Shown here: piece after piece, positions 1 through 64,000 of the stretch | Numbering within the stretch: position 1 is the first letter of the stretch | Layout: each line of letters begins with the position of its first letter | Origin: Macrostomum lignano | Lineage: Eukaryota | Length of the DNA: 64,000 bases | NCBI GenBank assembly: GCA_002269645.1 | Contig: NIVC01002965.1 | Coordinates: 34,491 to 98,490, forward strand | Direction: 5' to 3' | The notes under the pieces: model-generated | Told to the model about the DNA's origin: nothing | Databases searched by the model: none | Seen by the model: the letters and a program-made list of their open reading frames with translations, nothing else | Translations under genes and position numbers: made by a program

Positions 1-380
1 CAGTCGGTTTGGTCCGGAGCTGAACTTCGGGCTCCATTCCAGAGCCTTAAGTTGACATGAGATCCCCATTTTATCCCCTTTATCCCCTGGGACCCCAAGG
101 AAGGGAGCCGGATGGGATGTCTCGGCGATTCTAGTCGTCTGGGCCGACAAGTTATCGATTGCAGTCGGTTTGGTCCGGAGCTGAACTTCGGGCTCCATTC
201 CAGAGCCTTAAGTTGACATGAGATCCCCATTTTATCCCCTTTATCCCCTGGGACCCCAAGGAAGGGAGCCGGATGGGATGTCTCGGCGATTCTAGTCGTC
301 TGGGCCGACAAGTTATCGATTGCAGTCGGTTTGGTCCGGAGCTGAACTTCGGGCTCCATTCTGGTGCTTAAGTTGACATC
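1..380. repeat. 161-bp tandem repeat (2 full units plus a partial third; runs off the window start), within a TSPO intron
   Basis: The unit start CAGTCGGTTTGGTCCGGAGC recurs at 1, 162 and 323. Units look identical until divergence at ~361. Confidence 0.95.
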
Positions 381-644
381 CCCTTTGATAAAATTAATTG
401 GATTACACAGGTGTAACTCATGAATGATTGGGCTACCTTGCTACCATAGACAAAAGCTGCATTACTTTCTCTCATCTCTTTAGTGTACTTTTTATGGACT
501 GTGTGCGTACGTAATTGACGATGACTGCTTCGCCTTCACACTCGCTAGCAAGCCTTATTTGAAAATGACACATCACCTTATTTTAATGTAAGCGACCTTG
601 AAAGTTGATCATCTTCACGACTTTTCACTTCACTAAAACCGCAG

Positions 645-864
645 GGTTGGCCTCGCCTGCCTGGACCTGCTGGCAACCCTCGGCCTTGTTGTCGCCTGCG
701 CTAAGGAATTCTCGTCGGTGAACCAGACAGCCGGCCGTCTCATGCTGCCCTACATTGGCTGGCTGTGCCTGGCTGCTACCCTCAACATCTACATCTGGTT
801 CTACAACGACTCGCGCACCCTTAGCGGCGAAGGTGCCTCCCAGCAGGCCAAGTCGAAGAAGTAA
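645..864 (+). CDS. TSPO: Translocator protein (TspO/MBR family), terminal coding exon
   Basis: Acceptor CAG ends at 644. The phase-1 exon reads VGLACLDLLATLGLVVACAKEFSSVNQTAGRLMLPYIGWLCLAATLNIYIWFYNDSRTLSGEGASQQAKSKK*, matching the TSPO C-terminal pattern (LxPYxxWLxxAxxLNxxIW). Not in the ORF track. Confidence 0.9.
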
Positions 865-1330
865 CTGAAAAAATTGACAAGAAAGAACTTACTGCACTGT
901 TTCCCTAGCTAATATGTAGTTTTTGACTAGTGTAATTTTTCAATGTTAACTAATATTTAAGCAAGAAATTTATAGGTAGCTAGATATATATTACAGATCT
1001 CGGTAGGCTACATACAGAATCTTAAAATGCCTGCGCATTGTTTCTTTTTTGCAACACGTTTATTCAGCTAAACTGAGCCTGAGGTTTAATATTTTATACA
1101 AATTGATCATTTTTCTAGTATGTATTGCTATTAAATTTTATATACAAGCGTACAGTGCCGATTATAATTGATTATTAATCTTAAATAATTGTTTATTAGT
1201 GATTTTCAAGAAAAAATATAGACACTTCCAACTGTATTCCTAAAACTGTGTGACATTTTTATATCAAATTTGTTTACTGATGAACTTAAAATTGTTTTTT
1301 ATTTATTGTCTCTAGCCTGAATTAAAGGTA

Positions 1331-2065
1331 GTGCGTTTCCGGGGGATGCAGTGGGTCTTCAGGAGATGCAGTGAGTCTTCAGGAGATGCAGTGGGTCTTC
1401 AGGAGATGCAGTGTGTCTTCAGGAGATGCAGTGGGTCTTCAGGAGATGCAGTGGGTCCTCAGGAGATGCGGTGGGTTTTCTGGGGATGCAGTCAGTCTTC
1501 AGGAGATGCAGTGGGTCTTCAGAAGATGCGGTGGGTTTTCGGGAGATGCAGTGGATCTTCAGGGGATGCAGTCAGTCTTCAGGAGATGCGGTAGGTTTTC
1601 AGATGTAGTGTGCCTTCAGGGCCTGCAGTGGGTTCAGGGACTGTAGTGGGTCTTCAGGAGATGCGGTGGGTTTTCGGGAGATGCAGTGGATCTTCAGGAG
1701 ATGCAGTGGGTCTTCAGGAGATGCGGTGGGTTTTCGGGAGATGCGGTGGGTCTTCAGGAGATGCGGTGGGTTTTCGGGAGATGCAGTGGATCTTCAGGGG
1801 ATGCAGTGGGTCTTCAGGAAATGCGGTAGGTTTTCGGGAGATGCAGTGGGTCTTCAGGGAATGCAGTCAGTCTTCAGGAGATGCGGTAGGTTTTCAGATG
1901 TAGTGCGCCTTCAGGGCCTGCAGTGGGTTCAGGGACTGTAGTGGGTCTTCAGGAGATGTAGCGGACCTTCACGGGATGCAGTGGGTCTTCAGGGGATGCG
2001 TTGGGTTTTCTGGAGATGTAGTGGGTCCTCAGGGGACGCAGTGGGTCTTCAAGGGATGCAGTGGG
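1331..2065. repeat. 20-bp minisatellite (AGGAGATGCAGTGGGTCTTC) with a ~300-bp higher-order duplication
   Basis: Clear 20-bp periodicity. The variant block GTAGGTTTTCAGATGTAGTG...GGGCCTGCAGTGGGTTCAGGGACTG occurs at ~1591 and ~1886. Confidence 0.95.
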
Positions 2066-2774
2066 TCGTCAGAGAAGCAGCTTGTATTTTAAAGCATATT
2101 ATTGTTCGAAAGTTACCAGAAATAATCTACATGCAGCTCGATCACCCAAAAGTAACATAGGGTGCATAGATTGTGATTTGCACTATACACAATATATAAA
2201 ATCTTATCTCGAATTTCAACTTTCAAACCCAAGGTTGCAACAGGGCAGCTGCATGTAGATAGAGATTAGCCATTTCTAAGTCAGGTGTTACTGCCCAACT
2301 GCAGCACTTTCATTTTAGCTGTGCCTTGATTATCCGTGCCGAACTCTTTTGATCCTTGGGTGGGGTTAAATTCCATGCTGCTCTGACGCTATCTATAACT
2401 GACCATTTTACCTTAAGAGAAGACATAGAGAGAGATATTTCACTGCTTCCAAGTCTGTAGCGTTGCAACTACGTTTTTAGATAAAGCTTGCTGCAAAAAT
2501 CATTTTCAATAAGTGTCATTTGAGTGCACACAACTAGAAGCATATTTTATCAGGTTTTGGTAACTCTGGAAATTTAGCAGATGCGAAATTGTTTCTCTGG
2601 CTTAGATACGAGTAGTTAGAAATATGGCTCTGGTTATACCTGGGTAAATACAGTAAGTAGTAAGTTGAGTCTAATTGAAATCCTGCAAACTCCAAGTGTG
2701 CAGGATTTCCCGCATACTGACGCAGATCGACGCATCCCAGGGGTTAGAAAAATTGGGGCGTACCCCTCTTGGGG

Positions 2775-3095
2775 GGGACAGCTTTAGAGACTTTGGTTTG
2801 GACATGTGGGGTCCAGCTCAGACTGCAGCGGTTTGCCCAACGCTCGGCATGGTGGTTGAAGGCTTGGAGGAGGTCTCATAGGACCGCGGTTGATGGTTCA
2901 GCCATAGGGGTGGTAACAGCGTCCGTATAGCGGACCTTGTGTACCGGGTCAGGACACGGACTGCTGAGAAAATCTTCCATGACCACGTTCTAGAGAATTG
3001 GGCTGAGGACTCCACCTTGCGGTCCACCTTTCTGGGCCTCCACATAGCAGGAGTGCCCGAGGACGTGCAAGGTGGTAGTCCGATGAGAGACCATT
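2775..3095 (-). mobile_element. Degenerate non-LTR retrotransposon reverse-transcriptase fragment
   Basis: Manual minus-strand translation gives LGHSCYVEAQKGGPQGGVLSPIL*NVVMEDFL...VRYTDAV...L*DLLQAFNHHAERWANRC. This is the PQGGVLSP / YADD RT region with in-frame stops. Confidence 0.8.
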
Positions 3096-3313
3096 AACAG
3101 AATTACTACGTATCCAATAGAAAGTTAGACGTCTTCAATACGTATTTTTTAGGTCGTAAGAACGTCCGCGAGACGTATCCAATGCATTTATGATCCTCAA
3201 AAAGCTGGTTTCTACAAAAAAGGAGAATAAATAATGTTTCTATTACTATTTATTACTTGTGTGAGACAGTGGCTCGCAACAGAAGACAATGGCGCTCAAT
3301 TTAACGCAGTGGC

Positions 3314-6300
3314 TTTGACTTATTTGACTTAGCTGCAGGGTGGTCCGTAGACACAGTGGGGAGGCGAGGGTTGCCCATTCCGCCAGCCCCTGAAGGCCCG
3401 CAGACAGGCAGAGGCGTGGGGCCGGTCAGGGTGGTTCGCCGGTCCGTCCTGCCGCATGATCTTTCGTAGGGAAAAAAGTGGCTCGTCTTGTCGCCCGAAG
3501 AAACTGGATGAGCCGTGGGATACTGTCGGGCCGGCAGAACTTGTCAATAGACGGGTTCGGCCCGAGATAGCGCAGCCGGTCTCTTGGTAAAGAAAGGGCA
3601 GAGACAAACAAAGTGCAGAGCATCTTCATGGTCGTATTCGCAAAAAGGGCAAATTTCACTATTGAGGAAGAAGTGCCTGGCGAGGTAGCCATGGCTGGTA
3701 AGGGTCATGACGAGGGTGCGATTATCCATCTGTTTTTGGTTCATAACGACGTTTCTGAGCCTGCAAGAGGGGCACGGAACCACGGCTCGTGATTGCCGGC
3801 AGTTCTGGGTGCCTGCCCATCTGTCCATGTGAAGGGAATCAGCCTAGTCATCGATCTGACGATTGATGACCGTAGAAGGGATACGCTCGTAGGGACCACG
3901 GGCTCAGGGCCTAGAAAGGAGGGTGTCTGCCAACTAAATGTACTTCCCGGGAACCCTGTGTGCCCTGGGATCCACTTCAGCATTGAAAGTATTGCTACTG
4001 GCCAGGAGGTTGAGCTCCCGAGCGCAGCCAGCGACTGTCCGGGAGTTTGTGGTGGTGTGGCAAAGGGCCTGTAAAGCCGCTTGGCTGACAGTTGATGACG
4101 ATAGTCTCTTGTCTCGTACCCTTGGCATTCAGTTCTGCGGCGCAAGGGCTGATAGCAAGGACTTGGTTCTGGAAGACGGTAGAGAGTCTGCCAGTGTGCT
4201 GACCATGCGTGGCAATGACGCGGCCGTCGACGATGATGCAGACCCCAAATCCAGCGTAGCCGTCTTTGATGGTTCCGTCCGTGTTGCAATGGACCTTCTG
4301 GAAATTCCAGGTGTCAGTGGCAGCATCCTTGAGGTTATGTGACTTTGTAGCGGTCAAAGAGGTTGAGAGTGCGGGGTTCACCGTCAGATAAGACGTGGAG
4401 CCCGCCACCGTCTCTCAAGTCTTTGAGGCAGAGGTCGGCGTGAGGCAGGAGTTTGCGCTTAGCCATAGCCCTATGGGGCAGGAAACGAATGCCGGCGTCA
4501 ATAAGACGGCGGGCAGTCTTAGCCGCAGTTCCCTGCGAACGAAGATGTCCAGCGGGGGAATGTTGAGGAAGGCGTTGCAGAGGCGTAAGGAGCAGACGGG
4601 GGGCGCTTATGATCATGCGGCATGCGCGCCCTTGCGCTCTCCTGAGAGTCTCCAGGCAGGTCTTCATCTGCAGGGCGCTAGCCCAGATCAGGCCGCCGTA
4701 CGAGATAGCAGGCCTAACCATTGCAGTGTTGGGGTTAAGCCCCCAGGTGGTGCCGACGGCCCTGTGCAGCTACGCGAGAACTGCAAGGGCACTCTTGGCT
4801 TTAGCCTGAACGTGGGTGACCAGTTAAGCCTGTGGTCCAGGGTAATCCCTAGACATTTAGTCTGCTGGCAGAAGGGGATTTCCCTTCCGTAAAGCGTGAG
4901 CGGCCGAATCTGCCACTTGGTCCTGCTGGTGAACATGATCGCTGCCGTCTTAGTCTTAGAGAGCTTTAGACTGAGCTTTAGAGCTTTAGAGATCCATTGC
5001 TCTGAATGAAATTCTGGATGAAATTCTGAAGGAGGTCCTTGACGGTGTCAGGGGACGGACCAAACACCACTGCGGAGACATCGTCCGCATATTCTACTTT
5101 CAGAATGGGATCAGGCCGAGCATCCCGAAGGAGCTCATCAACAATATTCCAGAGAACTGGAGACAGCACCCCAACCTTGCGGGCTACATTTGCAGACGGG
5201 GATCGTCCTCTGGTAGACCAGCGAGCTATGGCCGTGCGATGGCTGATCATGTACATGATCCATCTGGTGAGATGTGAGTGCGTTTGCCTTTCACAGAGGG
5301 CTCTCCGGAAAGCCTCGAAGAGGACGTTATCGAAGGCGCCAATGACGTTCAGGAAGATCCCCAGAGCGAAGTCGAAGCACGGCCTTCTCTAATTTATCGA
5401 CCAGGACGTGTAGCGCGCTTTCGGTGGAGCGACCCGCCCGAAAAAGTCCTTCTTTAAGCTTTGAAGGGCTTAAAGGAGGTAGCTGCTCTTACGATGCGTT
5501 CCTCCGTGATGATAGAGGCAGCCAGCGCGTGACCTCCTCAAAGTGATCCGGGTGGTCAGGTTAGTCGGCTCGTTGGGAAAAACGCATGGAGCATTGTATC
5601 AAGCGTTTCCCTTGAGTTATGCGTAGGCGTGCCATCGGTGCGTTTTATCGAGGAAAGCTTAGACATTTTTTGTCCAGCGTAAGCGCATTCACGACTCGTA
5701 AAATCATGGATTGCTTCATGATAGGCGGCTTGGTCTGCTGGGCTCTTGGTTTAGTTGCTCTGCGGTGGAGTCTCTTAGCTCTGCAATGGAGGTTGCCGAG
5801 CTCGGGATTCCCCCACGGCGCAGATGTTTCCCTTTACGAGTATAGGCTTTTAAAGGGCAGGATGCCTCAAAGGCGTTTATGGCGTTTATGTCAGCACAGT
5901 CGCGCACGTCATGATCGTGGATGGTTGGACCGAATATTGATGGAACTCCTTCAGGGCGAGTCTAAAGGTATCCCAATCAGTGTTTTTGGCGTTCCGTCTC
6001 CACGTAACGCGGATTCATGCTGCGCGCGGCCATCAGGTTGAAGGAGATGAACTTGTGATCGGAGACGGAGGACGCCGGAGGCACCCGCCACGCCTCAGTG
6101 CTTTGGTAGAGCCTGGATGTTGCCAGTGTGGCATCGATCACCTCCTAACATCGTCGGTTATCAGAGATAGGAGCCAGAATTGCAGAAATCGAGGGTCGTG
6201 GAGGCAACAGAGGCGCTAGGAGGTTAATGCCTCCCGTGGACCCGTAGGAGGTTAATGATTAATGCCCGTGCTGCCCCAGTGAGTATGTTGGTCGTTGATA

Positions 6301-8649
6301 TCGCCGGCAACCATGAGCTCCTATGTTTTGGCGGAGCAGAGCTCGACTAACGTATAGAGGGTTCTGTGGACGACTGCAACATCGCCTGGTAAGGTAAAAC
6401 CGAGGCAACGAGGGTGATCTTCCCAGGAAAGAGGTCCTCAGATTGGCTGACGCAGATGACCCTGTTAGACAGGTCCAATCTGAGCCACGCGCTGGGTGTT
6501 TTAGCCACAAAGATGCAGGCTCTGGGAGGCTGACTGGCCTCGCGTGGGTAAGTATAGAAACAATAGTAGCCGGAAGGGGCGTTCTGAGGCTTACCTTTTA
6601 GGCTCCAGGTTTCCTGCACGAGTTCGGCATGTCGTCCAGCATGTCGAGCTCGGCGTAATGCACAAGGTTGACCGAGGCTACTATGCGGTGCTGCAGATTG
6701 ATCTGCAGGCATCGGATTCCCTGGCTGCTGATCATTATCACGTGGGGCAGCGAAATCGTGGAGCAGGTCATCCTCCTCCTTTTCAGAGGTGATTGGCCTG
6801 CAGACCTCCATGGGAGCTTTAGCGTCCTCGGCAGTTAGGGTGGCTGTAGAGTCCTCCGCGGGCGCAAGCCCAGCGAGGACGTTTCCGTCGCCTCCCATGG
6901 GTGCTTCGGTGCCGTCACTACCCAACCCCTCCACCTTGTTGTCAAGTCGATGCGGGTGATGCCAGCCTCCTGTCGAGGAAGGATCCCCAACGACCAGTCG
7001 GTCAACGTCTCCCTAGCTACAACCTGCAAGGCTTTCTGGCTGTCGGGATGGAGCGCGAGAAGGGCGGACCCGGACCTCCGGGTGCTCCTGGTAGGTCTGC
7101 GGTTGCGGTTGCCGGATTCAGCAGCGTGAACTGCCTTACCGGGCTGGGGATCAGCCGCTTGCCCCAGCTTCTTAGCCGGAGGAGCCTGGGCCCCAGTTCC
7201 GGTTTTGAAAGCCTCAGCATGCTTGGCTTCGTCAGCTTTCCGCTCCTCACAACGGAGGATGGTCAGCTGAGTCTGACCAAGGTATATTGTGGACTTAGGC
7301 AGCAAGCGCTTTAACCCAATCGTCAGAGAGAACTAGGATCACCGTGGCCCCCCTCTTTTGCGGGAAGTGGTGTGATGCAAGTTCCCATTAACCTCAAGGT
7401 CAGGGTGCAGCTTCAGCAGGATCTGCCTCAGCTAATCTCCCGACTTAATGCCAATGCCGGTCGGGATACAGACGCGAAAGCCTTGGGTCTTTTGTCGCAC
7501 GCCCTTGCTGGCGAGGACGAGTTTGCGGAGCTTCTTGGCCAGTTCTGCTTTGGCAGAAGCTCGTGTAGACATCGGCTTCTCTTCTCCGAGTTTCACGAGA
7601 TAAAAATGCAGCCGTCGGTCTTGGCTGATTTGACCACGCTCACGGGGTGGCCTGCTAGGCGCTGGTCAATAAGTGTAGCCTCAATAGTGCGCTAGGCACT
7701 GTCGAGCTCATCGGCAGTGAGGTCTTGCTCCTCCCCGAAGACGATGACCGCAAGTTGGAGCTTGAGCTTTGAGGCATAGTTGGTGGCGGCGGCTCCCGAA
7801 GGCCCGGCCGCGCTGATGGCAGTTTTGCTGGATGGCATACCAGCGGGGGTTGTTTCCTGGGGGGGGGGCAGGGATCGCTGTGGCTCCTTTCGGCCCAACA
7901 GCAGCCTCGCCCTCCCGAAGTTCCGCCTCCGCAAGTGGCCGGCCCGCAGCCTCCCTGTCGCGTTGTCGCCATCGCCGCTCGTTGTGGCGTTAATTGGGGG
8001 CACGTCGTTTTGTCGCCAGGCGAGCCAATGGCGACCTTAACTGCCCCCGGTGGGGCGGCGCTGGCGCCAGAATCACCGCCCGAAGTTCAAGGGGGTCACA
8101 GCTTCAACGGGAATATTAGAGGCGGAGGATGCCATGGCTGAAAGAGGGAAGGAGTGAGCGGAGTCACAAGGAAAAAGATAGAAAGAAAAAAGTGGTTTTC
8201 TAGCGACCAGACTAGCTACTCCGCGGCCTTCCAGCCCATCGGCGCGGTCAAACACCTTAGCCATTAGAGGGTACGCTAAGCAGTACCACGGCCTGCGGAC
8301 AAGCGAGCCAAACCCGCATACCCAAGTTCGGCAAAAGCCACTGGATGGGTACCCAGCGTTGGAGCCCAGTCTGTCCAGCAGCTCCAGGGTCTGCCTTGAA
8401 CACTCTCGGGGACGAGTACCCCTGGGTTGACTTGCAAACAGCGTGGGAGAGTCTGCGGTTGCCAGAGGCAAATAGATGGAGCAGACCTCCTGCCAGCCTG
8501 TAACTGCTGCGCTGAAGATAGAGGAAGGTGTGAAGCATCGCAGACAGTAGCCCATAGGCCTAGTCTGTCTCATACTTCGCTGGTGTGCTGAATACGCCTA
8601 AACGCCTTTAGCCTTTACGCCTAAACGCCTTTACGCCTTTACGAGCTCC
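3314..8649 (-). mobile_element. Full-length but decayed LINE, LOA/R1-like (ORF1; ORF2 with APE, RT, RNase H and CCHC finger)
   Basis: Frameshifted minus-strand pieces: APE (LQINLQH, LVQETW, PRACIFV, AGDINDQHTHWG) ~6270-6720; RT (GVLSPVLWNI, VEYADDVS, KCLGITLDHRLNW) ~4830-5400; RNase H (TDGTIKDGYAGFG, STVFQ, SQAALQAL, WIPGHTG) ~3950-4300; CPFC..H..C finger ~3600-3650; ORF1-like region ~6900-8150. Short tandem 3' tail and a 30-bp flanking direct repeat. Clade assignment is from domain order, not a tree. Confidence 0.9.
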
Positions 8650-9326
8650 AGACAGTGGCGCTCAATTCAATACGGTGACACCCTATACAAAGCTAAGGGG
8701 CTGTCACTTAAAGAAATCATTTGAAGCTCCATAAAAAGCCGAGCAACATTTTTAGGACATCGGCATTTGGTATTAACTAGACTCGTTGAATATATAAATA
8801 TTGTATTGTCGCTAATTTTCAATACTTTTATCTGGCACGTTTTCTGTTAGCTTGTGAATGACGGGGCCTTTAATTGCACTGATCAACCCCCATAGCAACG
8901 GTTCAATTCATAAATAGGAAAACTAGCAGCGCGTCTTACTAGTGAACTCACACGGTCTTAGCAGTATGAAATGCCTACTAATTGTGCTCTGCCTTTTCGT
9001 CCCTCCCAGCAAGCAGAGGGTGATAATGCCAAACAGAAACTGTGGAGATTACAAAATGCATTGAACATTCTCTTTCTCACAAATGCTGCTGCTGGCAACA
9101 CAGTTTGCTATCAATCGAGCAGCGCATGCCACGTTGGCCTGCCACTCCGATAAAAGTTTTGAATAGCGCGAATTACTGCACTGGAAAATCTGCGGTAGAA
9201 TTGAATTCGCTATTCAATATATAGGCTGAACCCTGGGGGTTCAAATGTCACTATCTACCTGCGGAGCGGTTTCTGTATCGGCAATTAGTCAACCAAAGTG
9301 CAGCTAAACGCATTAACGAGTTGGCC

Positions 9327-12300
9327 ATGTCGAAACAGATACCTCGGCAGGACGAGCAGTTAGAAGCTGTCCAAGCGGTGAATGACGGTGATTCAGTAGA
9401 CTCCGAGGATGACCAACACTGCGGCATAGGCGGTCTCAGGCCAGCCTGGATGCAGTCTTGCCGACGCTTCAGTATATTCTTCATGTGTCTGATTGGCACT
9501 TCTATCGCTACATCACTGCTCAGCACCTATCATAATTCCATGGTGAGCACGTTCGAGAAGCGATTCGACTGGAAGACTCAAACAGTTGGCTTTGTGCTGG
9601 CTTCCAACGATTTTGGCTACCTGGCCTCCGTGCTGTTCACCGCCCACTTCGGCAGCATGAGCCACCGGCCCAGGCTGCTGGCTGCGTGCAACTTCGCTTA
9701 CGGCACGACTGGCATCATCTACTTCCTGCCGTATTTGTTATTCGGCTCGAAGTTCACCACCGACGAGGTGTTTGGAACAAGGCCTGGCGGTCCAAATTCG
9801 TCAGCCATAACTTTGTCCAGCTCGAAGATTCCGTACTGCAAAGCACCAGCTGATGACTTGGCGATGGAGATGGCTGCTCCAGGAGTGCAAGATAATTTCA
9901 CTTTTGTCGATACTCGATGGAGCTCTGCGATCCAGTCTAACGTGGCTTTTGTCATCTTTCTGTTTGGCGGAGTCGTCCAGGGTGTCGCTGTGGGACCGTT
10001 CTGGAATGTGGCGTTCGCTTTTATCGATGACATGACCAAGCAGTGGTCTGGCGTGTTTATTGGTGAGCTGAATTTCACTTCTTTGTGCCTTAAATTAAAT
10101 TGGACTAAGTTAGTACTGGTATCAGTTACTAAGTATCAGATAGTTCGATCTGGTATAAAGAGGGGGAGCGTTGTCTTTTGTCAGGTTATAACTAAGCCAA
10201 TCTATTGAATCAGAGTAGTTCGGTTATCTCTGAGGTTGTTTATTCAATGTATAATATCGGTCGAAAATTGCTTACGCTCGTAATAGAAGGAAGATCGGCG
10301 AAGTTGTAAGTTTGCTTGAACGAAGTTTTCAGTCTCGCTTGGGAGATGTTTTCTTTGTAAACTACTGCTTCCTATTGGCTGAGACTGGGTGGGGGAGGGT
10401 CGTATCAGCAGCATTTTAATTGATTGCATGGTAATGCATTCAAAGATGGATAGAAACTATGGGGCCAAAAATAATCACTTCGGCTCGACTGATGTTATCC
10501 ATATTATAGAAGGTGACTAATTATGTTGAGTACGAGTATCTCGTGGTGCTAGAGTGATAAAATAACATGGTAACTTGATCAATAAGCTGACTTGCCACCC
10601 GAATCGGATCGCAGGTTTGTACACTCTGCTGAGGGCAGTCGGCCCTATCATGGGCTACCAGCTTGGCTCCAGGACGACAAAGCTGAACGAGAATCTGAGC
10701 GGAACCCTCAGCCAGTTTGTCGGCAGTCAGAAAAGTCCCCTGTGGATTGGTGCCTGGTGGCTTGGCTATTTAGCCACCGGAATTCTGGGCATGTCCGCCT
10801 CTCTGCCTCTGTTCTGTTTTCCAAGAAACGTGCCCCTCCGAGTGAACACAGATCCCAGCAAGCTGCGGAATCCAGTCATCAGGCTGCTGTTGAAACAGTC
10901 CGAGAAGAAGGATGACATTTTGCAACAGGAGGAACTGGGAAATCCGGAGTCGCGCAAACAGGAGAAAACGTTTCTAGGTGAGGTTTTCGAGATACGAGAC
11001 AAAATCCATACTAAAGGAGCAAAAGTATATAACCAATAGAGCCGAGGAATTGTCATTTTACACCGAACTCATTTGTAAAAAAACAGAAAAACTTCGTATC
11101 TCAATTTTGACCCATCAAAAATACGAGCATAGATCTCCTAAGTCTGCTTCACGCGTCTGGCACGAATTTGAATTGCGAACTGATTAGAGTGTTCAATTTA
11201 CCTTTCAGGTCTTTTCCGCTCGCTAAAGCGTCTGTTTATTAATCCAATTTTTCTGTGCTTATTAATTGGCAACTTTTTCGAATTCGTGGCATTGAGCACG
11301 CCTATTAACTACAATGCCAAGTACTTGGAGCACCATTTCGACTTGACTCAGAGCGAGGCAAGTTCAATTACTGGTAAGTTAAAACAAAGTTACTTGACTC
11401 TGAGTTATTGAGCTGTATGAAAATCTAGGCCTACAGTATAGTAAGCAATGCCATGGACAGCTGAAATGGAAGGGCAATAAACTAAAATTTCTTAGAAATT
11501 GCCTGGAAGTCGGTAAGGCACGGTCGATATTTGCCGCATCGCCAGTGCATTTAGTGCATTTTGCATCTTACTTCAGTTTTCCGTGAGCGATGCATGATTA
11601 AAACAAACTCACGTAAATGTTATAAATGTTATTCTTCAGGCCTAGTGATGCCGGTCACGTTTGGTGTTGGGCTCATGCTGAGCATCGCGATCTCATATCG
11701 CTTCCAAATGACCATGTACTCGCTAGCTCGCTTCCACGCATTTGTGCATCTGTTCGGTATTCTACGGTACTACCTTGGCACTTTGTTTGTCTGTCCTACT
11801 CCGCAAGTGCTCACTAGTCCGAGTTCATCACCAGCCGCAGGTGAGTGACTCAACGCCCGGTAGATGGTTTGGATTCCAAAGTGACACTCAACCCACAACT
11901 GGCAAGAGAGCTCTTACAACTTACATGTAGGCAAGAACTTCAAGGTTCTTGATTTATGCTGTTTTTAATGCTCAAGAGGAGAGAGCAAAGTAGATAGACG
12001 GTTGGTGCTTCTACCTGACTCTCGCATCGAAGTACACAGTTTTAGTGAATGTGGGACTCGAGCAAGAAAATCACCTATGGGCTTATGCAATTCTCGCCCT
12101 AGAAAGCAGTTCCCAAATCACTGAGTGTGATTAAAGGCTTGACGATGAGAAAGTTAGGGCTGATGTGTACACCCTGAGTAAGTTCGTGCCCTGGCTGCCG
12201 GGTCGATTGTCGCTTGCACGCTCGGATCGGAGGTCAGAATGCGCTGCGTTGAGTGCAACCGAAAGCTGACCTACTGTTTTGCTACACACTATACCTCAGG

Positions 12301-13730
12301 TGAATACTTTGTCAACGGATCCTATTGCGGCGTCGGCGACTGCGGAGGTTGCACCCGGACTGACTACTTTCCAGTGTGCGGCGGCAACGTCACTTACTAT
12401 TCTCCCTGCGTCGCTGGCTGCTCGCAGGAAACCGGGCTCAGTAGCGGCTGTCAGTGCGTACCTGGCGGCTCAGTACGGCTTGGCACCTGCCAGGGCGCTT
12501 GCTACTCGAGCCTGATGGCCTACGCGTTTACTTCTATTGCTCTGGGCGCTATCCAGTGCTCGGCGCGGACGCAAGAGGCTGTCATTAACTTGCGCTGCGT
12601 GCAGCCGAGAGACAAAGCGCTGGCTCTGGCTTCAAGCAGCTTTATGTGGGGCGTCAGTTGTGAGTGATGTTTTTCTTTTTTGTTTAACAAGTTATGATAT
12701 TTGTGAGTCGTCGATAGGAGTCAAGAACTCTTCAAAAAGGGGTTCAACACAGTCTGAGGAGGCAACATCCTTCTGGGAAGTCACGTCTGAACCAAGGACT
12801 ACTCAAAAACGTTACGGAGAAAGGAAGTTTTCATTTGTTCAGCACAAAAATTGTTATTGCTTTTGATAGGGGGCAGACCCTATGTTCATCGTTTGGTATG
12901 TCTTGCCTTTTTATATAGCCCTATTGATATTCATAAAGCTTTTTGCTTATAAAATTAGGATTCTATGTTAATTCTATATCTCGCGTACATGTACGATTGT
13001 ACAAAGGACATAAATCAATAAATATTTAGAATACAAAGTTCATAAACGAAAACGTTCATAAATATCAATAGAAGTATAAAGAAAGATCAAAAGATGAACA
13101 TTGAGTCTGCCTCTTATCAAAAGTACGCAATTACAATTTTTGTGCTAAAAAAATTGAAACTTCCTATTTCTGTATTTTTTAGTAAAAATCGCCCTCTAAA
13201 ATGTGTCCAATAATTGTGGTTTCCTGTCCTTCTAATTAAGTAGTCTTTGATCATGCAGAATGGGAGGGGGCAGCGTGATTCTGATAATCCTCCAGTGAAC
13301 TGTGCATCTTTTTTTCGTGATTACGTATAATCAGATCATCTAAATCGTATCGAAAGGTCTTTTGAATATTCTTATTGATTATCTTGCTCAGTCAATGCAC
13401 CAAAACTTGCTTACAGCCTCTCTGCTACCACCGCTAATCGGCACGGTGTTCGACAACATCTGCCTCATCAGCAGCAGCGATGGTAAGCGCTCCTACTGCG
13501 AGATGTACGACCGCGTGTCGTTCAGGTACGCCTTCCATCTGTTGTCCGTGTTTGCACACGCTATCGCCTGCGTCTTCTTCTTTCTGGTTTGGTATTTCTG
13601 CGCCAAGCGCTATGGTCGAGACGGGACGGCGGCTACAGATACGGCGGCTGAGGCCAAAGTTGAGCTGGCAGAGCGAAAGAAGTCTGGTGAAAGTAGGGAA
13701 GATCCTGCAGCGGAACCGTTAAACGGTTGA
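9327..13730 (+). CDS. SLCO: Organic anion transporting polypeptide (OATP/SLCO family), 6 exons, 712 aa
   Basis: Exons 9327-10062, 10615-10977, 11209-11373, 11640-11840, 12300-12659 and 13417-13730 are all GT-AG and join in frame (2139 nt). Motifs: STFEKRF, HRPRLL, WIGAWWLGYL, and a Kazal-like PVCG..TYYSPCVAGC. Confidence 0.95.
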
Positions 13731-14339
13731 TCGAAAATAATTTTAATAAATAAACTGTAGCTTGTTTACGCACATGGTAGATTTAAAGTGCATGTTTAGC
13801 AGCACGAAAACCGTAGAAGTTATTGAAGGTCCAAGATAGCTATCTCTTTTGCCAGTCAGTTGTCGATAATCGATGTAATCAAAGCTGAGAAGTAGACAGT
13901 TTCCAACGGCCCAAAATACTCTGGAAGTGTATCTTAGGTAACATTTTAACATTGACACTGGCATAGAATTTCCATTAGGCATTCATTTAAATCTTTTTCC
14001 TAGCAAAATTCAAGTTGTCAAGCAATAATTATTTTTGCGCTGTGAAGAGCAAAACCTGGGTTTAAATGGGCTCCGAGCTTTTGTCTAGGATCAAAAACTG
14101 ACGTCTATGCTCAGCAACAGACAAAAGTGTCCACCCTTTTCTCGGGAGAATTTCGGCTCCTGCAGTTGAGTGCCAAATCAGAGACTCTGGGCCATAGACA
14201 TCTGTTCTGATACACGACTCAATACAGTTTTAGAAAAACGAATGATAGCAGGAAATGAGAACAGGGAACTGAATACTGCGAAGTGGGAATTTAAATTTAT
14301 TTAATTTAAATAACGCGTATATTCACCACGAGCAGCCAA

Positions 14340-14797
14340 TATGCCAGGCACACAGAAGCATCCCCAGACTGAGACGCTGTAGGTAATTCTGCGGAAGTCT
14401 TTGCCTGCCGCAGCTGAGCAACATTCTGTGGCGGATTTTCTCGCTGAATGGTGCGCTACAAAGTCCCAGACGTGCTCGATCTTTCATTTGAGTCACCACA
14501 GCAGCAGTTTTAAAGAGCAGAAGGCGCGCTTGCAGAAGATCAGCGTAGGCGTTGCCAGCAACATCTGCCTATAAAAGGACCAGATCCGCCTTTGAATGGA
14601 TTGTGCTGCCCGCCCAAACATGAACCGATCCGGACTGCTGTTTTGTGCACTGCACATGCTGCTGCAGCATCTCTTGACGACGTTCGCGCCCGCGCACGAG
14701 TGGCCGTCAGCTTGGAATAGACGAAAGCCACTCTCGTCTGAGAAGCTGGACGCGCTTCCATCATACCAATAGCACGCCAGCGTTCTCCGTCAGTCAT
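14340..14797 (-). mobile_element. Internally deleted Tc1-like transposase relic
   Basis: N-terminal MTDGERWRAIGMMEA..SQT resembles the Tc1 paired-like HTH start. Frameshifted GSVHVWAG, IEHVWD and NPPQNVAQLRQA fit the Tc1 catalytic and C-terminal regions. TIRs not identified. Confidence 0.75.
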
Positions 14798-15827
14798 TTC
14801 GTCAACGGATGAATGGATTGCTCTTGGCTCGTAAAATGGCTTCTACCTCAAACAAAGACTTCCTTGTCCTCGGCTGTTCTCAGCTAGCGTCCCACCCTTC
14901 ACCCACCCATAGAATAATTTTGTCTATGGTCGAATCGATTTGCCACTCAACTGAGAGACGAATTTTTTCCCGAGAATGGGTGGACGAACCAGAGAATATC
15001 GATATCTCGGACACTTTTGTCTGTTGCTGTGTATGCAATGCAAAATCCCACAATAATATTTGATCGCTCAATATGCACCGAAAGTAAGTAGCTCGAAGGA
15101 CAAAGAAACTGAAATTTTTCTTTGCTTTGCATAGATACAGTAGCTAGCGCTTTTGTAGATGTGTTAGATTATGGTTTTTGTTTAACAGATCCCAGTTTAA
15201 CAGTATAAAAAAGATATATCTACACCCCGTGGTATTATTCAGTATCGCAATAATTATCGTTTTTTCACTATTTGCTGCGTTCTAAAACAAAAACTCTTAT
15301 AGTGTATTTATTTATTGTATGAGGTTAATTATTTGCAAAGGATTATTTATGCATACTGTATAGCTAGTGCAATTATAAATGAGAGCAAGCTACATGCAAT
15401 GAAGATACATGTACCTGTTCTTAAAAGTGCAGTTGTTTTAGTCAAATTGACTTGACGGTAAGGTAGCGTATGGTGTCAAAATAATTATAACAAATATAAT
15501 GATTACTCTCATTTCGATAAATAAATTTAATAACTGTCTGCGAATTTGTGTAAACTGTTTAGTGATCTTACATCTTTGTTATCTTATAGTTAGCAAGTAA
15601 AGAAATACAAATTAAAAGAAATTGAAGTCAACTGTTTTGTGAAGAACGAGTGTAGCTAGCTGTACGCTCGTAATTACAATCAAGAAAAAGTTTTCTATTG
15701 AATAAAAAATATTGAAAAAGACTCGTAAATTTCAAAATTAATTTTCCAGATAGATTTTTTACCGTCCTAATATAAAACAGGGTATTTTAACTTTTATAAA
15801 AATTTTGTTAGGAGCTAAGATAAAACC

Positions 15828-15960
15828 AGGGCCAGCCCCAAGGCACAGCTAGAGTGCACATGCCTGACGATTAGAAGGTGTTCAGAGCCTCTGTACACAT
15901 TGTGTGAGCGTGTGCATGAATGGCCATCAGCGCTGGTTATGGGACGGATGTCGCGCCAGA
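15828..15960 (+). repeat. Dispersed repeat family X, copy 1 (short)
   Basis: Head AGGGCCAGCCCCAAGGCACAGCTAGAGTGCACATGCCTGACGAT is shared with copies at ~36040-36212, ~38420-38622 and ~45471-45672. Confidence 0.75.
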
Positions 15961-16266
15961 GTGTCCATAATTCTCGTGTGAATACTTCATTTTATTATAA
16001 TTATAATTAAATGATGTTATATTTCGCCCCTGTTTCAATTAATACGGGGATTAATTGAAGGTCTTGAATAGCTAATTTTTAAATAGTCTGGATAAAGGAA
16101 ACTTGGATTTTACATTGTCTAACTTAAACAGCACATACAAGTTACAATGTTTCTTTAATTCTTCTGTCTAAAGCAAACCGAAAAGGCCTCATTTAGATAA
16201 TTGGTTGTATAACCTAAGCATGCTTTTACTAGTGTATATAATTGGCCAGGTGCCAATAGTGAGCAA

Positions 16267-19017
16267 TCAGACTCTGGTAACGCGCACTGGCAACTGTTGC
16301 CAAATTTGAGAAGCTCCCACAGACACCGAAGGTCTCAATCGGCCCTCAATTTCTGAATGCCGTCTGCTGCCCTTCGCCATAGCGGCCGCGGCCGTCGCTG
16401 ACATTATCGACACCCGTCGGATCCTCTCTGCATTATTGTCGCTCTGCTCAGTGCGATTACCCATCCTTCGCCGATGAGCAATCATGTTGAGCATAACCAC
16501 CAGCTGGAGGAGGAGCTCGGCCACTTCGCACACAGTCAGCACGCTGATGCCAATGTACAGTCCTAGGATGCCTCCCATGTCCGAGAGTAGGTCGTAAAGC
16601 TCATACGCAAAGCTCTCATCTGTTTTAATGTCGCGACCCTGCGCGTCGGCCACATCGAATCGAATAGCAAGAAAGTTTTTATTTGCTATGCGACCGAACA
16701 AGCTTGAGTTGGCATTTCTAAGCTCTCTCGATGACGATATCAGCACATAAGACTGGTACAAATTCCAATTCGAATGTTGCAGGAAAGCCTCATCAACTAT
16801 TGAGCCATTGTTTGGATAGTACGAGTTGGAGTGAAGCCACCTCTGCAGCATTGGCCCAAGAAAGTCACCAATCTCGGGACCCTCGGGCCAGGCAATAGGC
16901 ATTACGCTGGTCTCATAGATTTTAGCTTGACAACGATTGATGCAGCGCTGATGCATTCGCGAATCGTTTCTGGCTGCCACCAGGGCCCTACGTAAGCAGA
17001 TCTCATTGTCCAGAAGTGTGTCAATGATAGCTGGAAGTTCCGAAGCATTCGAGCCTAAGAAGGTCTGGTAAACGTAGTCAATAAGGCTAGCTGGATCGCG
17101 CCGTGCTAGTCCAATTCCGGACAGCAGGTGGCTGAGATTGCCTCTTCGGACCTGGCTGAACATGGAGACGGTGAGCGGCAGGTTTGGGTCGATGAATCCA
17201 CAACGTTCAAGCAGCACTTCCTGTGTCAGAGTCACGAGGCAGTCGGCTAGCTGGGCTTGAAATGTCTCGGGTTGCGGTGACTGATCTTTCTGAACCATGT
17301 ACTGCACCTGAGCATTGGATTCGTCAGTAGCCGACATGCATCTGTATTTCCTAGTGCTCTTTGAGGTGTACTCCAAGTAGCGAATGCTCACTACAGTCTC
17401 CTGGTTAACTGGTGCCTCGATCTGGTTTTCCTGAGTCGGATATGTCCCAGGCTGGTGAACGAAAACCACAGCGCCGCCTGGCTTCTGCATGTTGAACCAA
17501 TCGCCAGGCAGCTTCAGCAGGGCATCAGTCACCGCGGGGCTGCTGTGATGCGAGTCGACGAACATGCCGATGCGAAGCCCGTTCAGACTGTTCTTGGTCA
17601 CATTTGGTCGCCTCTGGCTAAAGCGCTGCACACTGAAGGTAGCGCAGGAAGGGAACGCCGGCAGAGAGCGCAGCTGAAAGTCGTTGATGTCGCAGGCCCG
17701 AGTGCCGTACGTGCAGGACAACAAGCCCTGGCTTGGGTCCGCTCTGAACTGGGACAGGAACCTGTCGCCCCACGTGTCTCGAATGACTAGATCTGTTGGC
17801 ATTAAGCATACACGGAAACAGTGGTCAGCTATTGAAATAGCAAAAATGTTTAGATGAAATGTGCATTACCACCGAAAGAGGATAACAGGTTGGTCATGTG
17901 GCCGAAAATTTATACTCAACCAGTATCAGCAATCTGTCCATTTTTTTATTACACTACATGCTTCGCTTCGAAAGTCAGCGCATATTGGTAGCACCAAAAA
18001 TCCTAACACACAAAGAAGGCGAGTTGCCATCTAAGCAACTTGTATTTTTTCATTCCGCTTTTTGTCTACATTTTTGGGGCATATGGATAGCAAATAACTG
18101 CATATTTTTAATGAGACTCTTGTCGGGTTTCGGCCTTAAAGAAAAGCTCTGAACCAATTTAAACTGAGATGAGTTTGAATTGCTAGCTTGAACTCTGAAC
18201 AGGCACCGAAATGAAAGTTACGTCATTTACTAAGAAGTGACTAATAGAATGTTTTAGTATCGGTCACATCATCGGTCTACCGCTATAAGAATATGTACAC
18301 TTAATTTCATCATGGGAACTTGTATAGTCTGACACGCATTGCTTCTAGTCACCAATGTCATCGGTTTATTCGGAATGTACATATAGAGAGACAAACAACT
18401 TAAGTCTCAATAGAACGTTTTCACCTACTTGGCAGGTTGTAAGCGCTCTCGTCCTCGATTTGTAGCAAGTTACTATCAGTTTCATAGGCGCCATAGTTGA
18501 GCATCAGATACCGTCTCGCACTAAGTCCGAGAACCTGTCGAATCTTCTGCACACTGTCGAACACTGGTCGAAACTCGGGCGCAATGTCGTGCCGAAACTC
18601 CGTTTGATCCGGTGCCGAAGCGTTTGCCGCCAATGTACTATTAAATATCCGACTAATGGCGAACATCATCCGATTGCAGATTGTGATGTCTGGCGGAATG
18701 TACTTGTTACCTCTGGCGTTAATCTTGGTTGTGATTGGCTCATCTCTGTACTTGGTAACCAAGCTAGACATGTTTACAGTCAGTGCGACAAAAGCTGCCG
18801 TGATGACCAAAGCCCAGCCAATCTGACAGGATTTCACCGGATGATTGAGCCGGGCCATACCGTGAGCACTGGTGCAGGCTGCGAATACTCGCAGGGTACT
18901 AATAAGGTCGCTAGCTCGAATCGTCTGAATGCCGGGAACTCGATTGTAGCTGTCCAGTCGCTGAGATGGTGGCTTTCCAACTTTGGCGGCGGACGCTAGA
19001 ACAGCACTTTTCTTCAT
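16267..19017 (-). CDS. DEG/ENaC (amiloride-sensitive sodium channel family) subunit, 2 coding exons, 704 aa
   Basis: Exon 1 19017-18429 (donor GTAGGT, phase 1) plus exon 2 17792-16267 total 2115 nt in frame. Hallmarks: TSAHG, TM1, PDITICN, SCTYGTRAC, NGLRI, and TM2 LSDMGGILGLYIGISVLTVCE. Confidence 0.93.
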
Positions 19018-19760
19018 TATTTGAATGGGATGAGTCTTCCAAGTTAGAATGCCTGCAGGTCCTGATCAGCAGCTACCTGTGCACAGCGGTCTATTTAGTG
19101 GCTTAACTGTGAGCCGGTGCATTTTGCCAGCGCTTTTTGAGTGTCTTATTTGTGCAGCATATTTCTGGTTTTCTTTCTTATGCCTCAGATGTACTCAACA
19201 GTAAACTGGCAGCCTGAGATAGAGCTTCATTGTTCATTTGTACGAACAGAGCTGTACAGACAAAACGATGCAAGCTCACAAAAGAAGAGAATCCAAGTGC
19301 TCCAACTTACCCAGGGGTATAGTGTGTGTGTGTGTGTTCATTTTAAATTTCTTGCTACTGTCATTACTAGTATAGCCAGAACTAAAAATGCAAAAGAAGC
19401 ACATGGACATTTTTGTGGGATTTATTTGGTTTAATGCTATCATCGTACACAATAAGCTTTCTCTGCTAGCTTGCTACTAAGGACTGTTTGCTGACTATAT
19501 CTACATGTACATTTATCTCATAGAATTAAAAGCTGTATAGTCTATGGTCACAAGAGGATGCACGTCCAAGTTTTTTCATGTTTGCTGTGTTGCTGAATAT
19601 TAATTATACGAGTTACGTTTATACAAATATTCTGATCTTAAGTTTGATTCACACTGCCATCAAATAAGCCACCCAATCATACGACCGATGGACAAAGAAA
19701 TGAAATTTGATGCACGAGTCGTGTGATCACACGACTTTCGGCCTTTTAGATGCTTTTTAT

Positions 19761-20027
19761 TACAACCTGCCCTAATGGGCAGATGTGCACCGACAGCTCA
19801 GCCGCAGCTATTGCGCGGCGCATCTGAAGGCTGCGTACGGCTGTTCAGTCCAAGGACTGGGGGGTCGCCACACACACCCTCAATTACCCCAGCTAATGCT
19901 GGAACCCATTTTACAACAGAGTTAAGTGTCTTGCTCAAGGACACAAATTGTTCCGAGTAAGTTGAGAATCGAAGCCCCGACCTTTCAGTCGTGAGTTCGA
20001 CGCTCTAACGACTAGGCTACAATCCCC
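19761..20027 (-). mobile_element. tRNA-derived SINE with CORE-like domain, copy 1
   Basis: Minus strand: A-box TAGCCTAGTCGTT, B-box-like GCTTCGATTC, then TGTGTCCTTGAGCAAGACACTTAAC...TGTAAAATGGG. The 3' end CATCTGCCCATTAGGGC is shared with the copy at 45742. Confidence 0.85.
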
Positions 20028-20515
20028 TTCTAAGCTAAAACCCCCTCAAATTTCGGTATGAATGAACCGCTCGTAAACTTGGAAAGAAATCGCTCTTTTA
20101 AGAATATTACGAGCGTAATATCATTATAAAATTTATACGGTTCCTTTCTATCCCTATTTTAAGCATCAACACAAGAATTAAATCAGAAATAACATTGAGA
20201 CTGCTCATACAATTGAACAAACGTTTATATTTATAATTCATATTTAATTTAAATTTGATCCGTAAACTGACTGAATTAAAAAACAGCATGCGTAAAGTTC
20301 TCTAGATACCTCTATTTCGAGCGCACGAGGAATCGGTGAAGAATGACAGTTTTAATTTTTGGCAATAATTTCAACGAAACAAGCAATGGAATTCATTAGT
20401 TATAAAATTTTCGAGTGACATTTGAAACATAAATGAAGCCATAATATATAGTTCGTATTACTCGTATAAAATCCGGCACGATTTGCCTTGGCTTTCAGAT
20501 CAGGTTTATGCTTGT

Positions 20516-23500
20516 TTACCGTCTGGTAAAGAAGGCTTTGGTGTCGCGCCAGATTGGATTGCCTCTGGAGTGCAGGACGGCCATCAGCATCACGATGCCC
20601 AGGACCATGCCGATAACGGACGTCGTCACAAAGACCGCTGCAGCTGCTCCAGTGGTTAAGCCGACTCGAGTGTCCTCTCCGGTTTGAGGCTTTGTGGTCT
20701 GGTATTTAGTACCGTCCGGATTGTATAGTCCTGAAAATGGACAAATGGCTAATATGTAATTTTACACACTTAGCTTAATTTGGTTACTTTAAGACCTTAA
20801 GGCTTTTAGACCAAGTCAGATTGCCGTACGTGTCTGTTTAGCTGGTTAGCTGCCTATTTCTTCAAATGCTCTGTCATTACCTATAATTCTTGTTGATTAG
20901 ATCTCTAAAGAGACAGTTTTTTTAAAGTTTTCGGTTATAAAACGGCTAGATAAGCTTTCAGTGACCTTTTTGAGTGGCTCTTCCTAAGGTGATACTCTTA
21001 ATTAGAAAAAAGCGACATTTGTATAAAATAAATTCTCTTTAATTGAAAAAGGATCAACTTCAGCCGTTCCCGGTTTACAAGACGATATTAACTTACTCTT
21101 GAGATAGTCGCACTTCAGTCCTGTCCCAGAATCGCTTTCCGGTGGCGTTTTGGCGTCCAACGTCAGAATGGCGCAATCGCCCGTGGCGTTGCAGAAGTAG
21201 TAACCCTGACAGTCCAGCCCGAACTCCTCAGTGCACTTCCTGGCGCAACGATCTTCGGTTAGACCGCCGAACAATTTCAAATCCTGGATTGGTTAGTAGA
21301 ATAGAGGGGTAGAAATTGAAATTGATGGATCCTACTTTAAAAATTGGAGTTCGCTGCTGAGTTGTCGAGTTTCGTTTGTCTAGCCAATTCGCTAATAAGA
21401 GGCAAACAATGAAGGCAAAGTAGTATGATTTGCATGCGCATACCTAACTCATGGACATCTAGAGCAGGAGGACAATACACTCGATTTTCTTAGAAACGAA
21501 CTGGAGACCGTTAAGGAACGTATATTTGTCGTAACTGGAACAGATGGCGCTGAATGAGACCTCGCCATGGACGCTCCAGCTAATTTTTAAGAAAATTGAG
21601 AGTAGCGTCTATTTCGGTTGTCTATGGTCCAACAACGAAAAGGCCAGGGTTGCTGTGAACCGCTTGTGAACACATGGCCTGTGCACTGAAGCTAATCCGT
21701 GTGGGTCTGTGTTCAGTCTCGTAAGAGGTATAGAGTATAAAAATATTTAATTGGACGTCCTGCACAATATGTATATCATATTAGAGTGTCTTAATATCAG
21801 AAGTTGTTTTTCTTTTCAGAAAAATACTCATCAGTGTTTAATCACCTGAAAGAGCGGGTCCGTTAAAGTTGTGGATCGGACAAAGTCGACCACGAATGAT
21901 CTGGAATAGTGCGTGCACTCGCTGCGATTCCCTGTGATGCCTGTGTCGTCAGTGAGGTGACCCGAGTCCAGGTAGCACTGCTGTTTGCCTTCGACGCTGC
22001 AAACATCGAAACTGCGGCATCCAACATCCGTGGAGTTGCTGTTGCTTTCCGTGGATTGTTGACGCTGGTCGCAGAGCGTGGCGCACTGATCGGGTTTAGT
22101 GACCACGCCTGATGGTTTCTTGCCGGTGATGTAGATTCTTGAAGTGCCTTGCAGCTGACGGTATTTAGCTAGCTCATTCTCTGCGGGTTGGTATAATGGG
22201 TTCTTACGTACGATTCTGATTTTTCAAGATTTCTTATTTATTTCTCCAATAATCGACATCTATCGTTCGTATTTTTTGAATCTCTTTTCCTCAGATGTAA
22301 GAGCATTGCTAGATTTTAATCCCATTATAGATCAATAAAAAGAAACCAATATCCTCACTTATGTAGATGTTGCACCTCGCTCGGTCGAGGGTATTCGTTT
22401 TGCCTTCGTCGGGAGCGTCCTCGCTCAGGTAGCACACGCCCAAATCGTAGCAGTAAGTCACCGACTGGCACTTGAATTCGGTTTCATCCAGGCAGGCCAG
22501 AGCACAATCGTCCGCCGAAACTTTGTTCTCCACTTGTCGTTTCGGATCGCGCATCGACAGGCGTTCGATTGCGTCGAACTGTTGGAGGTGCCGGCCTCTC
22601 AGCGGGTTGTAAACGTCTGGACGAATTTCGAAGCGTTCGACGGACATCGCTCGGAAAGTGTGCGATCGGCCTTGCTTGGCAACGATAGGAACCAGGAATT
22701 GACCAGAGTTCACTACGGAGCTGATGCTGAACCAGGCCTCTTCGAGGGACTGCTCAGAGACTCGCGACGATGAGTTAGTTGGGCCTTAAGTTATATTGGA
22801 TAGGGTTGTTGACGGATCGGCAAACTCATGTCCGCGGGCCACATGCAGCCCATGAATCCTCTCTATCTGGCCCTCGGGTCGTTTGAATTTTCACAAAAGC
22901 AATCCGGCCTTCTTAAGGTTTCTGTCTCTTCTGTCATCTCTCTCTTCTCTGTAGTAATTTTTCTCTGTTCTCTCCTGTTCTCTCCCTTCTCTCCTGTTCT
23001 TTCCCTCTCATCTCCTTTCTCCTTTCCTCTCTCGTCTCTCCTTTTTTTCTCTCTCCTTTTCTTTTCCATTTCTTCTTTCCTCTGTCCTCTCTCTTTTCTG
23101 CTCCAATTCTGTCGCTTCTATCTTCTCCTTTATCCCTCGCCTCTACTTCACCATCTCTCTTCTCTCTTCTCTAGTCCATCAGTCCATTTCCTCTCTCCTC
23201 TCTGGCTCGCAGTCATGCACTAGATTCTCTATCTTGCCCTTGTGGTAAGAAAACGTCGATGACAAAATATATGCTTTTGCATTACATCGACGGATAGCGA
23301 CGTCATACGTCAGCGACGTCATAGACGCCGGATTGCCGTACGAATTTTGGTCCCAATTTGGCAACCTCTTATATAATTCAACATCGTCTGATGACTATGG
23401 TCCTAAATATCTCAACTTACAGAAGAATACATCTACATGGAATTCAGTTAGTTTATGTTTTACGAGGGGTGCGCAAAAAGTCTTGGCAACTGGCTCATAA

Positions 23501-26500
23501 CTTTTTAAATAAACGTTTAAACGTAACCATTTTTTAATCTCATAAATATGACCATATTTTGCGTTTGTTCATAAATTTTCAGCTCATTGCATTGATTTTT
23601 TCGCTTCCTAGAGCATTTTGATTAACGTACAGTCTCGTTTTCAGCCTTCAAATGGAAAATATCACTGCTGATCAGTGGAGATTTTATGTTTTCATGCGAT
23701 CGCAGCTCGGAGAAAACGCCACCAAAATTCATGCCGAGCTAGTCCAAGTTGTAGCAGATCAAGCCCCTTCGTACCGCACCGTGGCCCGTTGGATTGAGCT
23801 GGTCAGTGCTGGTCGACGCTCCATGACCGACAGCCCTCGTTCTGGGAGGCCAATGACATCCGTGACCGAGCAGAACATTGTTGCTGTGCGACAGCTGGTG
23901 GACGAAGATCGCAATATCACTGTTGCACTACTTAGCCAGACAATCGGCATTTCTGATGGCAGTGTCCGAACCATCTTGCATGACCATCTTGGCCTCCGCA
24001 AGGTCACGGCCCGTTGGGTACCTCATGCACTGACAGCAGAGCAGAAGCAGGAGAGGGTTCGATGCAGCCAAGAATTTCTGCGATGCTTCGGCGAAGGTGG
24101 CACTAAACGACTTACTGATGTCGTGACTGGTGATGAGAAGTGGTTCTACTACTTCCAAGTGCCTCACAAGAACCAAAACAAGGTTTGGATTGGTTCCGAT
24201 GAAGACCGTCCAACTGTTCTGCGCCCAGGGTTTCGCTCAAGGAAGCAGATGTTCGTCGTCTTTTTCAGCATCAACGGGCCAGAGACAGTTGTTATGGTGC
24301 CAAATGGACAGAACGTCAATGCCACGTTCTATACTGGCGAGGTTTTGCCTAAAGTCGTGGCTTCAGTCATGGAAAAGCAGCCAACCCGCCTCCAAAGTGG
24401 CAGAATTCACTTGCACCACGACAATGCCTCCAGCCACACTGCGGCCATGACAACGAGCTTTTTGGCCGATAACAAGCTTAAAGTGATACCGCACCCTCCG
24501 TACAGTCCTGATTTGGCACCCTGCGACTTCTGGGCATTCCCGAAGCTGACCGAACGCATGGCTGGATGCCATTTTCAGCGGCCCCAAGACCTGGCTCGCC
24601 GCATTAATTCAGAGCTGAACACCATGCCAGCTTCAGAGTACCGCGCTGCCTTCGAGGCATGGATCCGCCGTCACCAGAAATGCATAGAACGTGGCGGAGA
24701 TTACATTGAAGGACTTTAATAACGTTTTAAGATTTACTAACAATTTATCTGCAATTGGGAACCCAGTTGCCAAAACTTTTTGCGCACCCCTCGTAATTGT
24801 TACATTAAGTTAAAAATCAAAAAACATCGGTGAAAAACAGAATTGGTTTAAAAAACTAATGACCTTTTATTAGCATCAGAAACTACTTACGCACAAAAAC
24901 CGAGCAAGTATAAGCCCCTTGAGTATTCTTCTGGTAGCCGAACAGAGCCGAATAGAGACAGTTCCGACCCTGAGGCAGATTCGGTCCCGAGCAAAAAGCG
25001 ACAGTGTTGCAGCCGCTCGATACTTCCGTGTTGCAGGACTCGAGGCAAGATTCCTCGTTATTCTGCTGGGCTGAGTCGTCGATGCGAAGTACGGTGGGGT
25101 TCTTCGAGCTGTCCACTTTGATGAACTGAGCTGTTGAATGTTTTGAAATAATGGATAACTGCAAATTATCTTAATTCACCTTTTGTTGGATGTTACATAT
25201 TTTGTAAACTTTACGGAGTAGTCCTTTTTGATGCAGTGATTATGAATTACTCAGTAGAGGAACGCTACAACTCAACTTTCTTTAAAAGTAGCTGGGAGGC
25301 CGATAAGAAACGACAAAATATGGTATGTCGTTCGGTTTACCTAATATTTCATGAGCTCATTTACTACAGACTTTGATGGCCACTGGCCTTCTCACAGACC
25401 GAGCTTCAAGACCTTTAACAGGTGAAACTACATGTAGGCGACAATGGACGCTCTGATCTCTATAAAAATTACTCTAAAATCCGACCTTCCTGCAGAGTCG
25501 TTTTGTATCTCGATGGCTAGAGGTTTTAACTTGCTCTATATTTGAGAATTCTACACTAAAAAGTGGTATTAAAGTTTCTTTTTAATACTCACAGTAGATA
25601 TGCGGCTTATCTAGCAGAGTGACTGTCAAGTAGAGATATTTGTCATCATAGTCTAGCTGCGGGTGCTGGAATCGAATCGGGCTTGCCAAACCCATGTCAC
25701 TGGCGACAAGAACTTTGACAGCGCTTCTGATGAATAGCTCCGTCAGGTTCATGTCCTTTGGCTTCATGGTGCCTAGAAAAGTAAAGGAGAACATATTTAA
25801 AAAGTGTATCTTTATTCGAAATAGTTTCATTAAAACTGGTAGTTTAATCCAGAAAACTACCATTGATAGCTGAAAACTTGAGCACAAAGTTGAGTCTCTG
25901 CTCTTGTGTATAGCAGGAGCCGACATCAAACTGGAATGGCTGAAGCTGGTCGACATCCGTGCCTGTGCTGCTGTCCGGGTCCGACACTTCAAAGTTGAAG
26001 AAGTTGTACCGTTCATAGTGGCTGAAGGACGGATCGCCTTCCTGTAGACAAGAAATGAGGGCTTCTGCTGTTGAAAATCTGCCGACTAAAGTTTAGTAAT
26101 TAGGGCTAAATGTTTTTCTCTAGACAGGAGCTAGCTCTGGACCAAACCGAAGCAAAGCTCCGGACCAAACCGAAGCAAAGCTCCGGACCAAACCGAAGCA
26201 AAGCTCCGGACCAAACCGAAGCAAAGCTCCGGACCAAACCGAAGCAAAGCTCCGGACCAAACCGAAGCAAAGCTCCGAACCAAACTCAAGCAAAGCTCCG
26301 GACCAAACCGAAGCAAAGCTCCGGACCAAACCGAAGCAAAGCTCCGGACCAAACCGAAGCAAAGCTCCGAACCAAACTCAAGCAAAGCTCCAGACCAAAC
26401 CGAAGCAAAGCTCCGAACTAAACTCAAGCAAAGCTCCGGACCAAACCGAAGCAAAGCTCCGAACCAAACTCAAGCAAAGCTCCGAACCAAACTGAAGCAA

Positions 26501-29500
26501 AGCTCCGAACCAAACTGAAGTAAAGCTCCGGACCAAACCGACTACGCTTTTCTGTTTTCAAGCCATTCTTTTTCTAAAATTTCCATTCCGTCGCCTGAGT
26601 GCTCAGCATGGCTGGACATCTACGAGGTGTGTCCCAAAAGTTCCCGGAATGTCTAACGTAGCTCTTCAACGGAGCCATGAAATTTCACGCCCATGGTGTC
26701 AAATGAAAGGAAATTTTGTCACGAAGAAAACAAAGTTAAAATCATGTTGATATCTTTTTTTACTCAGGAGCTGCAGCTGGAGCTGACTATTGCTGCCAGT
26801 TTAAAAACTGCTATACACTAAATGTTTTACACAACCAAGAAGGGAGCGTTTCATCTTTTCTCACCGAACCGTCCGCGTTGTACGAAGTGATCCGCAGCTC
26901 GATGGGCACACTTTTGCCTAAGCCAACTTGACCTTTGCCAATGGCAATCTCCGTAACACTCTCCTGCGTTAGTTGTGTAAATAGGGATTACATTTCGTTT
27001 AGATTTTAATCACAGCAGATCTTATTTTAAAGCACATTTTAAAGTCAAACGTACATCGAGGATGAAGTATTCGTAGGTAACGTTGATCACGAGTCCTTTA
27101 GTTTGCATTGTACACAGAGAAATATAGATGTCTACTGGGAGGCCGCGAACCATACCCTGAAAAATTAGTAAAATACTAGCAATCTTCGCCCCCCGATGGG
27201 GGACATCTGGATAGAATCTCTGTTCTCTACACCGATCAAAAACACTGCCAAATAAAGCCTTCACAAAGACAATAGACAAACTGCTCAAATGAAGAGCAAT
27301 GCGAAAATAAATCATCCCAAGACAGCAAGCATCCCCCAGATAGCAAGCATCCCCCAAATAGCAAGCATCCCCAGATAGCAAGCACCCCCAGATAGCAAGC
27401 ACCCCCAGATAGCAAGCAACCCCAGATAGCAAGCATCCACCTAATAGCAAGTATCGATCCTTAAATAGCAAGCATCCACCAGACAATAAGTAGCTAGTGC
27501 AACAATTTCCTTAGCTTTATAGTGGCTCCTTTATTATTGGCATGACGCTTATTTTTACGTTTGAAATGGTGTCTCTTATGTTTGCCATGGTGGCTCTTAA
27601 ATGTTTGCCATGATGGGTCTTTTATGTTAGGCATGGAGTCACATATATGTTTCTCAATAGAATCTCTGTTCTCTACAAGTAACAAAAAGACAGCCAAATA
27701 GAGCTTTCACAAAGACAACAGAAAAACTGCTCAAATGAAGTGCAACGCAAAAAAAAACATCCCAAGACAGCAAGCATTGCCCCCAGGGGATAGCATGACA
27801 AGCACCCCCCCCCCCAGATAGCAAGCACCCCCAGATAGCAAGCACCCCCAGAAAGCCAGAACCCCCAAGATAGCAAGCATCCCCCAGATAGCAAGCACCC
27901 CCAGATAGCAAGCACCCCCAGATAGCCAGAACCCCCAAGATAGCAAGCATCCCCCAGATAGCAAGCACCCCCAGATAGCAAGCACCCCCAGAAAGCCAGA
28001 ACCCCCAAGATAGCAAGCATCCCCCAGATAGGAAGCATCCCCCCTCCCAGATAGCAAGCATCCCCAGATAGCAAGCATCCCCAAATAGTAAGCATCCACC
28101 AGACAATAAGTAGCTAGTGCAACAATTTCCTTAGCTCTATAGTGGCTCCTTTAAAATTGGCATGACGCTTACTTTTACGTTTGAAATTGTGTATTTTTTA
28201 TGTTTGATATGGTGGCTCTTTTATGATTGACATGGTGGCTCTTTTATGTTTGACATGGTGGCTCTTTTATGTTTGACATGGTGGCTCTTTTATGTTTGAC
28301 ATGGTGGCTCTTTAATGTTTGACATGGTGTCTCTTTAATGTTTGACCTGGTGGCACTTTACTGTCTGCAATGATGGCTCTTTAATGTTTGACATGGAGTC
28401 ACGTATACGCTTGACATAGTGACTCGTTAATGTTCGACATGGTGGCTCTTTAATGTTAGACATGGAGTCACATATATGTTGGACATGGTGGCTCTTTAAT
28501 GTTGGACATGGTGGCTCTTTAATGTTAGACATGGTGGCTCTTTAATGTTGGACATGGTGGCTCTTTAATGTTAGACATGGTGGCTCTTTAATGTTGGACA
28601 TGGTGGCTCTTTAATGTTAGACATGGTGGCTCTTTAATGTTTGACATGGTGGCTCTTTATTATTCGACATGGTGGCTCTTTTATGTTTGACATGGTAGGT
28701 CTTTTATATTCGACATGGTGGCTCTTTAATGTTGACATGGAGTCACGTATATATGTTTTACATGGAGTCACAAATATGTTTGACATGGTGGCTCTTTAAT
28801 GCTTGACATGGTGGTTCTTTTACGTTTGACATGGTGTCTCTTTTATGTTTGGCATAGTGGCTCTTTTCTGTTTGACATGGTAGCTCTTTAATGTTCGACA
28901 TTGTGCCACTTGTATGTTTGACATTGTGCTTCTTTTATGTTTAGCAGTTTCGTATTTTCAAGGTGTTTTAATAAAAAAATTACTTTGCACTACCAAGATT
29001 CGAACCCAGGTCGCTACGTTGGCAGTCAAGTCTGTTCGTATCTAGGCTATCTCTTTTCGATTGGAGTACATGAATTGTGGCCCTTATAATTCAATTCTTA
29101 CAGCAAGTCAATTAGAGTAAAATTATGACATAATCAATTTCTCAGTCAGCCAGTATCAGTCTCAATTCAAGTTAGCAATATTGGTTACGCAATTTAAATC
29201 AAGTCGTGTGTGCATTTCTTCGACACTGTTTTCAATTTGCTGTGATGTAATCTTTATTAGAATTGAAATTCAGTCAGTCAGGTTTTTCTCTAGCATTCTT
29301 ACAATGCATTTCAAGTCGAAAATTTTGCTTGACCTTTGCAAAAAAGCTTGTTTTTCGAATATTTAATCCCTTTAACATTGAGCAATTTCTTAGCCAAGAT
29401 GCATGTACCGTCCCAGGAAAATTTCTGATCGAATGGTGCAAATTTGAAGAAAATCGGTTGAGCCATTTTTTCTGAAATCTATCGCATAGCTAGATACAGA

Positions 29501-32500
29501 CAACTCATTTTTAGTATATAGGACTAGCAATCTACGCCCCCCGTTGGGGAGCCAGAGAAATGCAATACACGTTTTTTTAATAAGCTACATGTATCCTTGA
29601 AATCTTAAAAAATCTCCTGTCAAACCTTGTAAGCCTTGACATGTCAGTAATTCCCCCCACAAGCTTTAACATATCAACTTCCCCCCTTGACATCTCAGCA
29701 ATGCCTCCAATAAGCCTTGGAAATCTAAAAATATCTGTCAACCTTCTAACCCTAACCCTAGCCTAACCCTAACCCTAACCTAACCCTAAAGCATTGAAAT
29801 TTCAGTAATTCTCTCTAAGAGTCATTATAGCACTACTACAGCATTATAGCGATTCCCTGCAAGCCTCGACATCGTAGGGATTCCCAAATGAATCTCTTAA
29901 CTTCAACATGAAGCTTCTTTTATTTTTTACATTACGCTTTTTTAATTAGCGATCCCTCCCCTGAGGAGGCATCAAATAATGTAATAAAAAGTTTTCAATA
30001 AACTACATGTAGCTTCTGACTTTAGCCTTGAAATCTCATTTATACCCTCGTGAGCCTTGACATCTCAGCTATTCCCCCGTAAGCCTTGACATGTCAGCGA
30101 TGGCCCCCATAAACCTTGAAATCTAAAAAATCCCGTTAACCTTGAAACCCGATAAAATATAACCCTCAACCAACACCTTACCTAAACCTAACTTTAACCC
30201 AACCTAAAGCCTTGAAATCTCAGCAATTCTTCTCCCCTAAGCCTTGACATTTTAGTGATTCCTTCTTTAAGAATCACAGCACTATAACGATTTCCACCAA
30301 GCTTTGACATCGTAGCAATTCCCAAATGAATCTTTTAACTTCGACATGACTTTTCTATTATGTATACATAGTGCTACTTTTATTTTTTACATGACTCTTC
30401 TTCTATCAGCGCCCCCCCGTGGCGAGCCAACAAAGAATGCAATAAAAAAATTGAGTAAAGTACATTAACTTTGAATTAGCTTCTGACTTTTGCTTTGACA
30501 TCTCAGAACCCCACCCCCCGTAATCTCAGTTATTCTCCGTGAGCCTTTACGTCTCAGTTTTTCTCCCCAGCACAGCATTATAGCTGCATTTATTTTTACA
30601 TGACACCCTTCATGTCTGACATGACGCTTCTTTTATTCTACCATGATGCTTCTTAATTTTTTAAATGACACTTTTATTAGTTTTTACATGACGCTTCTAT
30701 GATTTTTTTACATGACGCTTCTATGATTATTTACATGACGCTTCTATGATTTTTTTACATGACGCTTCTATGATTGTTTACATGACGCTTCTCTGATTTT
30801 TACATGACGCTTCTATGATTTTTTACATGACGCTTCTATGATTGTTTACGTGACGCTTCTATGATTTTTACATGACGCTTCTATGATTTTTTACATGACG
30901 CTTCTATGATTTTTACATGACGCTTCTATGATTGTTAACATGACGCTTCTATGATTTTTTTTACATGACGCTTCTATGATTGTTTACACGACGCTTCTAT
31001 GATTTTTACATGACGCTTCTATGATTGTTTACATGACGCTTCTATGATTTTTTAAATGACGCTTCTATGATTTTTATATGACGCTTCTACGATTTTTTAC
31101 ATGACGCTTCTATGATTGTTTACATGACGCTTCTATGATTTTTTATATGACGCTTCTATGATTTTTACATGACGCTTCCATGATTGTTTACATGACGCTT
31201 CTATGATTGTTTACATGACGCTTCTATGATTTTTATATGACGCTTCTACGATTTTTTACATGACGCTTCTATGATTGTTTACATGACGCTTCTATGATTG
31301 TTTACATGACGCTTCTATGATTGTTTACATGACGCTTCTATGATTTTTATATGACGCTTCTACGATTTTTTACATGACGCTTCTATGATTGTTTACATGA
31401 CGCTTCTATGATTTTTGACATGACGCTTCTATGATTTTTACATGACGCTTCCATGATTGTTTACATGACGCTTCTATGATTGTTTACATGACGCTTCTAT
31501 GATTTTTATATGACGCTTCTATGATTGTTTACATGACGCTTCTATGATTGTTTACATGACGCTTCTACGATTTTTTACATGACGCTTCTATGATTGTTTA
31601 CATGACGCTTCTATGATTGTTTACATGACGCCTCTATGATTGTTTACATGACGCTTCTATGATTTTTTACATGACGCTTCTATGATTTTTACATGACGCT
31701 TCTATGATTGTTTACACGACGCTTCTATGATTTTTACATAACGCTTCTACGATATTTTACAAGACGCTTCTCTGATTGTTTACATGACGCTTCTATGATT
31801 TTTTACATGACGCTTCTATGCTTTTTATATGACGCTTCTACGATTTTTTACATGACGCTTCTATGATTGTTTACATGACGCTTCTATGATTTTTTAAATG
31901 ACACTTCTATGATTTTATATGACACTTCTATGATTGTTTACATGACGCTTCTCTGATTGTTTACATGACGCTTCTATGATTGTTTACATGACGCTTCTAT
32001 GATTTTTTAAATGACGCTTCTATGATTTTTACATGACGCTTCCTTTTAAAAAGTCTTTTAGTTTTCCTGACGTTGAAAAGCTTTAATTAAAAAAATTATA
32101 CTCTATGAAAATTCGAATCATCGTCGCTGCATTTAGCAGTTCAGTTTGTTCACCTCTAGGCTAGCTCTCATCGTTTTGATAACATCAAATTTTTCACTTA
32201 TTTAATTCAACACTTTAAAATCCAAGCATAGAGTAAATCACACGAAGCAGTTATGACATAATCAGTTTCTCAGTCAAAACAAAATTTTCATTTTTAGTAT
32301 ATAGGATATGGTTACGCAATTTAAATCAAGTCTGGTGCTACGCTTCCACACTGCATTTTCAATTCAAGTCGGAGTTACAATTCAGTTATGATGCAATCTA
32401 TTTCAGAATCAGAATTCAACCAGTCAGTTTTTTCTCTAGCATTCTTGCAATGCATTTCAAGTCGAAAAGTTTGCTTGACCTTTGCAAAAAAGTATGTTTT

Positions 32501-32631
32501 TCGAATATTTAATGCCTTTAGCATCGAGCAATTTCTTAGCCACGATGCATGTACCGTCACGGGAAAATTTCTGATCGAACAGTGCAAGTTCGAACAAAAT
32601 CGGTCCAGCCATTTTTTCTCTAATCGATCAC

Positions 32632-32664
<33 letters not shown>

Positions 32665-35600
32665 CACAGACAGACCATTTTTAGTATATAGGACTAGCAA
32701 TCTTCGCCCCCCGTTGGGGGACATCTGGATAGAATCTCTGTTCTCTAAAAGTAACAAAAAGACAGCCAAATAAAGCCTTCACAAAGACAACAGAAAAACT
32801 GCTCAAATAAAGTGTAATGCAAAAAGAAATCATCCCAAGACAGCAAGCATCCCCCAGATAGCAAGCATCCCCCAGATTGCAAGCATCCCCCAGATAGCAA
32901 GCATCCCCCAGATAGCAAGCATCCCCCAAATAGCAAGCATCCCCCAGATAGCAAGCGTCCCCCAGATAGCAAGCATCCCCCAAATAGCAAGCATCCCCCA
33001 GATAGCAAGCATCCCCCAGATAGCAAGCATCCCCCAAATAGCAAGCATCCCCCAGATAGCAAGCATCCCCCCTCCCAGATAGCAAGCATCCCCCAGATAG
33101 CAAGCATCCCCAAATAGTAAGCATCCACCAGACAATAAGTAGCTAGTGCAACAATTTCCTTAGCTCTATAGTGGCTCCTTTAAAATTGGCATGACGCTTA
33201 CTTTTACGTTTGAAATTGTGTATTTTTTATGTTTGATATGGTGGCTCTTTTATGATTGGCATGGTGGCTCTCTTATGTGTGACATGGTGGCTCTTTAATG
33301 TTCGACATGGTGGCTCTTTTATGTTTGACATGATGGCTCTTTTATGTTTGGCATGGTGGCTCTCTTATGTGTGACATGGTGGCTCTTTTATGTTTGACAT
33401 GGTGGCTCTTTTATGTTTGACATGGTGGCTCTTTTATTTTTGGCATGGTGGCTCTTTAATGTTCGACATGGTGGCTCTTTTATGTTTGGCATGGTGGCTC
33501 TTTTATGTTTGACATGGTGGCTCTTTAATGTTTGACATGGTGGCTCTTTAATATTCCCCGAGATAGCAAGCATCCCCCAGATAGCAAGCATCCCCCAGAT
33601 AGCAAGCATCCCCCAGATAGGAAGCATCCCCCCTCCCGGATAGCAAGCATCCCCCAGATAGCAAGCATCCCCCCTCCCAGATAGCAAGCATCCCCCAGAT
33701 AGCAAGCATCCCCAAATAGTAAGCATCCACCAGACAATAAGTAGCTAGTGCAACAATTTCCTTAGCTCTATAGTGGCTCCTTTAAAATTGACATGACGCT
33801 TACTTTTACGTTTGAAATTGTGTATCTTTTATGTTTCACATGGTGGCTCTTTAATGTTTGACATGGTGGCTCTTTTATGTTCTACATGGTGGCTCTTTTA
33901 TGTTTGATTCGGGATTTTTTAATGTCTGACATGGGGTCTCTTTAATGTTTGACATAGTGGCTCTTTTATGTTTGACATGGTGCTCTTTAATGTTCGACAT
34001 GGTGGCTCTTTAATGTTTGACATGGTGGCTCTTTAATGTTCGACATGGTGGCTCTTTATTGTTCGACATGGTGGCTCTTTTATGCTTGACATGGTGGCTC
34101 TTTAATGTTCGACATGGTGGCTCTTTATTGTTCGACATGGTGGCTCTTTAATGGTTGACATTGTGGCTCTTTAATGATTGAAATGGTGGCTCTTTTATGT
34201 TCGACATGGTGGTTCTTTTATGTTCGACATGGTGGCTCTTTTATGTTTGACATGGTAGCTCTTTTATGTTTGACATGGAGTCACATATATGTTTGACATG
34301 GTGGCTCTTTTATGTTTGACATGGTGGCTCTTTAATGTTTGACGTAATGGCTCTTTAATGTTCTTCATGGTGGCTCTTTTATGTTTGACATGGTGGCTCT
34401 TTAATGTTTGACATGATGGCTCTTTTATGTTTGACATGGTGGCACCTTAATGTAATGATGGCTCTTTATTATTTGACATGGTGGCTCCTAAATGTTTGAC
34501 ATGGTGGCTCTTTAATGTTTGACATGGTGGCTCTATAATGTTCGACATGGTGGCTCTTTAATGTTAGACATGGTGGCTCCTAAATGTTTGACATGGTGGC
34601 TCTTTAATGTTTGACATGGTGGCTCTATAATGTTCGACATGGTGGCTCTTTAATGTTAGACATGGTGGCTGTTTAATTTTTGACATGGTGCTCTTTAATG
34701 TTCGATATGGTGGTCCCTTTATGCTTGACATGGTGGCTCTTCAATGTTGGACATGTTGGTCCTTTTATGTTTGGCATGGTGGCTCTTTAATGTTTGACAT
34801 GGTGGCTCTTTATGTTCGACATGGTGGCTCTTTAATGTTAGACATGGTGGCTGTTTAATTTTTGACATGGTGCTCTTTAATGTTTGACATGGTGGTCCTT
34901 TTATGTTTGACATGGTGGCTCTTTAGTGTTTGACATGGTGGCTCTTTAATGTTCGACATGGTGGCCCTTTAATGTTTGACATGGTGGCTCTTTACTGTTT
35001 GACATGAAGTCACATATATGTTTGACATGGTGGCTCTTTAATGTTTGACATGGAGTCACATACATGTTGGACATGGGGCTCTTGAATGTTCGACATGGTG
35101 GCTCTTTAATGTTTGACATAGTGGCTCTTTAATGTTCGACATGGTGGCTCTTTAATGTTAGACATGGTGGCTCTTTAATGTTCGATATAGTGGCTCTTTT
35201 AATTTTGACTTTGTGCTTTTTTGTGTTTAGCATTTCGTGTTTTTAAGGTGTTTTAATAAAAAATCTTTTTGCACTACTAAGATTCGAACCCAGGTCGCTG
35301 CATTAGCAGTCCAGTCTGTTCGCATCTATGCTATCTCTCGTCAATTGGAGAACATGAATTGTGGCCCTTATAATTCAATTCTTACAGCAAGTCAATTAGA
35401 GTAAAAAGTTATGACATAATCAATTTCTCAGTCAGCCAGTATCAGTGTCAATTAAGTTAGCAATATTGTTACGCAATTTAAATCAAGTTTTGTGTGCATT
35501 TCTTCGGCACTGTTTTCAACTGGTTGTGATGTAATCTTTATCACAATTGGAATTCAGTCAGTCAGTTTTGTCTCTAGCATTCTTACAATGCATTTCAGGT

Positions 35601-38600
35601 CGAAAGAGCTGCTTGACCTTTGCAAAAAGCATGTTTTTCGAATATTTAATCCCTTTAATATTGAGAAATTTCTTAGCCAAGATGCATGTACCGTCCCAGG
35701 AAAATTTCTGATCGAATGGTGCAAGTTTTAAAAAAAAATCGGTCGAGCCATTTTTTCTGAAATCTATCGCATACCTACCTACCTACCTACCCACAGCCAA
35801 CTCATTTTTAGTATATAGGATGAAAATAACGTAGTTAAAGCAAGCGCCATAAGATTACGCAAACTTTTATTCTGAGTAGCAAACTCTTGTTCCAAAATTC
35901 GTTTCATAAGCTAAAAATTTCACATCATCAAATGAATCTTTCATAACCTCGAAATGTCGGCCTTGCGAAAGTGACCCCAAAATATTCACAGGAGAGTTGT
36001 ATCTCGGTGGCTTCTGGCGATATCGTACGTACCACAACCAGCACTGAGACGATTCCGCTCATTCCGCTAACTCCTGAGCACATATAAGCAAGCCAACACT
36101 GTACGCAGGCGCGCAGTCGTACACACGCTCACACAAGGTGTTACAGCGGCCCTGACTTTGATTTTCTAGTCGGCAGGCATGTACAGTCTCTGGGCCTTGG
36201 GGGTTGGCCCTCATGGGTGGGAATCGCACAACAACCTACTGGTCAATTTTCGTGCACACAACAAGGCCGCGCACGCTTTGCCCCCCCCCTCTGCAGCGCC
36301 CCAGAAACGGCTACCGGACATTTCCCCTCAGGCGTTTCCCCTCCGGCGATTCCCCTCCGGACATTTCCCCTCGGCGGCGTTTCCCCTCCGGACATTTCCC
36401 CATCCGGACATTTCCCCTCGGCGGCGTTTCCCCTCCGGACATTTCCCCTCGGCGGCGTTTCCCCTCCGGACATTTCCCATCCAGCTATAACGAAATAACA
36501 GAGCTTCAGAACATGCCAAAAAAAGTTTTGCACGCATGTTCGTCACATCCATGTAGTTATGCTGTTAGATCGCTTTTATTTTAAAAATTATGTAAGTAAA
36601 AAGTGAGAGTAGATGGTTTTATTATGTTTTATTATAGGTTTTATTATAATAAAATTATAATATAATATATTATTATTCTCTTTATTATTAATATATATGT
36701 GGCTATGCTGCTATACATACATATATATATACATGCAACTTATGTTCTCTTTGGACATGTCCGAAGGCACTGTTATTTCGTTATAGATGAAGGGGAAATG
36801 TCCGGAGGGGAAATATCCAGAGGGGAAATGTCCGGAGGGGAAACGCCGGAGGGGAAGTGTCCGGAGGGGAAACGCCGGAGGGGAAATGTCCGGAGGGGAA
36901 ACGCCGGAGGGGAAGTGTCCGGAGGGGAAACGCCGGAGGGGAAATGTCCGTAAGCGCCCAGAAACGCCTTACCTTGCCCTCATACTGGTAAGAGTCATCG
37001 AACCGGAACAGGTCTTTAGGACTCCTCAGCTCAACCAGGTGCCAACCAGGCGAGTCGATGATGTCCACATCGTTCGTGTCGATGAACTCGGACCCGATGG
37101 CCTGGTCTGTGCAGTTCCCTCTCACTCCGTCGATATAATAAGCCACACCAGAATTAAAGTCGTGAATAACAGTCAGGGTGCCTATATTGTAAAATGGACC
37201 TTTGTACATGGATTCGGGCTCTCTGTAGTCGTAGCGGACCATGTTTTGCGAGCTGTCGTAGCTTAATCTCCCATAAAAGACCGAGTCCAGCGCTTCAGCA
37301 CGTCCGGCTATCACCTCCCAGGTGAAGGTCATGATTGGGTGCAGGTCAGGCAGAGGCTTGGTCCTGATCCGGTCACGGCAGTAGGTGCCTTGCGGTGTCT
37401 AGAATTGAATAGAATATAAAATGAGTCGAATTTTGCTCCCAGTTTTTTGTCATAGGAGAATTGCCATAGGAGAATTCCGAATCAAGCGATGTCGAGTGCT
37501 CAGGGCCGAGTGTCAAAGCTCAAATTAAATCGAACCTATTTGAACTTTGGACAATTGTCAAGTTTACAAGTTTGATTTAAGAATAGGTGTCCTCGCTGGC
37601 TGCTAGGCCACTGTTCTCAGAAAGTCAGTGAGGCAGTGAAATTGTCAGTGAGGCAAATAAAAATGCTTAAAATAAAATCTAACCTGAAATACTGACATTG
37701 GAGATTCCAGGTAGTTTCGAAATTGAACAAAGTCGTACACGTGATAGAAATTTCTCGTAATGTTTGACTCAGTGCGAACTCCGTGCATTTCTATACGCAG
37801 CGGGATCGGGGCTGCCGATGGAGAGCTCCATCCGGGTTCTGGAGTGAAAATGGGGGGGGCAACTTCTTTTAAATTATATAGACAGCTCCTTTCTTGCTGT
37901 TCAGAAACAGAAGGCAACATTACAATTTATTTCCAATTATGCATAAAATCAACAGCACTTGATATAATTTCAGAATTTTTTCAGTAGGAATCACTAATTT
38001 TTGTCAGAGTGTATCTATGTCCTAACGGTATACATCCAGCTTCCGACAAAATCCTAACAATTTTTTTACAATTTCCACCTTCAGAAACGAGTAAATGTTG
38101 TAAATTCTACTCAACATAATTATGAATTATGATTTGGGCTCACTCGAAAAGTACCAGTTGACCTCTAATTCCGAGTTCATCTCTGGCCAACTCTGACAGC
38201 TGTACCATCGGTCAGACGCAATGCCTCGAATTTTCGTGTCGGTGGCAAAGTATTTCTGGAAAAGGGGGGACACAGTAGCTGCATACAAAATCTAATAGTC
38301 TCGTTAGTCAGCGGGCCAAACTTCTCATCATATATCCTGAGTTCGATTGTTTGTTTGCTAAATAATTAAACAACAGATCCCCCTTTTTTATTAGAGGCAG
38401 GGTGGCTGTGTGCACCCTGGCGCACTTTAAGCGACAATTGTCACACAACCGGCGAGAGCCAGTTGTGTGACAATGTGCCCATTTCGCCGACTCCCCTGAG
38501 CAGGCACACAAGCGCGCGGATGCGTACGCTATACGTACACTATCTCGAACGATAGTGTACAGCGGTCCTAACTTTATTTATCGTTAGGCATGTGCACTTC

Positions 38601-39239
38601 ACTGTCTTGGGGGCTGGCCCTCAAGTTGTGCATTAATTGCACGAGCAGAGTCAATCCGAGATTTCAATTTCGTCCCAAAATTAATGTGACTGCACTTGGA
38701 ATTGAGGACACATCAGAACGCCATGCTAGACAACTGGGCTATGCCCCACCTGTTCATTAAACCAAATCTCCAAACTATTCAACGACTCACAATTCCAAAC
38801 TCAGGATTCAGCCGAAACATGCTCATCGTATCTTTAGGCACAATTTTTCCGTTCACAGACTTGCCAATGAGTACCACCAGCTCGTTTCTGGCCGTCATAT
38901 TGAATACTGTGCAGGGAACTTCTGCAAGTGATAATAAAAGTGCACTCAAGTATTGATTACGACGTAAACGTTTCAGCTCGAATTTTAATTGACAAATCTG
39001 TTCCCACCTTTAGAGACAATGAATATCTCTTGAGTTTTGAACGAATAGTACGCATCGTACTCTGTGCTCTCCTGCAGCATGTTGAGCCGAGCCAATTGCT
39101 GCTCAGACTCGAACCACATCTCCATCTCGGTGGATTTGTTGCGCACCTTATCCTTCATTTCGATTTTGGCTTGAAAAATATTCGAAATTGACGGTGGCGA
39201 TGGGCCTGCAAGGTTGATTTGTGCCGGGACACTGCGAAT
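20516..39239 (-). CDS. Single-pass membrane protein: two ependymin/LolA-like repeats, four or more PAN/apple domains and a C-terminal TM helix (5' exon not located)
   Basis: In-frame GT-AG exons traced by hand: 39205 (or 39239)-39008, 38921-38791, 38255-38144, 37838-37684, 37398-36973, 27156-27055, 26963-26865, 26041-25861, 25772-25593, 25130-24891, 23387-~23238, ~22760-22359, 22180-21846, 21283-21097, 20730-20516. Repeat motifs: IRGIASDRW/VRGLPVDIY, IHDFNSGVAYYID..GNC, YNFFNF..FDVGSCY. PAN cysteine patterns: CLESC, CALAC, CATLC, CARKC. TM: AAAAVFVTTSVIGMVLGIVMLMAVL. The 23238/22760 junction is unresolved. Confidence 0.8.
22900..23210. repeat. CT-rich low-complexity tract, preceded by a hAT-MITE-like stub (~22802-22880)
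   Basis: Polypyrimidine TCTC runs. Upstream GATCGGCAAACTCATGTCCGCGGGCCACATGCAGCCC resembles hAT non-autonomous ends (recognition only). Confidence 0.6.
23463..24793 (+). mobile_element. Intact mariner DNA transposon (1331 bp) with TA target-site duplication
   Basis: TA at 23461-62 and 24794-95. The 31-bp TIRs CGAGGGGTGCGCAAAAAGT(C/T)TTGGCAACTGG differ at one position. It encloses one uninterrupted transposase ORF and lies in an intron of the PAN-domain gene. Confidence 0.98.
23652..24719 (+). CDS. Mariner transposase, DD34D, 355 aa
   Basis: WVPHAL, VTGDEKW, HHDNA and YSPDLAPCD motifs; 34 residues counted between the 2nd and 3rd Asp. Confidence 0.97.
   Translation: MENITADQWRFYVFMRSQLGENATKIHAELVQVVADQAPSYRTVARWIELVSAGRRSMTDSPRSGRPMTSVTEQNIVAVRQLVDEDRNITVALLSQTIGISDGSVRTILHDHLGLRKVTARWVPHALTAEQKQERVRCSQEFLRCFGEGGTKRLTDVVTGDEKWFYYFQVPHKNQNKVWIGSDEDRPTVLRPGFRSRKQMFVVFFSINGPETVVMVPNGQNVNATFYTGEVLPKVVASVMEKQPTRLQSGRIHLHHDNASSHTAAMTTSFLADNKLKVIPHPPYSPDLAPCDFWAFPKLTERMAGCHFQRPQDLARRINSELNTMPASEYRAAFEAWIRRHQKCIERGGDYIEGL
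26138..26542. repeat. 23-bp minisatellite (GGACCAAACCGAAGCAAAGCTCC)
   Basis: About 17 tandem copies; the ORF-track translation repeats every 23 aa (3 units). Confidence 0.97.
26623..26760 (+). mobile_element. Probable mariner-like terminal fragment
   Basis: TA followed by CGAGGTGTGTCCCAAAAGTTCCCGGAAT resembles a mariner TIR; no partner TIR or ORF seen. Confidence 0.45.
27176..29523 (-). mobile_element. Non-autonomous Helitron, unit A (2348 bp)
   Basis: The minus strand starts TCCTATATACTAAAAATG and ends with a CCCCC/GGGGG hairpin then AAGATTGCTAG, followed by T. Contains 18-bp and 23-bp minisatellites, an internal partial duplication and a tRNA-like cassette. Confidence 0.88.
29524..32693 (-). 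mobile_element. Non-autonomous Helitron, unit B (3170 bp, different subfamily)
   Basis: Same 5' TCCTATATAC start, with 3' hairpin and CTAG. Contains a ~23-bp ACATGACGCTTCTATGATTGTTT array (~30690-32040), (CCCTAA)-like tracts and ~430-bp degenerate repeats of its 3' region. Confidence 0.88.
32694..35820 (-). mobile_element. Non-autonomous Helitron, unit C (3127 bp, same subfamily as A)
   Basis: 5' A|TC at 35821/35820; 3' hairpin CCCCCAACGGGGGG then CTAG. Has an 18-bp (TCCCCCAGATAGCAAGCA) array and a 23-bp (GTTTGACATGGTGGCTCTTTAAT) array. Confidence 0.88.
36040..36212 (-). repeat. Dispersed repeat family X, copy 2
   Basis: Reverse complement begins GAGGGCCAACCCCCAAGGCCCAGAGACTGTACATGCCTGCCGAC...CAGGGCCGCTGTAACAC. 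Confidence 0.7.
36310..36957. mobile_element. Foldback/MITE element with ~210-bp modular TIRs and a 9-bp TSD (Mutator-like)
   Basis: Left arm repeats CGGACATTTCCCCTCGGCGGCGTTTCCCCTC; the right arm is the inverse. The inner TIR part CTATAACGAAATAACAG is on both arms. CCAGAAACG flanks both ends (36301-36309, 36958-36966). Confidence 0.8.
38420..38622 (-). repeat. Dispersed repeat family X, copy 3
   Basis: Reverse complement GAGGGCCAGCCCCCAAGACAGTGAAGTGCACATGCCTAACGATAA...ATCCGCGCGCTTGTGTGCCT...GTCGCTTAAAGT matches 45471-45672. Confidence 0.8.
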
Positions 39240-39439
39240 CTGTGAGAAACTTCAAATAGCTAAAATACACTCTGCAGCACTAAAAAGTGAGATTTTCAAT
39301 GAGGCTTTCAACGCAGCTATCATGCTGAAACACTGTTTTAGTAGTCAGGAATAATTTTAATCCAGGCCAACTGTGCTAATGTCTGGCGTCCGTTACGCCT
39401 CCTGGCTCTCCCTACACTGATGGTTCACTGAAGGATCGT

Positions 39440-40010
39440 TAAGGACGAAGAGGTTTGCTGAAGGATCAATGGGAGGTTCTTTGGTGTATCAAGGGGTCCT
39501 TTGGAGGATCAAGAAGTCCGCTTGAGGATCAAGAGGTCCGCTAGATGATCATGGGGTCCTTTGGAGGATCATGAGGTCCTTTGGAGGATCATGGGGTCCT
39601 TTGGAGGATCATGAGGTCCTTTGGAGGATCAAGAAGTCCGCTTGAGGATCAAGAGGTCCGCTAGATGATCATGGGGTCCTTTGGAGGATCATGGGGTCCT
39701 TTGGAGGATCATGAGGTCCTTTGGAGGATCATGAGGTCCTTTAGAGGATCATGGGGTCCTTTGGAGGATAAGGATGTCTTGGAGGATCGTGGGGTCCTCT
39801 GTAGGATCAAGGAGTCCTTTAGGAGATCAAAGGGGTCGTTTGGAGGATCAAGGGCTTCCTGTAGGATCAAAGGGCCCTTCGAACAATCAAGAGGTCTTCT
39901 GTGGAACCAAGGGGCTACTTGTAGAATCAAGGAGTCCTTTGGAGGAACATGGGTCCTTTAGAGGATCTTGGGGTCATTTGGAGGATTAAGGGGTCCTTTG
40001 GTGGATCTAG
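39440..40010. repeat. ~20-bp minisatellite (GGAGGATCATGGGGTCCTTT)
   Basis: Periodic and degenerating at both ends; a ~100-bp block is duplicated at ~39500 and ~39600. Confidence 0.9.
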
Positions 40011-40639
40011 GGGTGCTATCGAGGCTTCAGTATATACCAAGGTCAAAGCAAACGCTAAATACAATAGTGCAGAACCTAACCTTCATTTTCCACTTTCGAA
40101 CAATAAGACGCACGTCCACACTCAGCCAAGCTAACTAGGGTAGCTAGACAGACTGCCAGCTGGCACCAGTTCAGCTGCCGCTCTCGCATTTCTGATTTCA
40201 AAATTGTTAGCTCCAAAATCCAAAGCAGAAACGAATACCCTGCTTCTCAATGCTCAACGCTTTACAGTGTAGAAACCAGTTAGCCTTATGACCTGTAGAG
40301 TGAGACAGGGCTTTGATAACAGAGCATGGCATATCTAGGCACAAAAATCTGTAAGTCAATTGCAGTGCTGAGCTCTTATCAGTTGAGCTGCCCGCTGAAA
40401 AGTTTCACTTAAGTCACATGCAATTGACCAGCCAAAGTGGGCTCATGACTGTTAGCGCGCTGGACTCTAAACAGTTTTTTTTATTTCTAACTTAGCTAGA
40501 ACCGACTTTCACTGCTTTTCTTAGAAAGCCGTATGCGACCACTGATGCTTTATCAGGATTTCTAGATCCAATATGGTGGTCTGTACGGAAGAGTTCATTT
40601 CAACCCGTTCTGAGTTTACTCTTTCCTATCTCTTCTTGG

Positions 40640-41800
40640 TAATCCACTCAAGTCTCTTTCCCTCCCTCTCCCTCTCCCCCGCTCCACCACTACTTCTTTC
40701 CCTATCTCTCCTCACTCCTCTCCCTCTCCCTCTCCCTCTCCCTCTCTCTCCCCCATCCCTTCTACCCCTCTCTCCTTCTCCCCCTCTCCTTATCCCTCTC
40801 TCTTGTTCCTCTTCCCAACCTGCCTTTTCTACTTCTCTTCCTCCTTTCCTCTCTCTCTTCTCTCTCTATTCTCTCTCTCCCTCTCTCCCTTTCTCCCTCT
40901 TTCCCGTCTACCCTCTCAGGAAGAATATAAAATATTCCAAACATCTACAATTCGCTTAAGCATCTGCGCTACCGCGCCAGTGCTTAAGGGTTTTACGACT
41001 CTTTCCCTCTCTCCCCCTCTCTCATCTCTCCTCTTTCCCTCTCTCCCCCTCTCTCATCTCTCCTCTCTCCCTCTCCCCCCTCTCTCATCTCTCCTCTCTC
41101 CCTCTCTCCCCCTCTCTCATCTCTCCTCTCTCCCTCTCTCCCCCTCTCTCATCTCTCCTCTCTCCCTCCCTCCCCCTCTCATCTCTCCTCTCTCCCTCTC
41201 TCTCCCTCTCTCATCTTTCCTCTCTCCCTCTCTCCCCCTCTCTCATCTCTCCTCTCTCCCTCTCTCCCCTCTCTCATCTCTCCTCTCTCCCTCTCCCCCT
41301 CTCTCATCTCTCCTCTTTCCCTCTCTCCCCCTCTCTCATCTCTCCTCTTTCCCTCTCTCCCCCTCTCTCATCTCTCCTCTCTCCCTCTCTCCCCTCTCTC
41401 ATCTCTCCTCTCTCCCTCTCTCCCCCTCTCTCATCTCTCCTCTCTCCCTCTCTCCCCCTCTCATCTCTCCTCTCTCCCTCTCTCTCCCTCTCTCATCTTT
41501 CCTCTCTCCCTCTCTCCCCCTCTCTCATCTCTCCTATTTCCCTCTCTCCCCCTCTCTCATCTCTCCTATTTCCCTCTCTCCCCCTCTCTCCCATCTCTCC
41601 TCTCTCCCTCTCCCCCTCTCTCCCTCTCCCCCCTCTCTCTCTCCCCCTCTCTCTCATCTCTCCTCTCTCCCTCTCCCCTCTCTCCGTCTCTCCATCCTCT
41701 CCCCTTTCTTCCTTCTCTTCTATCTTTTTTCGGTCTTCCCGTCTTTAACCTCTATTTGCATCTCTCCCCTCTCCCACCTTTCTCTTTCTTTCTCTCCTCT
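40640..41800. repeat. ~1.15-kb CT-rich homopyrimidine tract/minisatellite
   Basis: CTCTCATCTCTCCTCTCTCCCTCTCTCCC-type units; nearly purine-free from ~41000 to 41700. Confidence 0.95.
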
Positions 41801-42012
41801 TTCATCTTATTCTCAATATTCTTCCCCAGCTCCCCAATTTGCCGAATAGTCACTGTCCTACCGAAAAGTCAATTAAGTTGTAAAGCAAACCGATGAACCA
41901 ATCAGAATGTCGTGATAATAAAGTCCAGATATAAATACGATGGATAGAATAGCTGATAAAGCGAACACGGTTTTCGATAGCGAAAATTAACAATTGGAAT
42001 TACGAGAACCTT

Positions 42013-43253
42013 ATGGATATCTGCACAAATTCATTGCTGTTATTTATTAATCTGCTTCTTGTATCACCATACTCTGTTGGTGAGTTCTGCTTCATAGGTG
42101 TGTTTATAAAATGGGACAGATTTTTGACAAGTATTGATTTTATCTTCAGGTGAAGAACAATTTCTCCGATGCAGTGGACAAATAAGGGACTTTATTAGTC
42201 CGCCGTGTCATCAGTGCAGCTGTCGAGTGAGTGAGACGCTTGTTGATGTCTTCGGTTGGTAGGAGTTTCTCTCTCTAGAGAATTCTGATTTTTTGACCGA
42301 GTACGGAAAAGCCCGTTATTTTATTAATGACTAGACAATCTGATTTGCTTTTTTCCATTGATGAGTAGATGAGTTCTATTAGTGAGTAGTTGAGCTACAT
42401 TGGTGAGTAGATGAGTTCTATTGGTCAGTAGATGAGTTCTATTGGTAAGTAGATGAGTTCTATTGGTGAGTAGATGAGTTCTATTGGTGAGTAGATGAGT
42501 TCTATTGGTGAGTAGATGAGTTCTATTGGTGAGTAGATGAGTTCTATTGGTTAGTAGATGAGTTCTATTGGTTAGTACTCGTAGATGAGTTCTATTGGTG
42601 AGTAGATGAGTGCCTTTGATGAGTAAATAAGCTCTATTGATGATTTTATTGGTCAGTCGATGCCTGATTAAGTTGATGAAAAGTGAAATTCATGCATGGA
42701 TAGATGAGTACGATCTATATTGATTTGTTTGATCAGTGGACAAGTTAGATTTTTGAGAACATTAAATATCTTAGTAGCGTGATATTTGACTCCATTTGTC
42801 AGCAGAAAACCAGAATACGCGTGACTTGCTATTTGATTTTGTTCCCAAATTGACTCGTTATGCAGAACGGCATTTACTCCTGTTGGCTGGCTCAGTGCCC
42901 CAGTGTGGACACCTCTTGCTACGTCACTCAGAATGACGTCTGCTGCGAGAACTGTCGCTCCTGCCAACTTCGCCAGCCTGGCAACCGGCAGCTGCTGCTT
43001 CATCGTGAGCTGGTCCAGCGGCCTCAATCGTCAGATGCGTGCGAGATCAGCCACTGCGTGGCAGGTGTTGTCACCGAGTTCCGCAGGCTGTGCCATCCGC
43101 CATGCTCACCAGAGTATCAGCTGAGGTTGCCGGGCCAGTGTTGCCCCAGGTCTGTCCTCTGTATAATAAACCGGGATGTAAAAGTACGGGAGACTCAGGA
43201 ACGTTGGGAAATTATTTAGTTGCTTTTTTATTTATATAGTTTGTTAGTCAGTC

Positions 43254-43300
<47 letters not shown>

Positions 43301-43358
43301 CAGTTAGTTAGTTAGTTAGTCAGTCAGTCAGTCAGTCAGTCAGTTAGTTAGTTAATTC

Positions 43359-43399
<41 letters not shown>

Positions 43400-43400
43400 C

Positions 43401-43468
<68 letters not shown>

Positions 43469-43517
43469 CAGTCAGTCAGTCAGTTAGTTAGTTAGTTAAT
43501 TAGTTAGTTAGTTAGTC

Positions 43518-43588
<71 letters not shown>

Positions 43589-43719
43589 CAGTCAGTCAGT
43601 CAGTTAGTTAGTTAGTTAGTTAGTTAATTAGTTAGTTAGTTAATTAGTTAGTTAGTTAGTCAGTTAGTTAGTTAGTTAGTTAGTCAGTCAGTCAGTCAGT
43701 CAGTCAGTTAGTTAGTTAA

Positions 43720-43756
<37 letters not shown>

Positions 43757-43832
43757 CAGTCAGTCAGTCAGTCAGTCAGTTAGTTAGTTAATTAGTTAGT
43801 TAGTTAATTAGTTAGTTAGTTAGTTAGTTAGC

Positions 43833-43885
<53 letters not shown>

Positions 43886-43886
43886 G

Positions 43887-43920
<34 letters not shown>

Positions 43921-43951
43921 CAGTCAGTCAGTCAGTTAGTTAGTTAGTTAA

Positions 43952-43999
<48 letters not shown>

Positions 44000-44000
44000 C

Positions 44001-44098
<98 letters not shown>

Positions 44099-46784
44099 GT
44101 TTGTTTGTTAGTTTGTTTGTTAGTTTGTTTGTTAGTTTGTTAGTTTGTTTGTTTCGAGTAATTACATTAAAAAAGCAAGTACAAGTCAGATGCATTTCTC
44201 CAACAGCTGCTTCGGTTGCTCGCTAAAGCAGTTGCCGATGCTGCCAGAAGAAATCGTGAGACCATTCGACGACCAATCAATCGTGTGCCGGTGCTCGGGT
44301 GGCACTCTGGCCTGCCACAAGGATGTCTGTCCCGTGCCCAACTGCCCACGTGAGGTGCAACAGTTGGACGGCCAGTGCATGAGTTGCAGAAGTGAGTTTT
44401 TGTCTTTCGCATTGGGTAAAATATTATTTGCCTTCACAATCTCTAAGCATTTTACTTAATTGACTTAGCTGCAGTAGATCCGGGCATCGGGGAGCGGGAA
44501 GGCGCTGGTTCCTGTTCCGAAAACACCTGGGCGATCACGGGCAGCTGACGAAGAGCCCAGAGGCTCGAAACCGCTGCTAGCCCTTATTCAAATTTTTTTA
44601 AACATGCCGTGACCTCTCTTCTCTCTCTCTACCTCTCTCCCTCTCTCTCTCCCTCTCTCCCTTCTCTCCCTCCCTTCTCTTTCTCTATATCTCTATGTCT
44701 CTTTCATGACATGCGCTCAAAGATTCATAAGTCATGACATAATTGTTTTCGAAACGAGTAATTAGTAGTTTTTAAGGCGTAAATTTTTAAAAGGGACACC
44801 TGCCTAAATTATTTAACCAGTTTGAATTCCCAGTTGAAATTTCGAACTTCTGAATGACGAAGAACTTGCGTTACAAGGGTCGGCATAGTGCTACAAAAGT
44901 TTTTGTTTATTTTTCGAATTTTACAGAACAATTTGGCGAAGACCGCCGTCTCAGGCGCATGACCAGCTTGGATCAGTGCCTGTTCGAAGGCTCCGCGTAC
45001 GTCAATGGCACCAGCTGGCGGCAGGACGCCTGCACTTATTGCTCATGCCAGGTAGTTCGAAGACACAATTAGCGTGACTGATTTCTGAAAGTAAATTTTG
45101 GCATCTGACAAAAATGTCGAAATTTACGCGGGAAAACATTTTTGCTACTTCTTTCTTCAGGCACTTGCTAAGGTGGTACAGGCAATCATGTGAAATAATC
45201 CCAGATTTCCTTGACGCAACCCACAGGCGGGCACAGTTCATTGTCGACGAACCAACTGTCCGATTCTGACCTGTCCGGAGTCGCAACAGCTGCTGCCAAG
45301 TCCGTCAGAGTGTTGCAAAGTCTGCAGCAGTGGCCGCAGCCAGCTGGACTGCGGCGACTCGAGCGGAAGACGCTATCGGGTGAGCTGCTCTGTAATCCTA
45401 AATTCTTGCCACATTAATTTGGGGCTAAATTGGAATTTCGGCTTGGCTCTGCTCGTGCTATTAACGCCCTTGAGGCCAAACCCTCAAGGCACAGTGAAGG
45501 CACAGTGAAGTGTACATGCCTAACGATAATTAAATCTAGGGCCGCTGTGCACTCCTGTCTGTGCGTATGACTGCGTACGTATCCGCGCGCTTGTGTGCCT
45601 CCTGCTCAGTGGAGACGGCGGAATGGGCAGCAATGCCTCTCGCCGGTGGTGTGACATTGTCGCTTAAAGTCCGTTACGGTGGACACAGCCCCTGCCTCAA
45701 AGAAAGCTTTGACATTATATCAATTTTTAAGCTTACAGATTGAGGTTGCAGCCTAGTGGTCAAAGCGTCGGACTCAAGCCTTGAAGGTCCGGGGTTCGAT
45801 TCCCGATCCCACTAAAACATTTGTGTCCTTGAGCAAGACACTTAATTCTGCATTGCTTCAGTTCACCCGGCTGTAAAATGGGTGCCAGCATTAGCTGGGG
45901 AAATTAGTGTTGTATGTGGCGACCCCCCAGTCCTTGGACTGACCTTGGAGCTGTCGGTTTGACATCTGCCCAATTAGGGCATGCGTAATCAATTATTATC
46001 AACTTTTAAACTTCAGAATGGCCAGGTGTTTTGTCTCAAGTTAGCTATTCTACACCTCACAATATAACAACCGAACGTAAAACAGTCTAACAATCTAAAC
46101 TTGCAACAAATTAGCCTAGATCTGAATGGATTTTTGCCATAGACGATATAACGATAAGAGGAACCGAAGTTTCTTTGGAAAATAGGTACATCCATGATTA
46201 ATCAGAGCGATTCTCCTGTCTAAGTCAGAAAATCTGCTTGATTGGCGGCCAGTCAAAGGTTTGTTGCCCAGACAAAATCAGCTGTCGGCAAAGTCACCTG
46301 CCGATGAACTGTGGCGAGAGAAAAAGAAAGTTATTACTCGTCAGCTTTCCAATATGGTCAGTGGTATAGGCATCTAACTGATGGACCACATAGAAACGTT
46401 TATTATCTACTAGCGACTTTCTCCTTTGACTAGGAATGGGGGACCGGTTTAGACAGTTGGGTAGAAAGTTATTGTCCAAGATTTATAGTTGCCTAGCAGA
46501 AATAATAAACCAAATGCGAGAGGGAAAGAGAAAACTCGGACAGATCTAGATGAATCTAGTTCACTAGTTCAAGGGTATGCAAAGAGATTAGGGCTGTGCT
46601 TCTCAGATTGCGCGTAAGGTTCTGATTTGAACCTCGATTCCACAGTGCTGGTACAGTTGTGGCATCTTGGATTTCGTCATGTTAATTGGAAACGCTGCGA
46701 AAATTGTAACATTCTTGCGGATTTTCTGCCACAGCTTCGCTTTGGACCAGTAAATCATCTGAGTGATGATTATGGTGATGATGG

Positions 46785-46836
<52 letters not shown>

Positions 46837-49229
46837 GATAATGATGATAATAATGATGATGATGATGTTGATAATGAAGAAGAAGATGATCATGTCTTTG
46901 ATGGATCTTTGGCCTTGCAGTCCTCATTGTTTCTCAGGCCAGAGTCAATAGTAACCAGAATGAACTTTCGAGGAATTAAAAAAAGTCTAGAGTCAATTAT
47001 TTGCAAAAAATTGCAAAACTGAGTTATAAACTAATACTCCGTGTTTTTGGTGGGGCCGAACACTTCAGATTCTCGTTCAAGGTCTCCATGTCATAATCAA
47101 GAGTCAATCAGATGATGCGTATATCAAATACTCAAAAACTCGAAGTGCACCCATGAGCCCAACACGCTTTCCTGACATAAACTTCCGCTTTATTCTAAAT
47201 CTCTCCCAGCACGGCGAGACGTGGCGCCCCGACAAGTGCTCACTGTGCTCCTGCCACTCTGGCCAGATGTCCTGCCGTCAGCTGGACTGTCTGGCATCGA
47301 CGGACGGTCAGCAACGCAACGACACCTACGCGTCGGCTGTCTGCGTCTGGCTGCCAAGTCGGCAGAGGCTGCGAACTTTCGACGCTCGATCGGCCGAGAT
47401 GCTTCAAGGCTGTCGGTGAGCATAGTAATGCTGTCGAACCAACGTCAGCTCTACCTTCCAATTCCCTCCCGCAACTGGAAATGTCTCTACTACAGTGTAC
47501 GTCCTCGGTCAACGAAGAATTTAAAGTTTACACCCTTTACACCCTTTTCATTCCTAACATACATAAGCTCGTACATACTGCTCGTGCTTGCGCTACTTGT
47601 GCCACTTTTTTAGTTCATTTTCTGACGGCTCTACAGGACGGAGAGAAAGTGAAGTATTTAGCTCTTGCAGTGGTTAAAGACTGTAGAAGCCGTAAACATA
47701 CTCATACTCTTACTTCTAGCTTTTTATTCTACTGCTAGCTTTCCTAATTTTGTATCTACGGCAGAAGCGTAGCAGAGGGAATTGAGGGTTGGTGTTAAAG
47801 CCCCTGGTGCTAAAGCTCCTTGTGTTAATGCCCCTAGCGATGTCCCTGCACGATTAAAATTTTGGCTACGTCCTCGATTTAAGGGTATCTCGATACTAAG
47901 ATTGGCACGTTGAATATTTGATATTTTGCCATTTTTAGTATATAGGAGGATGTGAAACCCAAGACTCCAAACAAAAATTGACAGGTACACCCTAGCAAGA
48001 CGCAGGCGAACAGGCTTATCAATCAGATTCACAGCGGGCGGTCGAGTACCCGCCACGCTCAGCATCCGATGGGGCGCTGGCAGGCGGCTCACGCTCGGCC
48101 CCGAACTGCAGCCTCGCCTGAACCGTCGCTGGGTCAGCCGAGCTGTCCTAGCAACTGGACTCGCACGTATTGATCCAACACTCTCTGAGCCGTTGGTTGC
48201 TATGGAAATCGTTTCCGGACACGCGTTGGTCTCGCTGTCTGGAGTGTCCGGAGCTTCTAGTCGGCTTGCAATTCTATGGGACGGCGCTGACTATCTGGAA
48301 CTGCAGGCGAGGCCGCGCAGTCTCGCTAATCAGTTCAAGGGGCTGTGCGAGACGGCCAAGCGAAGACGACGGCGTCCAGACAGGTCTTGGCGTCGGGGTA
48401 TCTGTCGAGCTGGGAACAGTCGCGGTAGCAGGAGAGGCAGTCGACGAAGACGGTTGCTAGCGACCTGCCCAGAGGTTCGCGGTCGACCAAAACAACGACG
48501 TCGTTTAAGGCGATGGCGTAGGCAGCATTGCGGAGCGCTTCGGAGACTGCGTTGCTCGGATCGAGTGCAGGTGCAGTTGTACTTCAAGTGAGAAAGTCTT
48601 CTAGATAATGAATTTATCTTTGAAATATGTTCGCGACCATTGCGGGCAAAGGGGTGTGCTATTAACCTGAGTTATTAACCGGGTCCAGGTATTGCAATGG
48701 TAATTTAGTTTGAAGCTGCTCTTTGAAAATTTTTTAACGTCCGGGTTACATAGACATTGTTCTGGGCCCAAACAATTGACCTCTCAAATCATTGCAAAAA
48801 TACTAATATAACATCATCTGAATGCACATGGTCCTATCAATCACTACCCAAAGCTGGTGCACCGAACGTCTGTGCGCCTGTCGCAACCAGCGTAGCCCAG
48901 AGCGCTGTCTGTGTCCGGTGGTTCGAGCCGCCCTGCGAGACTGCGCCAACGTTGGCATTCCCGTCCTAGCCATGGACCCGGCTCTGTCGCGCCCGTGTTC
49001 TGAAGAGCAAGGCGGTGATCAGCTTTGCCCGCCGCAATTTCGCTACTCTAATTGCGTTTGCCGCGATCTTCGTCAGTGTGGTCGACAGAGAGCGCGACGG
49101 GAACGCTGCAGTGACTGCGTCGGAGGCTGCGTGTGCGACAGGTCGGCTCGGTGGCTCCACCGCGGTCGATGCCTGAAACGGCGTCGGGATTGCCCGCGCT
49201 ACTCGCTGATGCCAAGCGAACGAGATTGA
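42013..49229 (+). CDS. BMPER: BMP-binding endothelial regulator / Crossveinless-2 orthologue (signal peptide, 5 VWC, VWD, C8, TIL), 9 exons, 677 aa
   Basis: Exons 42013-42079, 42150-42226, 42866-43149, 44207-44391, 44927-45051, 45227-45379, 47210-47415, 48027-48587 and 48854-49229 join in frame (2034 nt). CR2 CVAGVVTE parallels BMPER CQEGVVTE. VWD motifs RTFD and WDG..YLEL..GLC; C8 LCAC..RCLCP..RDC; terminal TIL. The exon 7/8 junction is the least certain. Confidence 0.85.
42365..42620. repeat. 21-bp minisatellite (GATGAGTTCTATTGGTGAGTA) in BMPER intron 2
   Basis: About 11 tandem copies. Confidence 0.93.
43245..44150. repeat. ~900-bp (TTAG)n/(TCAG)n microsatellite grading into (TTTG)n, BMPER intron 3
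   Basis: Direct inspection. Confidence 0.98.
44539..44583 (+). ncRNA. Minimal hammerhead-ribozyme-like motif (Penelope-type), probably inactive
   Basis: GGGCAG-CTGACGA-A-GAGCC CAGA GGCTC-GAAAC-CGCTG-CTAGCCC: core, perfect 5-bp stem II and a bulged stem I. The cleavage triplet would be CUG and stem III is mismatched. Confidence 0.45.
45471..45672 (+). repeat. Dispersed repeat family X, copy 4
   Basis: GAGGCCAAACCCTCAAGGCACAGTGAAG...GTACATGCCTAACGATAA...GTCGCTTAAAGT; colinear with the 38420-38622 copy. Confidence 0.8.
45742..45990 (+). mobile_element. tRNA-derived SINE with CORE-like domain, copy 2
   Basis: A-box CAGCCTAGTGGTC, B-box GGTTCGATTCC, then TGTGTCCTTGAGCAAGACACTTAATTCTGCATTGCTTCAGTTCACCCGGCTGTAAAATGGG; 3' part shared with the 19761-20027 copy. 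Confidence 0.88.
46766..46890. repeat. (GAT)n trinucleotide microsatellite in BMPER intron 6
   Basis: Direct inspection; source of the poly-D, poly-H, poly-I and poly-M ORFs. Confidence 0.95.
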
Positions 49230-50301
49230 GTCGCACCTGGCGGCTAATATTCACCTGTTTGTTGTTGACTGAGACGTCAATTCGAGAGCATGGAGGGATG
49301 GGTAGATAAGCGTAGAGGCAAGACAATTGATGAAAATTTTAATAGGGACGACTTACTATTAAGCAAAATTAATAACTTTCGAAGAGGACATCCAGATAAC
49401 TTTAAAAATGAGAAAGGGACCGTCAGTCTACCTCTCCTCTGATTGCTGACATCATTTCACTAATTTTCCGCTAGCATGGCACATTACTAATGAGTAGTCA
49501 GTTGCTAACAATTGTATTGTCCCTCTCCCTCATTCCGAAGGATCATATAAGTGTTTTTGAAGGTACACAGAAAAAAAAACATTAAAACGGGTTCCAAGGT
49601 TTGGATTGTCGTTAATTACAACTCAACGCCCAATGTAATATTTGCATGCTTTGCTAATTGAAATACAATAAATATAAGAAGGGTAAGGGGTAAGCGCTGA
49701 AGTTTTCAGTTTTTGTAAACATTCAGTCAAATTTAAGATTTATTGTACATTTCAATGGATGCTACATGCAACCGGCAAGAATTCCATAGTCTGAAGTAGG
49801 TGATTAATATCCAGATTCTGGCATTGGCTAACAAAGGAAGTGATGGTCCATCTTGTAGTGACCACGTGTACGGTTAAGCTGCTCTCTTGCCTTTCCTGTA
49901 TGCGGACTACCGGCATAGTGCTGGTGGAGAGAGTTCGCAACAACTTCGTTAACTGAATAGTTAATTTGTTACGAGCTATTTTAGGCAATCTGTGTTGCCC
50001 CCTAAGCGCGGGGTCGCGCTGGCCTATGTCGATCTTTTTTCTTGCTGTCTCTCCTTGGGCCTCTCTGGTATCTATTCGCCATTTTCTTTCGAAACAGATT
50101 AGTTGGTAATTGTATCTATCGGCAACCAGAGACGCATAGGCGATTAGGGGTAGGAGGTTAGTGCAGTTAAAGCTTGCTTTTTGATAGACAGTCGACCAAA
50201 AGCAGACAGTTCAAACTAGATAAGAAGGAGCAGACAGCCAGTTTGAATGAGAACTCTGCTTTTCTCAGGAGACAAAACTCACAGTCGATAAGGATCAAAA
50301 A

Positions 50302-50877
50302 ATGAACATCCTGGCTCTGCCTCAACAAACTGACGGAGCCTTTCGCTTTCCCAAGTGGTACTCTAACTACCTCAGCGGCAACAGCCGCAGCGGAAGCCTT
50401 GCTGCCTCTGGTGAGACGACTCAAGCTCACCGGCTGACATATCTTCAAGCAGATGGCAGTAGCAATCGAACCGACCAGCACAAGCACAGACAGCGAAGCC
50501 AGCTGCCGACTCTGAGGAACGGTAACCCGCCTCAGCCGGCGACCGTCTCTTTGCCAAAGCTTACGGTTGGACGAGCTGTAGTAGACTCCGAACTTAAAGG
50601 CAAGCAACAGCTCAGCTTCAGAAACCTAACCGAGAGGTACAACTCGTTCGCCACCGCCCCCGAGGCGAGTACACTAACGCAGAGACGCTACCACCAGCAG
50701 CAGCAACAACAACAACAGCAGCAGCAGCAGTCATTGCTGTACAGCAATATCCGCTGCGCAACTCGAGCCAGACTTTGCGACTTCAATAAGCTGGCTCCTG
50801 TCACCATACCCAGCGTTGGGGACATTCGACGAGGCTTCAACGGTCTGCCACCAATCTCCATAAAAAAGATTGGATAA
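50302..50877 (+). CDS. Hypothetical 191-aa protein with a poly-Q tract (single exon or last exon of a longer gene)
   Basis: Uninterrupted, GC-elevated ORF amid AT-rich flanks, with a CAG/CAA run and C-terminal CDFNKLAPVTIPSVGDIRRGFNGLPPI. The frame is open upstream to a possible acceptor CAG ending at 50284. No family recognised. Confidence 0.6.
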   Translation: MNILALPQQTDGAFRFPKWYSNYLSGNSRSGSLAASGETTQAHRLTYLQADGSSNRTDQHKHRQRSQLPTLRNGNPPQPATVSLPKLTVGRAVVDSELKGKQQLSFRNLTERYNSFATAPEASTLTQRRYHQQQQQQQQQQQQSLLYSNIRCATRARLCDFNKLAPVTIPSVGDIRRGFNGLPPISIKKIG

Positions 50878-51618
50878 AACTTTTCCATCAGTTCTTTAAA
50901 TTGTATCAGAAAGAAACTGCAATCAGATTTTTGTAACGACACTGACAAGTTTAAAGATAAACTATTCGTTTGCATGTTTTCTTTATGAATCCATTTACTC
51001 CTACATTTAGGTGATTAACGGTGTGATTTCTAGACAGACTCAGATGCTGACAGTCTAAATATATCTATTTATTTATAGTTTCAACACTAGAAATTATAGC
51101 AGGCCTACAAGCAAAGGATAAAGCGCTAAGTTATTTCTAAAAAGTATGTATGTAAAACAAAGTTGTTGGCCACTCTGTTTTGACTTGGATATGTACTGTA
51201 TTTCATGCTGATAAAATTAGTTCGTATGATGAAGATTTTTATTTTGACTCACTGACTAATTGGTTATGCAAAGAGGGTATTTTAATTTCAACGCGACTAC
51301 TTACACACATGAATATAATCTCCGTTTCTGTTATTTGCACACGATTATATCGGATACAACAGAACTCACAGGTGTAGCGAAAAGGCAACTGTACAAAGTG
51401 ATAGCCAATGACAAGAAATATCGATGAGCCGATTGTGTACATTTCAGTGTACGCTCACTGACTTTGCCTTTTCTCTCAACATTCAAGTCTGGGAAGAGTA
51501 GCTCGTACAGTGAAGTTATTGAATAGGTGTATGAGTCATCTGGTCTCCGATGATTTATAAGTAGAGCCTGGCGCATCAAATCTAGACAGACTGCCAACGG
51601 AGAGACAGAAAGCGAGAC

Positions 51619-53641
51619 ATGGCTGACCTTTCCGACCACCCGATGCAGCACTCACACCAGGCATCGTATGATATCGAATGGAGCAGGGGTTATTGCGACT
51701 TTACCAACTCAGCTTCCGTGCCCCTGATGCAGCAGGACATTCTGTACAACGGGGCGACAGACAGTCCAGTCGGGGAAACTTTCGACGGCTCAGAATTTGC
51801 CTATCAGCAGCTGCAAGAACAGCAGCAGCAGCAGTTGGACTGGGCAATGTCCCTGGCCGATCTAGCCGACAATACTAGGCGATATTCAGCTATTATTGAA
51901 CTTTGCAAGAAGTCCGACATCATACCGGATTTGGCCTGTCTGCTGTGGTGCACTCCAGGTGTGCTGGCTATGCTGGTGATGGAGACTGTTCGGCTGTATC
52001 CGGACATTCATCCGCCGCACCTGGACAGCCAAGGTGTGCATCTGCTCTGCTCTGTGGCGGCACTGCAGCAGCGTCTGGTCATTGACAGGCGCACCCGACA
52101 GCCGTTCCTGGAGTCCGGCACTCTGCGCCTCTTCTTCCCTTTCCTGGGCGTTGTAGGGAAAACTCGCGACACTGAGCACCTGAGAATCTGCACCTTGTCG
52201 CTAATTCTGACCGTCTGCCAGCGTCAGGAGCCGCAGCAGTTGTTGCAGCACCTACAGCCAACCAGAGGCGACCTCCTCCGTCTAGTCACCTTCTGTCTGG
52301 GCGAGTGCATCTCCGAGGTTGGCCGGTCGATGGCGCTAAAGATCCTCATGAGCTTTCTAGGCTGTGACGATGTGTTGAACTACCTGTGCCACAGTTACGA
52401 CCGCTTCAGAGAGCTGCTGTGGGCGATGGGACGATTGGTAATCCGGCTAGAGAGAAAGTTTCTGTCAGATTTTAGCGACCAGTCTAAACGAGTTTTCAAG
52501 TAAGTCAATCCATTAGAGATTGAATTCTTTCTTATCGGTTTTAGGATGGCTTTGAATTTTAAATCAAAGCTTACGGGGGGAATAGTTGCTGTCTCAATGC
52601 TCAATGCTCACGGGGGAATAACTGAGATGTCAAGGCTAAAGTCAGAAGCTAAATGTAGTTTATTCAAAACTTTTTATCAAATTATTTGTTGGCTCCTCAC
52701 GGGGGTCGCTGATCAAAGAAGCGTCATGTTGAAGTTAAGAGATTCATTTTGGAGTCACTACGATGTCGACGGCTTGGAGGGAATCGCTATAATGATGTAA
52801 TGCTAATGCTATTCTCTTGGGGAGAATTACTGAAATTTCAATGCTTTAGGGTTAGGGTTAAGGTTAGAAGGTTGACAGGAGATTTTTTAAGATTTCAAGA
52901 CTTATTGGGGTCATCGCTGAGATGTTGAGGGGGGAAAGTTGATATTTTAAGGATTATGGGGGAGAATTGCTGAGATGTCAAGGCTTACAAGGGATTGCTG
53001 AGGCTGCTGCAATGAGACGCTACATGTAGTTTATTAAAAACTTTTACTGCATTTTTTGGCTCCCCAACGGGGGGGGGGGCGCTGACTGCTAGTCATGCAC
53101 TGATGTTACAACCTCCAGTATCATCAGAGGGTGTGTTGATTTTACCTTCAGTCTCAACGTAGATTCCCAGCAGACCCATCATCGTATTTTAATCCTCATC
53201 AGATACGTCATTACCACATTTATCCGAATCTGCGATCACGACCTCGGCCGGGAAGCCCTGATGCACTGCATCCCTGTGGAACTGTTCGACGGTCGGTTCT
53301 GCAGCATCTTCGCCAACGACGAACAAGTGGAGCGCTGGCTGCAGCAGTTGCACGCCAGGATCTACGGCTATCCAGCGGCCTCCATCTGTGCCAGGAACAA
53401 ACTCAGCTTGTCACCATGCGGTGACAGCAACAATAACAGCACTAGCGGGCCTGAGAACGCCAATACCAGCGGCACCACTGTCTCTAGCTGGTGTCAGCAG
53501 ACGGCAGCTCCGGGACCTTTGACGCTGGAGCAGCCACCGCAGCAGCAGCTGACGCAACCTGCCGCCCCACTTCCTGCTGGTGTCGAATCGTCACCTGATC
53601 CGCTCTTCCTGCTCACTGCAGGTGCAGGACGATTCCGCTGA
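51619..53641 (+). CDS. CNOT9: Divergent CNOT9/Rcd1 (RQCD1)-like armadillo protein, 2 exons, 456 aa
   Basis: Exons 51619-52499 (donor GTAAGT, phase 2) and 53152-53641. Segments ELCKK..IPDLACLLW, LYPDIHPPHL, KTRDTEHLRICTL, LNYLCHSYDRF and REALMHCIPVELFDGRF..WLQQL parallel Rcd1 ELSKK..VPDLAPMLW, IYPSINPPTL, KTRPFEYLRLTSL, LAYICQTYERF and REALRQCLPDQLKD..WLAQL (reference recalled from memory). Confidence 0.85.
52570..53092 (+). mobile_element. 5'-truncated Helitron relic (unit-B family) in the CNOT9-like intron
   Basis: Ends with the CCCCAACGGGG hairpin, then GCTGACTGCTAG|T. The body is the reverse-complement homologue of ~29524-30080, including TTAGGGTTAGGG. Confidence 0.8.
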
Positions 53642-55149
53642 GTTGAAATCTTGTCTAGTCATGCACCAGCACTTCGCTTTTCAAGACAATGTCTTCGGTT
53701 TTTTTCAGTTTTAAAATTCTGTTGAAATTAAATTTGTTTTAAATTCACCGAGTTTCGTTATTCTGGCTTTTAACACTTTTTTGTTCTTCCAGGCAAATAT
53801 GCACACTTGTTGCGATGCGAGTTGATATTGTTTGTATCTACTGTGCCTATTTAGCTGAGTTGAAATATTTCTGCTTTAATTCAACATTTCCAGCGTTTTA
53901 TCTACATTTGTTATATCGTACTTTATTTAATATGCCCTTACCCAAATTAATCTCGTTCAATACTGACTGATTTAAGGCTTAGGTCGCAGTCAAAAATGCT
54001 CAAATCGCAAACTGATCAAGTCGATAGCCTATTTGTTTTTCTTAATAATCTCAAAAATACATACAAACCAGTTTTATACTCGCGTAAACTGCTCTGTGAA
54101 TCTTAAAACACTTTTAATAGTTTAATAAGCTCTGCTACAGGATATCGATACATGCAAGGTAAAACGCTATTTCAAATGATTCAAAAACTCACAAAAGCTG
54201 TTTTTTTATAAAAAGAGGGTGCTACGACTGAACAATGATGACATTCACTAAATATCCGGTGGTGTCGCCGCGGCCTCAAAGATTCTTTCAAAAACCGGTG
54301 ATGCTAAACGCCTTTTCTAAGACTGCAGTCATCCACTTCCTCCACTTGACTGCCACCCGAAATTCTTTAAGAGGGCCATACCATTCAGAATAGATTTTCT
54401 CCTAAATCGTTTGTCTACTACTGATAATTTTGTCCTTATCCACATTTTTTACGTTGACAAGAAATCAATTTTTGTACTAATATTCATCAGTCGTAAGTAG
54501 TATGAAATGCATTTTAGCAAAATATAATTTAAAAAAGATATACTCGAAAAAAAGTTTGAAAACAACAATGCTTGCAAAACGATGCGTCAGCTTTGATAGT
54601 TCATCTCGCCGAAATTTTTTAAAGCTTGAAACTTCAACCCACAATCTGGGTTTTTCGTTTGTTTTAAATGGCAAGGCAAGTCAAACCCGTATTGATATCA
54701 AAACTGACAGTAGCTCTTTAATTGATGACAAAAAAAGATTGAGCCAAAAGATTTTAGCCAAATTGTTTAAAGTTCGTTGTCTACTAGTGATATTTTTAAA
54801 CCAACTCTGACAAACAATTCTCTAATGGACAGTTCGTCAAAATTTTCTACTTGACGAAATAGCTATTGGCATTTTACGAGTATTTGGTGTTTGTCAGTTG
54901 TCAGTGTACTCCGGACATCTCACCTCAAGTCCAACTATTATATCCAGCAAAAGGAGCTCAAGTAGCTGAGAAGAAATCATTAAAAAAACAGAACCTGAGC
55001 AAACAATGTCTTTTACGTGACGTGAGGTCTGACCTGACCTTTTTTGAAAACTGTCTTGACGAAATGACCCGGCCCGTTAAAATGAGTTGTCTTGACGTCA
55101 AATACTCGTCAGGAGCTTTTGTGGAATTGAATTTGTAGTTGTAAATTTC

Positions 55150-56660
55150 ATCAGCTAAGTGGCAGAGACAGGCGACAGAGGTTTCAAATAGGCCCTGACA
55201 CTTTATTTAGACTTGATGGGTTTCGACCTTCGGGCTCCTTGTTAGGAAGCCTTCGGGCCTCAGGCCTCAGAAATAAATCAATTAGAGTCCTGGCCCCCCA
55301 CTCCTGTCAGATGGTCAGCCCCATGGTAGCTTGATCGTGTGGCGAGCAGTCTAGGTCCTATAGCTAAGAGAGGGACAGCGAGAGACAAGCAGGGAGAATT
55401 TTGAAGGTAGAAATTAGCTAAACCGCAGACTAAGCTAACTCGCTGCCACCAGCCCGTGCGTCCTGGCTCACCACACCGGGACTCTCGAAATCGGGCTTCC
55501 GACTAGAAGGGGCTTTGCACTTACCTGCCAACTAGTGTCTTTTTGCTGTCAATCTCGAAGTCATAGCCGATGATAAGGGACACTGCTGGGACTAGATCGC
55601 ATTGGCCATGCAGGTACAGAGGGGACTTGTGCAGGGGATTCTTGCAGTGGCGAGTCTATGGGGTAGCTACATGTACTATTACATTGCTAAATACGAAGAT
55701 ATGTACTTTTGGCCTTCAACGCGCCAACTAGCCTCTCATAGCGCTGATGATAGACTAACTCGAACTTCAGAGACCGCATGATTCATTACCCGAGCCGCTT
55801 GGCGAACCTAGAGTGCACAAAGTACATCTCTGGCGCCGATTCTGCACTTCTGGCAGTTTTGCTCACTGATTTGATTGATTGATCGACTGAGAACTGCCTT
55901 GCCATTGGCCCACTGTGACCGGCGCCTACTAGCTTAGCTACTCATCTGAGCCATCGGCGAACAAAGAAATAAAACCGATAAAAATAACTGTCAGATTTAG
56001 CCTTCTCCTTAAATCACTTCACACCTCAGATTGAATTGGAGTTTCAGACTACTAGCAGTATTATTAAGTGATTTCTGCCTCAGTACCAGCACCACTGAAC
56101 AAAATGAGCAAAAGTGTGCGCCTAATCCAGCTACTGAAACAGGGGACAGACAGGGAATCACCCAATCAAGCAAGTCTAGGTAGCCTCTCACCCAACAAAT
56201 CAGAAACTCAACAGCCGGAGACCAGGTAATCCACAGTGACCGAATCGGCTTGATGCTCTGTAGCTGTAGACTCGGGATGATGCTGATACAATCTTCGCTG
56301 ATAGCTAGCAGGTGGTGATCTTCGTTTGATGTTCGCTGCTGACGACCGGGGGACTCGTCCTTGATGATGATGGGGGGAAGTCGCAATCCGGGGATCAAGA
56401 AACGACGGTCGCGCTCCGGGAACCAGAAGTTGCGTGCTGGACCCGAGCAAGAGTTGGTCCGAGCGGGCCAAAAACTCCGGTTTAAATAGCCGCCAACTGG
56501 ACCGCAGTTTGTTATAACGGAACACGTCGATTCTGATTGGCTGAGCCGTTTTGTTAAAATGAGCGCCGAATTTTCTGATTGGCTAAGCTTGTTGCTACCC
56601 AGAATCACGTGACCGAGAGATCCTATCAGTTCCCACAGGGTCGTAAAAAGATGACAGGTG
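55150..56660 (-). other. Unclassified GC-elevated ~1.5-kb unit with promoter-like 5' end and AATAAA 3' end (LTR-like or retroelement relic?)
   Basis: Minus strand: CCAAT at 56578-82 and 56536-40, TCACGTGA at 56605-12, TATTTAAA at 56481-88, AATAAA at 55202-07, and a degenerate hammerhead-like motif at 55219-45. No recognisable protein, TSD or LTR partner. Confidence 0.35.
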
Positions 56661-57635
56661 CGGCCATAAATCACTCAAAATCGCAACAAAATGATTTATG
56701 ACTTTTCGCGTAGGATTGACAGAAATTAATGAAAAAATATACATTAGAAAGCTCTTATTAAATAGAAAGTGAAGATAATGAAGAGAAATCGCTAATCGCT
56801 AATCCCAAAGTACTTTCAGGGGTAAAACGCATAGCTGTCAAAGCTGTCACACGCTTGAGTGAATCCGAACAATAGGCTCTGACCTCATAAATCTTGATGG
56901 CCTGTCAAAATGATGAGAAAAAAGCTACCGCCCGCATCCTCTCAGACCATCTGGCGCCCGTCTCAACACTGAGTGAGGCGCAGGTGGCTGTGAGACCAAC
57001 TTCGGAAGCGATGATTTACGACCCAAAAAGCTACGCCTATGTTATTATGACTACTAGTATGGCCAGACATTATATCTAGTATAGATTCTATGACAATTTG
57101 CAGAAAAAGGATAAAAATGCCCCTTGTCCACTGTCAGTAGGCAAGTAAGTTTAGAGCCCATGTGCTAGCGCGGGATTTGGGAAAAAGTGCGTCCTCATCA
57201 GACTGCGATTTTCAATTTGATTGCTAGCAACACAAAGTATTAAATTAACTTGGTGGATATAAATTTTGTTAAAATTATTAAAGTGACTGCCATGAGAAGA
57301 TTAAGTTAAGCTGCAACTTTAGCTCGAAATTTGATTTCTTGATGCATTTGTTTAAACTTGCTTTTAACTTTCAAACTCATAAAGTTGCAACTCATCAATT
57401 TTAAATTTGAATTGCTGACGATTGTTTCAAATAAATCCAGGTATTCTGACGCGTCCATGCACCATTAAAGTAGAATGATTCTGCACTAGTAATTGCACTT
57501 TTGCCACCAAATCCGCGTCAGAAAGTTTTCAGGTTTTTTTGGCTATAAATTGAGAATCTCACCTTGCCAATTGCTGAATAAAGCTACTACAGTAGTAGAT
57601 ATACGTCTAATCCAATGTTGACATCGTCGATGGAG

Positions 57636-58425
57636 ACACGATGCCCACCAAGAGACGGGGCGCCCACCAAGAGACGGGGGCGCCCACCAAGAGACGGGGC
57701 GCCCACCAAGAGACAGGGGCGCCCACCAAGAGACAGGGGCGCCCACCTAGAGACACTGCGCCTACGAAAAAACAGGGGCGCCCACCAAGAGACGGGGCGC
57801 CCACCAAGAAACAGGGGCGCCCACGAAAAGACGGGGCGCGCACCAAGAGACAGGGGCGCCCACCAAGAGACAGGGGCGCCCACCTAGAGACAATGCGCCC
57901 ACCAAGAAACAGGGGCGCCCACCAAGAGACAGGGGCGCCCACCTAGAGACAATGCGCCCACCAAGAAACAGGGGCGCCCACCAAGAGACAGGGGCGCCCA
58001 CCTAGAGACAATGCGCCCACCAAGAAACAGGGGCGCCCACCAAGAGACAGGGGCGCCCACCTAGAGACAATGCGCCCACCAAGAAACAGGGGCGCCCACC
58101 AAGAGACGGAGCGCCCACCAAGAGACAGGGGCGCCCACCTAGAGACAATGCGCCCACCAAGAAACAGGGGCGCCCACCAAGAGACGGAGCGCCCACCAAG
58201 AGACAGGGGCGCCCACCAAGAGACGGGGCGCCCACCTAGAGACAATGCGCCCACCAAGAAACAGGGGCGCCCACCAAGAGACAGGGGCGCCCACCTAGAG
58301 ACAATGCGCCCACCAAGAAACAGGGGCGCCCACCAAGAGACAGGGGCGCCCACCTAGAGACAATGCGCCCACCAAGAAACAGGGGCGCCCACCAAGAGAC
58401 GGAGCGCCCACCAAGAGACACTAGT
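57636..58425. repeat. 19-20-bp GC-rich minisatellite (GGGGCGCCCACCAAGAGACA) with a 59-bp higher-order unit
   Basis: A trimer of variants (AAGAAACA, AAGAGACA, CTAGAGACAATG) repeats every 59 bp around 57900-58400. Confidence 0.95.
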
Positions 58426-60229
58426 GCCAACGAAGACACAAAAATTTTCCAGCCACTCCAAATAAAGTTCATATTTTTTAAAACATTTAAGAGACTAACT
58501 GTGATGCTCTGATGGCAACTCTAGTGCTTGATGAATAACGAAGCTCGTATCTTGCTTTGCTTGTTTATTTGGCTTTAGGACCACATTAATGTTAGCGGGG
58601 GTTGTAACAAGATTATGAAGGTAGGACACTTATATATTAGGAAGGGATGAGGGAGGCGCAGCGGCCATAGACTATTGCACGAGCGTATGTCACTAACAGA
58701 AGTTATTAGAGAATTTCTAGCTCTATGTTCAGGAAATAAACACATGCATTCTAAAGTAGTTATTTATAGATCCGGAAGATTTTTATGATATATTCAGCTC
58801 CCGAGAAAGTCATGCTTCATCGCATATAAAGCAAACAGAGACAGTTTTACTAGATGAAAATTGAACTACCGAATAAAAGAAGAATGAAATGATACAATGT
58901 CTCTGTAGTCGTCATACCTTTTTTATTATGGCTTCTGCGTAGCGAAAACAACTATACGGCTCGATGTTTTTTCCGCAATCCTCTTTTGGACTTATATGTA
59001 CTTATTTGGATCAACTTACAAAGAAAAATCTTAGGAAAAAACACTTGAGAGAAGTTGCAAAAGGTGAGAGAGGGTGGAAGTTTAGTGCAAAAGCATCCAA
59101 CTGACTTGATACTCCGATGACTAATTAATTTTGCAGCGACAACCCGTCCCAAGCGCTCTTGCACTTTTAATTAATTATTATCATTATTTACTCGAAGATT
59201 AATCTCCACAACTCATCTAGCTTTATTTATTTATCAAAATCATCTGAGTGGAAAATCAGAAGTTCGGCATGAAATAATAAGAAAAAAAGTTGCCATCACT
59301 CATCCATCAATTGAGAATATGACAGGATCTGATCCGGGTCGTAGCAGATGAGTTTATTTATTCGTCACAGTCCAAACAATCTGCGGAGAAGCGTGTCGAA
59401 GTGGAATTTGAAAACTGGGCACGCGGTAGAGTCCAAATCGCGGACCAAATAAGGTTTCTTTTTCTCCAACAGGAAAAGCTTGGGCCTCTCCCTCTCCCTG
59501 GCACTTCGACCCGCATTTGGTCAATGTGTGAGAATAGAAGTCTAGCCTCAAATAAAATTAGTACGGGAATGCGATGAGATGAAGCTGTAAGGGTCTTTCT
59601 GCGGATCTTGCACAGATAGAGTGCATAACGTATCAGCATTGCGACTCGATCGAGCTAAAGAGGTCGATTGATTGAGAGCAGTTTAATAATCCTATTAAAT
59701 AAAAGTTAGAAGAAAGTTTTGTTTACATCTGTTAAACCGCAGGATTAGCCGCGTGAGTTTTTCTAATACTTTTATGACACTTTTATGACACGCGTTGTCT
59801 TGTACGACTTCAAGGCATTAGACCATGTCTTTTGTCTCAGTTTCTGTCTACTTTGAAGCTATTTTTTCTGGATTTATTCCGCATGCATGTAGTAGCCTCC
59901 AGTCCTGCTGCTAAATAAAATGATCGCTCCATAGGGCTTAACTCAATCGCAGGCTCGTATCTACACACGTAATCCTGATTATCGCTTGAACAACTTCGTT
60001 GCATTCACAGCTATGTAGCTACGGGTACTGCAGTGCTGGGGTGCAGAGGAGGAGGTGAGAAAAGAAGTCACAACGTGAATCGCTGTTAACCCTCTTCCCC
60101 AGTTGTGCGGCCTGCAGAGACCAATCCGCAAGCGGTTTGTCGCTCCCTAAAGCCATGGATTTCAGAATAAAAAGCAAAGAATTCGCTTCTATTCTTTGTA
60201 GCTGTAAATTTGTCCGTTGAAAAAAAACG

Positions 60230-61430
60230 TCAGAAACCGATAGCAAACGACAGAAATTAATAAGAGACGACACCGAGCGACCGACATCAAACGACACCAG
60301 ACGACACCAACCGACAACAGACGACAACAAACGACAACAGGCGACAACTAACGACACTAACCGACCACAGACGACAACAAACGACAACAGGCGACAACTA
60401 ACGACACTAACCGACCACAGACGACACAAACGACAACAGACGACACCACGACAACAGACAACAGACGAAAACAGGCGACACTAAACTACAACAGAGAACA
60501 GACGACAACAGACGACAACAGACGACACCAAACGACAACAGACGACACCAAACGACAACAGACGACACCAACCGACACCAGACGACACCAACCGACACCA
60601 AACGACACCAAACGACAACAGACGACACCAACCGACAACAGACGACACCAAACGACAACAGACGACACCAAACGACAACAGACGACACCAAACGACAACA
60701 GACGACACCAAACGACAACAGACGACACCAAGCGACAACAGACGACAACAAACGACAACAGGCGACAACTAACGACACTAACCGACCACAGACGACACCA
60801 AACGACAACAGACGACACCACGACAACAGACAACAGACGAAAACAGGCGACACTAAACTACAACAGAGAACAGACGACAACAGACGACAACAGACGACAC
60901 CAAACGACAACAGACGACACCAAACGACAACAGACGACACCAACCGACACCAGACGACACCAACCGACACCAGACGACACCAAACGACAACAGACGACAC
61001 CAAACGACAACAGACGACACCAAACGACAACAGACGACACCAAACGACAACAGACGACACCAAGCGACAACAGACGACACCAACCGACAACAGACGACAC
61101 CAAACGACAGCAAACGAAATCAAACGACACCAGACGACACCAAACGACAACAGACGACACCAAACGACAACAGACGACACCAACCGACAACAGACGACAC
61201 CAAACGACAACAGACGACACCAAACGACAACAGACGACACCAAACGACAACAGACGACACCAAACGACAACAGACGACACCAAACGACAACAGACGACAC
61301 CAAACGACAACAGACGACACCAAACGACAACAGACGACACCAACCGACAACAGACGACACCAACCGACAACAGACAACACTAAACTACAACAGACAACAG
61401 ACGACAACAGACGACACCAAAAGACGCTAA
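60230..61430. repeat. 20-bp minisatellite built from 10-mers (ACGACACCAA + ACGACAACAG)
   Basis: Direct inspection; an interrupting block recurs at ~60450-60500 and ~60820-60870. Confidence 0.96.
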
Positions 61431-61471
61431 GCTTATTTTATAGCCATTAAGCTTTGCCAGCCGCCTCAATC

Positions 61472-61736
61472 ATGGACACTAACGACAGCGCCCCTTTGGA
61501 AGCGTCGAACATGTGGGAGCTCAAGCAGACACCGCCAATGCTTGCATTTCTCTCGCTGGCCTACACCGTGGTATTCACTCTGTCAATCATCGGTAACGTT
61601 GTTGTCATAGCAACCGTCTACAGGATACCCTCGATGCACACGGCGATTAATTATTTTATCTGCAATTTGAGCACAGCAGACACACTGGTTGCTATTTTCT
61701 GCCTGCCGTTGAATCTGATCTCGAGCACCTTTACCA
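61472..61736 (+). CDS. Class A GPCR, neuropeptide-receptor-like (SIFamide/NPFF-type sequence style), first coding exon
   Basis: MDTNDS...TM1 YTVVFTLSIIGNVVV, ICL1/TM2 MHTAINYFICNLSTADTLVAIFCLP; phase-1 donor GTGAGA at 61737. Later exons not found in the window. Confidence 0.88.
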
Positions 61737-61964
61737 GTGAGATTAGACTCGATCATGCTGTTCTGTTTTTCATCTGTAAAATTAACTGGTTTGCTTTTAG
61801 TTGATTGAATTTAAAAGTAACCGGGTTCTGAGCGAGCTACTTAGCGTACATAGATAGAGAAATTTTGGGGTTAGGTCATATCCAGGCTCATGGGTTCGAT
61901 TCCCACATTCGCCCCATTTATTTGGAAACTCGGGTCTGGGGCTGGTTTGAGTGATCGAATAGGT

Positions 61965-62165
61965 AAATGATTAAGTGGGTGAGTGGGTGATCAATTAAGT
62001 AAACGGGTGATCAGGTAGGTGAATGGGTCATCAAGTAGGTGAATGGGTCATCAAGTAGGTGAATGGTTAATCAAGCAAGTGAATGTGAGATTAAGCAGGT
62101 GAACGGGTGAGCAAGTAGGTGAATGGGTGATCAAGTAGGTGAAGGGATGATCTGGTAGGTGAATA
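61965..62165. repeat. Degenerate 20-bp minisatellite (CAAGTAGGTGAATGGGTCAT)
   Basis: About 9 copies with a 20-bp period. Confidence 0.85.
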
Positions 62166-64000
62166 CCTCCAAGCACTCATGGTCAGCTTCAATCCCTGCA
62201 GTCCCAGGTGCCCCTGAAATAAAGTTGAGACTGAAGCAGTCGCAATCCTAGAAAAAGACAATTTTTCATTTACGAGTATCCAGCGTGGAAAACTGATGCT
62301 TTACCGTCACTATGCAGTCCTTCAAGCTGTTGCCAGTCCAACCGTGAAATGGAGGCAGACAACTTTCGGGGAAATATTTGAGAGAAAGTCGGTAGGACTT
62401 GATGAGCCTCCCGTTCAAGCTACTCGCTCTACAAATATTTCTTGAGAGATCTTTATAAAGCAGTCGGTCGCATACCAGCTTAGGCAAAAAGGTTATTCAT
62501 TTGAGCACAAAGAGTCCGATTGATCCCTAGCTAGCTGCTTTTCTCTGACAAGCGCTATTAGACCCGTGTACCAAGCTGCTTCAAGGCTCATCAATAAGGC
62601 TATTTGAGAGGAATCTAGTCGAGAAGCAAGTCAAGCAGGAGCTTTATAGCCGCTCTTTTGTGAACGTTCCTGTCACAAAGGCGCGAGTACTTCAGTCGTG
62701 GACAAAATAAAAATCTCTCTCTCTCTTTCTATACGCGATCAAACGAGATTCCTTCTGACAAATCTGGCATGCTAAAAAATGAATGACTCGGTCGAGTTGC
62801 AGCTGTCCGCGCACCAAAGAGATTATATATTGTTGCAGGGAAATTCTCAGGTCGTATGGGTTAGGACTGAATCTGCTGAGCATTTAAAGAAGTTAACCAA
62901 TCAGCAATATCTTACTTCAATGAATGAGCTTAGTTAACTTAGTGTCAGAGTTCATTTCTTTGACATTAGCAACAATAATCTACAGTGCCAGATTGAGCGG
63001 TAGGTGTTGGGCAACACCCTGTGTGAGTTCGTTTGCTGACGCTGCTTTTGTGAACTGGCAGCGTACTCTGTTGTTTGTTGTTGTTGTTGCTATGGGGTAA
63101 CTACGGGGCAAAAAAAACAGCAATAATTTCCAATTCAGGGAAATTCGGTGTTTGCCAAGATCTGAGACTAATTGATGATCTTTGACCAACAAGACGCAGA
63201 GGCCCGACATGAGCCAACAATTTTGCTAATTAATGCACAAAATTTCAGGTGACACCTGTGACGCGAATAGCAGCTTAAGAAGCCAGCTCGATGCGGGTTA
63301 TGCAAATTGGCTATCTTAGCTGGCCAAAAATAACCTTATTAGGAATTTTTGGCTCGAATTTTAAGATTATGGAATGTTAGAAAAAAACAGGTTTTGTCAG
63401 TGTAGGTATTCTCGATGTCAGAATGCTAATTATGGGATATTTAAGTAAATAAGGAAAAATGGGGATTAAAGGTAATATAATGACGGACCAAAGATGGTTG
63501 TAAAAATCCAAATTGAGGCTTGAAATTGACTGGAAAAGTACATTAGTTCATACAGGAGGGGGCAAGAAGAGTTTCAAATTTCGACCTTCGTAAAGTTGAG
63601 GCACAAAACGTTAAAAAAGAGCGCTCTGGGACCAATATTGAAAGAAACTTGCAAATGAGTGCCTTTAAAATCATTAGTCAGAATATTCTATTAGGCCAAA
63701 TTAGCGGTCTGTCTTCAGCAATGCAAATAAGCTTGGCCCTTGGAGCAATGTTTCTTTGCAATAACTTTGCTGACGGCGAAGTCCGCGTCACTTTGCCCTT
63801 CATCACGCGGCATGTCGGCAGGAGGCCCAGGAGTAACTGGCCTGAAAAAGCAATATTAAAATCGACCTACATGCCAGCCGGCTTTCTCCTGAGGATGAGG
63901 AACACACATGCAGACAGTGCCCTGACACTTCATTCTATAAGATGGTTAACGCATCGATCTTGCTTGCCTCTATAATATGCGTTTATTGACCCACGAGACA

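Follow-up and report, generated by a model that had tools for sequence, protein, structure and literature searches.

The BMP regulators of the BMPER/Crossveinless-2 (Cv-2) family share an autocleavage at a GDPH motif that is conserved from arthropods to vertebrates, and mutation within this motif causes skeletal disease in humans. Other VWD proteins are cleaved at GDPH as well, among them MUC2, FCGBP, SUSD2 and RGM. VWD domains naturally lacking the motif also exist, such as the D domains of von Willebrand factor, so that the VWD fold as such does not need GDPH. The role of cleavage in BMPER is debated: it may bear on whether an inhibitory N-terminal fragment is set free to diffuse or retention at the cell surface prevails (PMC6456722). 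In the human protein, a C364-C497 pair tethers the two cleavage products, GDPH has a role in cleavage and the C-terminal region has a role in heparan-sulphate binding (PMC6456722). For FCGBP and SUSD2, the fragments are reported to be held by disulphide after GDPH cleavage. The flatworm phylum has been reported to be without chordin (PMC13121700), and our literature search found no paper on a flatworm Cv-2 or BMPER.

We analyzed a window of 64 kb (64,000 nucleotides) from the flatworm Macrostomum lignano, for which an initial annotation had proposed a BMPER/Cv-2 orthologue without GDPH; all positions below refer to the + strand of this window. An intact-looking gene of the BMPER/Cv-2 family, with nine exons and a 691-aa ORF, apparently spans 42013-49229. 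The spliced model is a single 691-codon ORF without stop or frameshift, ending at the family's usual C-terminus; 8/8 modelled introns (the inferred intron 1 counted in) are GT-AG with matching phases, and GC content is 58-64% in exons vs 29-43% in introns. In shuffled sequence the whole CDS was never open.

At the 5' end, the sequence pattern suggests a possible promoter element, TATAAA (41930..41935), lying about 80 nt before the candidate start codon. Candidate exon 1 (42013..42079) would provide this codon, a signal peptide MDICTNSLLLFINLLLVSPYSV and base 1 of a Gly codon that the intron splits. It has the best-consensus donor among the few upstream ATG-initiated hydrophobic ORFs, a phase-1 site (TTG/GTGAGT) followed by a 70-nt intron; the candidate signal peptide, whose exon ends in a consensus donor of fitting phase, is MDICTNSLLLFINLLLVSPYSVG. 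Exon 2 (42150..42226) encodes the N-terminal part of VWC1 (EEQFLRCSGQIRDFISPPCHQCSCR), aligns with BMPER VWC1 and has a canonical acceptor and donor in fitting phase. Splice sites likewise delimit the following four exons: exon 3 (42866..43149) with the remainder of VWC1 and VWC2 including GVVTE (broad BMPER HMM E=5e-13, HMM 48-146); exon 4 (44207..44391) with the end of VWC2 (CCPSCFGC) and VWC3 (E=6.5e-11, HMM 131-203); exon 5 (44927..45051) with a linker and the first half of VWC4 (an HMM match and Pfam VWC positions 1-26); and exon 6 (45227..45379) with the second half of VWC4 and the start of VWC5 (Pfam VWC positions 26-57).

Exon 7 (47210..47415), placed by alignment and by Pfam VWC and TILa matches, carries the first VWC5 subdomain, a linker in place of the second, and the start of VWD; its acceptor (ctcccag/) and donor (CG/gtgagc) are canonical and fit the phase of both adjoining exons. 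Exon 8 (47985..48587), assigned by its open modelled frame and a weak profile match, encodes the remainder of the VWD, which is derived and rich in Arg, and the first part of C8, with the landmarks RRRR (aa 371-374, 47998-48009), ILWDGAD (48271-48291), KGLCE including Cys487 (48337-48351) and DRSWRRG (48379-48399). Exon 9 (48854..49229) holds the C8 and TIL cysteine scaffold and the stop codon (broad BMPER HMM E=1.1e-6, HMM 564-664). A possible polyadenylation signal, AATAAA, follows at 49667..49672, with ATTAAA also present at 49581. An Rfam search of the 64-kb window gave no match. A neighbouring ASC channel ORF in the window is 98% identical to the M. lignano protein A0A1I8IC31, whereas uninterrupted ORFs taken from exon 7, from exon 9 and from an Rcd1-like gene are not on record.

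Profile and database searches identify the predicted product as a member of the BMPER/Cv-2 family, in agreement with the initial annotation. A vertebrate BMPER profile gives one unbroken alignment (HMM 54-675 of 677, 129 bits). In a mixed BLASTP pool that included more than 100 giant VWD/VWC proteins, the top 30 matches were BMPER orthologues, aligned over residues ~8-682; the best were protostome BMPERs, matching end to end at E ~1e-49, and multi-VWD giants were absent from the best matches. Pfam VWC was found in four stretches of the spliced protein (E=9.5e-16), and by alignment VWC1-4 are complete, while VWC5 keeps its first subdomain only (six Cys), without the CP...CCPxC part. VWC1 as a PDB query had VWC1 of Crossveinless 2 (3bk3) as its top match, weakly (E=0.27); a PDB sequence search with the full model returned generic VWC proteins only (chordin, NELL).

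By alignment, the order of domains, five VWC-VWD-C8-TIL, is common to the M. lignano protein, in which VWD, C8 and TIL are putative, and to BMPER/Cv-2 from human, Drosophila (Cv-2), a clam (P0179), a nemertean (P0208), a barnacle (P0224) and Meara (P0238), and its 691 aa compare with ~640-720 in the orthologues. Also shared are the CCPxCxGC junctions, GVVTE in VWC2, WDG, GLC, SW and the C8/TIL cysteines, all in register. Kielin/chordin-like protein (KCP) and other multi-VWC/VWD proteins carry many more than five VWC repeats or several VWD assemblies; the M. lignano gene does not fit them, having five VWC domains and one VWD-C8-TIL unit and ending at TIL. The protein departs from the orthologues in being without GDPH, the second VWC5 subdomain (four Cys) and the counterparts of human C394 and C494.

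The missing cleavage site lies at the VWD start, where the translation of exon 7 reads ...CRQLDCLASTDGQQRNDTYASAVCVWLPSRQRLRTFDARSAEMLQGC. By translation and alignment with BMPERs (14 sequences), AVCVWLPSRQRLRTFD (aa 340-355, 47336-47383) stands opposite C-[TSAKV]-[VA]-[FY]-G-D-P-H-Y-x-T-[FY]-D of the orthologues: F/Y-G-D-P-H-Y has become W-L-P-S-R-Q-R-L, one residue longer, with LPSRQRL (47351-47371) in the position of GDPH, and the flanking Cys, T-F-D and the next Cys are kept around it. This bears out the earlier placement of a GDPH-less VWD start within 47330-47415. The site is inside exon 7, in agreement with the numbering of the nine-exon model, and is independent of the junction that had been called uncertain, which is 45379/47210 and has fitting phases. 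The cleavage of BMPER/Cv-2 at GDPH that had been given as background is in the literature (PMC6456722). As the difference is one of plain sequence, chance is not at issue. Having no Asp-Pro bond at the VWD start, the predicted protein could not undergo acid-catalysed autocleavage at that site. Cys342 and Cys487 are the counterparts of human Cys364 and Cys497, and both columns are invariant in the alignment; the cysteine pair that straddles the cleavage site and tethers both chains in human BMPER is thus retained, with its pairing predicted by human analogy.

We consider it extremely improbable that the absence of GDPH is an artefact of the gene model or the assembly, with another exon or frame restoring the motif or an indel error hiding it. 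A first hint of a frameshift came from the +1 frame of 48340-48458, which is acidic and loosely like the DD...F..SW region of BMPER. Yet the alternative-frame ORF there (48152-48457) has no profile match, and in the modelled frame W, WDG, GLC, SW and the Cys after them stay in register with BMPERs; this frame is also the sole open one in exon 8 (0 stops in 200 codons vs 7 and 5 in the other frames; open in 0.1% of shuffles, P=0.001). On these three grounds we reject both a compensated frameshift and an error of assembly in exon 8. The motif itself sits mid-exon, with in-frame conserved residues on both sides (C...TFD...C). An alternative exon containing GDPH, which the initial annotation had named as an outcome that would overturn its claim, is ruled out too: six-frame translation of the 64-kb window contains no GDPH, and no other ORF in the window matches the VWD-start part of the BMPER profile.

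Judged by alignment, loss of GDPH belongs to a wider, lineage-specific remodelling that has affected the C-terminal half. The VWC array has an identity of 0.31-0.35 with most orthologues (0.27 with Meara), near that seen between other phyla; identity in the VWD-C8-TIL half is 0.22-0.26 vs 0.37-0.44 among other phyla, and we take this half to evolve much faster than the VWC array. It consists of 21% Arg, with a pI of 11.5 and a net charge of +52 vs +3 to +31 in orthologues. Pfam found only VWC and TILa in the single ORF pieces and the spliced protein, with no match to VWD, C8 or TIL in the latter (VWD none even at E<=10). Against the family profile, the C-terminal half scores only 15.5 bits (shuffle maximum 1.4) and the VWD region 10.6 bits (shuffle maximum 1.1), with C...TFD...C, W, WDG, GLC and SW...C in register. 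The picture of an otherwise canonical orthologue that has lost a motif therefore fails: Pfam-detectable VWD, C8 and TIL, the second VWC5 subdomain and two VWD cysteines are gone, and a fifth of the half is arginine. The proposal of an uncleaved modulator holds as far as Asp-Pro acid autocleavage at the lost site is predicted to be impossible, and falls short as a clean motif loss, since the VWD-C8-TIL half is strongly derived.

The cysteines of the family are largely kept. About 64 of the 73 conserved Cys columns are in register, including all ten of TIL and those of C8, which argues for a functional protein, and the mature protein has 66 cysteines, an even number. The real losses correspond to human C342/C353/C354/C357, in the second VWC5 subdomain, and to C394/C494, a conserved pair of positions in VWD. 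Pfam detects no VWD, C8 or TIL, and an AlphaFold2 model of exon 8 from the single sequence carried no information (pLDDT 38), so that folding of the derived module is predicted from this cysteine register only.

Could the gene instead be a decaying, non-functional copy that is becoming a pseudogene, relaxed selection having let it lose GDPH, the second VWC5 subdomain and any VWD, C8 or TIL that Pfam can detect? The C-terminal half is unrecognisable to Pfam, and GC3 is weaker in exons 8-9 (0.55-0.62 vs 0.71-0.75 in exons 3-5 and 7; 0.63 in exon 6), which could indicate relaxed constraint. Moreover, 284 aa of exact window sequence, searched against a database including M. lignano proteins, gave no similar protein, so the gene is absent from those M. 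lignano protein sets, as a decayed copy might be. Against decay, the 691-codon ORF is uninterrupted, with modelled splice sites that are all canonical and a P(open) of ~0 in shuffles, the retained cysteines are in exact register with losses in even-numbered sets, and divergence this deep without any disabling mutation would be unexpected under neutrality. We regard decay as improbable.

Somewhat less improbable, although we still think it unlikely, is that the gene is a divergent paralogue, neo- or sub-functionalised, with a canonical GDPH-bearing BMPER/Cv-2 kept elsewhere in M. lignano or in flatworms; the orthologue proper would then have lost nothing. Duplicates are plausible in this setting: hidden polyploidy has been described for M. 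lignano (PMC10468722), and cv2 is reported to be duplicated in other spiralians, bryozoans having two copies and a phoronid three (PMC13121700). The acceleration of one protein half only would also suit a released duplicate. However, there is no second BMPER-like locus within the 64 kb, and a word-based search with the VWC region, in a database including M. lignano proteomes, found no similar protein, a search that a strongly divergent paralogue would escape. The VWC half, furthermore, differs from other phyla no more than those phyla differ from one another.

We think it probable that the locus is an intact gene for a secreted BMPER/Cv-2-family protein without GDPH, with a remodelled C-terminal half, acting as a single-chain BMP modulator. 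The protein would be secreted by means of its signal peptide and comprise VWC1-4, a truncated VWC5 and the VWD-C8-TIL module. As a single-chain BMP-binding modulator, it may bind BMP ligand through the conserved N-terminal VWC domains, while the polybasic C-terminal module may anchor it to heparan-sulphate proteoglycans of the cell surface or the matrix. Its action would then be short-range, without a diffusible N-terminal fragment released by autocleavage.

The initial annotation had also raised a protease-switched modulator of putative relevance to dorsoventral patterning; by the sequence, such a switch is a possibility only. RRRR (aa 371-374) is ~25 residues downstream of the lost site, within the loop that the retained Cys342-Cys487 pair is predicted to close. 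A furin-type convertase cutting there in place of GDPH autocleavage could recreate two disulphide-tethered chains under enzymatic control, and the poly-arginine module might hold on to heparan sulphate with unusual strength, as an adaptation to a chordin-less BMP system. We hold this swapped mechanism to be improbable. The protein has eight R-x-[KR]-R matches, seven of them in the C-terminal half including RRRR, and a rough calculation from composition alone expects ~3.5; at such Arg content the count is near chance expectation and gives no evidence of a selected furin site.

A BMPER/Cv-2 member that naturally lacks the motif would amount to a natural experiment on the purpose of cleavage, in an animal that can be made transgenic. 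The gene could also show how far VWD-C8-TIL drifts while the BMP-binding VWC array stays conserved. Its value is moderate, as it is a single divergent gene from a fast-evolving lineage and GDPH has been lost independently at least once more.

Across the sequences compared, loss of GDPH in BMPER/Cv-2 is rare: of the other BMPER-like sequences fetched that span the site, P0261 alone is without the motif, reading GDSG. P0261 is a BMPER-like protein from a Logan assembly whose nearest relative is a Tachypleus BMPER-like protein (42% identity), and by the same comparison its GDSG is an independent loss. Like the M. lignano protein it is without GDPH, its motif being destroyed (CTAFGDSGYKTFD); it differs in having an otherwise conventional VWD-C8-TIL, and its C-half is 0.33-0.37 identical to other phyla. 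The predicted 575-aa mammalian BMPER isoforms (e.g., P0014) also lack GDPH, although through predicted skipping of ~110 residues (...CCPICTE/SLEISWDGDSF...) and not through sequence replacement, and they are computational models beside a canonical isoform. Von Willebrand factor, MUC2, FCGBP, SUSD2 and RGM belong to other protein families than the M. lignano protein and are not BMP regulators. Among experimentally studied proteins, the one nearest to an uncleavable BMPER is human P370L (GDPH to GDLH; diaphanospondylodysostosis), which shows no autocleavage at the motif while secretion persists (PMC6456722). P370L is a single, disease-causing substitution in an otherwise canonical protein, whereas in M. 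lignano a different sequence stands in place of the whole motif and the module around it has evolved along with it.

The initial annotation had placed a BMPER/Cv-2 orthologue without the GDPH autocleavage motif at 47330-47415, and translation and a 14-sequence alignment bear this out. The + strand encodes ...CRQLDCLASTDGQQRNDTYASAVCVWLPSRQRLRTFDARSAEMLQGC, and the segment AVCVWLPSRQRLRTFD (47336-47383, within exon 7 and within that interval) carries W-L-P-S-R-Q-R-L where the aligned proteins have F/Y-G-D-P-H-Y. Around it, three elements that are invariant across the 14 sequences are kept in the flatworm protein: the preceding Cys, the T-F-D on the other side and the Cys that comes next. An alternative exon carrying GDPH, the possibility raised with the original claim, is excluded in the window: GDPH occurs in none of the frames of the 64 kb, and no other ORF there aligns with the part of a broad BMPER HMM that covers the VWD start. 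Every significant match to this HMM in the window is a modelled exon, in collinear order.

Exons 2-9 (42150-42226, 42866-43149, 44207-44391, 44927-45051, 45227-45379, 47210-47415, 47985-48587 and 48854-49229, all +) were joined by reading the sequence, with phases verified by script and all eight canonical GT-AG; exon 7 has the acceptor ctcccag/ and the donor CG/gtgagc. Upstream, among hydrophobic ORFs that start with ATG and carry a phase-1 donor, a scan singled out a convincing candidate exon 1 at 42013-42079 (+); it codes for MDICTNSLLLFINLLLVSPYSV followed by a split Gly codon, its donor is TTG/GTGAGT, and an intron of 70 nt separates it from exon 2. The one junction left unsure at first reading is resolved in the phase-checked model as 45379/47210, joining ...LDCGDSSGRRYR to HGETWRPDKCSLCSC, the first half of VWC5. 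The complete spliced CDS has 691 codons, and its shuffled versions never stay open; GC content is 58-64% in exons vs 29-43% in introns. On the + strand, TATAAA at 41930 marks a putative promoter and AATAAA occurs at 49667. A CT-rich array (40999-41718) lies directly upstream of this promoter and (TAGT)n occupies 43237-44153 in intron 3. Intron 6 contains a GAT/GAC-type simple repeat (46760-46900) whose + strand translates as poly-Asp and whose - strand translates as poly-His or poly-Ile; no BMPER profile match falls on it, and it does not belong to the gene. A word-based search with 284 aa of exact VWC-region sequence, in a database that includes M. lignano proteomes, returned no match; the gene is therefore absent from those protein sets, where it appears to be unannotated. 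A literature search found no paper on flatworm Cv-2/BMPER.

Pfam marks four VWC stretches in the spliced protein (E=9.5e-16) and, at borderline level, a TILa; VWD, C8 and TIL give no match. A human BMPER sequence served only as seed query, its matches being real BMPER proteins (up to 100% identity). A profile built from eight vertebrate BMPERs gives a single alignment with the spliced protein, spanning HMM 54-675 of 677 at 129 bits, and an exhaustive search with it retrieved invertebrate orthologues, named BMPER-like or crossveinless by their sources, from clam, nemertean, ascidian, barnacle, crayfish, tardigrade, horseshoe crab, crinoid and the nemertodermatid Meara. When all fetched proteins were pooled for BLASTP, more than 100 giant multi-VWD/VWC proteins among them, the top matches were all BMPER orthologues (residues about 8-682, E about 1e-49, protostomes first). 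VWC1 alone ranked Crossveinless 2 VWC1 (3bk3) first in the PDB, but at E=0.27. On the strength of the profile alignment, BLASTP ranking, orthologue retrieval and VWC1 rank, we place the predicted protein in the BMPER/Cv-2 family by descent, as the initial annotation had it.

Across VWC1-5, divergence is the same as between other phyla: identities are mostly 0.31-0.35 (0.27 to Meara), vs 0.33-0.37 among the others. Across VWD-C8-TIL, identities are 0.22-0.26, vs 0.37-0.44 among the others. This C-terminal half scores 15.5 bits against the profile (shuffle maximum 1.4) and has 21% Arg, 1% Lys and a pI of 11.5. In the alignment, the second subdomain of VWC5 is missing, without counterparts of human C342, C353, C354 and C357, as are the VWD counterparts of C394 and C494, which by analogy with the disulphide map of von Willebrand factor D3 would be partners. 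Elsewhere the cysteine scaffold holds: about 64 of its 73 conserved columns are kept, among them all ten of TIL, and the mature protein has an even cysteine count (66). Cys342 and Cys487 are the retained counterparts of the human C364-C497 pair, which ties the cleavage products together (PMC6456722).

The arginine run that follows GLC in exon 8, together with an acidic +1 frame, prompted a reading in which exon 8 is frameshifted and modelled in the wrong frame. This was dropped: the +1 frame has no profile match, while the modelled frame keeps the register at SW and at the Cys behind it and is the only open one, shuffled versions staying open in 0.1% of trials. AlphaFold2 with single-sequence input gave exon 8 a pLDDT of 38, too low to be informative. 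The ORF is intact, splicing is canonical and the disulphide scaffold is preserved despite such divergence, which together speak for a functional, structurally constrained protein and against a pseudogene. The loss of GDPH is part of a wider remodelling of the C-terminal half.

The window also holds an SLCO/OATP organic-anion transporter gene of several exons (9225-13727, +; Kazal-like loop 12182-12664) and an ASC/ENaC amiloride-sensitive sodium channel gene (16270-19065, -), whose 532-aa exon (16270-17865, -) shares 98% identity with UniRef A0A1I8IC31 of M. lignano, named 'PBPe domain-containing protein' by its source, and 55% with another protein of this species. The 98% match assigns the window to M. 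lignano or to a species very near to it. An Rcd1/CNOT9-like gene (51619-52500 and 53093-53638, +; Pfam Rcd1 E=1.5e-31 and 2.9e-9) is strongly divergent and looks like a fast-evolving paralogue, since CNOT9 is normally very conserved; its N-terminal extension is long and unrelated, and its tail is Gln-rich. Further loci are a PAN/apple-domain ORF (21005-21292, -; E=4e-4) and a rhodopsin-family GPCR exon (61451-61801, +; Pfam 7tm_1 E=6e-11). Reverse-transcriptase ORF fragments (Pfam RVT_1) in several frames of a GC-rich stretch (~3500-8600, -) are probably a decayed non-LTR retrotransposon. Minisatellites with 17-23-bp or multiple periods are unusually numerous (for example 1345-2080, 28172-28942, 30619-32042, 33803-35209, 39475-40014, 57643-58420 and 60282-61425).

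All fetched BMPER-like sequences spanning the site share the consensus C-x-[VA]-[FY]-GDPHY-x-T-[FY]-D except P0261, a BMPER-like protein from a transcript-like contig of a Logan assembly. It reads CTAFGDSGYKTFD there, with GDSG where GDPH is expected, and its FSWTK motif is gone as well. The BLASTP pool places it nearest to a horseshoe-crab BMPER (42% identity), and its source is probably a chelicerate; it represents an independent loss, and on these sequences GDPH loss is rare, not unique. P0014 and about 75 others are predicted 575-aa mammalian BMPER isoforms without GDPH, which skip about 110 residues including the motif and most of the N-terminal VWD (…CCPICTE/SLEISWDGDSF…). If they are real, vertebrates too would produce motif-less BMPER, via splicing.

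It follows from the sequence that, with no Asp-Pro at the GDPH position, the predicted flatworm protein cannot undergo acid-catalysed cleavage there. In human BMPER, P370L within the motif blocks autocleavage and still allows secretion, the N-terminal fragment can diffuse and inhibits BMP more strongly, and heparan sulphate on the cell surface is bound through the C-terminal region (PMC6456722). The flatworm protein would most likely be a single-chain BMP-binding modulator, anchored to the cell surface or matrix via its exceptionally basic C-terminal module. Convertase cleavage is conceivable, eight R-x-[KR]-R motifs being present, including RRRR at aa 371-374 within the Cys342-Cys487 loop; it stays speculation because about half of the eight are expected by chance at 21% Arg. 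Platyhelminths have reportedly lost chordin and have a divergent BMP toolkit (PMC13121700), which could have relaxed or redirected constraints on Cv-2. The earlier reading of a modulator without Asp-Pro autocleavage is borne out for the motif and otherwise supported only in part: the protein is better described as a divergent BMPER/Cv-2 with its autocleavage motif replaced and its C-terminal module remodelled. The C-terminal halves of BMPER orthologues have net charges of +3 to +31, whereas that of the flatworm protein reaches +52.
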